From the NCBI GenBank assembly GCA_016181565.1, contig JACOZA010000081.1, positions 1 through 34,338 on the forward strand: a stretch of 34,338 nucleotides of DNA, in the 5' to 3' direction. Position numbers and translations under genes: made by a program. The stretch comes from Candidatus Sungiibacteriota bacterium. Lineage in GTDB: Bacteria > Patescibacteriota > Minisyncoccia > Sungbacterales > JACQCQ01. The notes under the pieces were generated by a model. The model saw only the letters and a program-made list of their open reading frames with translations. It was not told the origin of the DNA and did not search any database. Of the stretch, positions 1 to 34,338 are shown piece by piece (position 1 is the stretch's first letter; each line of letters opens with the position of its first letter).

Positions 1-1
1 C

Positions 2-3000
2 GACCGCATTGCTTTTTGGCTTGATTTCAAAAATGCCTACATCACCTACGAGCGTTCCTACATGGAGACGCTGTGGTGGATTATCGCCGAATGGTGGAAG
101 AAAAATTTGGTCTATCAGGATTTCAAGGTGCGGTCGTGGTGCACGAGGTGCGGCACCGGACTTTCATCGCATGAGGTGGCGCTCGGATATAAATCGGTGG
201 TTGATACGTCGGTCTATATTCGTTTCCGGTTGAATTCACAGGACCCGCGCTGGAAAAACGTGTCGATCCTTTCCTGGACCACCACGCCCTGGACCCTGCC
301 GGGGAATGTGGCGCTCGCGATTGGCCCCGAGATGCAGTACGTGCGTGTTCCCGATCCAGAAAAAAAAGGAAATTTTCTTGTGGTGGGGCAAGAGAATCTG
401 CCGCTCTTGATGAAACAGGGAGTATTGCCGAAAGATACGCGCGCCAGCACCTCTTTTCCGGGAAAAGAATTAATCGGGCTTTCCTATCATTCGCTTTTTG
501 ACGTTCCGACTCTCGCCAGTGCGGCGAGTTATCAGGTGTACGGAGCGGACTTTGTGAAAGGGAATGAGGGTTCGGGGATTGTGCATACGGCGGTCATGTA
601 TGGGGACGACGATTACCGATTGGGAAAGGCAGTTGGACTTCCCGCGATACATACGGTCACCGAGGCGGGAAAATTCATTCCGACGCTCGGCGGGGGGCTG
701 GGCGGGAAATACGTGAAATCAAAGGAAACCGAGTCGCTCCTCCTGGCGCACCTGCAGCGAACGGGAGCGATTATCCGCGAAGAGGCCTACGAACACGAGT
801 ATCCATTCTGCTGGAGATGCGACACGCCCATCCTTTACTACGCGCGTTCATCGTGGTGGGTGAGGGTGAACGCCGTGCGCCGGGACTTGCTGAAAAATAA
901 TGAAACGATTAATTGGGTGCCGAGCCACTTAAAGCGGGGGAGGTTTGGGGAGTGGCTGAAAGAAGAAAAAGACTGGGCCTTTTCTCGCGAACGCTACTGG
1001 GGAACCACCCTGCCGCTGTGGCGCTGCCAGGCGTGCGGCAACACGATCGCGATTGCGAGCGTGGCAGAGCTTGCCAGCCGCGCCTTAACGTCAGGCAACC
1101 GTTATATTCTGATGCGCCACGGCGAAGCCGAATCAAATGCTAAAGACTTCATAAGTTCCTGGCCCGAGAAAATTGTTTCGAACCTGACGGAACGCGGCCA
1201 AGAGCAAGTGCGGGCGGCAGCGGCGGATTTAAATTTAAAGAAAGAAAAAATTGACCTGATTGCAACATCCGATCTTCCGCGGACGGCCCAAACCGCCGAG
1301 ATCCTCTCCAGGGAGCTGGGCGTTTCGGATGTTCTCGCCGACCCGCGCCTGCGCGAAATTGATGCGGGAGAGATGAATGGCAAGCCAGCCAAGCTTTACC
1401 GCAGTTTATTTAAAACTCCGGGAGAAAAGCTGCATATGGGCGCGCCCGGTGGTGAATCACTCCTGAAAGTGCGCGAGCGCGTGGCGGGATTTTTCCTCGC
1501 CCAGGAACGTGAGTATCGCAACAAAACGATTCTGGTGGTCACCCATGCCGATGTGGCGTGGATGTTCGCCTCGGTTATGCGCGGGCTTTCCGACAAGGAG
1601 ATCGCCAGCGAATGGCAGCACGGCCGCGGGAAATTATTTGGGTTTGGTGAGCGCCGTCTGTATGAAGCGAAGAGCTTCCCCTTAAATGAGCGCGGCGAAG
1701 TTGACCTGCATCGGCCGTATGTGGATGAAATAAAGATTCGCTGTTCCTGCGGCGGAGTGAAAACTCGCGTCCCGGAGGTGGCGGATGTCTGGTTTGATTC
1801 GGGCGCCATGCCCTTTGCCCAGCTTCATTATCCCTTTGAAGGGAAAGCCGAAATCGATAAGAAGAAATTTTTCCCGGCCGATTTTATCACCGAAGCCGTT
1901 GACCAGACGCGCGGCTGGTTTTATACGCTCTTGGCAGTCTCAACGCTCTTGGGCAAAGGCGCGCCGTATAAAAATGTGATTTCCTTGGGCCATGTCTTGG
2001 ATCGGAACGGCCAAAAAATGTCAAAGTCCAAAGGCAACGTAGTGAGTCCTTGGGCCATGATCGAGAAATACGGCGTCGATGCCATCCGTTGGTATTTCTA
2101 TACTGTCAATGCGCCGGGAGACCCGAAGAAGTTTGATGAGCGGGATCTGGCTTCAAAACTCCGCGGGTTTATGGGGACCCTTTGGAACTCGTACCTTCTC
2201 CTGGGTACATACTCGGCGGGTTCTATTTCTCTCTCGCTCCGGTCGCGCGCGCTGATTGATCGCTGGGTGCTCTCGCGTCTTTCTGAAGTGATCGGACGCG
2301 TGACGGAGGCGCTCGAAGCGTACGATGTGACCTCGGCCGCGCGCGTCATCGAATCGTTTGTGATTGACGATTTCTCCAATTGGTACTTGCGCCGGTCTCG
2401 CCGCCGTTTTCAGCGCCCCGAAAAGAAACGCGAAAGAACCGAAGCGGCGCAAACAACCGCTTTTGTGCTCTTGACGCTCGCGGAATTGACCGCGCCCTTT
2501 GCGCCCTTTATCGCGGAGTCAATTTATCAGGGATTGAAAAAACATGTTCCGGCGCTGAAGGAAGAAAGTGTGCATCTCCGGCCTTGGCCAAAGCCGCAGC
2601 GCTCTCTCTATCAAGAGAAATTAACAAAAGATATGGAGCTTATACGGCGGATGGCGGCGGATGCCCTGCGTCAGCGCGCCGAGGCGGGAGTCAAAGTTCG
2701 TCAGCCGCTTGCAAAACTGACGATCGTGAAACAGGAGGGACTGAAAAGAGCAGCGGAGCTTCTGCGGCTGGCTCAAGAAGAAGTGAATGTAAAAGCCATC
2801 ACCTTCGCGCCCAAAGGACCGAAAGGAGTTATCACGATGCTTGATACGATTGTGACCGAGGCGCTGCGGCGCGAGGGTATGGCTCGTGAAATTGTGCGCA
2901 ATGTCCAGGAGTTGCGGCGTGATCTGGATCTTATGCCCCGCCAGCGCGTGACCGTCCAATGTCTCGGCTCAGAGAAGGCCCTGTCTATTCTCAAAGAATG

Positions 3001-3127
3001 GGAGAAATATATTCGGCGCGATGTGAACGCGAAGAGGCTCTGCCTCGGAGGACAAAAAAAGAAATTCCGCATCGAGCGTTCGGTGGAATTCGGACGCGAA
3101 AAACTGTGGATCGGTATTAATCTCTAG
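2..3127 (+). CDS. ileS: Isoleucyl-tRNA synthetase (type-2, Thermus-like architecture), 5' end outside window; contains a nested histidine-phosphatase-like domain
   Basis: The frame is open from nt 2 (DRIAFWLDFKNAYITYERSY precedes the first Met at 62). Motifs present: WCTRCGTGLSSHEV, DWAFSRERYWGTTLPLWRCQACG, DLHRPYVDEIKIRCSCGG, DVWFDSGAMPFAQLHYPFE and the KMSKS loop (GQKMSKSKGN). A long anticodon-binding/C-terminal region follows. Confidence 0.95.
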   Translation, partial: DRIAFWLDFKNAYITYERSYMETLWWIIAEWWKKNLVYQDFKVRSWCTRCGTGLSSHEVALGYKSVVDTSVYIRFRLNSQDPRWKNVSILSWTTTPWTLPGNVALAIGPEMQYVRVPDPEKKGNFLVVGQENLPLLMKQGVLPKDTRASTSFPGKELIGLSYHSLFDVPTLASAASYQVYGADFVKGNEGSGIVHTAVMYGDDDYRLGKAVGLPAIHTVTEAGKFIPTLGGGLGGKYVKSKETESLLLAHLQRTGAIIREEAYEHEYPFCWRCDTPILYYARSSWWVRVNAVRRDLLKNNETINWVPSHLKRGRFGEWLKEEKDWAFSRERYWGTTLPLWRCQACGNTIAIASVAELASRALTSGNRYILMRHGEAESNAKDFISSWPEKIVSNLTERGQEQVRAAAADLNLKKEKIDLIATSDLPRTAQTAEILSRELGVSDVLADPRLREIDAGEMNGKPAKLYRSLFKTPGEKLHMGAPGGESLLKVRERVAGFFLAQEREYRNKTILVVTHADVAWMFASVMRGLSDKEIASEWQHGRGKLFGFGERRLYEAKSFPLNERGEVDLHRPYVDEIKIRCSCGGVKTRVPEVADVWFDSGAMPFAQLHYPFEGKAEIDKKKFFPADFITEAVDQTRGWFYTLLAVSTLLGKGAPYKNVISLGHVLDRNGQKMSKSKGNVVSPWAMIEKYGVDAIRWYFYTVNAPGDPKKFDERDLASKLRGFMGTLWNSYLLLGTYSAGSISLSLRSRALIDRWVLSRLSEVIGRVTEALEAYDVTSAARVIESFVIDDFSNWYLRRSRRRFQRPEKKRERTEAAQTTAFVLLTLAELTAPFAPFIAESIYQGLKKHVPALKEESVHLRPWPKPQRSLYQEKLTKDMELIRRMAADALRQRAEAGVKVRQPLAKLTIVKQEGLKRAAELLRLAQEEVNVKAITFAPKGPKGVITMLDTIVTEALRREGMAREIVRNVQELRRDLDLMPRQRVTVQCLGSEKALSILKEWEKYIRRDVNAKRLCLGGQKKKFRIERSVEFGREKLWIGINL

Positions 3128-3144
3128 ATAAAAAGGCGGCTTAT

Positions 3145-3786
3145 ATGCACCAGTCTCGGGCGTTTGTGCTGGAACGAAGGGAGCGGCGCGAAGCCGACCA
3201 GTTGGTGACGCTTTACACCGAAGAGTTCGGCATTCTAAGAACAATTGCTTCTGGCGTCCGGAAAGCCGGGGCCAAGCTTCGCGGGCACCTCGAACCGCCG
3301 GCAAAAACCGAAGTCACCCTGGTGACCGGGAAACAGAACTACCGCTTGACCGGGGCGATACTGATTGACTCCTTCGCTCGGATTCGCAAGTTCCTCGAAC
3401 GGCGCCGTGCCGCTGAAGCTGCCGCCGCGGTCCTCTTAAGGATTTTCTTTCAAGAAAGAGATCCTCGGATTTGGGGAGCGCTGGAAGAATTTTTTGGAGC
3501 ACTGGATCGAGAATCGCCGCTTCCTGCTAGATTATGCCAGCAAGCGCTTTTTTGGTTTCTGATAAGAGCACTGGCAATTCTCGGTTATCACGCGTCACTT
3601 GATGGGATGTTTAGCAGAATGCCAAGACTCCGGGCGCTCTTTTTAAAGTACGAATCGGAAGATATCAGCCGGGCTCTGGATATTTCACTGCCGCCATCCG
3701 CCTTGCGAGTAATCGGGAGAGCCCTGCAAAAATCTTTTGAAGCCCATACGGGACAACACTTCGCCTTCCTGACCAAAGTTGATTAA
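3145..3786 (+). CDS. recO: DNA repair protein RecO (compact form)
   Basis: The N-terminus resembles the RecO OB-fold (RAFVLERRERREADQLVTLYTEEFGILRTIASGVRKAGAKLRGHLEP...TGKQNYRLTGA). Length is 213 aa and the start is 17 nt after the ileS stop. No C-terminal Zn finger is evident. Confidence 0.7.
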   Translation: MHQSRAFVLERRERREADQLVTLYTEEFGILRTIASGVRKAGAKLRGHLEPPAKTEVTLVTGKQNYRLTGAILIDSFARIRKFLERRRAAEAAAAVLLRIFFQERDPRIWGALEEFFGALDRESPLPARLCQQALFWFLIRALAILGYHASLDGMFSRMPRLRALFLKYESEDISRALDISLPPSALRVIGRALQKSFEAHTGQHFAFLTKVD

Positions 3787-3860
3787 TGAGAAAAAGCTAA
3801 CGGCTGTCTTCATCAGCCTGTCGGTTCTGCTCTCTGGGGCGGGCAGGGTATACTACAACT

Positions 3861-5750
3861 ATGAGCGATTTGGAGGATGTTAAGCGCAAGCTCTATACGC
3901 CCGGAGGCATTCCCGAACCGAAGCCGACGTTCTTGGGCAAGCCCGCGAGTCGAGCGGATGAAGTGCGGCGCGTCTGGGCGGATATAGCCCAAACGAAAGA
4001 AGAACCCCCGCGTATGAAAAAGGCAAGACGTTTTCGTTTTGGTTTGCTGGCGCTCGCACTTTTCATTTTAGGCATGGCGGCAGTCGCCGGTGTTTTTCTT
4101 ATCGGATTTCAACGCGATAACCTTTCTCTTCAAGTCCTGGCGAAAGATCGCGTTGAATCGGGAGAGCGAGTGGTGTATCAAATTTTTTACAAAAATACAG
4201 GCAGCGAAACCTTGAAAGACCTTGAACTCGCTTTCACCTACCCCGCGGGCAGCGTGCCTCTGCGCGAAGAGAAGCGTCAATCCGGGATTTACCGGACGCG
4301 CCTTTCGCTCTCGGATCTTGCTCCCGGAGTTGAGGCCAAGGTTGAACTCGAAGCGCGACTTTTTGGCAGAGAGAACGAGGTAGAGAAGGCTGAAGCGGCA
4401 TTTTTGTATCGTTTGGAATCAAGCTCCTCCCGTTTCAGCATAAAGGCATTCGCTGAAACTACGATTGTTCGCGTCCCGCTGGTGGTCGTGGTATCGGTAC
4501 CCGATGAGGTCATCTCGCGCCAGCAGATTGCGGTTGCGATTGATTACTCCTCGAACGCGCAGGCGCCTTTTGCGGATATGTTTTTCGGAATCCAGTACCC
4601 GGCCGGATTTGAGTTTACCGGCGCCGATCCGGCACCGGCGGCGGGAAATAACATTTGGTCGCTGGGCACGATTGGCCCCGGAGATTCGGGCAGGATTACG
4701 ATCCGCGGCATTGTCAGCGGTCCGCCCGGAGAATCTAAAATATTTTCCTCTCAACTTGGGCTATACAATCAAGAAACTCGGGAGTGGACGCCGTATCAGA
4801 CTGGCTCGAAAAGCGCCAAAATTTCAGTCCCGCTGCTCTCGATTGAGCAGCGCATCAACGAGGCCCGCGATCTTACCGTAAAACCCGGCGACGAGCTTAG
4901 GTTCCGTCTTCATTATAAGAATATCCTGGATACAGCGCTTAAGAATGTTTCGGTGGAGGTGCGGCTGCAGAGCCAAGCACTCGATCTCAAATCTTTGCGA
5001 ATTAGCGAAGGAGTGTTTGACGGCGAACGGAACGTGATTGTGTGGAATGCGGCGTCATTTTCAAAATTTGCTGCGCTTCCGGCCGGGAGCGAAGGTGATC
5101 TCAATTTTTCCGTACGCTTGAAGCCGGCGTCAAGCTTCGATGCTCTGAATACGAAGAATCTGACGATTGAATCCACGGCCAGGATAGCGTCAAGTGATAA
5201 GCCGGTAGGGTTGGCGGGAGCGGAGCTTGCCGCGGAAGACACGATCAGTGCCAAAATCTCTACGCGGCTCGTTCTTTCCTCGCGCCTGCTGTACCAAAGT
5301 CAATATCTTCCGAGCGGCGGCCCCCTGCCGCCGAAAGTCGGCGCAAAGACAAAATACGTCGTGGTTTGGCAGTTGACCAACACTCTCAACGATGTGGCGA
5401 ATGTGGAGATTCGCGCCGCGCTCCTGCCGGGAGTTTCATGGGAGAAACTGTACTCGCCATCGAGCCAGAGTGTTCTTTTCGATGAGAGTTCCGGAACAGT
5501 AACTTGGAGAGTTGGAAATATTATGGCCGGTGCGGGGATTTCACGCGCCTCGCCCATGCTGGCGTTCCAGATCGGTTTCACGCCGGGGATTAATCTGGTG
5601 GGGCAGTCGCCCGCGCTGGTTCGAAATATCGAGGTGAGCGCCATCGATACATTTACTAATGAGCCCCTGCTTATTCGGGGCGAGGAATTAACCACTGAAC
5701 TCCGAAGTGATCCGCTGACTTCCGAAAAAGACTGGAAAATAGTCGAATAA
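3861..5750 (+). CDS. Membrane-anchored hypothetical protein with repeated CARDB/DUF11-like beta-sandwich modules
   Basis: 629-aa ORF with a basic N-terminus and one TM helix (FGLLALALFILGMAAVAGVFLIGF). A similar signature recurs three times: VVYQIFYKNTGSETLKDLEL, LRFRLHYKNILDTALKNVSV and KYVVVWQLTNTLNDVANVEI. Confidence 0.7.
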   Translation: MSDLEDVKRKLYTPGGIPEPKPTFLGKPASRADEVRRVWADIAQTKEEPPRMKKARRFRFGLLALALFILGMAAVAGVFLIGFQRDNLSLQVLAKDRVESGERVVYQIFYKNTGSETLKDLELAFTYPAGSVPLREEKRQSGIYRTRLSLSDLAPGVEAKVELEARLFGRENEVEKAEAAFLYRLESSSSRFSIKAFAETTIVRVPLVVVVSVPDEVISRQQIAVAIDYSSNAQAPFADMFFGIQYPAGFEFTGADPAPAAGNNIWSLGTIGPGDSGRITIRGIVSGPPGESKIFSSQLGLYNQETREWTPYQTGSKSAKISVPLLSIEQRINEARDLTVKPGDELRFRLHYKNILDTALKNVSVEVRLQSQALDLKSLRISEGVFDGERNVIVWNAASFSKFAALPAGSEGDLNFSVRLKPASSFDALNTKNLTIESTARIASSDKPVGLAGAELAAEDTISAKISTRLVLSSRLLYQSQYLPSGGPLPPKVGAKTKYVVVWQLTNTLNDVANVEIRAALLPGVSWEKLYSPSSQSVLFDESSGTVTWRVGNIMAGAGISRASPMLAFQIGFTPGINLVGQSPALVRNIEVSAIDTFTNEPLLIRGEELTTELRSDPLTSEKDWKIVE

Positions 5751-5757
5751 TACCCAT

Positions 5758-7110
5758 ATGTCAACTCACGCGTCGAAGATTTCCATGGAAAAAATTGTTT
5801 CTCTTGCCAAACGGCGGGGATTTATTTTCCCCGGCTCTGAAATTTACGGGGGGCTCTCGGGAACTTGGGATTACGGCCCCCTGGGAGTTGAACTTAAGAA
5901 TAATATCAAGCGCGAATTTTGGCGGACTCTAGTTTATCAAAGGGATGATACAGTCGGCCTCGATGCCGCGGTCTTGATGAACCCCAGAGTCTGGGAAGCG
6001 TCCGGACATACTGAAGCGTTTGCGGATCCATTGATTGAATGCAAAGTTTGCCATGAGAGAATTCGGGCCGACAACCAAGAGGATAAAGAGAGTCATGAAA
6101 AAACGCACAGGACTAGGAAAGAAACGCCGGCTTGGACGGAGCCGCGCCAGTTCAACCTGCTGATGGCAGCGGAGCTAGGATCGGTGGAGGGGAAGAAATC
6201 TTCGGTGTATCTTCGCGGTGAAATTACGCAAGGGGTGCACGTGAATTTCAAAAATGTTCTCGATGCGGCATGGATGAAAATACCCTTCGGCATTGTCCAA
6301 ATCGGGAAAGCCTTCCGCAATGAAATTACTCCGGGGAATTTCACGTTCCGTTCGCGAGAGTTTGAACAAATGGAGCTGCAGTATTATGTGCGGCCGCACG
6401 AGGCAGAATCAATGAGGTGGTTTCTTTACTGGAAAGAGGAGCGGATGGCATGGTACAAGAGGCTCGGCATTCGGGGAGCCAATCTACGGTTTCGTGAGCA
6501 CGCTCCAGACGAGCGGGCGCATTACGCGCGCGCGGCTTGGGATATCGAGTACAATTCGCCCTTTGGGGGATGGAAAGAATGTGAGGGGATACACCACCGC
6601 GGCGAGTGGGATTTGTCGCGCCACAAAGAATTCAGTGGAGTAGACCTTTCTTATTTTGACGAAGAGGCTAAAGAGCGTTTTATCCCTTGGGTGATTGAAA
6701 CGTCCGGCGGCGTTGATCGGGCCCTCCTCTTTTTCCTGATAGATGCCTACCGCGAAGAACCCGACAAAGACGGAGTTCGTACGCTGCTTAAAATTCATCC
6801 CCAGCTGGCGCCCTATAAAGTGGCTGTTTTCCCGCTACTCGCCAATAAACCCGACTTAGTTGACCGAGCGCGAAAAATCTATACGATATTGAAGTCATCG
6901 TTGGTCGCCGCTTGGGACGATATCGGCAATATCGGCAAGCGCTACCGCCGGCAGGATGAAATCGGCACGCCCTTTTGTATCACCGTGGATTTTGAGACGC
7001 TGGAAGACGGAACGGTAACCGTCCGCGATCGCGATACCATGCGGCAGGAGCGGGTGAATGAAAAAGAGTTAATAGAGCATCTGTCGGATAAAATCAAAAC
7101 TGGTTCTTAG
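5758..7110 (+). CDS. glyQS: Glycyl-tRNA synthetase, class II dimeric type
   Basis: IVSLAKRRGFIFPGSEIYGGLSGTWDYGPLG N-terminus; FRNEITPGNFTFRSREFEQMELQYYV; GIHHRGEWDLSRH; C-terminal anticodon-binding block (VAVFPL...RYRRQDEIGTPFCITVD). An alternative start is ATG 5785 (MEKIV...). Confidence 0.93.
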   Translation: MSTHASKISMEKIVSLAKRRGFIFPGSEIYGGLSGTWDYGPLGVELKNNIKREFWRTLVYQRDDTVGLDAAVLMNPRVWEASGHTEAFADPLIECKVCHERIRADNQEDKESHEKTHRTRKETPAWTEPRQFNLLMAAELGSVEGKKSSVYLRGEITQGVHVNFKNVLDAAWMKIPFGIVQIGKAFRNEITPGNFTFRSREFEQMELQYYVRPHEAESMRWFLYWKEERMAWYKRLGIRGANLRFREHAPDERAHYARAAWDIEYNSPFGGWKECEGIHHRGEWDLSRHKEFSGVDLSYFDEEAKERFIPWVIETSGGVDRALLFFLIDAYREEPDKDGVRTLLKIHPQLAPYKVAVFPLLANKPDLVDRARKIYTILKSSLVAAWDDIGNIGKRYRRQDEIGTPFCITVDFETLEDGTVTVRDRDTMRQERVNEKELIEHLSDKIKTGS

Positions 7111-7219
7111 TGAATAGTTGATAGTTCCGGTTATCAGTTGGTAGTTGAGGTTTCGGTTTAAACTGGTAACCAAAACTCGCAGCCCAAGACTAGAACTATC
7201 AACTAACCAACTAAAAATT
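7108..7219. repeat. Intergenic array of 16 heptanucleotide units arranged as an imperfect palindrome
   Basis: Units read TAGTGAA TAGTTGA TAGTTCC GGTTATC AGTTGGT AGTTGAG ... AGAACTA TCAACTA ACCAACT AAAAATT. A perfect 13-bp inverted repeat links TAGTTGATAGTTC (7115-7127) and GAACTATCAACTA (7193-7205). An inner pair links GGTTATCAGTT (7129-7139) and AACTGGTAACC (7161-7171). Confidence 0.8.
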
Positions 7220-7225
7220 GCGATT

Positions 7226-8491
7226 ATGTTTCAAAAAATAATCTTGCCCAACAAACTGCGCCTTATCACCGCCCCCATGAAAGGCACCAATACCGTGACG
7301 ATTCTTGTCATGTGCGCCACGGGCTCCGATCACGAAACCCCAGCGGAAGGCGGCATCTCGCATTTCTTGGAGCATCTGTTTTTTAAAGGCACGGAGCGTC
7401 GCCGCACACCGCAGGTGATTAAACACGAATTGGATTCGATGGGGAGCATCTCCAATGCTTTTACCAGCCACGAATACACGGGATATTTCATTAAGGCGGG
7501 GTACCTTCATTTTGACCGGGCGCTCGATCTGCTGGCTGATATTTACACCAATTCACTCCTGGATCCCAAAGAGATCAATCGCGAGCGGCAGGTAATAGTT
7601 GAAGAGATGCACAAATATCTGGACACGCCCGAGCGCTACATCTGGGATATTTACGAGCGGCTTCTTTACGGCGATCAGCCGGCCGGCCGCGATGTTATCG
7701 GTACGGAAGCGAACATTCGGGGGTTCACTCCCGCACATTTTCGCAAATATTTCAATTCTCAATACACGTCACAAAATACCGTTGTGATTGTAGCCGGGAA
7801 TTTCGATACCTCTCGTACGGTTGGGAAAATCAAGCGTCTCTTCGGTTCGGTTCGTTCATCAAAGCCGCGCGCCAAGGGCTTGTTTAAAGAAAAGCAGGCC
7901 AGGCCCGCGCTGAAACTGCATTTTAAAGAGACTGATCAGTCGCACCTTGTAGCCGGCTTTCGCGGATTTGACGCGCACCACCAGCATCGCTACGCGGCCG
8001 AGATGTTAGGAGTGGTGCTCGGCGGGAGCTGGAGTGCTCGTATGTGGGATGTGGTGCGCGACCGCTTGGGGCTGGCGTACGCCGTGCACACCAGTCACGA
8101 AAATTACTCTAATCGCGGCATGCTGGTTACGTATGCAGGCGTGGCGCATGCTAATGTCGAGAAGGCGCTTCGCGCCATTATGGGGGAGTATCGAAAAGTC
8201 ACCGAGGCTCCAGTGTCACGAAAGGAGCTTGAGCGTGCCAAGGAGCACGTCAAGGGCACCTCCCTGATTGCTCTTGAATCCTCCAATGCGGTGGCGAATT
8301 TCGTCGGTATCGAGGAAGTCGTTACCGGCAAACCCCTGACGATTGATGAAGTTTTTGCTAAGATTGAGGGTGTCACGCCCGCCGATATTCAGGCGGTCGC
8401 AAGAAAACTTTTCCGGCCGGAATTTCTTAACCTTGCGATTATAGGGCCTTTTAAGGAAGAAACTGGATTTTCCAAGCTTCTTAAGCTCTAA
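7226..8491 (+). CDS. M16 family (insulinase/pitrilysin-like) zinc peptidase
   Basis: HxxEH zinc motif (GISHFLEHLFFKGT) with a two-domain M16 layout. I start at ATG 7226 (MFQKIILPNKLRL). The 27 upstream codons of the track ORF lie in the repeat spacer and look non-coding. Confidence 0.88.
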   Translation: MFQKIILPNKLRLITAPMKGTNTVTILVMCATGSDHETPAEGGISHFLEHLFFKGTERRRTPQVIKHELDSMGSISNAFTSHEYTGYFIKAGYLHFDRALDLLADIYTNSLLDPKEINRERQVIVEEMHKYLDTPERYIWDIYERLLYGDQPAGRDVIGTEANIRGFTPAHFRKYFNSQYTSQNTVVIVAGNFDTSRTVGKIKRLFGSVRSSKPRAKGLFKEKQARPALKLHFKETDQSHLVAGFRGFDAHHQHRYAAEMLGVVLGGSWSARMWDVVRDRLGLAYAVHTSHENYSNRGMLVTYAGVAHANVEKALRAIMGEYRKVTEAPVSRKELERAKEHVKGTSLIALESSNAVANFVGIEEVVTGKPLTIDEVFAKIEGVTPADIQAVARKLFRPEFLNLAIIGPFKEETGFSKLLKL

Positions 8492-8525
8492 TAGACTCTA
8501 ATGGAAACCAAGAGAAAAAAGACAT

Positions 8526-9560
8526 ATGGCGAGCGAACGGCAACTGACTGAAATATCAACCTGGACGATTATTCGGGTGTTTGCGGCAGCCCTGGGGATT
8601 TTTTTGGCGTACCACTTGCGCGAAATTCTCGCGGTGCTTTTGTTTGCCATTGTCCTGGCATCAGCCATGGAGCCAACGATCCGCTGGTTTCAGGAGCGTA
8701 AAATACCAAGAATTTTGTCAACGCTTATCATCTTTCTTTCGGCCTTCGGCGTTATTTTTTTGGCGGTTTATTTGCTGATTCCGCTGCTGGCGGCCGACCT
8801 CGAGGGATTTAACTTGAGCTACTCCGTCTTTGAGCGTCAAATTTTAGGCGAACTTGGCTCCATCGGGGGCGTGCCGTTTATCGATTTTATTCGTGAGAAT
8901 GCTCGCGGGATTCTTCTGGAGCCCTCCCAGTATATTTCGAGCATTTCCGGCGGTGTGTTTGCTTTCACCTCGACATTCTTCGGCGGGGTGTTTTCATTTG
9001 TAATTCTGGTGGTAGTTTCTTTTTATCTGGCGGCGCAGGAAAAAGGGATCGAGGGATTCATCCGCTTAGTCACTCCCTTAAAATACGAAAGTTATGCAGT
9101 CGACCTCTGGTTGCGTTCTCAGCGCAAGATGGGGCAGTGGCTTCGGGCACAGTTGCTTTTGGGGGCGCTGATTGGCGCCGTCATTTACGTGGGCCTCACG
9201 CTTTTAGATATAAAATACGCGTTGGTATTCGCGTTTTTGGCCGGGATTTTAGAGCTGGTGCCGGTGGTGGGGCCGATTCTTTCTGCGGCACCGCCCACCT
9301 TGGTTGCGTTTCTTCAGAGCCCGTTTCTGGCGCTCATGGTAATAATCCTTTTTGTGGTGGTGCAGCAGCTGGAGTCGCATGTGGTGGTGCCGGTGATAAT
9401 GCGCCAAACTATCGGTATTCCGCCGATTGTGGTTATCATTGCTCTCTTGGTGGGGGCAAAACTCGCGGGGGTGCTGGGGCTTTTGCTCGCGGTGCCGATT
9501 GCGGCGGTTATAGTCGAGCTGGTAAACGATTTTGATCGCAGGAAGCGCGCGGCAGCATGA
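8526..9560 (+). CDS. AI-2E family transporter (PerM/UPF0118)
   Basis: Polytopic membrane protein with the family-typical C-terminal half (LLGALIGAVIYVGLTLLDIKYALVFAFLAGILELVPVVGPILSAAP...VVQQLESHVVVPVIM). Confidence 0.85.
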   Translation: MASERQLTEISTWTIIRVFAAALGIFLAYHLREILAVLLFAIVLASAMEPTIRWFQERKIPRILSTLIIFLSAFGVIFLAVYLLIPLLAADLEGFNLSYSVFERQILGELGSIGGVPFIDFIRENARGILLEPSQYISSISGGVFAFTSTFFGGVFSFVILVVVSFYLAAQEKGIEGFIRLVTPLKYESYAVDLWLRSQRKMGQWLRAQLLLGALIGAVIYVGLTLLDIKYALVFAFLAGILELVPVVGPILSAAPPTLVAFLQSPFLALMVIILFVVVQQLESHVVVPVIMRQTIGIPPIVVIIALLVGAKLAGVLGLLLAVPIAAVIVELVNDFDRRKRAAA

Positions 9561-9946
9561 AAACGCATGAGCTGAAAGCGGCGGCAGCCAATTACGCGCA
9601 ATTAATTGCGCTTTTTCTTTTGGGAGTTCTCTTTATATTGGCGGACTGGCTCTCGTCGTTTCCGCCCGGGTCTCTCTATCCCCAGTGGGATACGGCCGTG
9701 CACATGATTGCCGGAGCGCTCCTTATGATTACATTTACGCCCTATACCTCCAGCACTCGGAGCATTCTCTTAGCGGTCTTTAGTATTGCCGTCGCTTTCG
9801 AGATCGCTGAATTTTTCACGACACCCCTCTCGGATTACGGCAGTACTCGCGCCTACGTTATTGACACTATCCTGGATATCTCGGCGGCAGTCGTCGGCGC
9901 CTGGGCCGTCCACAAACTGTTTTTTAAGAGGTCGCCTCATGACTAG
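9557..9946 (+). CDS. Small integral membrane protein, about 4 TM helices, function unknown (weak VanZ-like flavour)
   Basis: ATGA start/stop overlap with the upstream transporter and hydrophobic helices throughout. The 3' end overlaps the metG start by 8 nt. Confidence 0.55.
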   Translation: MKTHELKAAAANYAQLIALFLLGVLFILADWLSSFPPGSLYPQWDTAVHMIAGALLMITFTPYTSSTRSILLAVFSIAVAFEIAEFFTTPLSDYGSTRAYVIDTILDISAAVVGAWAVHKLFFKRSPHD

Positions 9947-11387
9947 GAAGCCATATTTCATCACCACGCCGATTTACTACGTCAACGATGTTCCGCACAT
10001 CGGGCATGCGTATACGACGGTGGCGGCGGATGTCTACAGTCGCTTTCTCCGCGCACGCGGAGACGCGGCGGTCTTATTAGTTGGCACGGATGAGCACGGA
10101 GCCAAAATTGCCGAAGCTGCCGCCAAAGCCGGCAAAAAGCCGAAAGTATATGTTGACGAACTTGCCCAAGTGTTCCGCACGACGTGGGAAAAATTGAATA
10201 TTCAGTATGATCGTTTTATCCGCACGACCGATACTGATCATGAGGCGACCGTAAGGACATTTCTGCAAAAAATTTACGACAGCGGGTTTATCACCAAAGG
10301 GATTTATGAAGGGCTGTACTGCGTGGGGCACGAAAAGTTCATGTCGGCCGAGGAGCTGGTGGACGGCAAGTGCCCCGAGCATAATCGCGCTCCCCAGCCG
10401 TATAAAGAAGAAAATTATTTCTTCCTTCTGTCGAAGTTCAGAAAACAATTGATTGAGCAGATTGAAAATGAAGAAATCGAAATTCGGCCGCTTGAGCGCA
10501 AAAATGAAATTTTAGGAAAGATTCACCAAGGATTGCAGGATATTTCTATCTCGCGTGCGAGTGTACCCTGGGGCATACCCATGCCGTTTGATCCAACGCA
10601 TACGATTTATGTCTGGATTGACGCGTTAATTAACTACTATACGTATGGCAAGTTGAAAGGCACGTGGCCGGCCGATTTGCATCTCGTCGGAAAGGATATC
10701 CTTTGGTTCCATGCTGTCATCTGGCCAGCGCTGCTTATGGCCGCGGGCGAAGCGCCGCCTAAAAAAATTTTTGCGCACGGGTTTTTTACGATTGGAGGCT
10801 CGAAAATGTCGAAGACTCTCGGGAATGTGATAACTCCCCAGCAGCTAATCGATAAATTCGGCGTGGACGCCGCGCGGTATCTTTTATTGTCTGCTTTTCC
10901 TTTTGGAGCCGACGGTGATTTTGATTGGGCGCGGCTCATCGAGAAATATAACGCCGATTTGGCCAACGGCATCGGCAATTTGCATGCGCGCCTTACCACA
11001 TTGGCCGTCTCTCATGTCGGAATTGTATTAGGGTGGGATGATGAGTTAAGCGAAATACGTCGATTTCGGGGCAGATACGAAGCAGCGTTAGAGCAGCTGG
11101 ATTTTTATTTGGCAATCCAAGTCATTCAAGAGCTCATTTCGAAAGGAGATAAGCTTATGAATGAAAAAAGGCCCTGGGCTGTTGAAGGTGAGGCGCAAAA
11201 GAAAGAACTTCACGGCTTGCTGCAAATTCTTGCCGCGGTCGCATATTTCATGCATCCCTTCATGCCAGAAACCTCCGTAAAGATTTGGGGCTCGTTAGGA
11301 ATAGCAGAAATAAATGAATTCAAAAAGATGGGGAAGGCTGTTCTTAGGGTTCATAAAATAGAGAATCTCTTTCCTCGTATTCAATGA
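9939..11387 (+). CDS. metG: Methionyl-tRNA synthetase (short form)
   Basis: YFITTPIYYVNDVPHIGHAYTT (HIGH motif) and GGSKMSKTLGN (KMSKS). Start chosen at ATG 9939 (MTRKPYF). The 51 upstream codons of the track ORF overlap the previous gene and have no MetRS character. Confidence 0.93.
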   Translation: MTRKPYFITTPIYYVNDVPHIGHAYTTVAADVYSRFLRARGDAAVLLVGTDEHGAKIAEAAAKAGKKPKVYVDELAQVFRTTWEKLNIQYDRFIRTTDTDHEATVRTFLQKIYDSGFITKGIYEGLYCVGHEKFMSAEELVDGKCPEHNRAPQPYKEENYFFLLSKFRKQLIEQIENEEIEIRPLERKNEILGKIHQGLQDISISRASVPWGIPMPFDPTHTIYVWIDALINYYTYGKLKGTWPADLHLVGKDILWFHAVIWPALLMAAGEAPPKKIFAHGFFTIGGSKMSKTLGNVITPQQLIDKFGVDAARYLLLSAFPFGADGDFDWARLIEKYNADLANGIGNLHARLTTLAVSHVGIVLGWDDELSEIRRFRGRYEAALEQLDFYLAIQVIQELISKGDKLMNEKRPWAVEGEAQKKELHGLLQILAAVAYFMHPFMPETSVKIWGSLGIAEINEFKKMGKAVLRVHKIENLFPRIQ

Positions 11388-12226
11388 GTGCGCCGCGCCT
11401 AATTGACACTCACGCACACGTTCAGTTTCCGGTTTTTGCCGAGGATCGTGCCGAGGTAATTTCGCGTGCGCTGGATGTGGGGATTTGGATGGTGAATATT
11501 GGAACGCAGGAGTCCAGCTCGCGTGATGCGATAAAGTTATCCGAGAAATATTCCGCAGGAGTATACGCCTCGGTCGGATTTCATCCGGGGCATGTTGCGC
11601 CGCAATTTCATGACGCGTGGGAGAAAGAAAGCGTGGCCGAAGAAGTTTTTGATATCGCCAAACTCCGCGAGTTAGCGCAACATCCGAAAGTCGTGGGGAT
11701 TGGTGAGTGCGGACTGGATTACTACCGGTTAGGTGATAGGGAGCAGGTGATAGGGAGTGGCAACGAGATCAAGCTGGAACAAAAGGAAATCTTTCGAGCG
11801 CAGATTGAGATCGCCAAAGATTTTAAAAAACCCTTGATCATCCATTGCCGCGACGCATTTTCTGACCTCATCGAAATCCTGTCACCTGTTACCCATTCCC
11901 TGCTACCTAGTCCCGGCGTAATTCATTTCTTCAGCGGAACTCTCGAGGACGCGAAAGCGTTAATGAATCTTGGTTTTTATCTCGGTTTCGGCGGAGTGGT
12001 CACATTTGCCAAAGCATACGAAAAAATCGTTCGAGAAATTCCTCTGGAGCGAATCGTTTTGGAAACGGACGCCCCGTATGTGGCTCCCGTACCCTACCGC
12101 GGCAAGCGCAATGAGCCGCTCTATATTGAGGCAACCGCGGCCAAGATCGCTGAATGGAAAGAGGCCGATATAGCCGAGGTCAAGCGACAGACTACCCAGA
12201 ATGCCAAGGACCTCTTTGGTATTTGA
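11384..12226 (+). CDS. tatD: TatD-family metal-dependent hydrolase/DNase
   Basis: LIDTHAHVQF, GECGLDYY, PLIIHCRDA, IHFFSG and LETDAPY motifs. ATGA overlap with the metG stop. metG-tatD is a common conserved pairing. Confidence 0.9.
   Translation: MSAPRLIDTHAHVQFPVFAEDRAEVISRALDVGIWMVNIGTQESSSRDAIKLSEKYSAGVYASVGFHPGHVAPQFHDAWEKESVAEEVFDIAKLRELAQHPKVVGIGECGLDYYRLGDREQVIGSGNEIKLEQKEIFRAQIEIAKDFKKPLIIHCRDAFSDLIEILSPVTHSLLPSPGVIHFFSGTLEDAKALMNLGFYLGFGGVVTFAKAYEKIVREIPLERIVLETDAPYVAPVPYRGKRNEPLYIEATAAKIAEWKEADIAEVKRQTTQNAKDLFGI
11731..11758. repeat. In-frame 14-bp x2 (4 x 7) tandem repeat inside tatD
   Basis: AGGTGATAGGGAGC AGGTGATAGGGAGT. It encodes part of LGDREQVIGSG, an extra loop right after the conserved GLDYY motif. 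Confidence 0.85.
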
Positions 12227-12247
12227 AACTTTTTCGTCAGCTATTTC

Positions 12248-12277
12248 TTGACGTTAACTTAAACTTAACGATAGAGT
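12248..12277 (+). promoter_or_regulatory. Candidate sigma70-type promoter upstream of the RT gene
   Basis: TTGACG (12248-12253), 18-nt spacer, TAGAGT (12272-12277). Hexamer match only. Confidence 0.35.
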
Positions 12278-12400
12278 GTAGGCGCAGGTTAGCAGACGCA
12301 GCGTCCTTTCCAAGGAATGCCTCCGCAGATTGCTGCGGGGGACTGTTGATGCTGGCGGCTAGTCGGTCTGGAGGAAGATAAAGTTCAATGGTTTGAAAGC

Positions 12401-13504
12401 GTGTTGCAGCAGCGGCTCTCCGATCCTTACTGCTATCGAGCGAAGCAAATCCCAAAGCGGCTTGGAGGATTGAGGACGATTGATGTCCCATGCCCTCGTC
12501 TGAAAAAACTCCAGCGTCGGATCCATGATTTTCTCCTTCGGCGCCACTACCGTCCCTCAAGAATCTGTCATTCTTTCGTTGGCAAGTTCTATGATGTTGC
12601 GCGCCCCGCGAGAAAGCGCTGGATTCCCGGTCGTTCACTTTTCACAAATGCGTGGGTGCATCTTGGTGTCCCGCCTGGAGTCTCGCCGCGGAGCAAATCA
12701 CGGAGGATTCACTGGCGCATCCCGCGTTCGCTCTTCAGTGTTGACCTTAAAGACGCCTATCCTTCCATCGGCGTTGATCATGTCTTCCGTATCTACCAGG
12801 AGCTGACAGGAGATCCCTGGACGGCGCAGATCCTTTCAACCCTATCTACTTGGAACGGCAGTTTGCCGCAGGGAGCCCCGACCTCGCCGCTCCTTCTCAA
12901 CTTCGCCTGCCGTGAACTGGACGGGGCGCTGGCACATGAGTTTACGCGCGGACCCTATCGCCTGACGCGCTATGTCGATGATTTCGTGCTGACGTCTACA
13001 GATCCCGAGATCAGCGAAGCGACGCGAGAGCGGTTCGTCGCTATCATTGAGCAGCACGGTTTCAAGATAAATCAGGCGAAGACATGTTACTGGCGTGATA
13101 CAGATCGCGCGCTCCGCGTAACGGGCATCAATCTCTTTCCGCAGGAGCGACACATTGGACTTCCCAACGTCGTCCAGAGGCAATTCCGCGCCGCGCTCTA
13201 CTACGCGCTAAAGTCGCTTGAGTCTATTCACGCCTATGCTTTGCAACGCGGAGTGCTCGACGAAACAACGGCCATGTCTCTCCGCGGCGCCGAGAAACAG
13301 GCCTGGGGGCTTATCTACGGCGTCATTGGTTTTACGTATCAGGTCTACGGCGCAAAGATCCCGCGGCCAATCTACGCATGGATTCCCGAGTTGACCGCGA
13401 GGACCGGCGTCACGTCCGATACGTTGGTCGCAAAGATTAAGAAATATCCTCCCATTGCCGCGATCCAGCAGATCGGCGAGGAGATCATCGGAAGTTCCCC
13501 ATAG
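12401..13504 (+). CDS. Reverse transcriptase, retron-type (RT domain only)
   Basis: RT blocks occur in order: IPKRLGGLRTIDVP, SLFTNAWVH (NAxxH), SVDLKDAYPSI, LPQGAPTSPLLLNF, RYVDDFVLT (YxDD), GFKINQAKT, ALRVTGINLF (VTG). The frame contains no ATG before the motifs. The first in-frame start is GTG 12401 (TTG 12404 follows), so the start is uncertain. Confidence 0.85.
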   Translation: MLQQRLSDPYCYRAKQIPKRLGGLRTIDVPCPRLKKLQRRIHDFLLRRHYRPSRICHSFVGKFYDVARPARKRWIPGRSLFTNAWVHLGVPPGVSPRSKSRRIHWRIPRSLFSVDLKDAYPSIGVDHVFRIYQELTGDPWTAQILSTLSTWNGSLPQGAPTSPLLLNFACRELDGALAHEFTRGPYRLTRYVDDFVLTSTDPEISEATRERFVAIIEQHGFKINQAKTCYWRDTDRALRVTGINLFPQERHIGLPNVVQRQFRAALYYALKSLESIHAYALQRGVLDETTAMSLRGAEKQAWGLIYGVIGFTYQVYGAKIPRPIYAWIPELTARTGVTSDTLVAKIKKYPPIAAIQQIGEEIIGSSP

Positions 13505-13545
13505 CGCCCCCGTTCGGTTTATCCGAATCGGGGCGTTATCTTTTG
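13505..13545 (+). terminator. Intrinsic terminator after the RT gene
   Basis: The CGCCCCCGTTCGG / CCGAATCGGGGCG stem has 11 WC pairs, 1 GU and 1 mismatch, with loop TTTAT. It is followed by TTATCTTTTG and starts 1 nt after the RT stop codon. Confidence 0.7.
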
Positions 13546-13546
13546 C

Positions 13547-13575
13547 TTGAAGAGTGGGATTTTGGCTTGTATAGT
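13547..13575 (+). promoter_or_regulatory. Candidate sigma70-type promoter for the leuS leader
   Basis: TTGAAG (13547-13552), 17-nt spacer, TATAGT (13570-13575). The -10 ends 8 nt before ATG 13584. Confidence 0.5.
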
Positions 13576-13580
13576 GAGTT

Positions 13581-13727
13581 GGTATGCCCGGTAGTGAAAA
13601 CCCGATTGGCATCTTTCCGGATGCCAGTGGGGCCTCACCTTGGCTTCTTTGTTAGTCTGTTTGTGTCATAGTTTATGATAAGGACAATTTATATACTTAT
13701 GTATCCAGTTTCTACTACCGGGTATGC
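13581..13727. repeat. ~134-bp segment bounded by 9-nt terminal inverted repeats and a 7-nt direct duplication (MITE-like footprint or structured leader)
   Basis: GGTATGC occurs at 13581-13587 and again at 13721-13727. CCCGGTAGT (13587-13595) is the exact reverse complement of ACTACCGGG (13714-13722). An internal hairpin pairs TGGCATC and GATGCCA (13607-13626). Confidence 0.6.
13584..13655 (+). CDS. Possible 23-codon upstream ORF in the leuS leader (MPGSENPIGIFPDASGASPWLLC)
   Basis: Its ATG sits in the same GGTATGC context as the leuS ATG, 8 nt after a -10 box. It ends with CTT CTT TGT TAG. There is no homology evidence. Confidence 0.2.
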   Translation: MPGSENPIGIFPDASGASPWLLC

Positions 13728-16669
13728 GCTATAACCCGAAAGCTATCGAGGCGAAATGGCAGAAGCGCTGGCTCGAGACCAAGACTTACGAGCCGAAATT
13801 GAAGTCCGCTAAAAAGCCGGTTCGACAAGCTCACGCCAAACCTTTCTATAACTTAATGATGTTTCCCTATCCGTCAGCCGAAGGTCTGCATGTGGGGAAC
13901 GTTTATGCTTTCACCGGGTCGGATATTTACGGCCGGTTTCAGCGCATGCGGGGAAATGACGTCTTCGAGCCCATCGGGCTTGACGGCTTCGGCATCCACT
14001 CGGAAAACTATGCATTAAAAATCGGCAAACATCCTGCCAAACAAGCCAAAGTTTCCGAGAAGAATTTCTATCGCCAATTATCCCAAATCGGGAACGGCTT
14101 TGCCTGGCGCGAACACTTGGAGACATATGACCCCGATTACTACAAATGGACTCAATGGATTTTTGTCCAGATGTTTAAAAAGGGTCTCGCCTATCGCAAA
14201 AAAGCCAAAGTGAATTGGTGTCCCTCGTGCCTCACCGTGCTCGCCGATGAGCAAGTTATCCAAGGACGGTGCGAGCGTTGCGAGACAGAAGTGGTAAAGC
14301 GCGACCTGGAGCAATGGTTTTTCAAAATTACCGATTATGCGGAGCGGCTGCTCGAGAATTTAAAAACCATCGATTGGTCGCCAAAGGTGAAAATTGCCCA
14401 GGCGGCTTGGATCGGAAAATCGGAGGGAGCGGAGCTGGAGTTCCCAGTAGTGACAAGTGACAAGAGACAAGAGACAAGTATCAAGGTGTTTACCACGCGG
14501 CCCGATACTTTGTTCGGCGCGACCTATATGGTGCTGGCACCCGAGCACCCGTTAATTGAAAATTTAAAATTAAAAATTAAAAATTGGGAAGAGGTTGAGG
14601 ACTATATAAAAAAATCCGCAAAAAAGTCGGAAATTGAGAGGACGGCCGAAACCAAAGAAAAGACCGGAGTGGAGTTGGAGGGCGTTAAAGCCGTTAACCC
14701 CGCAAACCAAGAAGAAATCCCAGTTTTTATTGCCGATTACGTTCTCGCGAGCTACGGCACGGGAGCTATTATGGCCGTCCCGGCGCACGACCAGCGGGAT
14801 TTCGCATTCGCACAAAAATTTAATCTCTCTGTTTGGCGAGTAATTAGAAAGAAGGAAGCTCCAATTAAAAGTTATTTGATGGGTGCCAAGGACGTCTCTG
14901 ATAAAGAATTAGCGACTTTAGGCATATCGATTATCAAAAAAACATCAGATGGAGATCGGAAAATTATTGTTCCCAAAACAAAACTTTCTGAGTATGAAAA
15001 TTTAGTTTCAAAAAAAATGACTCCTGGTTTCTGGAATGAGTACATAGGAGAAGAAGCAGTCTTTATCTTCAAACATAAAGACGGGAGCCTTGAAAGGCTC
15101 ACCTTAACTCCGGAAACTGAAAAACGTATCGATAAACTCGCAGCGGATTTTGTCGGCGAAGGCTGGAGTAAGTCTAGCGTCTGGAAATGGCTTGCGGAAA
15201 ATGATTGGTATGCGGATCTAATTATTCATACTGATCCAGGATTTCTCGAGAATTCTGGAAAATTTGACGGTCTGGAATCAGAAGAAGCCAAATGGGAGAT
15301 CACGAAATTTGTCGGGGGTGAGAAAAAGACCCAGTATCGACTCCGTGACTGGCTCATCTCCCGTCAGCGCTACTGGGGCCCGCCCATACCGCTTGTTTTC
15401 TGCGAAAACTGCGCGGATAAGGTTAGGAATCAGGAATCCCGCCTTCGCCGAAGCTTCGGCGGGCAGGCAGGAATCAGGAATATATTTAATAAAGGTGAAT
15501 TGGAGAATCCGGGGTGGATTGCCGTGCCGGAAAAAGATTTGCCCGTGAAGTTGCCGTTTGTCAAAAATTTTCGGCCGACGGGGACTGGGCAGTCGCCGCT
15601 CGCCTCCGTCAAATCTTTTTACGAGACAAAGTGTCCCAAGTGCGGCAAGACTGCCCGGCGCGAGACGGACGTATCAGACACTTTTCTTGATTCGGCGTGG
15701 TACTACCTCCGCTACCCTAGCATCGGAATGAAAAATTCAAAAATAAAAATTAAAAATGACAACGGAAAATATAAAATTGTAGAAATTCCCTGGAGTAGCG
15801 AAGTTACAAAAAAATGGTTGCCCGTCGAGATGTATATCGGCGGCGCGGAGCATTCGGTATTGCACCTTCTCTATTCACGGTTTCTTACCATGGTCTTTCA
15901 CGATTGGGGGCTGTTGGATTTTGGAGAGCCGTTTACCACATTTCGGGCGCACGGCCTCGTCATCAAAGACGGCGCCAAAATGTCAAAATCCAAAGGCAAT
16001 ATCGTGAATCCCGATGACTACATCAAGGCCTATGGCGCCGATGCTCTGCGGCTCTATCTCATGTTCATGGGACCGTTTCAGGACGGCGGCGATTTTCGCG
16101 ATTCCGGCATTGCCGGTCTCACGCGCTTTTTAAACCGTGTCTGGAAATTCTTTTCAGAAAAGTCAAAAGTTAAAAATCAAAAGTTAAAAATTCAAGCCGA
16201 AAGTCAAAATTTGGAGCGGATACTGCACCGCACCGTCAAAAAAGTCACCGCGGATATTGAAAGCTTGCGCTATAACACGGCCATTTCGTCTCTGATGATG
16301 CTCTTGAATGAATTTGAAGCCGCACCCGACGCAGTTTCACTGGAGGGGCAAAAGATATTTCTTAAGCTCTTAGCTCCCTTCGCGCCGCATATGACGGAAG
16401 AGCTGTGGTCTCACTTAAAAGAGAAAGGATCAATCCATAAATCCGCGTGGCCGGTTTTTGATCCGAGGCTGATTCGAGAAGAGACATTTGAACTCGTGGT
16501 GCAGGTAAACGGTAAAATGCGCGGTAAGATTCTCCTGCCGCAGGGAGTTTCTCAAGCCGATGCAGAAAAAGCGGCCAAGACCGATCCGCGATTGCGATCA
16601 ATGCTCGGCGGGATCGCAACGAGGAAAGTCATCTTCGTTCCCGGTCGGTTGATCAACTTTGTCATATGA
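13724..16669 (+). CDS. leuS: Leucyl-tRNA synthetase with several lineage-specific insertions
   Basis: FPYPSAEGLHVGNVY (HIGH-type), TTRPDTLFGATYMVLAPEHP, HDQRDFAFAQKF, YRLRDWLISRQRYWGPPIP and GAKMSKSKGN (KMSKS), followed by a C-terminal domain. Confidence 0.95.
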   Translation: MRYNPKAIEAKWQKRWLETKTYEPKLKSAKKPVRQAHAKPFYNLMMFPYPSAEGLHVGNVYAFTGSDIYGRFQRMRGNDVFEPIGLDGFGIHSENYALKIGKHPAKQAKVSEKNFYRQLSQIGNGFAWREHLETYDPDYYKWTQWIFVQMFKKGLAYRKKAKVNWCPSCLTVLADEQVIQGRCERCETEVVKRDLEQWFFKITDYAERLLENLKTIDWSPKVKIAQAAWIGKSEGAELEFPVVTSDKRQETSIKVFTTRPDTLFGATYMVLAPEHPLIENLKLKIKNWEEVEDYIKKSAKKSEIERTAETKEKTGVELEGVKAVNPANQEEIPVFIADYVLASYGTGAIMAVPAHDQRDFAFAQKFNLSVWRVIRKKEAPIKSYLMGAKDVSDKELATLGISIIKKTSDGDRKIIVPKTKLSEYENLVSKKMTPGFWNEYIGEEAVFIFKHKDGSLERLTLTPETEKRIDKLAADFVGEGWSKSSVWKWLAENDWYADLIIHTDPGFLENSGKFDGLESEEAKWEITKFVGGEKKTQYRLRDWLISRQRYWGPPIPLVFCENCADKVRNQESRLRRSFGGQAGIRNIFNKGELENPGWIAVPEKDLPVKLPFVKNFRPTGTGQSPLASVKSFYETKCPKCGKTARRETDVSDTFLDSAWYYLRYPSIGMKNSKIKIKNDNGKYKIVEIPWSSEVTKKWLPVEMYIGGAEHSVLHLLYSRFLTMVFHDWGLLDFGEPFTTFRAHGLVIKDGAKMSKSKGNIVNPDDYIKAYGADALRLYLMFMGPFQDGGDFRDSGIAGLTRFLNRVWKFFSEKSKVKNQKLKIQAESQNLERILHRTVKKVTADIESLRYNTAISSLMMLLNEFEAAPDAVSLEGQKIFLKLLAPFAPHMTEELWSHLKEKGSIHKSAWPVFDPRLIREETFELVVQVNGKMRGKILLPQGVSQADAEKAAKTDPRLRSMLGGIATRKVIFVPGRLINFVI
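14447..14488. repeat. In-frame heptamer array (6 units, 42 nt) in leuS
   Basis: GTAGTGA CAAGTGA CAAGAGA CAAGAGA CAAGTAT CAAGGTG. It encodes VVTSDKRQETSIKV just before the conserved TTRPDT motif. Confidence 0.85.
14552..14586. repeat. In-frame A/T-rich heptamer array (5 units) in leuS
   Basis: TTAATTG AAAATTT AAAATTA AAAATTA AAAATTG, encoding LIENLKLKIKNW. Confidence 0.85.
15424..15481. repeat. Composite element in leuS: heptamer pair, 16-bp perfect palindrome, heptamer pair
   Basis: TAGGAAT CAGGAAT (15424-15437) and CAGGAAT CAGGAAT (15468-15481) flank CGCCGAAGCTTCGGCG (15447-15462). The element encodes RNQESRLRRSFGGQAGIRNI. Confidence 0.85.
15730..15778. repeat. In-frame A-rich heptamer array (7 units) in leuS
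   Basis: GAAAAAT TCAAAAA TAAAAAT TAAAAAT GACAACG GAAAATA TAAAATT, encoding MKNSKIKIKNDNGKYKI. Confidence 0.8.
16157..16212. repeat. In-frame A-rich heptamer array (8 units) in leuS
   Basis: GAAAAGT CAAAAGT TAAAAAT CAAAAGT TAAAAAT TCAAGCC GAAAGTC AAAATTT, encoding EKSKVKNQKLKIQAESQNL. Confidence 0.8.
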
Positions 16670-17313
16670 ATGTCATTCAGTTGAATGAAAAAACACACCA
16701 CGGCGTACTTTTTGAAGCCGTACGCGTGGTGAAAGCTGGCGGCGTTATTTGTTATCCCACGGATACGATCTACGGCCTCGGCGGGAATGCGCTTGAGGCA
16801 GGAGTCGCGCGGCGTATCAGGCGCATCAAAAAGCGCCCCGAAGAAAAAGGCATGATTATTTTGGTAAGAGATGTGACCATGGCGCGAATGTATGCTTATA
16901 TTGATCTCTGGACCGAAACACTCCTCGGAGATCTCTGGCCCGGGCCGATCACTGTGGTACTCCAGAAAAAAGACACGATGCCGGATATTGTCTCCGGCGG
17001 CAAGGAAACCATCGCGCTTCGCATGCCCCATTTCTTATTTGTGAACGAGCTTGCCAAGCAAATTGACTTTCCCCTGATTGCCACCTCCGCTAACGTCTCG
17101 GGAGACTCTAACCAGCCGCGCACACTCGCGTCATTTTTAGCGGCGATGCGGTCCGCCCGGTACAAACCCGATTTGGCGATTGATGCGGGAGAACTGCCCA
17201 ATCATGAGCCCTCGACAGTCCTCGATCTCACCAATCGCAAGAACCCGGTGATTCTGCGCCACGGCGTACTGTCAAAGTCAGACCTTGACCAGATGCTCGC
17301 CAAACATTTATGA
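16666..17313 (+). CDS. tsaC: L-threonylcarbamoyladenylate synthase (YrdC/Sua5-domain, TsaC type)
   Basis: VICYPTDTIYGLGGNA, IATSANVSG and PSTVLDL motifs. Length 215 aa with an ATGA overlap with the leuS stop. Confidence 0.85.
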   Translation: MNVIQLNEKTHHGVLFEAVRVVKAGGVICYPTDTIYGLGGNALEAGVARRIRRIKKRPEEKGMIILVRDVTMARMYAYIDLWTETLLGDLWPGPITVVLQKKDTMPDIVSGGKETIALRMPHFLFVNELAKQIDFPLIATSANVSGDSNQPRTLASFLAAMRSARYKPDLAIDAGELPNHEPSTVLDLTNRKNPVILRHGVLSKSDLDQMLAKHL

Positions 17314-17382
17314 GGGAGAGTATTTCAAAAAGATTCCAGATGCTCGCCAAACATTTATGAGGGAGAGTATTTCAAAAAGATT
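17289..17382. repeat. Exact 47-bp tandem duplication spanning the tsaC stop / glyA start junction
   Basis: CCAGATGCTCGCCAAACATTTATGAGGGAGAGTATTTCAAAAAGATT occurs at 17289-17335 and identically at 17336-17382. Confidence 0.95.
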
Positions 17383-18631
17383 GAAGAAAGCTGATCCGGC
17401 GGTTGCGAATATACTGGCACAAGAGATTTTGCGCCAAGAAGAAACGCTGGACCTCATCGCATCTGAAAATATTGCCTCTCCCGAAGTTCGTGAACTGGTT
17501 GGGTCGGTACTCGCGAACAAATATTCCGAAGGCTATCCCGGCCGGAGGTATTATCCGGGGAATGTGAATGTAGATGCGATTGAAACTTTGGCGCAAAATC
17601 GAGCACGCAAGGCATTTCATCTGAATCAGGCATGGCATGTGAATGTGCAGTCCTATTCCGGTTCTCCCGCTAACATCGCGGTCTTCCTTGGTTTGATGAA
17701 ACCGGGCGAGAAGCTGATGGGGATGGCCTTAGCCTCCGGCGGGCATCTGACGCACGGGCACAAAGTCAGCGCTTCGGGCATTTTGTTTCGCAGTGTCGCC
17801 TACGGCGTGGATCAGAAGACCGGTCTGATTGACTACAATGAAGTCGAGCGGATTGCCCAAAAAGAAAAACCGCGCTTGATTGTCTCGGGCCTGACCGCTT
17901 ATCCGCGTGCCATTGATTTTAAGAAGTTTGGCGCTATTGCCAAAAAAGTTGGCGCCTATCATGTGGCGGATATATCACATATTGCTGGGTTGATTGCGGC
18001 AGGGCTCCATCCATCGCCGTTTCCTTATGCCGATGTGGTGACAACCACGACGCACAAAATTCTGCGCGGGCCGCGTGGGGCAGTAATATTTACTAAGCAA
18101 CAAGCAATAAGCAATAAGCGACACGGAGCAAACATTTCCGACAAAATTGACCGGGCAGTTTTCCCCGGTCTTCAGGGCGGGCCGCATGATAATGTGACGG
18201 CGGCGATTGCCTACACCTTTGGTCGAGTTGCAACCCCAGCGTACAAAAAATACGCACGGTTGGTGCTGGAAAACGCCAAAGCCCTAGCTCAAGTTTTAAT
18301 TGAAGAGGGGTTTACGTTGGTGACCGGAGGAACGGCAAACCATATGATGCTTCTCGACTTGCGGCCGCTCGGCCTTAATGGGTTTGAGGCGGAAAAGCTT
18401 CTCGAGCGCACCGGAATTATTGCTAACCGTAACAGTATTCCGGGCGATGCTTCACCATTTCGCCCCTCGGGCATTCGCCTTGGTACGCCTGCCATCACGA
18501 CGCGGGGGTTGCGGCCGCGTCATATGCCGCAAATCGCCCAATGGTTTTCGCGCGTTTTGATCGGCGGCGAAAATCCGGAAAAAGTCGGCCGTGAAGTGAA
18601 AAAGTTTTTGACCAAATTACCTGTTAATTAA
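17357..18631 (+). CDS. glyA: Serine hydroxymethyltransferase
   Basis: LDLIASENIASPEV, NKYSEGYPGRRYY and TTTTHKILRGPRG (PLP lysine). Start chosen at ATG 17357 (MRESISKRLKKADP). The track ORF start at 17285 lies in the duplicated junction. Confidence 0.93.
   Translation: MRESISKRLKKADPAVANILAQEILRQEETLDLIASENIASPEVRELVGSVLANKYSEGYPGRRYYPGNVNVDAIETLAQNRARKAFHLNQAWHVNVQSYSGSPANIAVFLGLMKPGEKLMGMALASGGHLTHGHKVSASGILFRSVAYGVDQKTGLIDYNEVERIAQKEKPRLIVSGLTAYPRAIDFKKFGAIAKKVGAYHVADISHIAGLIAAGLHPSPFPYADVVTTTTHKILRGPRGAVIFTKQQAISNKRHGANISDKIDRAVFPGLQGGPHDNVTAAIAYTFGRVATPAYKKYARLVLENAKALAQVLIEEGFTLVTGGTANHMMLLDLRPLGLNGFEAEKLLERTGIIANRNSIPGDASPFRPSGIRLGTPAITTRGLRPRHMPQIAQWFSRVLIGGENPEKVGREVKKFLTKLPVN
18094..18121. 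repeat. In-frame heptamer array (4 units) in glyA
   Basis: TAAGCAA CAAGCAA TAAGCAA TAAGCGA, encoding KQQAISNKR in the variable loop after the PLP-lysine segment. Confidence 0.85.
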
Positions 18632-18634
18632 TTC

Positions 18635-19831
18635 ATGCAAAAAAAGCTCCGGGTCGGAATATTATTTGGTGGGAGGTCGGCCGAGCACGAGGTCTCGATT
18701 CAGTCTGCCAAAAATGTTTTAATAGCCCTTGACAAAGAAAAATACGAGCCAGTTTTGATCGCAATCGATAAATCTGGTGGTTGGCATTTAGCGGACCCAG
18801 AAGCTCTGATTTCTGCCCCGGATATTAAAAATTCGAACGCTGTTGAGGCTCCGAAAAATAATGGAGTTGTTTTGGCGCAAGGAAAGACCCGCGGCGGCCA
18901 ATTAGTAAGCGTGGCTGACAGCGCCCGGGTCGCAAGTCACGTGGATGTGGTTTTCCCTGTGCTTCATGGGCCCTTTGGTGAGGACGGAGCGGTTCAGGGT
19001 CTTTTTAAGCTGGCTGGCGTGCCATTCGTAGGTGCTGGGATTTTGGGCTCGGCTGTAGGAATGGATAAGGATGTTATGAAGCGGCTACTTCGCGATGCGG
19101 GAGTCCCAATCGCAAAGTTTCTAGCATTCTCCCGCACTGAAATTCCACAGATACGGTTTGAAGACGTTAAGTCTGAACTTGGTCTGCCGCTTTTTGTGAA
19201 GCCGGCTAATCTTGGTTCTTCAGTCGGTATCAACAAAGTTAGAAACGAAGAAGACTTTAATCACGCCGTTCAGGATGCATTCCAGTATGACAACAAGATC
19301 TTGATAGAGGAATATATTGAAGGTCGCGAGATAGAGTGTTCTGTTTTAGGTAGTGATTCGCCAATTGCGTCGCTTCCGGGAGAGATCGTGCCTAATCACG
19401 ATTTTTATACTTATCAGGCGAAGTATCTGGATGAAAATGGGGCAACTCTCGAAGTCCCCGCTAAAATCTCGCAAAAAACAATAACTGAAATTCAAAAGCT
19501 GTCGGTTCGAGCTTTTAAGGTTTTGTGCCTTGAAGGGATGGCGCGAATTGACTTCTTTTTAAAACCCAGCGGCGAAGTTATTTTCAACGAGGCGAACACC
19601 ATTCCGGGCTTCACCAAAATCAGCATGTATCCTAAACTATGGGGAGTCAGAAATGAAACTAAAAACCTCATACCAGCCATTTGTGCCGAAATATCTTGTT
19701 CCAAACGTACCATTTTACAGCCAGCACTGGGATTTAGCGCGCTGGCAGGAGCTCGGCTTCCAAAGTTATCAAGACGCGGAGTACTGGGAGCGATCAAGTT
19801 GCGGGGCACTCTGCCTGAAAATGGCTATTGA
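18635..19831 (+). CDS. ddl: D-alanine--D-alanine ligase; the last ~63 codons overlap the next gene in another frame
   Basis: GILFGGRSAEHEVSIQSA, FPVLHGPFGEDGAVQGL, KPANLGSSVGI and NEANTIPGFTKISMYPKLW. Recognisable Ddl sequence stops at about nt 19642. The frame then runs on to 19831. Confidence 0.88.
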   Translation: MQKKLRVGILFGGRSAEHEVSIQSAKNVLIALDKEKYEPVLIAIDKSGGWHLADPEALISAPDIKNSNAVEAPKNNGVVLAQGKTRGGQLVSVADSARVASHVDVVFPVLHGPFGEDGAVQGLFKLAGVPFVGAGILGSAVGMDKDVMKRLLRDAGVPIAKFLAFSRTEIPQIRFEDVKSELGLPLFVKPANLGSSVGINKVRNEEDFNHAVQDAFQYDNKILIEEYIEGREIECSVLGSDSPIASLPGEIVPNHDFYTYQAKYLDENGATLEVPAKISQKTITEIQKLSVRAFKVLCLEGMARIDFFLKPSGEVIFNEANTIPGFTKISMYPKLWGVRNETKNLIPAICAEISCSKRTILQPALGFSALAGARLPKLSRRGVLGAIKLRGTLPENGY

Positions 19832-20285
19832 TGCCGGGCGAGTGAAAAATGCCGAGCCACCGTCTCCCGAGATTATTGACTATATCAAAACGGGTCAAGA
19901 AATCGGTGCTTATACGGATTCCCAAGGCTGGAGTCATCAAGGACTCGTGAACCTTGCGCGAGAGTTCGGCGCAACGGCTTCGGCCAGGTCTTATGTCAAC
20001 GAGGAGGAGCTAAAAAATTTGCTGGTTCGCGGCGTCTTGCCCATCGTTTCCATAAAATGGGGATTTCGTGCTGATAAAGCGTGGCGTGAGCGGATATTCT
20101 TTTGGAAAAAGCTTGGCGGGCACTTGGCGGTTGTTGTGGGATTTGAAGAAGAGCGCGGCATCCGCGGATTTTACGTGCATCATACTTCCAAAAAGGCAGA
20201 AAGAAATTGGGAGCATCGCTTTATTCCGATTCATCAATTTCGCGATAGTTACACCGGGCGCTGTATCGCGGTAGAAACTAAATAA
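19653..20285 (+). CDS. Peptidase C39-like (C39_2 type) cysteine peptidase domain protein
   Basis: VPFYSQHWD...SSCGALCLKMA gives the candidate catalytic Cys and GGHLAVVVGFEE the candidate His, followed by VHH. The layout matches papain-like C39_2 domains. GGGGAG lies 7-8 nt upstream of the ATG. Confidence 0.65.
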   Translation: MKLKTSYQPFVPKYLVPNVPFYSQHWDLARWQELGFQSYQDAEYWERSSCGALCLKMAIDAGRVKNAEPPSPEIIDYIKTGQEIGAYTDSQGWSHQGLVNLAREFGATASARSYVNEEELKNLLVRGVLPIVSIKWGFRADKAWRERIFFWKKLGGHLAVVVGFEEERGIRGFYVHHTSKKAERNWEHRFIPIHQFRDSYTGRCIAVETK

Positions 20286-20289
20286 ACCA

Positions 20290-21102
20290 ATGAATCTTTT
20301 TGACGGGAAACAGTTAGCAGGTCAGGTGCTTAAAGAGGCGCGGGAGTTGATGGGGGCGAAAAAACTCTCATTGGGGATTGTGGTGGCGGGAGATGACCCG
20401 GCGACGCGCGCTTTTGTTGCGCAAAAAGAAAAACGCGGCGCCGAGCTTGGCGTGGACGTGCGCGTATATGAGGAGTCGGTCAGTCAAACATCACGAAAAC
20501 TCCGGCGGCGCATCGCCGAGCTTGTGAAGAAAACAAAGCACGATGGATGGGTCGTGCAGTTGCCCCTCCCAGAAGGGATGAATACGCAGTATGTTCTGAA
20601 TGCGATTCCCGAAGTGAAAGATGTGGATGTCTTGAATCAAAAATCGGTCGGGGCGTTTGTCGCGGGGCGCGCTAAAGTATTGCCGCCGGTTGTTGGAGCC
20701 GTTAAGACACTTTTAGAGAGTCAAAATATCTCACTTGCGAACAAAAAAATTGTGCTTGTCGGCACCGGCCGGCTTGTGGGACGGCCGGTGGCTTTATGGC
20801 TGATTTCGCAAGATTTGCCGTTTAGCTCACTTACGTTTCAGTCACCTAATCTTTCGATATTAAAGGAAGCGGATATTATTATCAGTGGGGCGGGCCAACC
20901 CGGACTTATTCACGGCGAGATAGTCAAAGACGGAGCTGTCGTGATTGATGCTGGAACTTCGGAGCTTTCGGAAAAGCTCGTCGGAGATGTCGATCAAGCA
21001 AGCTTTGAATCTAAAGATGGATGGCTTTCGCCGGTTCCTGGGGGAGTAGGACCGTTGACGGTGGCATATATCTTTAAGAATCTTGCCGTGCTGGCTTTAT
21101 GA
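20290..21102 (+). CDS. folD: Bifunctional methylenetetrahydrofolate dehydrogenase/cyclohydrolase
   Basis: FDGKQLA N-terminus, VQLPLP, VLVGTGRLVGRPVA and PGGVGPLTVAYIFKN. Confidence 0.9.
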   Translation: MNLFDGKQLAGQVLKEARELMGAKKLSLGIVVAGDDPATRAFVAQKEKRGAELGVDVRVYEESVSQTSRKLRRRIAELVKKTKHDGWVVQLPLPEGMNTQYVLNAIPEVKDVDVLNQKSVGAFVAGRAKVLPPVVGAVKTLLESQNISLANKKIVLVGTGRLVGRPVALWLISQDLPFSSLTFQSPNLSILKEADIIISGAGQPGLIHGEIVKDGAVVIDAGTSELSEKLVGDVDQASFESKDGWLSPVPGGVGPLTVAYIFKNLAVLAL

Positions 21103-21635
21103 CCGAGCTCAATCAAGCAGTCTTTCATTGGTTAAACGGCTTGGCTGGGGTCAATCACTACTTTGATCTTGGGGTAATTTTCGCCGCGCGTTATTTGGCG
21201 TACATTGCGGCGCTGGTGCCGCTCGTTATTTTTTGGGAGACAGAGCAAAGACACAAAGAGGCAGTCAAAAAAGTCGCAGCCGCCTATGCCGCGGCTTTGA
21301 TTGTTCGTTTTGGCGTCGTAGAACTTATTCGGCTATGGGTCGTTTCGCCGCGACCCTTTATGCTGCTGGGCGAGGCAGTTCGTCTTATCCCGCATGAATC
21401 CAGCTCGTCCTTTCCTTCCGGGCATGCGGCTTTTTTCTTTTCACTGGCGGCCAGTTTCTGGTTTTATCACAGAAAATCGGCATATGTTCTGGCCCTGGCC
21501 GCACTTTTGATTGGCGTTGCCAGAGTCATGGCCGGAGTCCACTGGCCCAGCGATATTTTGGGCGGAGCCGTAGTCGGTATTGTTTTCGGGGCCGCGATCG
21601 AACTTCTCTTAAGAAAATTCTTCTTATACTTATAA
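21099..21635 (+). CDS. PAP2-family membrane phosphatase (BcrC/undecaprenyl-diphosphatase-like)
   Basis: SFPSGHAAFFFS and RVMAGVHWPSDILGGAVVG motifs with multiple TM helices. ATGA overlap with folD. Confidence 0.8.
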   Translation: MTELNQAVFHWLNGLAGVNHYFDLGVIFAARYLAYIAALVPLVIFWETEQRHKEAVKKVAAAYAAALIVRFGVVELIRLWVVSPRPFMLLGEAVRLIPHESSSSFPSGHAAFFFSLAASFWFYHRKSAYVLALAALLIGVARVMAGVHWPSDILGGAVVGIVFGAAIELLLRKFFLYL

Positions 21636-21641
21636 TCTAAC

Positions 21642-22859
21642 TCACCACATTAGGAGACTCCACCACGGCTTTTTTACCGCTTCGATAGCGCCGTTCTCGG
21701 CATTGATATTAATTGTCACTTGCATAGTTACCGGAATAAGGAAGAGAAGCCGGCCACGTTTTCTTGCTCGCACTTCGTAAGTCGGTTGGTTTTTCTCCGT
21801 TTGTTTAAGCTCGACAGTTTCAACGGCATCAATGTTAAGTTTGCCTTCTTTTTTCTGGCTCTCGATAATTTGCGGAACTGCTTCTAGACGAACGCTTGGC
21901 GGTGGTTCAATTGAGGGCAGTCCTTGTTCGGCTTCTCCTGGTATGATCGATTGTCCGGCTGGTGCGGGCGTAGGCATTGGAGCCGACGGAGAAGCTGGAG
22001 TCGGGGTTGGCGTGCCAGTGGTTGTGCCGCCGATCGGACGTACAACAACAATGTCGACCGATGATTTGTTATTCGACTCATCGACCTCGTTTATTTTATT
22101 GAATGGATCAGCCGATATTGATAGAATTTTTGGCCCGGCCGAATTATAGAGGCCCGTCATCTCAACATGACAAGCCGTTTGAGGCTCCAGTACTGCAGTT
22201 GATTTACATCCGTCTGATGTCAAGTTTGCAATTATTCCTATGGGCGTGGTTGATGGGTCTATGCCGTAAGAAGCAAATTGTCGCAGATCGACGTTGCCCG
22301 CATCGCTAATGCCGCGGTTCTCAACATCAAAACTAATAGAAATTCGCTGATTTATCGTCGGTGTTGTCGGCTGGACCTTCAGTCCGGAAATAACTAGATC
22401 GGCTGTTGGAGCGACAGTTGAGGCGGGGACGATACTAAACGGCGAATCGCTCTTATCTGGGATCCAGCCGTAGGGATATTTGTACTGCGGATAAAGGATA
22501 GGTGAGACGCCCCCAACTTGGACGAAGTATTGATCATTTGATCCTTGCTGGATGAAGGCGGGAACTAGGAAATTTTCTGATCCATCGTTGGTGGTAGCTT
22601 CCGCAATAATCTGGACAGTCTTAAAAACTCCGCCAATATTCTCGTCCTTCTCTAAAAGAACAATTGACACCGGTGTATCAGCCGGATAGTTCGTTGTTGT
22701 CCACTTGATGGTTTGTACACTCCCCATGGACCAGATTTCTCCGCCATTGGGCGAGAGCACGATAATTGCAGAACTCGTTTGCGCAAATGCTTGATATGCA
22801 AACGTTAATACAAAAATGACTAAAATTGACTGCAGGCTTTTCTTGGCTTGGATCATCAT
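21642..22859 (-). CDS. Secreted hypothetical protein with a CARDB-like domain and a Pro/Thr-rich linker
   Basis: Signal peptide (SILVIFVLTFAYQAFAQTS), then IVLSPNGGEIWSMGSVQTIKWTT. A CARDB-like block follows (DLVISGLKVQPTTPTINQRISISFDVENRGISDAGNV), then a TGTPTPTPASPSAPMPTPAP linker and a conserved-looking C-terminal module ending KKPWWSLLMW. Confidence 0.7.
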   Translation of the reverse strand: MMIQAKKSLQSILVIFVLTFAYQAFAQTSSAIIVLSPNGGEIWSMGSVQTIKWTTTNYPADTPVSIVLLEKDENIGGVFKTVQIIAEATTNDGSENFLVPAFIQQGSNDQYFVQVGGVSPILYPQYKYPYGWIPDKSDSPFSIVPASTVAPTADLVISGLKVQPTTPTINQRISISFDVENRGISDAGNVDLRQFASYGIDPSTTPIGIIANLTSDGCKSTAVLEPQTACHVEMTGLYNSAGPKILSISADPFNKINEVDESNNKSSVDIVVVRPIGGTTTGTPTPTPASPSAPMPTPAPAGQSIIPGEAEQGLPSIEPPPSVRLEAVPQIIESQKKEGKLNIDAVETVELKQTEKNQPTYEVRARKRGRLLFLIPVTMQVTININAENGAIEAVKKPWWSLLMW

Positions 22860-22907
22860 ATTGAATAAAATTTATAAATAATATAGTACTTTATGCGATT
22901 TATGGAT

Positions 22908-22994
22908 TGGTGCCGGAGGAGGGAGTCCAACCCTCATGGGCTTGCGCCCACGCGATTTTGAGTCGCGCGTGTATAGCAGTTCCACCACTCCGGC
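22908..22994 (-). tRNA. tRNA-Leu (anticodon CAA), class II with long variable arm, CCA encoded
   Basis: The reverse complement reads GCCGGAG-TG-...-CGCGA CTCAAAA TCGCG-(TGGGCGCAAGCCCAT variable arm)-GAGGG TTGGACT CCCTC-CTCCGGC-A-CCA. The 7-bp acceptor stem, 5-bp anticodon stem and 5-bp T stem all pair. The anticodon loop CUCAAAA gives CAA. Confidence 0.9.
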
Positions 22995-23004
22995 GCGCAC
23001 AGGC

Positions 23005-23033
23005 ATCATATTTTTGAAGTGACCGTTTGTCAA
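23005..23033 (-). promoter_or_regulatory. Near-consensus sigma70 promoter for tRNA-Leu
   Basis: On the minus strand: TTGACA (plus 23028-23033), 17-nt spacer, TATGAT (plus 23005-23010). The -10 ends 10 nt before the mature tRNA 5' end. Confidence 0.6.
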
Positions 23034-23055
23034 CGAAACTCGCCCGCGTTATTCT
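23027..23055 (+). promoter_or_regulatory. Candidate promoter for parB sharing its -35 with the divergent tRNA promoter
   Basis: TTGTCA (23027-23032), 17-nt spacer, TATTCT (23050-23055). The ATG at 23065 is only 9 nt downstream, which suggests a leaderless or near-leaderless mRNA. Confidence 0.4.
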
Positions 23056-23064
23056 AGATATGTC

Positions 23065-24087
23065 ATGGACGAATCGACTCAACCAGGCTCCGTTCCGGAA
23101 GAAAATAATCCTATATCGGGGCTAACAGCCCCCTCGGGTCCGCCGGTGGGATTCACCACTCCCGCGGCCGAATTTAAACCCGTCGCTCCCTTGACCGAGC
23201 GTCGCGCCAATGAAAGCATTTTTTGGATTGAACGAACAAGGATTCAGCCGAATCCCTACCAGCCGCGGCGCGAGTTTGATGAAGCGTCGCTGAAAGATTT
23301 GGCTGAATCCATCCGGACGCACGGCATGCTCCAGCCGATTTTGGTGTCGCGCGTAGAGGTTGAAACCCCTCGCGGCATGGAGGTGAAATACCAGTTGATC
23401 GCCGGCGAGCGGCGCCTGCGTGCCGCGGGACTCGCCGGCATGGAGCAGGTGCCGGTCATCATCAAAAAGGAGCCGACGGACCGGATGAAGTTGGAACTGG
23501 CGTTGATTGAGAACGTCCAGCGCGAGGACTTAAACCCGATTGAGCGCGCCAAAGCTTTCCGTCAGCTGATTGATGATTTCAAGCTGATGCAGCGCGAAGT
23601 CGCCGAGCGCGTGGGGAAATCGCGCGAGATGGTGGCCAATACCCTTCGACTCTTGTCTCTACCCATTGATATGCAGCAGGCGATTGCCGACGGCAAGATG
23701 ACCGAGGGGCATGCGCGCGCCGTTTTGATGGTGGGGGACAATCTTGAACTGCAAAGACAAATTTTTAACCAGATTATGTCGGGGAAATTGACGGTTCGTG
23801 AAACGGAAAATGAAGCGCGCCGGCTCTCCGGCCGTACCTTAACTCCGCGCAAGCGCTTTGGCTCGCCCGGGGATCCCGAAACGCGCGACTGGCAGTCAAA
23901 ACTGCAGGAACTTCTAGGTACGAAAGTATTAGTTCAGAAAATCGGTGACCGCGGCAAAATCGTGATTGAGTTTTATTCCGACGAAGAACTGCGCGCGATT
24001 ATTGATAAGGTACTGCAGGAGCGGGGTGACGCGGTACAAAGTGACAAGGGAAAAGGAGTACGCCGAGCTGAAGGATTCACGGAATGA
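23065..24087 (+). CDS. parB: ParB/Spo0J chromosome-partitioning protein
   Basis: NPYQPRREF, MLQPILV, YQLIAGERRLRAAGLAG (ParB box), and the HTH MQREVAERVGKSREMVANTLRLLSLP. No parA is present in the window. Confidence 0.9.
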   Translation: MDESTQPGSVPEENNPISGLTAPSGPPVGFTTPAAEFKPVAPLTERRANESIFWIERTRIQPNPYQPRREFDEASLKDLAESIRTHGMLQPILVSRVEVETPRGMEVKYQLIAGERRLRAAGLAGMEQVPVIIKKEPTDRMKLELALIENVQREDLNPIERAKAFRQLIDDFKLMQREVAERVGKSREMVANTLRLLSLPIDMQQAIADGKMTEGHARAVLMVGDNLELQRQIFNQIMSGKLTVRETENEARRLSGRTLTPRKRFGSPGDPETRDWQSKLQELLGTKVLVQKIGDRGKIVIEFYSDEELRAIIDKVLQERGDAVQSDKGKGVRRAEGFTE

Positions 24088-24145
24088 GGTCGGGAGGCTT
24101 TTACACGGGTTCATTCGCTCATTGAAGTAAGCCCAATTTCCCTAG

Positions 24146-24208
24146 TTCCTTGCTGCTTATCTCTCGTCACTGATCTATTGTCTCTTGTTTCTTGTCTCTT
24201 GTCGCTAG
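24146..24208. repeat. Array of 9 heptamers (TCTCTTG type) filling the parB/rel convergent spacer
   Basis: TTCCTTG CTGCTTA TCTCTCG TCACTGA TCTATTG TCTCTTG TTTCTTG TCTCTTG TCGCTAG. TCTCTTG is the reverse complement of the CAAGAGA unit in leuS. The last unit contains the rel stop codon. Confidence 0.85.
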
Positions 24209-25932
24209 ATTATTCTATAACTCACTTCATCAACGCCTTTGACGCTTTTCAATTTGGTAATGAGTTTCTTCAGTTCGTCATCGGACTTGACGGGACAGTT
24301 CATGATAATTAAAGGATGACTACGCTCTCCGCGCTCGGTGCGGGTGCCTTTCATATTAATTTTGAATGAGGCGACGACCGAGGTGAGATCATTCAAGAAT
24401 CCCACGCGATCTTTGCCGATGACGCGGACTTCAACCAATTGACCGCCTTGTTTCTGGCCGAAAATTTTATCGCGCTCGGCCGTGCGCAGCACCGAAGCAA
24501 TATGTTTTCGCGCCATCGAAGTTTTGACAAAGTTCAGCCAATCGGGATTGGGTTTTTTGTTTTTTTGCGTGATGACTTCAACCACATCGCCGTTTCCCAG
24601 CTCGTGATCCAACGGCACCATCTTGCCGTTGACGCGGGCGCCCGAGGCGCTGTTGCCGATTGCTGAATGCACGTGATAGGCAAAGTCAACCGGTGTGGCG
24701 CCTTCGGGGAGATCTATGGCATCGCCTCTGGGCGTTAAGCAGAAGATGCGGTTTTTGAAGAAGTCGATTTTCAGCGATTCCAGGAACTCGCTTGAGTCCG
24801 TCACTTCGTTTTGCCAGTCGCGGAGCTGGTTTACCCAGGAGAGTTCAGCGTCTTTGGCGGTGGAGGCGATATTCTTGCGGTAGTCCTTCAATTTTTTTTG
24901 CTCGCTGTAGGCCCAGTGTGCGGCGATGCCGTGCTCGGCTTCTTCATGCATTTCGGGGGTGCGGATTTGAATTTCTATAATCTCGCCATCCGGCCCGAAG
25001 ATAGTGGTGTGCAACGACTTGTAGCCGTTGGGTTTGGGCATGGCGATGTAGTCTTTGATAAGCCCGGGGAACGGTTTCCAGTGCGCGTGAATAATGCCGA
25101 GCGCCCGATAGCAGTCCTCAATCGTCGGCACGATCATACGAAGAGCTATCAAGTCGTGAATTTTTTCGATGTCCATGTCGTGCTTCAGCAGCTTCTGCCA
25201 CAAGCTGTATTGGTGCTTCGCGCGCGAGTGCATATCAAGGATGGTGATACTTTCATCCCGCAGGTATTTTTCTGTGAGCGGCTGGATGCGCTTGATATAG
25301 TTTGCGCGCTCGCTCATCTCGCTTTGGGCGAGTTTCATAACCATCGCGTGTTCTTCGGGATAGACATAGGGAAACGCCAGGTCTTCCAGCGCGGCTTTTA
25401 AGTCTCCGAAGCCGAGGCGACTGGCAAGCGGCGCGTAAATTTCAAGAGTTTCCAACGCGATTCTTTTTTGCTTTTCCGGCGGCAGGGCCGCCAGTGTTTC
25501 CATATTATGCAGCCGATCCATCAGCTTGATCAGAACCACGCGGATGTCTTCGGCAATGGCAAAAAACATCTTGCGCAGCGACTCGGCCATGCGTTCGATG
25601 CCGCTGTATTTGAGTTTCCCGAGCTTGGTCACGCCGTCCACCAGGAAGGCAATGTCGTCGCCGAACTCTCTTCGGATGTCTTCAATGGAAACTCCCGTAT
25701 CTTCGGCAGTGTCGTGCAGAAGCGCCGCGGCGATGGTTGCTGGGTCCAGTTTCAGTTCCGCCAGGCGAATGGCTGCGGCCAGGGGGTGGGCGATGTAAGG
25801 CTCTCCCGATTTTCGTTTTTGGCCGCGATGGACTTTATCGGCAAAGTGGAATGCCCGCTCGATAATTGCGAGATCAGACGGATTGTAGGATTTGATTTTT
25901 TCTTTGAGGAGGGCGAGTGTCACAGTACCCAT
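24205..25932 (-). CDS. rel: Bifunctional (p)ppGpp synthetase/hydrolase, compact Rel/SpoT homologue
   Basis: HD hydrolase (HRGQKRKSGEPYIAHPL...HDTAEDT), synthetase (YKSLHTTIFGPDGEIIEIQIRTPEMHEEAEHGIAAHWAY), TGS (LTPRGDAIDLPEGATPVDFAYHVHSAIG) and an ACT-like C-terminus. Confidence 0.92.
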   Translation of the reverse strand: MGTVTLALLKEKIKSYNPSDLAIIERAFHFADKVHRGQKRKSGEPYIAHPLAAAIRLAELKLDPATIAAALLHDTAEDTGVSIEDIRREFGDDIAFLVDGVTKLGKLKYSGIERMAESLRKMFFAIAEDIRVVLIKLMDRLHNMETLAALPPEKQKRIALETLEIYAPLASRLGFGDLKAALEDLAFPYVYPEEHAMVMKLAQSEMSERANYIKRIQPLTEKYLRDESITILDMHSRAKHQYSLWQKLLKHDMDIEKIHDLIALRMIVPTIEDCYRALGIIHAHWKPFPGLIKDYIAMPKPNGYKSLHTTIFGPDGEIIEIQIRTPEMHEEAEHGIAAHWAYSEQKKLKDYRKNIASTAKDAELSWVNQLRDWQNEVTDSSEFLESLKIDFFKNRIFCLTPRGDAIDLPEGATPVDFAYHVHSAIGNSASGARVNGKMVPLDHELGNGDVVEVITQKNKKPNPDWLNFVKTSMARKHIASVLRTAERDKIFGQKQGGQLVEVRVIGKDRVGFLNDLTSVVASFKINMKGTRTERGERSHPLIIMNCPVKSDDELKKLITKLKSVKGVDEVSYRII

Positions 25933-25973
25933 TTGATAGTACGAATTAGCCTGATTAGCAAGTTCCCATCACA

Positions 25974-26004
25974 TAAAACCGCCGCGTCTGACGCGGCGGT
26001 TTCG
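25974..26004 (-). terminator. Intrinsic terminator after topA
   Basis: Perfect 9-bp stem ACCGCCGCG / CGCGGCGGT (25978-26000) with a 5-nt loop. On the minus strand it is followed by TTTTATGTG. It lies 6-10 nt after the topA stop. Confidence 0.75.
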
Positions 26005-26009
26005 GTGTT

Positions 26010-28022
26010 TTAGGCTTCGCTCGGTTCTTTTTTCTTCCCGTTCGGATTCGTCCAGGTAGCATAAGTACAGGTAGGATACCTTGAGCAGCCGAAGAAAAGA
26101 CGCCTTTTTCTGGTGAATCGCTGGACAACGTCGCCTTCCCGGCAAAGTGGGCATTTTACTCCGGTTGAAACAGGCTCTTTATTGATGGCCTTGGCGTTTT
26201 TGCACTCGGGAAAACCCGAGCAGGCGAGGAATTTGCCGAAACGGCCGAACTTAATGACCATGGGCTTGCCGCACTTCTCGCAGACTCCATCAGTTACCTC
26301 ATCGGCAATTTGTTTCTTGACTTCTTCGTACTTGATTTCCAAATGCTTCGAAAACGGTTCGTAGAATTCACGGATCACCGGCTGCCATTCTTTAGATCCT
26401 TCGGCGACTTCATCGAACTCCAGTTCAATTTTGGCGGTGAAGCCGATGTCTACAACTTCAGGGAAGTGCTCGACTAACAGATCGTTCACCATGATCCCCA
26501 TATCAGTCGGCCGGTAGCGCTTCCTGTCATCTTTCTCAACATAGCTGCGGTTCTGGATGGTGGAGAGCGTCGGCGCGTAGGTCGAGGGGCGTCCCACGCC
26601 GGCTTTTTCCAGCATCTTGATCAGCGACGCATCGGTATAGCGCGGCGGCGGTTCGGTGAAGTGCTGGATTGGGAGCACTTGCGATGGGATCACCTTCTCC
26701 GCCGGTTTCAATTCCGGCAGGAGAATCTCTTCCGTTTTCATGGGGTAGACTTTCAAGAAGCCGTCAAATTTCATCACTTGTCCCGTGGCGCGGAAGGTGT
26801 ATAAACCCGCAGCCATGTCGGCCGTCGTGTTGTCAAACACCGCCGGCGGCATTTGAGTAGCCATGAAACGCTGCCAGATGAGGCGGTAGAGCTTCAACTG
26901 GCGCGTATCGAGATAATCGGCAATCGAGTCGGGGCTCAGCGCGGGGTCCGTCGGGCGGATAGCTTCGTGCGCTTCTTGGGCGCCCCTGGTCTTGGTTTTG
27001 AAAAATCGAGGAGAAGGGAGGGTGTAGGATACGCCGAACTGCTTTTCAAGATAATGCCTGGCCGCAATCACCGCGCTTTGCGCCATGCTCGTCGAGTCTG
27101 TGCGCATGTAGGTAATCAACCCGACCTCACCCTCCCCAATGTTGATTCCTTCGTAGAGCTGCTGCGCCAGCACCATGGTTTGGCGCGCGGAAAATCCAAG
27201 CCGCCGCGAGGCTTCCTGCTGCAGGGTAGAGGTCATGAACGGCGGGAAAGGCGACTTCGACGTTGCCTTTTTTTCGACGTTGGCAACGATCCAGTCTTTA
27301 TCTTTCGCGTCTTCAGCAATTTGCTTGGCGTCCGCTTCAGTTTTGATGTCGAACTTTTCCAGGGGTTTTCCGTTTGTCTTGGCCAGCGTGGCGCGGAATT
27401 TTTCGCCTTTTCCGGTTTTCACGTCTGCTTCGATGGTCCAGTATTCCTCGGCTTTGAACGCCTCAATTTCTCGCTCGCGCTCGACAACCAGCCGCACCGC
27501 GACCGACTGCACTCTTCCGGCGGAAAGCCCGCGCGCCACTTTTTTCCATAAAAAGGGCGAGAGCTTGTACCCTACGATACGGTCAAGGATGCGGCGCGCC
27601 TGCTGGGCGTTGATGAGCTTTGTATCCAGATCGCGGGGGTTTTGGAGCGCTGCTTGGATGGCGGGCTCGGTGATTTCATGAAAGACAATACGCTCAATGT
27701 TGTCGTCGGGACGATCTTCGAGCCCGAGGGCCGAGATCAGATGCCAGGCGATAGCCTCGCCTTCGCGGTCCTCGTCAGTCGCCAGGATTATTTTGGCGGT
27801 CTTCTTGGCGAGTTCTTTTAACTTTTTGACGTTAGCTTTGGCTTTCTGGGGGACGATGTAGGAGGGCGTAAAATTATTCTCGAAGTCAATGCCAATTTTA
27901 GACTTCGGCAAGTCTCTAACATGTCCGTATGAAGATTCAACGATAAAGTCTTTTCCGAGGAACCGCGAGATGGTTCTGGCTTTCGTCGGCGATTCAACGA
28001 TGACAAGGTTTTTTTGTTTCAT
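26010..28022 (-). CDS. topA: DNA topoisomerase I
   Basis: Toprim N-terminus (LVIVESPTKARTISRFLG, DEDREGEAIAWH), active-site Tyr region (GLITYMRTDS) and C-terminal Cys4 zinc ribbons (CEKCGKPM...CSGFPEC; CPLC...CSRYPTC). Confidence 0.95.
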   Translation of the reverse strand: MKQKNLVIVESPTKARTISRFLGKDFIVESSYGHVRDLPKSKIGIDFENNFTPSYIVPQKAKANVKKLKELAKKTAKIILATDEDREGEAIAWHLISALGLEDRPDDNIERIVFHEITEPAIQAALQNPRDLDTKLINAQQARRILDRIVGYKLSPFLWKKVARGLSAGRVQSVAVRLVVEREREIEAFKAEEYWTIEADVKTGKGEKFRATLAKTNGKPLEKFDIKTEADAKQIAEDAKDKDWIVANVEKKATSKSPFPPFMTSTLQQEASRRLGFSARQTMVLAQQLYEGINIGEGEVGLITYMRTDSTSMAQSAVIAARHYLEKQFGVSYTLPSPRFFKTKTRGAQEAHEAIRPTDPALSPDSIADYLDTRQLKLYRLIWQRFMATQMPPAVFDNTTADMAAGLYTFRATGQVMKFDGFLKVYPMKTEEILLPELKPAEKVIPSQVLPIQHFTEPPPRYTDASLIKMLEKAGVGRPSTYAPTLSTIQNRSYVEKDDRKRYRPTDMGIMVNDLLVEHFPEVVDIGFTAKIELEFDEVAEGSKEWQPVIREFYEPFSKHLEIKYEEVKKQIADEVTDGVCEKCGKPMVIKFGRFGKFLACSGFPECKNAKAINKEPVSTGVKCPLCREGDVVQRFTRKRRLFFGCSRYPTCTYATWTNPNGKKKEPSEA

Positions 28023-28160
28023 CTGATGGCTGTCGTAGGGGCTTCTTAACGGGGCGAGTCAACAATTTAATCTACTAACCATATTACACCGTATGCTGTC
28101 AATCCCAACACTAATCTGGGCGTGAAAATTTCTAATGTCCTCAAGTCAGCGCGTGATAAC

Positions 28161-29195
28161 TTATGCGCGACGTGAATAGATGCCCAGCTCAACTTCAAAA
28201 ATTTTATTTTTTAATTCGAGGAGGGAGAGCGATGCCTGCAATGCGGCGGTGTCTTCTTTTAACTGCGTTTTTAAATCATCGAGCGAGCACGGTTCACGAA
28301 GAGCTTCCAGTATTTTTGCTTCCAGTTCGCCGAGCGCTTCCGCCGCGGCTTCAGGGACGGTCTTGGCCCTTCCGTAGGCTTCGAAAAGATCGTTGGGAGA
28401 AAGCGCCGGCGTCGCCCCTTCTTTGATTAATAGATTCGGGCCCCGAGAGGTAAGCGAGGTAATCGGCCCCGGAATGGCAAAAACATCGCGGTTTTCTTCC
28501 ATGGCGAGGCGCGCCGTAATCAGCGCTCCGCTTTTTTCTTGGGCTTCGACGATGATGATTCCCTGCGCAAGGCCCGCGATGATGCGGTTCCGCTCGGGGA
28601 AGTGATGAGGCAAGGCCGGGGCTCCCGGCGGGTACTCGGAGATGACAGCCCCGCCGTCCTTAATAATCGTTTCGGCAATCGCCCAATTGGCTTGGGGAAA
28701 GAATGAATCTCGATCAAGCCCCGAGCCGATGACCGCCACGGTCCTGCCGCGCGCTTTCAACGCCCCCACGTGCGCTTCGCGGTCAATGCCGGTGGCAAGA
28801 CCCGAGACGATAATCGCGCCACCCTCCGCTAGTTCTTCGCCAAATTGGCGGGCGACGAATTTTCCGTATTCTGTGGGCTTTCGTGTGCCGACAATGCCGA
28901 TGGTCCAATCTGTCTCGTTGTGTTTCCACGGGAGCTTACCTTTTATATAGAGAATCGCGGGCGCATCATGGATTTCTTTCAAGAGCGGGGGATAGTCTTT
29001 ACTTGACTGATCAACCAGCCAGATGCCGGCACGCACCAATTTTTCCATTTCGCGGTCGGGGTCAATAGCAGAGTGTGATATTTTCCGCCAGGCGGTTTCG
29101 GGATTGGGAGTTTGGTTCAGTGCTTTTAAAAGCGCTTGCGGTTCGCCGCCGAGGGCCAGGTTGAGCGCGTGAATAAATTTTGTCGAAGAGTTCAT
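28161..29195 (-). CDS. dprA: DNA-processing protein DprA (Smf)
   Basis: IGIVGTRKPTEYG, IVSGLATGIDREAH and GALITARLAMEENRDVFAIPG. dprA-topA adjacency is a common arrangement. Confidence 0.9.
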   Translation of the reverse strand: MNSSTKFIHALNLALGGEPQALLKALNQTPNPETAWRKISHSAIDPDREMEKLVRAGIWLVDQSSKDYPPLLKEIHDAPAILYIKGKLPWKHNETDWTIGIVGTRKPTEYGKFVARQFGEELAEGGAIIVSGLATGIDREAHVGALKARGRTVAVIGSGLDRDSFFPQANWAIAETIIKDGGAVISEYPPGAPALPHHFPERNRIIAGLAQGIIIVEAQEKSGALITARLAMEENRDVFAIPGPITSLTSRGPNLLIKEGATPALSPNDLFEAYGRAKTVPEAAAEALGELEAKILEALREPCSLDDLKTQLKEDTAALQASLSLLELKNKIFEVELGIYSRRA

Positions 29196-29238
29196 AAAAT
29201 GTACTCTATACGATTCGAGTGCTTGTTGTGAAATGAAA

Positions 29239-29270
29239 GCGGCCCCACCAATCGCGTTTGGCGGGGCCGT
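29239..29270 (-). terminator. Intrinsic terminator after the PRTase-like gene
   Basis: GC-rich ~12-bp stem (CGGCCCCACCAA / TTGGCGGGGCCG, one mismatch). On the minus strand it is followed by CTTTCATTTCAC. Confidence 0.55.
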
Positions 29271-29294
29271 GCTGCGGGTACATCCTGCGGAGCG

Positions 29295-29993
29295 TTATGT
29301 TGCTTTGCCCGTGAGCTCCGCCCAGTGACTTTTCGGCTTCAGTGCCGGCGACCCCTGCTTGCAGAGAATGCACTCTTCGGACGACCAGGCCTTCACGACC
29401 TTCTTGGCCAGGCAGATGATGTCGCCGGTTGCCATCAAGGACCGGTCACTGTCAGGGCGCAGAATCCCGCAGGCGATATCGGGATTCCACCTGATTCGAC
29501 CGTGCGGATTCTCCACTTCAACGGCTCTGCGGACAGCTATCGTTGTCTCGAGCGTCGTGATCAATTCCTCTGCCTGCAGGACGTGCTCGCCCTCGGCAAC
29601 TGTGAACTTACAGAAGAACCGCGGCGCCGTCTTGTCAGTCTCGAAGGCGGGATTTTTCTCGACGTACTCGAATCTGGCCCTGACTTGACCGACATAGTTG
29701 AGCTGTCGCGCAAGCTCGTAGCCAAACGGGACGGCGCTGTAGGTGGAGCTCACGATGACATCAACCAGTTCTACCAGCACGTTCCGCTTGTAGAGACGTC
29801 TGACGAGTTCATAGATGAGTTTCGTTGTCAGGTGCGGCCGTGAGAGAACCTTCCGCGAGTCCACATAGCCGTCCGAGTGCTTGCCGCTTGTGAGAATCGC
29901 GTGCGGTGCGCCGGGAACGCCTCTCCGGTAGTCGAAGAACCAGGTAGCGCCGGCTTCGTCGTAGATAGCGAGCACTTCATCATCGGTGAGCAT
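29295..29993 (-). CDS. Type I phosphoribosyltransferase-fold protein, orotate-PRTase-like with a divergent PRPP loop
   Basis: PyrE-like N-terminal block (HAILTSGKHSDGYVDSRKVLSRPHL). The PRPP-loop position reads HVLQAEELITTLETT rather than the usual hydrophobic-DD-hydrophobic-TTG-G/S/T pattern. It lies 27 nt downstream of pyrF, and AGGAG sits 7 nt before its ATG. Confidence 0.55.
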   Translation of the reverse strand: MLTDDEVLAIYDEAGATWFFDYRRGVPGAPHAILTSGKHSDGYVDSRKVLSRPHLTTKLIYELVRRLYKRNVLVELVDVIVSSTYSAVPFGYELARQLNYVGQVRARFEYVEKNPAFETDKTAPRFFCKFTVAEGEHVLQAEELITTLETTIAVRRAVEVENPHGRIRWNPDIACGILRPDSDRSLMATGDIICLAKKVVKAWSSEECILCKQGSPALKPKSHWAELTGKAT

Positions 29994-30020
29994 CAGATTT
30001 CTCCTCTCCTCTGCGATCAG

Positions 30021-30815
30021 TTAATCCAATCGAGCAGCGAGGCCACGCTCGATCTCCTCGATCGCAAGCTTGGCGGCGGCAACGGGATCAGCGGCTTGGG
30101 TGATGGGACGGCCAACCACGAAGTAGTCGGCGCCGTTCCGTGCGGCGTTCTCGATGGTGTCCACTCGCGCCTGATCTTGCTTTTCTGCGCCAGCCGGTCT
30201 AAGACCAGGGGTAACGATGATGAAATCCGGACCGAGAGCCTGGCGAATGGCGACGACTTCCTTCACAGAAGCGACAACGCCGTCGAGTCCAGCGGTCTTG
30301 GCGCGTCGCGCACGGGCCAGCACCAGCCTCTCGACTTCGGTTTGCTCGAACCGGTCAATGCCCTCCTTACCGAGATTGTGCCGATCGAATACTTCACGCG
30401 GTGTTCGCACCAGCCGTTCGTCCCGGAGTTCATCGTAGGTGTGGCTTGTCAGAACAGTCACGCCTAGCACCAGCGGGTAATCCGGAAGAAGACTAATGGT
30501 TCGCGCTCCGCGGACGGCCGCCTCCATCATGGTGGTTCCGGGCGAGCAGTGGACGTTGAACATGTGGACGCCCATCTTAGTCGCCTCACGCGCGGCGCCC
30601 TCGACCGTGTTAGGGATGTCGTGGAACTTGAGATCGAGGAAAACCTCCAGCTCGCGCTTCAACATCTTTTTGACGGCGGACGGACCTGCGGCTGTGAAAA
30701 GTTGACTGCCGATCTTGATGTGCGTCACGATTCCCTTGAGCTGGTCAGCGAGAGCTTCAGCTTCGGCGAGTGAACTAACATCAAAAGCCACAATAAGTCG
30801 GTCTTTCGGTTCCAT
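30021..30815 (-). CDS. pyrF: Orotidine 5'-phosphate decarboxylase
   Basis: LIVAFDV, KIGSQLF, VFLDLKFHDIPNTV, NVH, VTVLTS, GLDGVVAS, IIVTPGLR, DQARV and GADYFVVGRPIT. A strong AAGGAGG lies 4 nt upstream of the ATG. Confidence 0.88.
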   Translation of the reverse strand: MEPKDRLIVAFDVSSLAEAEALADQLKGIVTHIKIGSQLFTAAGPSAVKKMLKRELEVFLDLKFHDIPNTVEGAAREATKMGVHMFNVHCSPGTTMMEAAVRGARTISLLPDYPLVLGVTVLTSHTYDELRDERLVRTPREVFDRHNLGKEGIDRFEQTEVERLVLARARRAKTAGLDGVVASVKEVVAIRQALGPDFIIVTPGLRPAGAEKQDQARVDTIENAARNGADYFVVGRPITQAADPVAAAKLAIEEIERGLAARLD

Positions 30816-30880
30816 AGTCCCTCCTTGTTGTCAGTGAACTGCTGGATTAGTTGTAGTGAAAAGCCAGCTTTAAGTCAATG

Positions 30881-32893
30881 TTAAAGAAGTTCGGCGGTGC
30901 CGCCTTTTAACGTCTCGAGCGCATCCGACAAAAGCTGGCAGTATAAATTGAGCCCGCCTTTCTGTACAGCGCCGGATTGGTCTTTGCCCAAGATGGCGCC
31001 GGCGCCGCGCATTTCAAGATCGCGGAGCGCAATCTCATAACCCGAGCCGAGCGCTTCGAAGGCCTCAAGAGTTTCTAACCGTTCACGGGCTTCGGGAGTC
31101 AAGTGCTGTGCCGGATATAAAAAGTAGGCGAAGGCCTGTCGGTCGCCGCGCCCGATGCGGCCGCGAATCTGATAGGCCTGGGCCAGCCCCAGGCGCGTGG
31201 CGTTTTCGACAATCAATGTATTGACGTTTGAAAAGTCGAGCCCATTTTCAATGATGGTCGTGGCGACCAGTACATCGGTTTTCTTTTCACGGAAACGGTT
31301 GAGCTCATGCAGGAGTGTTTTTTCATCCATGCGGCCATGAATCATGCCGATGGCGGCATCCGGCAGTGACTCTTGGATTTTTCGCGCAGCGAGCGAGATC
31401 GTTTCGACGCGGTTGTGGAGAACATAGACTTGGCCGTCTCGAGCCAGTTCCTCTTTGATGGCTTTTATTTGAATGTCCTCGCTGAACGGAAGGACAAAAT
31501 TTTTGACGGCGATGCGCTCCGGCAAGGGATCGTTGACTTCTGACATGCCGCGGAGTCCCGCCAGGGTGAGGGAGAGTGTTCGGGGGATGGGGGTGGCGGA
31601 GAGCGACAGAATGTCGAGCTCGCTCCGCAGTTTTTTAAAGTGTTCTTTCTGCCGGACGCCGAAGCGCTGTTCTTCGTCCACGATCAAAAACCCGAGCTTC
31701 GGCGCTGCGACATCCTTGGAGAGCAGCCGATGCGTTCCGATGATAATGTCAATCCGGCCGCGGGCGAGCGATTCAATGATTTCTTTTTCACTTTTTGAGT
31801 CGGTGAGGCGAGAAAGTGCGGCGACGCGGACGGGGAAGTCGGAGAAACGTTCGGTAAAAGTTCGAGAGTGCTGTTCGACCAAGATAGTGGTTGGCGCAAG
31901 CACCGCCGCTTGTTTGCCGGAAAGCACGGCACGGAGGGCCGCGCGCATCGCGACTTCGGTTTTGCCAAATCCCACGTCTCCCGCCAGCACCCGATCCATA
32001 GGCGTCGGTTTTTCAAAGTCAGCGATAATTTCAGCGGTGGCTCTGGTTTGGGCCGGGGTCTCAATAAAAGGGAAAGCATCGGCGAATCCCGTCTCCATGG
32101 CGCGATCTCCATGCATCGGGGGGCGTTCCTTGCCTTCGCGTTTGGCGTAAATTGAGAGGAGTTCTCGGGCAAATTGGTCGGCCGATGCTTTGATTTTTCT
32201 TTTGGTATTGGGCCAGAGCTGACCTCCCAAGCGGTGGATGGTCGGGTGCTCAAAACCAATATAGAGCGACAGACGTTTCTCCTGTCCAAGGGGGACGAGT
32301 AAGCGGTCGGGCGGAGCACCGCGTCGCGGGGCAGCGTATTCAATGACATGAAATTCATGTCCCTCAACGAATAGCGGATCTTTTTCGAATGTACGAATTC
32401 GTTTATTTGTAATGGATTCGTTATTCGCTGATACTGTTCCGCGATAGATCCCGATGCCGTGATCCAGATGCACAACATACTCGCCCTCGCGGAAAGTTAT
32501 CTCGCGGCTTTTCTTTTTTGGTTTGGGCGGCGGAGCAGCGAACTCTTCATCGGTGATAGCTTCGATGGTGTTGCCATGAAACTCGATTCTTGCAATCTGC
32601 GCTCGGTTGATGGCCGAGACGCGGATGGTGTCTCCGAGCGTTGCAAACTCGCCCGGGGAGATAATCGTCTGGGATTTCTGATAGCCCAGGTCGCCTAATC
32701 TCCGCAGAAGCCCGGAGAGTTTTAGGGCAGTCCCTACTTCAAGCACGAGGATATTTCGCTGCCACCAGGGCTGGGTTTTTGCGGCGCGCAAGACCCTTTC
32801 TTCGTTTTCCGCGAACCACAAAGCCCCCCGCTCCAAAAATGTGGGGATGACGGCAGCGATTATGACGCGTTTTTCCGAATTACTTTCCTTCAC
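30881..32893 (-). CDS. mfd: Transcription-repair coupling factor, truncated form (670 aa; GTG start)
   Basis: CarD/TRCF RNAP-interaction block (REGEYVVHLDHGIGIYRG). Helicase motifs: FPFIETPAQTRA, LAGDVGFGKTEVAMRAA, IVDEEQRFGV and RGRIGRGDRQAFAYF. Most of the UvrB-homology N-terminus and the C-terminal D7 domain are missing. Confidence 0.88.
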   Translation of the reverse strand: MKESNSEKRVIIAAVIPTFLERGALWFAENEERVLRAAKTQPWWQRNILVLEVGTALKLSGLLRRLGDLGYQKSQTIISPGEFATLGDTIRVSAINRAQIARIEFHGNTIEAITDEEFAAPPPKPKKKSREITFREGEYVVHLDHGIGIYRGTVSANNESITNKRIRTFEKDPLFVEGHEFHVIEYAAPRRGAPPDRLLVPLGQEKRLSLYIGFEHPTIHRLGGQLWPNTKRKIKASADQFARELLSIYAKREGKERPPMHGDRAMETGFADAFPFIETPAQTRATAEIIADFEKPTPMDRVLAGDVGFGKTEVAMRAALRAVLSGKQAAVLAPTTILVEQHSRTFTERFSDFPVRVAALSRLTDSKSEKEIIESLARGRIDIIIGTHRLLSKDVAAPKLGFLIVDEEQRFGVRQKEHFKKLRSELDILSLSATPIPRTLSLTLAGLRGMSEVNDPLPERIAVKNFVLPFSEDIQIKAIKEELARDGQVYVLHNRVETISLAARKIQESLPDAAIGMIHGRMDEKTLLHELNRFREKKTDVLVATTIIENGLDFSNVNTLIVENATRLGLAQAYQIRGRIGRGDRQAFAYFLYPAQHLTPEARERLETLEAFEALGSGYEIALRDLEMRGAGAILGKDQSGAVQKGGLNLYCQLLSDALETLKGGTAELL

Positions 32894-33020
32894 TCATCAA
32901 TATTGACCGCGCTTTTCGGCTGCTGGTACTCTAACACTCATATTTGCGCTAAGACAAATAATCTCGTTCCTATATATAGCTGAAAAGCTGTAAGCTTGAG
33001 TTCGAGCTTCCCGCTTTGTT

Positions 33021-33659
33021 TCATTTATTATAATGATTCATTACCTTTTCCGGTGGATCGTTGGTGAGTTCTCCTAAGGCGCCTACGGTTTTCAGTCTGG
33101 CTTTTTTCATCAGCGACTCCTCCGCGGGGGAGAATCTCTTTAAGACCAGGTCTTCTGCCGGTATACGTTTCCTTTTTTTCTTGTTTTTTACAGTGCTCCA
33201 GTCACCCCATTTGCGCTGACCTCTTAACGACAGATTCTTGGGTTGGGGCGGGCCGATGCCGATGCGAAAGCGCCAGAATTTCTTGGTGCCGAGGGCGCGC
33301 ATGACGGATTCAACGCCTTTGTGGCCGGCTGAATCGCGGTTGAAAGAGAGCTTGGTTCTTCCCAGCTCAATGTCCGCATCGTCGTGAACCACAAAAATGC
33401 GGTCCGGCTTGGGCTTGAAAGCCAACTGGGCTTTTTGGGCGGCTTGGCCGGATTTATTCATGAATGTTTCGGGGAGTATCACGATATATCTTTCTTTGCC
33501 GAGCTTGCCTTCGGATAAAAGCGCTTTCAATTTTTCATTTGGGGTTGGCGCGCCGAATCCATGCTTTTTTATAAACGCCAGAACAGTGTCGCGGCCGATG
33601 TTGTGACGCGTGCCTTCGTAATCTTTGCCGGGATTGCCGAGGCCGATTAAGAGAATCAT
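33021..33659 (-). CDS. pth: Peptidyl-tRNA hydrolase with a basic C-terminal insertion/extension
   Basis: MILLIGLGNPGKDYEGTRHNIGRD, VVHDDADIELGRTKL and GHKGV motifs. An extra KNKKKRKR-containing segment is present. Confidence 0.9.
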   Translation of the reverse strand: MILLIGLGNPGKDYEGTRHNIGRDTVLAFIKKHGFGAPTPNEKLKALLSEGKLGKERYIVILPETFMNKSGQAAQKAQLAFKPKPDRIFVVHDDADIELGRTKLSFNRDSAGHKGVESVMRALGTKKFWRFRIGIGPPQPKNLSLRGQRKWGDWSTVKNKKKRKRIPAEDLVLKRFSPAEESLMKKARLKTVGALGELTNDPPEKVMNHYNK

Positions 33660-33660
33660 A

Positions 33661-33790
33661 CCCCGCAGTAGAACTTCGGATTTATGTTATTGCAGTAGTA
33701 TTCCGGGCTCGTAGTTTTGTTTCTAGCAGTCATAGTATCACGATGCCTTTTATTCCCCCGCGAGACCCTTTCCGAAGTTTCACTACGGGG
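33661..33790. repeat. 20-nt imperfect inverted repeat bracketing ~90 nt in the pth/lepB divergent spacer
   Basis: CCCCGCAGTAGAACTTCGGA (33661-33680) versus TCCGAAGTTTCACTACGGGG (33771-33790): 17 of 20 positions are complementary, plus one G-U. The left arm starts 1 nt from the pth start codon. Confidence 0.7.
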
Positions 33791-33867
33791 CATACGACTG
33801 TAGTATATAGCCGCTGGCTGTTAGCAACTAGCATGTCGCGTTCTTTTTCCCAAACCCTGGTCAGGAC

Positions 33868-33896
33868 TTGAAAGAGGCAGATTTTCCTGTTATAAT
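33868..33896 (+). promoter_or_regulatory. Sigma70-type promoter for lepB
   Basis: TTGAAA (33868-33873), 17-nt spacer, TATAAT (33891-33896), 38 nt upstream of ATG 33935. Confidence 0.6.
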
Positions 33897-33934
33897 GAGT
33901 TATCTTTTATCTAAAATTGGCTCAGGCACGAGAG

Positions 33935-34338
33935 ATGAACGATAGAATGGAAACCCCAACCGAACCTTCCACCACCCTCAAGAGTCGCATACTGCATGAA
34001 GCGTGGGACGTTTTAAAGATTTTGCTGGTGGCTCTGGCGATTGTGGTTCCCGTCCGCTACTTCGTGGCGCAGCCCTTCATCGTCAAAGGCGCTTCCATGG
34101 AGCCGACGTTTGAGGAGCTTAACTACCTTGTCATCGATGAACTTTCTTACTATTTCCGCGCTCCAGCGCGCGGAGAAGTGGTGGTGTTTCGTTTCCCGCT
34201 GGATCCATCGCAATATTTCATTAAGCGCATCATCGGCCTGCCGGGGGAAACGGTGATTATCCACGACGGTAAAGTTTATGTCGAGAAGGGTGAGAATGAG
34301 GAGTCATCATTGCTTCCCGAGCCGTATCTTCCGGATAA
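33935..34338 (+). CDS. lepB: Signal peptidase I (S26), 3' end outside window
   Basis: The frame from ATG 33935 is not in the ORF track because it has no stop in the window. It reads MNDRMETPTEPSTTLKSRILHEAWDVLKILLVALAIVVPVRYFVAQPFIVKGASMEPTF...GEVVVFRFP...YFIKRIIGLPGETV. The TM anchor, catalytic GASMEPT box and RIIGLPGE box are all present. Confidence 0.88.
   Translation, partial: MNDRMETPTEPSTTLKSRILHEAWDVLKILLVALAIVVPVRYFVAQPFIVKGASMEPTFEELNYLVIDELSYYFRAPARGEVVVFRFPLDPSQYFIKRIIGLPGETVIIHDGKVYVEKGENEESSLLPEPYLPD

Follow-up and report, generated by a model that had tools for sequence, protein, structure and literature searches.

Few enzymes have been studied as thoroughly as the aminoacyl-tRNA synthetases, and it was a nested module, CP1, that defined the concept of translational editing. 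The CP1 editing domain of the class Ia synthetases is hydrolytic, lies nested in the Rossmann fold and strips an unwanted group from a substrate of translation. The knuckle that surrounds the insert reported here is the CP3 zinc motif described for Thermus thermophilus isoleucyl-tRNA synthetase (IleRS; PMC7191050). The curated NCBIfam family NF040702 (ileS_w_GNAT) offers a precedent: its IleRS carries an additional enzyme domain, an N-acetyltransferase rather than a phosphatase. Closer to the present case, Kantor et al. (2013, mBio, PMC3812714) mentioned, in one sentence and without analysis, an SR1 (Absconditabacteria) IleRS interrupted by “phosphoglycerate mutase” (His_Phos_1) domains. This was the only paper found on searching for aminoacyl-tRNA synthetases with a phosphoglycerate mutase domain; the search for isoleucyl-tRNA synthetase with histidine phosphatase found no paper, and among the papers listed for the CPR none describes a nested-phosphatase architecture. 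The architecture is thus not wholly new, as a related IleRS was already present in the 2013 study.

We analyzed a window of 34,338 nucleotides, contig JACOZA010000081.1 of the Candidatus Sungiibacteriota bacterium assembly GCA_016181565.1. As judged from sequence, its open reading frame 2..3127 is one polypeptide comprising two enzymes, a type-2 IleRS and, in the CP3 zinc hairpin, a phosphatase that is predicted to be catalytically competent. The features of the locus are as follows.

2..3127, + strand: ileS, type-2 (Thermus/eukaryote-like) IleRS with nested phosphatase (TIGR00392, 1ILE, Foldseek)
2..1087, + strand: IleRS part 1, residues 1-362; remainder of the first Rossmann half, CP core, CP1 editing domain, CP2 and first half of CP3
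1025..1036, + strand: C342-x2-C345, first half of the CP3 zinc knuckle, equivalent to T. thermophilus C461/C464
1088..1699, + strand: nested histidine phosphatase with linkers, residues 363-566 (Pfam, 1ILE alignment, AF2)
1106-1600, + strand: Pfam His_Phos_1 core, residues 369-533, followed by a C-terminal return segment, residues 534-566
1115..1120, + strand: R372-H373 of the RHG motif, H373 being the predicted phospho-acceptor; invariant in 106/106 homologues
1280..1282, + strand: R427 of the SD..R motif, predicted phosphate-binding arginine; invariant in 106/106
1355..1357, + strand: E452 of the RE...G motif, predicted general acid/base; Glu in 102/106, Asp in 4/106
1544..1546, + strand: H515 of the VVTH motif, predicted second active-site histidine; invariant in 106/106
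1700..3127, + strand: IleRS part 2, residues 567-1041; HRPYVD, second Rossmann half, anticodon-binding domain and DUF5915 C-terminal domain
1742..1750, + strand: C581-x-C583, second half of the CP3 zinc knuckle, equivalent to T. thermophilus C502/C504
2015-2029, + strand: KMSKS, residues 672-676, within IleRS part 2
3145..7110, + strand: downstream synteny markers, which tie the locus to the argS-hp-ileS loci of relatives
3145-3786, + strand: recO (Pfam)
3861-5750, + strand: DUF11 surface protein (Pfam)
5758-7110, + strand: class II aminoacyl-tRNA synthetase (aaRS; Pfam)

The frame is open and unbroken over 1041 residues, with its 5′ end missing off the contig edge. Approximately 133 N-terminal residues, including the HIGH motif, fall outside the contig; this region is present in full-length relatives, and a search of the other contigs of the genome found no missing N-terminal ileS fragment. 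Despite the absent N-terminus, the protein scored 666.1 bits against TIGR00392 (cutoff 621.4). The match is split in two, with residues 2-368 covering model positions 134-506 and nt 1703-2740 covering positions 510-854, in agreement with the preliminary description of this DNA, which had read a continuous frame in which IleRS motifs resume after the insert. Alignment with T. thermophilus IleRS (1ILE) gave E=2.9e-190, with part 1 aligned to residues 135-481 and part 2, which also matches Pfam Anticodon_1 and DUF5915, to residues 488-821. A Foldseek search with the whole protein returned 8C8V (TM 0.67) and 1ILE (TMt 0.73). The first zinc site consists of the invariant C47/C50/C270/C273, and conservation of the four cysteines of CP3 is 90% or more over 106 homologues. 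These matches identify the predicted product as a Thermus-like type 2 IleRS. No second match above the TIGR00392 cutoff was found in the 753-kb genome (91% complete), and since this is its sole ileS, the IleRS with the insert must be functional.

The insert occupies the tip of the CP3 zinc hairpin. In the 1ILE alignment, residues 362 and 567 of the query stand opposite T. thermophilus 481 and 488, with ~204 residues in place of ~6, from which we set the borders at residues 363-566 (nt 1088-1699). Such an alignment with a characterized type-2 IleRS had been proposed in the preliminary description, and its placement of the phosphatase between the CxxC and CxC halves of a Thermus-type zinc knuckle holds. 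Its interval of 1100-1702, which translates to RYILMRHGEAESN...NERGEV and contains all the motifs it quoted, located the domain correctly but was slightly too narrow at the borders, and its “residues 347-547” were counted from an internal ATG at nt 62 rather than from the start of the frame.

Residues 369-533 match Pfam His_Phos_1 (PF00300) with 109.4 bits (cutoff 21.7, E=2.4e-31) over model positions 2-165 of 194, and the insert searched alone gave E=8.5e-33. This search, suggested beforehand as a check, is significant with the catalytic set R372/H373/R427/E452/H515 in place, and the insert is apparently a complete and active branch-1 histidine phosphatase, as had been claimed. Among 106 homologues the insert ranges from 194 to 209 residues, with a mean pairwise identity of 43%, as compared to 49% for CP1 and 48% for the anticodon-binding domain; at the sequence level, it is about as conserved as the editing and anticodon-binding domains of its host. 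The IleRS-associated phosphatases share the subfamily motif RHGEAxSN..S(S/C)WPEK..LTxKG. The single-chain AlphaFold model (mean pLDDT 93.2, pTM 0.84) shows strands alternating with helices and pLDDT of 81-98 across the insert, which may fold independently, the point for which a structure prediction had been advised. The whole-protein fold search returned only IleRS, ValRS and LeuRS and is thus uninformative on the insert. The model shows an intact domain, rigidly tethered through short linkers.

Since the contig ends within the gene, we considered whether the arrangement could be a chimeric assembly, a frameshifted gene pair or a decaying pseudogene. The chance of this is negligible. The architecture is common to all of the best 120 of 2721 database matches (E<=1e-3), which come from many independent assemblies. 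The same junctions recur in proteins of NCBI, JGI, ENA and Logan origin, among them relatives with 76-77% identity over the entire IleRS. This recurrence excludes an assembly chimera. The unbroken frame, the flat GC content over both junctions and the presence of this sole ileS in a 91%-complete genome also stand against an artefact. An intein was rejected, as the junctions (between ALTSG and NRY, and between RGE and VDLHRP) lack the HN+C/S/T splicing residues. A mobile-element insertion was likewise rejected, since repeats at the borders are chance-level 10-mers only and the GC content is flat. Elsewhere in the window, an Rfam scan gave no matches, and no template/variable repeat pair of a diversity-generating retroelement was found near the reverse transcriptase (9-20 kb).

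The arrangement had seemed unfamiliar at first, with a survey of orthologues suggested. It is not unique to this genome. In 23 sampled genomes of this class of Patescibacteria, 18 have the nested form and 3 more have the phosphatase gene upstream; nesting is the common state in the class. No His_Phos_1 occurs in 11 of the 61 genomes of the order, among which are some that are 99% complete and whose IleRS lacks the insert; the function is therefore dispensable. The closest free-standing relatives (189-196 residues, 41-43% identical) align end to end with the insert, retain its catalytic residues and are encoded by a gene that lies between argS and an ileS without the insert, within a block that shares synteny with the window. 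The locus thus exists in two states, argS-hp-ileS-recO-DUF11-aaRS and argS-ileS[hp]-recO-DUF11-aaRS, and three loci (L124, L125 and L126) match the recO-DUF11-aaRS markers in gene order. Because the whole rplT-infC-smpB-argS-ileS-recO block is syntenic, the adjacency may reflect inherited rather than selected gene order. Four synthetase genes lie inside 17 kb of the window.

The same phosphatase family is inserted at the CP3 tip or else, in certain lineages, in a loop that precedes the anticodon-binding domain. In phylogenetic trees, the IleRS-associated copies form one clade (SH-aLRT 98), separate from ValRS-embedded copies. The adjacent copies of L124 and L125 were placed among nested copies of their sister IleRS clade, and the phosphatase and IleRS trees are concordant where resolved. 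A single nested clade was rejected (AU p=2.3e-10), with groups that were chosen after seeing the tree; the trees come from quick searches, in which SH-aLRT was the only measure of support. The trees indicate that the state (nested, adjacent or lost) switched several times, and that the phosphatase and ileS remained partners through repeated rearrangements. The partnership appears to be lasting because relatives with the same gene order encode the phosphatase just upstream, as a separate gene. The other free-standing histidine phosphatase genes of the order were not taken as partners: they belong to a different subfamily, with 23-32% identity to the embedded domains, and none of the 20 is located close to ileS or valS.

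Nested histidine phosphatases other than this family occur in ValRS and the class II AlaRS as well. Sequence comparison indicates that different His_Phos subfamilies were independently recruited into these two hosts, giving at least two phosphatase subfamilies inside three synthetase families, of which the class II enzyme is structurally unrelated. A two-copy phosphatase form was seen in one family (f24), and one IleRS (L102) carries a GNAT plus a His_Phos domain. The non-synthetase hosts found are end-to-end fusions, 5 of the 6 being of true dPGM type; such true dPGM-type sequences (HGNSLRAL) in other Patescibacteria are different, end-to-end fusions. No nested copy was found in other large proteins among the large frames examined from the top 150 matches in the phylum.

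The preliminary description left the role of the phosphatase open, and rightly so. We favor, with confidence that is evenly poised, a dedicated IleRS-associated family of putatively competent phosphatases with a translation-linked accessory job, the substrate perhaps being a phospho-molecule that interferes with charging. The enzyme would hydrolyze a phosphomonoester by way of phosphorylated His373; R372, R427 and H515 would bind the phosphate, and E452 would serve as the acid/base. Its job would be linked to aminoacylation rather than to general metabolism, most plausibly the removal of a charging-interfering phospho-molecule, which could be a tRNA with a blocked 3′ end, a nucleotide formed as by-product or an inhibitor. 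The phosphatase would be accessory, outside the chemistry of aminoacylation, because some relatives do without it. A bolder form of this proposal, in which the domain is a built-in tRNA “unblocker”, a second synthetase quality-control site beside CP1 that was independently recruited into IleRS, ValRS and AlaRS, seems to us unlikely. A comparable threat is posed by toxSAS enzymes, which pyrophosphorylate tRNA CCA ends and are tRNA-specific (bioRxiv 10.1101/2021.04.30.441581, 10.1101/2024.07.05.602228). An internal toxSAS was rejected as a source of blocked tRNA, as the genome has a long RelA/SpoT homologue only.

The insert might alternatively fill a gap in metabolism, as the cell's phosphoglycerate mutase (the label of 2013) or as a phosphoserine phosphatase. 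It is the sole His_Phos_1 of the genome, and the nearest PDB sequence is Hydrogenobacter thermophilus PspA (4IJ5, E=9e-12), but we find this scarcely credible. The genome has a genuine iPGM (TIGR01307, 576 bits against a cutoff of 331), the only class-V aminotransferase (Aminotran_5) is NifS/IscS-like rather than SerC, and the only 2-hydroxyacid dehydrogenase is nearest to glyoxylate reductase. The presence of its own iPGM and the absence of SerC argue that the insert is neither a missing phosphoglycerate mutase nor a phosphoserine phosphatase. PGK is present, and enolase was not found in the 91%-complete genome. The insert also scores far under the NCBIfam cutoffs for each candidate family: 18-71 bits against 81-409 for the dPGM models, 61 against 350 for PspA-type phosphoserine phosphatase (NF045917; SerC again not found), 78 against 162.9 for CobC α-ribazole phosphatase (TIGR03162) and 35 against 74.5 for SixA phosphohistidine phosphatase (TIGR00249). 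Structures of dPGM align with its N-terminal part only, the PDB dPGM/BPGM chains covering ~residues 2-96. A regulatory or structural module, which would bind a phospho-ligand or buttress CP3 and so tune IleRS, with catalysis secondary or lost, would fit the short rigid linkers and high pTM, which suggest a fixed orientation on CP3. We regard it as very unlikely, as the five catalytic residues show little or no variation over 106 sequences at ~43% identity and free-standing orthologues keep the same residues, which points to selection on chemistry and not only on binding.

Synthetases are known to tolerate insertions, and it is possible, as a tentative alternative, that the domain is a passenger: an ordinary, small housekeeping phosphatase unrelated to translation that, in a genome poor in promoters and regulators, gains reliable expression in or beside an essential, steadily expressed gene. 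Synthetases would be no more than the most insertion-tolerant large proteins available. The dispensability of the phosphatase in 11 of 61 genomes, the lack of a known substrate link and the synteny of the entire gene block are consistent with this, as is the presence of other small enzymes in IleRS loops, such as GNAT and, per Kantor et al. (2013, PMC3812714), Nudix. Against it, the same family was kept with ileS across several rearrangements, three synthetase families, one of them of the unrelated class II, took up phosphatases of two or more subfamilies, and no nested copy appeared elsewhere among the large frames of the top 150 phylum matches. Moreover, the only His_Phos_1 of the genome is found here, yet it is not required to fill either a phosphoglycerate mutase or a phosphoserine phosphatase gap.

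Under either reading, a second, unrelated hydrolytic enzyme is attached to IleRS, as a neighboring gene or inside it, throughout a large radiation of bacteria. Should the link be functional, it would point to an unrecognized phosphate-removal step in tRNA charging or in defense of the charging machinery, in host-dependent organisms with minimal genomes. If it is instead a passenger, the case would illustrate the packing of enzymes into permissive loops of essential genes in reduced genomes. The CP3 site is a natural IleRS insertion site, tolerated many times, which may be useful to protein engineers.

In comparison with known systems, 1ILE and Priestia megaterium IleRS2 (8C8U/8C8V) have the same domain order, Cys4 zinc sites, KMSKS, CP1 and DUF5915-type C-terminus, but only ~6 residues at the CP3 hairpin tip where a 204-residue enzyme is found here. 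The SR1 IleRS of Kantor et al. has a Nudix and two phosphatase-type domains, as opposed to the single domain in our protein, which does not belong to NF040702 either, given its 202 bits against a cutoff of 1999. The RNase H/acid phosphatases (Rv2228c type, NF005567) also join His_Phos_1 to a nucleic-acid enzyme, and the insert matches their phosphatase half (E=4e-19); these are end-to-end fusions to an unrelated partner, and the insert scores 69 against a cutoff of 326. The small branch-1 histidine phosphatases H. thermophilus PspA (4IJ5), B. stearothermophilus PhoE (1EBB/1H2E) and TIGAR (3E9C/3DCY) have, like the insert, ~200 residues and the RHG..R..E..H set without the dPGM-specific extensions. 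They are free-standing with known small-molecule substrates, whereas the insert is nested and has S(S/C)WPEK where R.QG..D.PL is usual. If the phosphatase is indeed coupled to charging, CP1 would be its nearest analogue in how it works, with the difference that CP1, whose target is mischarged tRNA, is universal and essential for fidelity, while the phosphatase is lineage-specific and dispensable.

The window is one entire contig (C32, 34,338 bp) of a 753-kb, 91%-complete genome in 108 contigs. Its ileS frame carries neither stops nor frameshifts over all 1041 residues. The match of this ORF to NCBIfam TIGR00392 (666 bits, cutoff 621) is split into two pieces, residues 2-368 (model positions 134-506) and nt 1703-2740 (model positions 510-854), and a Pfam His_Phos_1 match lies between them (residues 369-533, E=2.4e-31). 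The preliminary description had claimed a histidine phosphatase nested in IleRS at 1100-1702, with IleRS motifs resuming afterwards in the same frame. That reading holds: the interval alone matches His_Phos_1 (E=8.5e-33), each quoted motif is found in the ORF, and the TIGR00392 pieces flank the phosphatase in one unbroken frame. Searches of the 91%-complete assembly found no second ileS and no further His_Phos_1 domain.

Synthetase features of the window
2..3127 (+): ileS with the nested phosphatase, first ORF, open at the contig 5' end, 1041 residues
1088-1699 (+): insert, residues 363-566, about 204 residues (1ILE alignment)
5758-7110 (+): class II tRNA-synt_2b synthetase
9786-11387: metS
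13724-16669 (+): leuS, encoding a 981-aa LeuRS

The borders of the insert were set by alignment to a characterised type-2 IleRS, that of T. thermophilus (1ILE, E=2.9e-190). Query residues 1-362 correspond to Tth 135-481 and residues 567-897 to Tth 488-821. Since the flanking blocks end at Tth 481 and resume at 488, the insert replaces a tip of about 6 residues. It sits between the halves of a Cys4 site, C342xxC345 and C581xC583, which is the zinc-binding motif of the CP3 subdomain in Thermus IleRS and is missing in the Candida and S. aureus enzymes (PMC7191050). An AlphaFold2 model built with a 106-sequence alignment has a mean pLDDT of 93.2 and a pTM of 0.84, with values of 81-98 in the insert. 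The predicted linkers are very short, leading from helix 354-360 to strand 367-372 and from strand 551-555 to HRPY at 570. Superimposed on type-2 IleRS structures, the whole model gives a TM of 0.67 with 8C8V and a TMt of 0.73 with 1ILE.

A protein database search with a junction-spanning query (residues 330-600) gave 2721 hits at E<=1e-3; each of the top 120 has IleRS families together with PF00300 and extends over both junctions. These 120 are drawn from NCBI, JGI, ENA and Logan assemblies and are labeled as Sungbacteria, Paceibacterota, Uhrbacteria, Nealsonbacteria, Colwellbacteria, Giovannonibacteria and others. This recurrence of both junctions in assemblies from four sources excludes an assembly chimera. 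GC content is even over the borders, at which we found no junction repeats and no intein-type residues. The window protein is a single-chain IleRS carrying an intact histidine phosphatase.

R372, H373, R427 and H515 are invariant in 106 full-length homologues, as are T396, G399, S423 and G456, while position 452 is Glu in 102 and Asp in 4. The length of the insert is confined to 194-209 residues, and its mean pairwise identity is 43%; the Rossmann core reaches 61-65%, the CP1 editing domain 49% and the anticodon-binding domain 48%, and the C-terminal domain has 37%. Judged from these alignments, the insert appears to be kept as an enzyme by purifying selection. Among solved structures, its nearest relatives are small phosphatases, namely PspA (4IJ5, E=9e-12), TIGAR and PhoE, and dPGM chains align only with the N-terminal part. 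We assign it to no characterised subfamily because its scores fall far under the NCBIfam cutoffs for dPGM, PspA, CobC and SixA.

The closest free-standing relatives of the insert (180-196 aa, 38-44% identical) align with it end to end and have the uncommon segment S(S/C)WPEK in common with it; the extra length of the insert is only about 10 linker residues. Three independent contig sets have the gene order rplT-rpmI-infC / smpB / argS, His_Phos, ileS, recO, a DUF11 surface protein and a class II aaRS. The ileS products at these loci have 929-947 aa and no insert, reading IGSIKELE/ELAGRKPK/DLHRP at the insertion site. At two of them (L124 and L125), 6-15 nt separate argS from the phosphatase gene and 137-141 nt separate the latter from ileS. 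A Candidatus Sungbacteria MAG has the nested form, in the order argS, ileS[His_Phos], recO, DUF11, class II aaRS, M16 peptidase, AI-2E transporter and MetRS; here argS and ileS have no phosphatase gene between them. From ileS on, the window has exactly this order. Family f18 is a second lineage with the phosphatase gene between argS and ileS, in this case with 1-3 unrelated genes interposed. Genus g158 has nested and upstream copies side by side; at its loci L073 and L074 the free-standing copy is 0.3-1 kb upstream of ileS, and it is the upstream copy, not the nested one, that groups with the nested copy of a related locus (L109). The window itself packs four synthetase genes, ileS included, into 17 kb (2-16669), so that lying close to a synthetase gene is by itself weak evidence.

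We calculated an IleRS tree after removal of the insert (52 rows, 988 columns). Lineages with an adjacent phosphatase gene or with none are scattered among those with a nested one: eight nested forms are the sister group (99) of L124/L125, and two 99%-complete genomes with insert-free IleRS (G005 and G009), in which query residues 363 and 557 abut, group (99) with the window's clade. A tree constrained to place all non-nested IleRS on the same side of a branch is worse by 593 log-likelihood units (AU p=2.3e-10), and adjacent-gene IleRS are likewise rejected as a group (AU p=1.7e-6); these groups were defined after inspection of the tree, and the margins are very large. In the phosphatase tree, a single clade (SH-aLRT 98) unites the IleRS-associated copies, whether adjacent or at either insertion site. 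The L124/L125 copies group (support 84) with those nested in the IleRS of their sister clade, and the window's six-member clade is present in both trees. This agreement argues for a single phosphatase family that diverged together with IleRS and switched arrangement several times along the way. Recombination between ileS alleles may also have generated the tree pattern. The phosphatase family is a dedicated, IleRS-associated one, and the pairing persists through rearrangement.

Within the same order, His_Phos_1 is present in 50 of 61 genomes, mostly within frames of 1150-1300 aa, and absent from 11. In the phylum sample the insert finds close matches in 108 of 401 genomes; the window's own class (23 genomes) has 18 nested forms and 3 with an upstream gene. 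In most IleRS hosts the domain is found at the CP3 tip; L101 and L102 have it at a second site, the loop just ahead of the anticodon-binding domain. The L102 enzyme (3138-7490, minus strand; 1451 aa) also holds a GNAT acetyltransferase in a third loop (aa 666-764; His_Phos at aa 920-1068). In family f24 (L090, L091), the CP3 tip of IleRS proteins of 1479-1504 aa is occupied by two His_Phos domains in tandem, copy 1 being orthologous to the single nested copies and copy 2 divergent and outside the IleRS-associated clade.

Other histidine phosphatases were independently recruited into ValRS and AlaRS. ValRS of several families have a canonical subfamily (RHGETxWN..D.PL), different from that of the IleRS insert, nested in the homologous Cys knuckle, and these copies fall outside the IleRS-associated clade. 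Such loci include L012 (670-3387, minus strand) and L018 (1-2898, plus strand); the L018 ValRS has a further insert of about 120 aa without assignment ahead of His_Phos, and the L099 ValRS (1316 aa) another of about 240 aa. In the class II AlaRS of family f60 (L094, L095, L117, L118; 775-800 aa), the canonical subfamily is nested within the catalytic domain, with the FxxYE strand on one side and the DTG(I/M)G(F/M)ER motif on the other (L094 3633-5969, His_Phos_1 E=1.5e-42). Among large frames examined from the top 150 phylum matches, six non-synthetase hosts are all end-to-end fusions and none is nested: four combine a true dPGM-type domain with a 2-hydroxyacid dehydrogenase, in one a dPGM-type domain is fused to a Nudix-like N-terminus, and in one His_Phos is fused to a membrane segment. 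The dPGM-type fusions (L112-L115, L110; motif RHxESEWN...HGNSLRAL), from other Patescibacteria families, are separate from the IleRS case and probably metabolic.

The window has further features. Between tatD and leuS is a 367-aa reverse transcriptase (12401-13504, plus strand; RVT_1, E=2e-19), with no template/variable repeat pair in 9-20 kb; in a relative (L121), RVT_1 and bAvd genes, a diversity-generating retroelement signature, lie just downstream of ileS. LeuRS exceeds typical bacterial LeuRS by about 100 aa, explained only in part by short K/N-rich loops at about 15.7-16.2 kb, and a Pfam search found no extra domain in it. A perfect 47-nt tandem duplication (17289-17382), spanning the Sua5/YrdC stop codon and the SHMT ribosome-binding site and start, could be real or an assembly artefact.

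The insert is not a missing phosphoglycerate mutase, since a genuine cofactor-independent PGM (TIGR01307, 576 bits, cutoff 331) is encoded in the genome; PGK is also present. A PspA-like phosphoserine phosphatase would have no visible substrate supply, as the sole class-V aminotransferase is NifS/IscS-like rather than SerC and the sole 2-hydroxyacid dehydrogenase is closest to glyoxylate reductase. We give even weight for and against the insert being active through the standard phospho-histidine mechanism, as predicted, in a role that would be linked to aminoacylation. The chief alternative is a passenger enzyme that profits from an essential, well-expressed and insertion-tolerant host, for which speak the dispensability of the phosphatase in some relatives, the synteny kept by the whole gene block and the lack of a substrate for the insert; we regard this as possible, on balance doubtful. 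As for a link to aminoacylation, by analogy with toxSAS-modified tRNA the insert might clear the tRNA 3' end of a phosphate or pyrophosphate that blocks it, which we consider improbable. The genome has no small toxSAS. Its only RelA_SpoT-family gene is a long RelA/SpoT homologue with HD, synthetase, TGS and ACT domains (24205-25932, minus strand).

Our literature searches on phosphatase-bearing IleRS found a one-sentence mention, by Kantor et al. 2013 (PMC3812714), of a related SR1 IleRS that carries a Nudix domain and two 'phosphoglycerate mutase' (His_Phos_1) domains, and nothing further. To this, the analysis of the window adds a two-state locus that is syntenic gene for gene, and concordant trees of host and guest, together with an AU test.

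Follow-up and report, generated by a model that had tools for sequence, protein, structure and literature searches.

The segment 12248-13545 of the window (the whole stretch of DNA analysed here, 34,338 nt) is probably derived, through a 5' deletion, from a retron-like element with two parts and no effector, composed of a non-coding RNA (ncRNA) plus a reverse transcriptase (RT), that has been inherited vertically. Retrons are usually portrayed as mobile three-part abortive-infection systems. In the proposed scheme, an intact member of this family would carry, in order, its own promoter, an ncRNA of about 215-365 nt, a terminator-like hairpin, a Shine-Dalgarno (SD) sequence and start codon, an RT of about 400 aa and a terminator. 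As in retrons, by analogy, the RT would bind the 5' hairpins of the ncRNA and copy its 3' part into a small cDNA. In the window, a deletion between short similar sequences would have joined position ~75-85 of the ncRNA directly to codon ~29 of the RT gene and removed the N-terminal helices, the ribosome-binding site, the start codon, the 3' arm of the RNA terminal helix (a2) and the presumed template. The remaining RT ORF could start solely at a GTG or TTG without SD. The parts of the locus are listed in Table 1.

Table 1. Features of the retron-like locus in the window
Feature	Position	Strand	Basis
Promoter-like site TTGACG-18 nt-TAGAGT; predicted transcription start a few bases 5' of a1	12248-12277	+	
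a1 (GCAGGTT), 5' arm of the RNA terminal helix	12284-12290	+	Alignment to L003; covariation in 10 relatives
Variable small hairpin, UCCUU-UCC-AAGGA, that separates a1 from the conserved module	12304-12316	+	MFE fold
Conserved family-specific RNA module	12316-12358	+	Covariance model R1
Parts of the module: 9-bp hairpin with loop AUUG, plus tail UGUUGAUGCUGGCGG	12320-12328 / 12333-12341 (hairpin)	+	
In-frame TGA closing the RT frame upstream	12347-12349	+	
Deletion junction	12355-12371	+	Alignments to L171 and L003
Untranslated remnant of ancestral RT codons, RLVGLEEDKVQWFES (P0006 residues 29-43)	12356-12400	+	BLASTP
Retron-type RT ORF, 5' truncated, 367 aa, GTG start, without recognisable SD	12401-13504	+	
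Intrinsic-terminator-like hairpin and T-run, end of the RT transcription unit	13505-13545	+	Read from sequence

A retron-type RT outside the described types

The window gene is a genuine retron-type RT that lies outside all 13 described types. Its product (367 aa in the ORF list, 366 aa in the NCBI call) matches the Pfam RVT_1 profile (E 1.9e-19). An earlier note on this DNA had proposed a retron-type RT from four motifs, and all of them are located in the ORF: NAWVH, the NAxxH motif (12647-12661, residues 83-87), QGAPTSP (12869-12889), YVDD (12971-12982, residues 191-194) and RVTG (13118-13126, residues 239-242). Residues A84, H87, Y191, D193, D194 and T241 are invariant across the family and G242 is nearly invariant. 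NAxxH (region X, between RT2 and RT3) and VTG (region Y, RT7) are retron RT motifs (PMC7736814). In the profile alignment the family VTG falls on that of the Ec86 RT, which the family profile matches with an E-value of 1.9e-36. NAxxH was assigned by context, as family insertions break the HMMER alignment to the Ec86 RT at that point; the context is the canonical ...GRSIxxNAxxH, best seen in P0013 and P0015, relatives with short loops. Two loops that had seemed unusually long are real: they are family-specific insertions of variable length, one inside the GF-x-GRS motif and the other, of ~20 aa, between NAxxH and RT3. The ORF retains an intact catalytic core and thumb along with NAxxH and VTG, and Pfam and PADLOC identified no additional domain fused to the protein.

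The comparison with classified RTs leads to the same assignment. Retron RT models provide all top 25 PADLOC matches. Their scores, 115-140 bits, fall across types III-A, II-A, XII, XI and XIII, with no clear best type among the 13 described (Mestre et al. 2020 / PADLOC), while true type members score >350 bits (P0085, P0081). The NCBIfam ranking places retron St85, TIR and Ec67 first (St85 119.7 bits, against 44.5 for group II, 30 for Drt3a and 24.9 for Drt2), every retron model remaining far under its cut-off. The AF2 model (pLDDT 85.6) retrieves only retron RTs among its 15 best Foldseek matches in the PDB, with 18-24% identity. The best structural and profile matches, Ec86/Eco1 (II-A), Ec67/Eco2 (I-C), Ec78/Eco7 and Ec83 (I-A) and Eco8 (I-B), belong to tripartite systems. 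Like them, the window RT adopts the right-hand fold, thumb included, has VTG and YxDD motifs that align and contains the RT1 beta-hairpin. However, identity is low, and its family carries two insertions of its own and has neither an effector nor a fused domain. The low PADLOC scores against every retron-type model, Ec107-like included, indicate a separate clade of retron RTs.

The structured RNA of intact relatives

In all ten relatives the RT gene is preceded by a structured RNA of ~215-365 nt (from the start of a1 to the end of a2), followed by a terminator-like hairpin, then an SD and then the start codon, the last two present in 10/10. A TTGAC-type hexamer lies at most 45 nt before a1 in L003, L171, L008, L010, L172 and L173. 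The RNA is closed by a co-varying, retron-like terminal helix formed by complementary arms of 7-10 nt (a1/a2). Over the ten loci its core pairs are formed in 69 of 70 cells and six of the seven pairs vary on both sides. The covariation score is 0.422, compared with 0.216 in shuffles (0/500 reach it) and 0.07-0.15 in slid registers, and a1/a2 closure appears in the MFE folds of 7/7 elements folded. The 5' hairpins are present and conserved. A single variable hairpin, or a pair of them, separates a1 from the conserved module, whose 9-bp hairpin shows compensatory changes in 7 of 9 pairs. The 3' part is composed of several medium helices, with no single long stem common to the relatives. MAFFT alignments of full elements were unreliable in their 5' ends and middle regions; no full-length covariance model was therefore built and helices were tested on anchored mini-alignments. 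A covariance model of the conserved module (R1), built without the window, recovers loci held out of the model and has no match in 42 distant retron loci.

We infer that this ncRNA may play the role of an msr-msd template. It is unlikely, in our judgement, that it is instead another type of RT-associated RNA (a DRT2-like or DRT9-like template, or a regulatory leader), in which case the window would have lost a function unrelated to msDNA. Several features are consistent with this alternative. The branching G is not conserved: a G two bases after the a1 core occurs in 6 of 11 sequences, including the window (GCAGGTT-A-G-C), and is absent in L008, L005, L174, L175 and L176. A long msd hairpin is not obvious, and the terminator-like hairpin sits between the RNA and the RT, an arrangement unusual for retrons. 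The effector is absent, as in DRT2, and none of the Rfam families, not even retron msr, matches the window or the loci of four relatives. However, the RT is nearest to retron RTs both by sequence and by fold, with DRT9, Abi and group II clearly lower, and a terminal inverted repeat that closes an RNA just 5' of the RT, in the same orientation, is the retron hallmark (PMC7736814). The single-gene defence system DRT2 (UG2) resembles the family in that its RT is preceded by a structured ncRNA a few hundred nt long and has no protein effector, but the window RT is retron-class (its Drt2 score of 24.9 bits compares with an NCBIfam cut-off of 390) and the family RNA is closed by the retron-like terminal helix and has no conserved stop-free frame. 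Indeed, stops are found in all six frames of the whole element in L003, L005 and L174, so no frame is consistently open across it. A DRT2-style stop-free ORF within the RNA is thus unsupported and was rejected.

The probable deletion in the window copy

Only ~90 nt at the 5' end of the L003 element can be aligned to the window, beyond which the alignment passes abruptly into RT codons. Homology to the L171 RNA ends at ~12371 and homology to the N-terminal coding sequence of L003 begins at ~12355; ~480 nt (470-490) present in relatives are missing at this junction. The promoter-like site, a1 and the first hairpins (12284 to ~12360) are kept and fused to the ancestral RT gene at codon ~29. The lost part includes a2, the presumed template, the terminator-like hairpin, the SD and start codon and ~43 N-terminal residues, leaving the RNA without its 3' three-quarters. 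BLASTP homology extends 15 codons upstream of the GTG and halts at the in-frame TGA; no ATG, GTG or TTG occurs between this TGA and 12401. Residue 1 of the window RT aligns with about residue 44 of P0005, and the protein is the only family member to start as late as profile position 45, two apparently cut fragments aside. The GGAGG at 12370-12374, previously taken as an SD, is separated from the GTG by 26 nt and represents an in-frame remnant of the ancestral codons L-E-E; it is therefore not a Shine-Dalgarno sequence.

R1 has a single match in the window (35.8 bits, E 3.5e-7; runner-up 9.3 bits), and it found no second copy of the module in the 34 kb. This search was preferred to blastn-short of element halves against the window, an insensitive method that left even the known 5' match unrecovered. 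No ACCTGC occurs on the + strand within thousands of bases of a1 and a2 is absent from the window. A marginal complement of a1 downstream of the RT (13648-13660; 13 pairs, 5 of them G-U; 1/200 shuffles reach it) was rejected as a downstream a2 and treated as chance, because it is rich in wobble pairs, falls in a spacer that is not conserved and has no counterpart in relatives, none of which carries a2 after the RT. The segment 12284-12360, overlooked in the earlier note, is the 5' part of the conserved RNA, while the rest is missing. The note had named a decayed fragment of a locus with an effector as an outcome that would refute it. The copy is indeed a fragment, though in a manner not anticipated: it has lost the start of the RT gene and the greater part of its ncRNA, and no effector.

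With a2, the presumed template and the ribosome-binding site gone, no closed ncRNA can form and the window copy most likely no longer makes the putative cDNA of the family. The RT ORF itself shows no decay, with 0/46 private substitutions at family-invariant sites, which suggests that the deletion is probably recent. An intact ORF without excess substitution at conserved sites is also what one would see if selection still acted on a shortened RT that works, using another template (its own leader, an RNA from elsewhere or none specific) in a non-defence or altered role. We regard this as a minority possibility. All catalytic and retron motifs are present, and the promoter-like site, a1 and the conserved hairpin, a likely RT-binding site, are kept directly upstream. 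N-terminal helices vary among solved retron RTs, RT-Eco7 for instance being without the N-terminal helix of RT-Eco1 (PMC12673091), and their loss need therefore not end polymerase activity. The fingers aromatic residue of the family, Tyr12, is also kept and may be equivalent to F46, the fingers aromatic residue of the Eco2 RT (PMC12405507). However, the SD and ATG of all ten relatives are gone, neither a2 nor a second RNA module exists in the 34-kb window and no other family member has the short form; moreover, the absence of decay is equally expected if the deletion is recent.

The deletion is represented by one MAG contig and one member sequence in the protein collection. It could thus stem from an error of assembly or binning, or represent a minority variant, with the full ncRNA and a full-length RT in the true genome, and a perfect 47-bp tandem duplication elsewhere in the window (17289-17382) could be an assembly oddity too. 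We nevertheless consider an artefact improbable. The two sides of the junction share few similar bases, too little for an assembly collapse, and to either side the gene order and sequence run parallel to those of relatives. Moreover, the junction preserves neither a frame start nor the RNA structure, as in a real illegitimate deletion. As a 5'-deleted derivative, the window copy is a natural deletion mutant that combines the 5' RNA hairpins with an N-terminally shortened RT.

Inheritance, neighbours and the absence of an effector

The clade is rare, with ~18 cluster representatives among 1.84 billion, and its hosts are Candidatus Sungbacteria and Giovannonibacteria. The position of the RT between tatD and leuS is common to the window and four other diverged genomes, within the block M16-AI2E-DUF2238-MetG-TatD-[RT]-LeuS-Sua5-SHMT. 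Identities between the window and these syntenic relatives are graded (RT 45-53%, MetG 63-77%, TatD 66-71%, LeuS 70%), and the divergence of the RT broadly tracks that of the adjoining genes: L010 is the farthest relative by RT, by MetG and by TatD. The terminator proposed earlier after the RT stop is also part of this arrangement, an equivalent hairpin being found in all syntenic relatives (L001, L003, L171 and L010). A second syntenic pair, L008/L174, occurs in a Giovannonibacteria-type context. On this evidence, the RT is an old, vertically inherited resident of the tatD-leuS housekeeping junction.

The earlier note had favoured a recent one-gene insertion, possibly with the adjoining TatD nuclease as effector of a minimal retron. 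The recent insertion is refuted by the comparisons above, and the reading as a whole is very improbable. The unit does have its own promoter-like site and terminator, and the gene is richer in G+C than its flanks, as had been noticed by eye (0.563 vs 0.475-0.529). However, this excess is seen in every orthologue and is therefore a trait of the family rather than a sign of insertion. Synteny is kept in genomes where RT identity is just 45-53%, and no viral relative was found in IMG/VR with P0006-specific patterns. Scans of genome and metagenome contigs with the family alignment relied on back-translated patterns (LPQGAPTSP, RYxDD...) generic to retron RTs; among the matches listed, nearly all were RTs only ~30% identical. 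As for TatD, it matches the PADLOC QatD model (68.8 bits), which reflects general similarity within the TatD family. The gene is coupled to metG by an overlap of 4 nt, as previously described, and no TatD adjoins the RT in L005, L008/L174, L172, L173 or L175. TatD was thus rejected as an effector.

More generally, no protein partner is conserved beside the RT in any genomic context seen, and Pfam and PADLOC detect no effector-like neighbour in the window, in agreement with the initial impression of an RT without partner or fused domain. Neighbours vary with the context and are housekeeping genes (TatD, LeuS, UvrA, RmuC, L21, NusA, AhpC, aminotransferase). Small ORFs 3' of the RT gene, with lengths of 147/149 aa in L001/L003/L171 and of 126 aa in L005, were considered as hidden effectors and rejected: they are non-homologous across contexts, belong to no Pfam or PADLOC family and have left no remnant in the window. 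In the absence of a conserved protein partner the element is thus an "orphan" retron-like unit. Retron RTs without an associated protein were already noted by Mestre et al. 2020 (PMC7736814), and the family resembles such orphans (e.g. the Retron-Eco5/Ec107 branch) in its NAxxH- and VTG-containing RT, its ncRNA directly upstream on the same strand with terminal inverted repeats, its lack of a conserved effector and its chromosomal location outside prophages. However, the window RT scores only ~80-105 bits against the Ec107-like model, the family ncRNA is longer (~215-365 nt), multi-branched and followed by a terminator-like hairpin, and the hosts are Parcubacteria (CPR) with vertical inheritance at housekeeping loci. 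The window copy further differs by its lack of a2 and of the 3' part of the RNA.

Mestre et al. 2020 (PMC7736814) raised the question of why certain retron RT clades have no effector. The present clade is a clean example from nature: its RT is retron-class, its structured RNA is new and covaries strongly, and no context supplies an effector. All its locations are among housekeeping genes, and inheritance has been vertical in two lineages of very-small-genome bacteria, where DGRs are reported to account for ~80% of RTs (PMC8632793). The alternative between an effector acting in trans and a different function therefore becomes testable with a ~1.7 kb construct from an intact relative. It is also conceivable, though distinctly doubtful, that the intact family is a domesticated effector-free retron with a cellular role other than abortive infection, and that the window RT outlives its template, which would imply a template-independent or trans-templated function. 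An RT-ncRNA (cDNA) module would then have been kept for very long at housekeeping loci of genome-reduced CPR bacteria. For annotation, the gene is a truncated copy in which the signatures of a ribosome-binding site and of a recent insertion are misleading.

Finally, the heptamer arrays of the window track the Sungbacteria lineage and are absent from Giovannonibacteria-type RT loci. They follow the lineage and not the RT, in line with the initial failure to see any link between the two.

Class and clade of the reverse transcriptase

The chief new result is that the window copy of this reverse transcriptase (RT) locus carries a 5' deletion and that its family has a new structured RNA partner. 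The ORF, motifs, terminator and G+C offset reported in the earlier note are all real. The public record is a 366-aa 'RNA-directed DNA polymerase' from a Candidatus Sungbacteria MAG; the protein contains Pfam RVT_1, QGAPTSP, YVDD, NAWVH and RVTG, and its gene has a G+C content of 0.563 against 0.475-0.529 in neighbouring genes. The two loops described there as long are borne out as family-specific insertions. The first splits the GF-x-GRS motif normally seen and is not present in three relatives' proteins (P0011, P0013 and P0015); the second lengthens the stretch from NAxxH to RT3 by ~20 residues.

As first proposed, the RT is retron-class. Retron-type RTs are defined by the NAxxH and VTG motifs (Mestre et al. 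2020, PMC7736814). Retron RT models take all of the first 25 places among the PADLOC matches (III-A 134 bits, II-A 130, XII 129, XIII 121, XI 119). Among NCBIfam models, retron St85 (120 bits), retron-TIR RT and retron Ec67 score far higher than group II (44.5), Drt3a (30) and Drt2 (25), all these scores, those of the retron models included, lying below the curated cut-offs. Retron RTs (Eco2/Ec67, Ec86, Ec78/Eco7, Ec83, Eco8) provide the best 15 PDB matches of the AlphaFold2 model (pLDDT 85.6), with group II, G2L4, DRT9, Abi and DGR RTs scoring lower, and the family profile matches Ec86 RT at 1.9e-36 with VTG aligned on VTG. No retron type is singled out, family members reaching 115-140 bits against many types compared with >350 bits for genuine type members.

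Only 14 relatives, at 42-53% identity, were found among 5.8 billion clustered proteins, beyond which E-values weaken from 1e-75 to 1e-33 and then 1e-17; a profile search added one more. When 1.84 billion 50%-cluster representatives were scanned exhaustively with HMMER, ~18 family representatives reached at least 335 bits, after which scores drop to ~270 bits and below, then below 195. Named sources are Sungbacteria and Giovannonibacteria only, with Parcubacteria named for outgroups. Judged from these searches, the family is a small, distinct clade. DGR RTs are reported to represent ~80% of RTs in CPR bacteria (PMC8632793).

No conserved protein partner was found across the genomic contexts examined. 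The immediate neighbours (TatD/LeuS, UvrA, RmuC/L21, NusA, AhpC or a class-V aminotransferase) differ from context to context, supporting the earlier view of an effector-less RT. A partner may act in trans. Effector-less 'orphan' retron RT clades have already been described, their function left open (PMC7736814). Small reverse-strand ORFs following the RT (147/149 aa in relatives' loci L001, L003 and L171; 126 aa in L005) were rejected as partners: they are not homologous across contexts, have no Pfam or PADLOC match and leave no remnant in the window. The 147-149-aa ORF, located between RT and leuS and 61% identical between L001 and L003, is confined to one sub-lineage and absent from the window and L010.

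A structured RNA upstream of the RT and its partial loss in the window

The RNA partner of the family is a new, well-supported structured RNA. A long non-coding stretch precedes the RT in every relative, and ten loci have one common layout: a 5' arm (a1), a complementary 3' arm (a2), a GC-rich hairpin, an SD and the RT start, with a TTGAC-type promoter-like site upstream in most of them. The 5' arm (variants include GCAGGTC, GCAGGCC, GCGAGTC, GCAGATC and ACAGGTC) and its exact 3' complement span 215-364 nt from a1 start to a2 end. The hairpin lies 1-6 nt past the 3' arm, with a T-run in most cases, and the GGAGG-type SD and start codon (ATG in nine loci, GTG in L174) are found 79-452 nt beyond that arm. 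In an anchored two-arm alignment, 69 of the 70 cells for the seven core a1/a2 pairs are paired, and both partners vary in six of the seven; covariation scores 0.422, compared with 0.216 +/- 0.037 for shuffles (0/500 reach 0.422) and 0.07-0.15 for slid registers. This helix closes the MFE structure of all seven elements folded. An internal hairpin, CCYYnnCGG-AUAU-CCGnnRRGG, followed by UUGnUnAnGCUGGC, is kept in all loci and exhibits compensatory changes in 7 of its 9 pairs.

The hallmark of the retron msr-msd is a pair of terminal inverted repeats closing an RNA that lies just ahead of a retron-type RT (PMC7736814). Neither a conserved branching G, with a G two bases past the 5' arm in only 6 of 11 sequences, nor one long msd stem in the folds was established. 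Rfam 15 gave no match to the element. It is distinctly unlikely that the RNA is instead a non-retron type of RT-associated RNA, a reading which overlaps ours as it bears on the family's chemistry rather than on the deletion. A DRT2-like stop-free ORF finds no support, as L003, L005 and L174 have stops in all six frames. By analogy with retrons, the RT of intact relatives would bind the 5' hairpins of the RNA and copy its 3' part into a small cDNA. The hairpin past the 3' arm would determine how much RNA is made relative to RT message.

A perfect 33-34-nt palindrome, AACATTCTnAnATTCTGCAGAATnTnAGAATGT, degenerate in L171, sits between the terminator-like hairpin and the RT SD of some loci (see table). 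It is found in two different genomic contexts and thus belongs to the element, where it may be an operator or a 5'-UTR hairpin. In L005 (5920-6001), the called start of P0009 (the Sungbacteria HY006 RT) is preceded, 76 nt further upstream and in another frame, by an SD and ATG (MPDVLQY...), which points to a frameshift or a sequencing error in the N-terminal region.

The window copy is a 5'-deleted derivative of this rare, vertically inherited Parcubacteria retron-like RT-ncRNA element. When eight relatives, the window left out, are used to build a covariance model, it matches the window once (35.8 bits, E 3.5e-7; next best 9.3 bits). L171 and L008, likewise kept out of the model, are detected by it, and 42 distant retron loci give no match (~690 kb searched). 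When the window is aligned with L003, homology skips ~480 nt and resumes inside the RT coding sequence. Read in the RT frame, the stretch ahead of the annotated GTG translates to RLVGLEEDKVQWFES and aligns with residues 29-43 of the relative P0006; a TGA at 12347-12349 closes this frame with no start codon between. Since RNA-level homology (to L171) ends at ~12371 and coding homology (to L003) starts at ~12355, the junction lies between these positions, in a short similar stretch. Lost with the deletion are the 3' arm, roughly three-quarters of the RNA (among it the sequence that pairs with the GCUGG tail in the L003/L171 consensus fold), the terminator-like hairpin, the SD, the ATG, the palindrome carried by L001, L003 and L005, and the first ~43 residues of the protein. 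Residue 1 of the window RT aligns with residue ~44 of the relative P0005 and ~36 of Ec86 RT. The GGAGG at 12370-12374, previously taken for an SD, is what is left of L-E-E codons and lies 26 nt away from the GTG. Two apparently cut fragments aside, the window protein is the sole family member starting as late as profile position 45. We regard an assembly artefact or minority variant as a very unlikely source of the deletion. The only complement to the window 5' arm, a wobble-rich 13-mer in the non-conserved spacer past the RT (13648-13660), is regarded as a chance match, no relative having a 3' arm there.

Coordinates of features in the window and in relatives' loci
Feature	Location	Strand	Remark
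Promoter-like site	12248-12277	+	
5' arm (a1)	starts 12284	+	
Conserved RNA module	12316-12358	+	covariance model match
RT ORF	12401-13504	+	intact, 367 codons
Stem-loop and T-run after RT stop codon	13505-13545	+	
Heptamer arrays in leuS	window 14449-14479, 14554-14585, 15727-15757, 16158-16191		
Heptamer array in glyA	window 18095-18123		
Heptamer array	window 24156-24203		
Heptamer arrays, other loci	L001 3188-5115; L003 343, 5156; L171 3243; L010 5135, 8308; L005 8293		
Palindrome	L001 ~325-357; L003/L004 ~5950-5982; L005 ~5790-5823		
147-149-aa ORF	L001 1976-2419; L003 7465-7914; L171 5436-5879	-	

State of the remaining gene and ALTERNATIVES

The window ORF carries few private substitutions: 0/46 at positions invariant in other members (others 0-5) and 5/75 at nearly invariant positions (others 2-11). 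This indicates either a recent deletion or a shortened RT still under selection. The N-terminal helix varies among solved retron RTs, RT-Eco7 being without that of RT-Eco1 (PMC12673091), and F46 of Eco2 is an important aromatic residue of the fingers (PMC12405507) whose equivalent is probably the retained, invariant Tyr12 of the window RT. The shortened protein may therefore have polymerase activity. Its translation would need a GTG or TTG without an SD, and the canonical closed RNA cannot form from this copy. A truncated RT that is still functional is an unlikely, though not negligible, alternative. In the 5'-deleted derivative we favour, the cDNA-making activity would have been lost.

Inheritance, neighbourhood and repeats

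The window, L003/L004, L171, L010 and L001 have in common the block M16 peptidase, AI-2E, DUF2238, MetG, TatD, [RT], LeuS, Sua5, SHMT. Identity to the window proteins is 63-77% for MetG, 66-71% for TatD, 70% for full-length LeuS, 73% for SHMT, 58% for Sua5 and 45-53% for the RT. For MetG and TatD, L171 is nearest and L010 farthest; for the RT, the L171/L001/L003 group shows 52-53% against 45% for L010. By these identities, divergence of the RT has kept approximate pace with that of its neighbours. Its G+C also lies 5-10 points above that of the flanks in L003, L010 and L001, making the offset a trait of the family itself. L008 and L174 form another syntenic pair, in a Giovannonibacteria-type context, and have both flanks in common (upstream 240/267-aa gene, 37% identical; AhpC downstream). 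No RT relatives were found on viral contigs. The RT is vertically inherited, and the stability of its housekeeping surroundings speaks against a typical mobile defence island. The recent insertion proposed in the earlier note is refuted by the tatD-[RT]-leuS synteny with parallel divergence and by the family-wide G+C offset. TatD, the candidate partner named there, adjoins the RT in the Sungbacteria block only and its PADLOC QatD match reflects general TatD-family similarity; both proposals are highly improbable.

The heptamer arrays comprise 4-5 tandem units (6.9 in one case) over ~31-35 nt within housekeeping coding sequences, and others occur in orthologous Sungbacteria loci (five in L001 leuS, others in tatD of L003, L171 and L010). 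The first two leuS arrays sit at comparable distances from the leuS start, 725 and 830 in the window and 691 and 794 in L001, with one common unit (AATTAAA) and one differing unit. Arrays are about six times denser in family loci (17 per 106 kb) than elsewhere (41 per 1.59 Mb); none occurs in Giovannonibacteria-type RT loci, and similar arrays are found in unrelated phyla. They therefore follow the host lineage rather than the RT, and no link to the RT is seen, as in the earlier note.

In the RT-leuS spacer (13547-13723), leuS is preceded by a promoter-like site (TTGAAG-17-TATAGT) and by a leader of ~145 nt that folds strongly (-54 kcal/mol), with no Rfam match and little conservation relative to the spacers of L010, L001 and L003. 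A perfect 47-bp tandem duplication (17289-17382; 2.0 copies, 100% identical) runs across the Sua5/YrdC stop and the start of glyA. It may be genuine or a product of the assembly, and yields two candidate glyA start sites.
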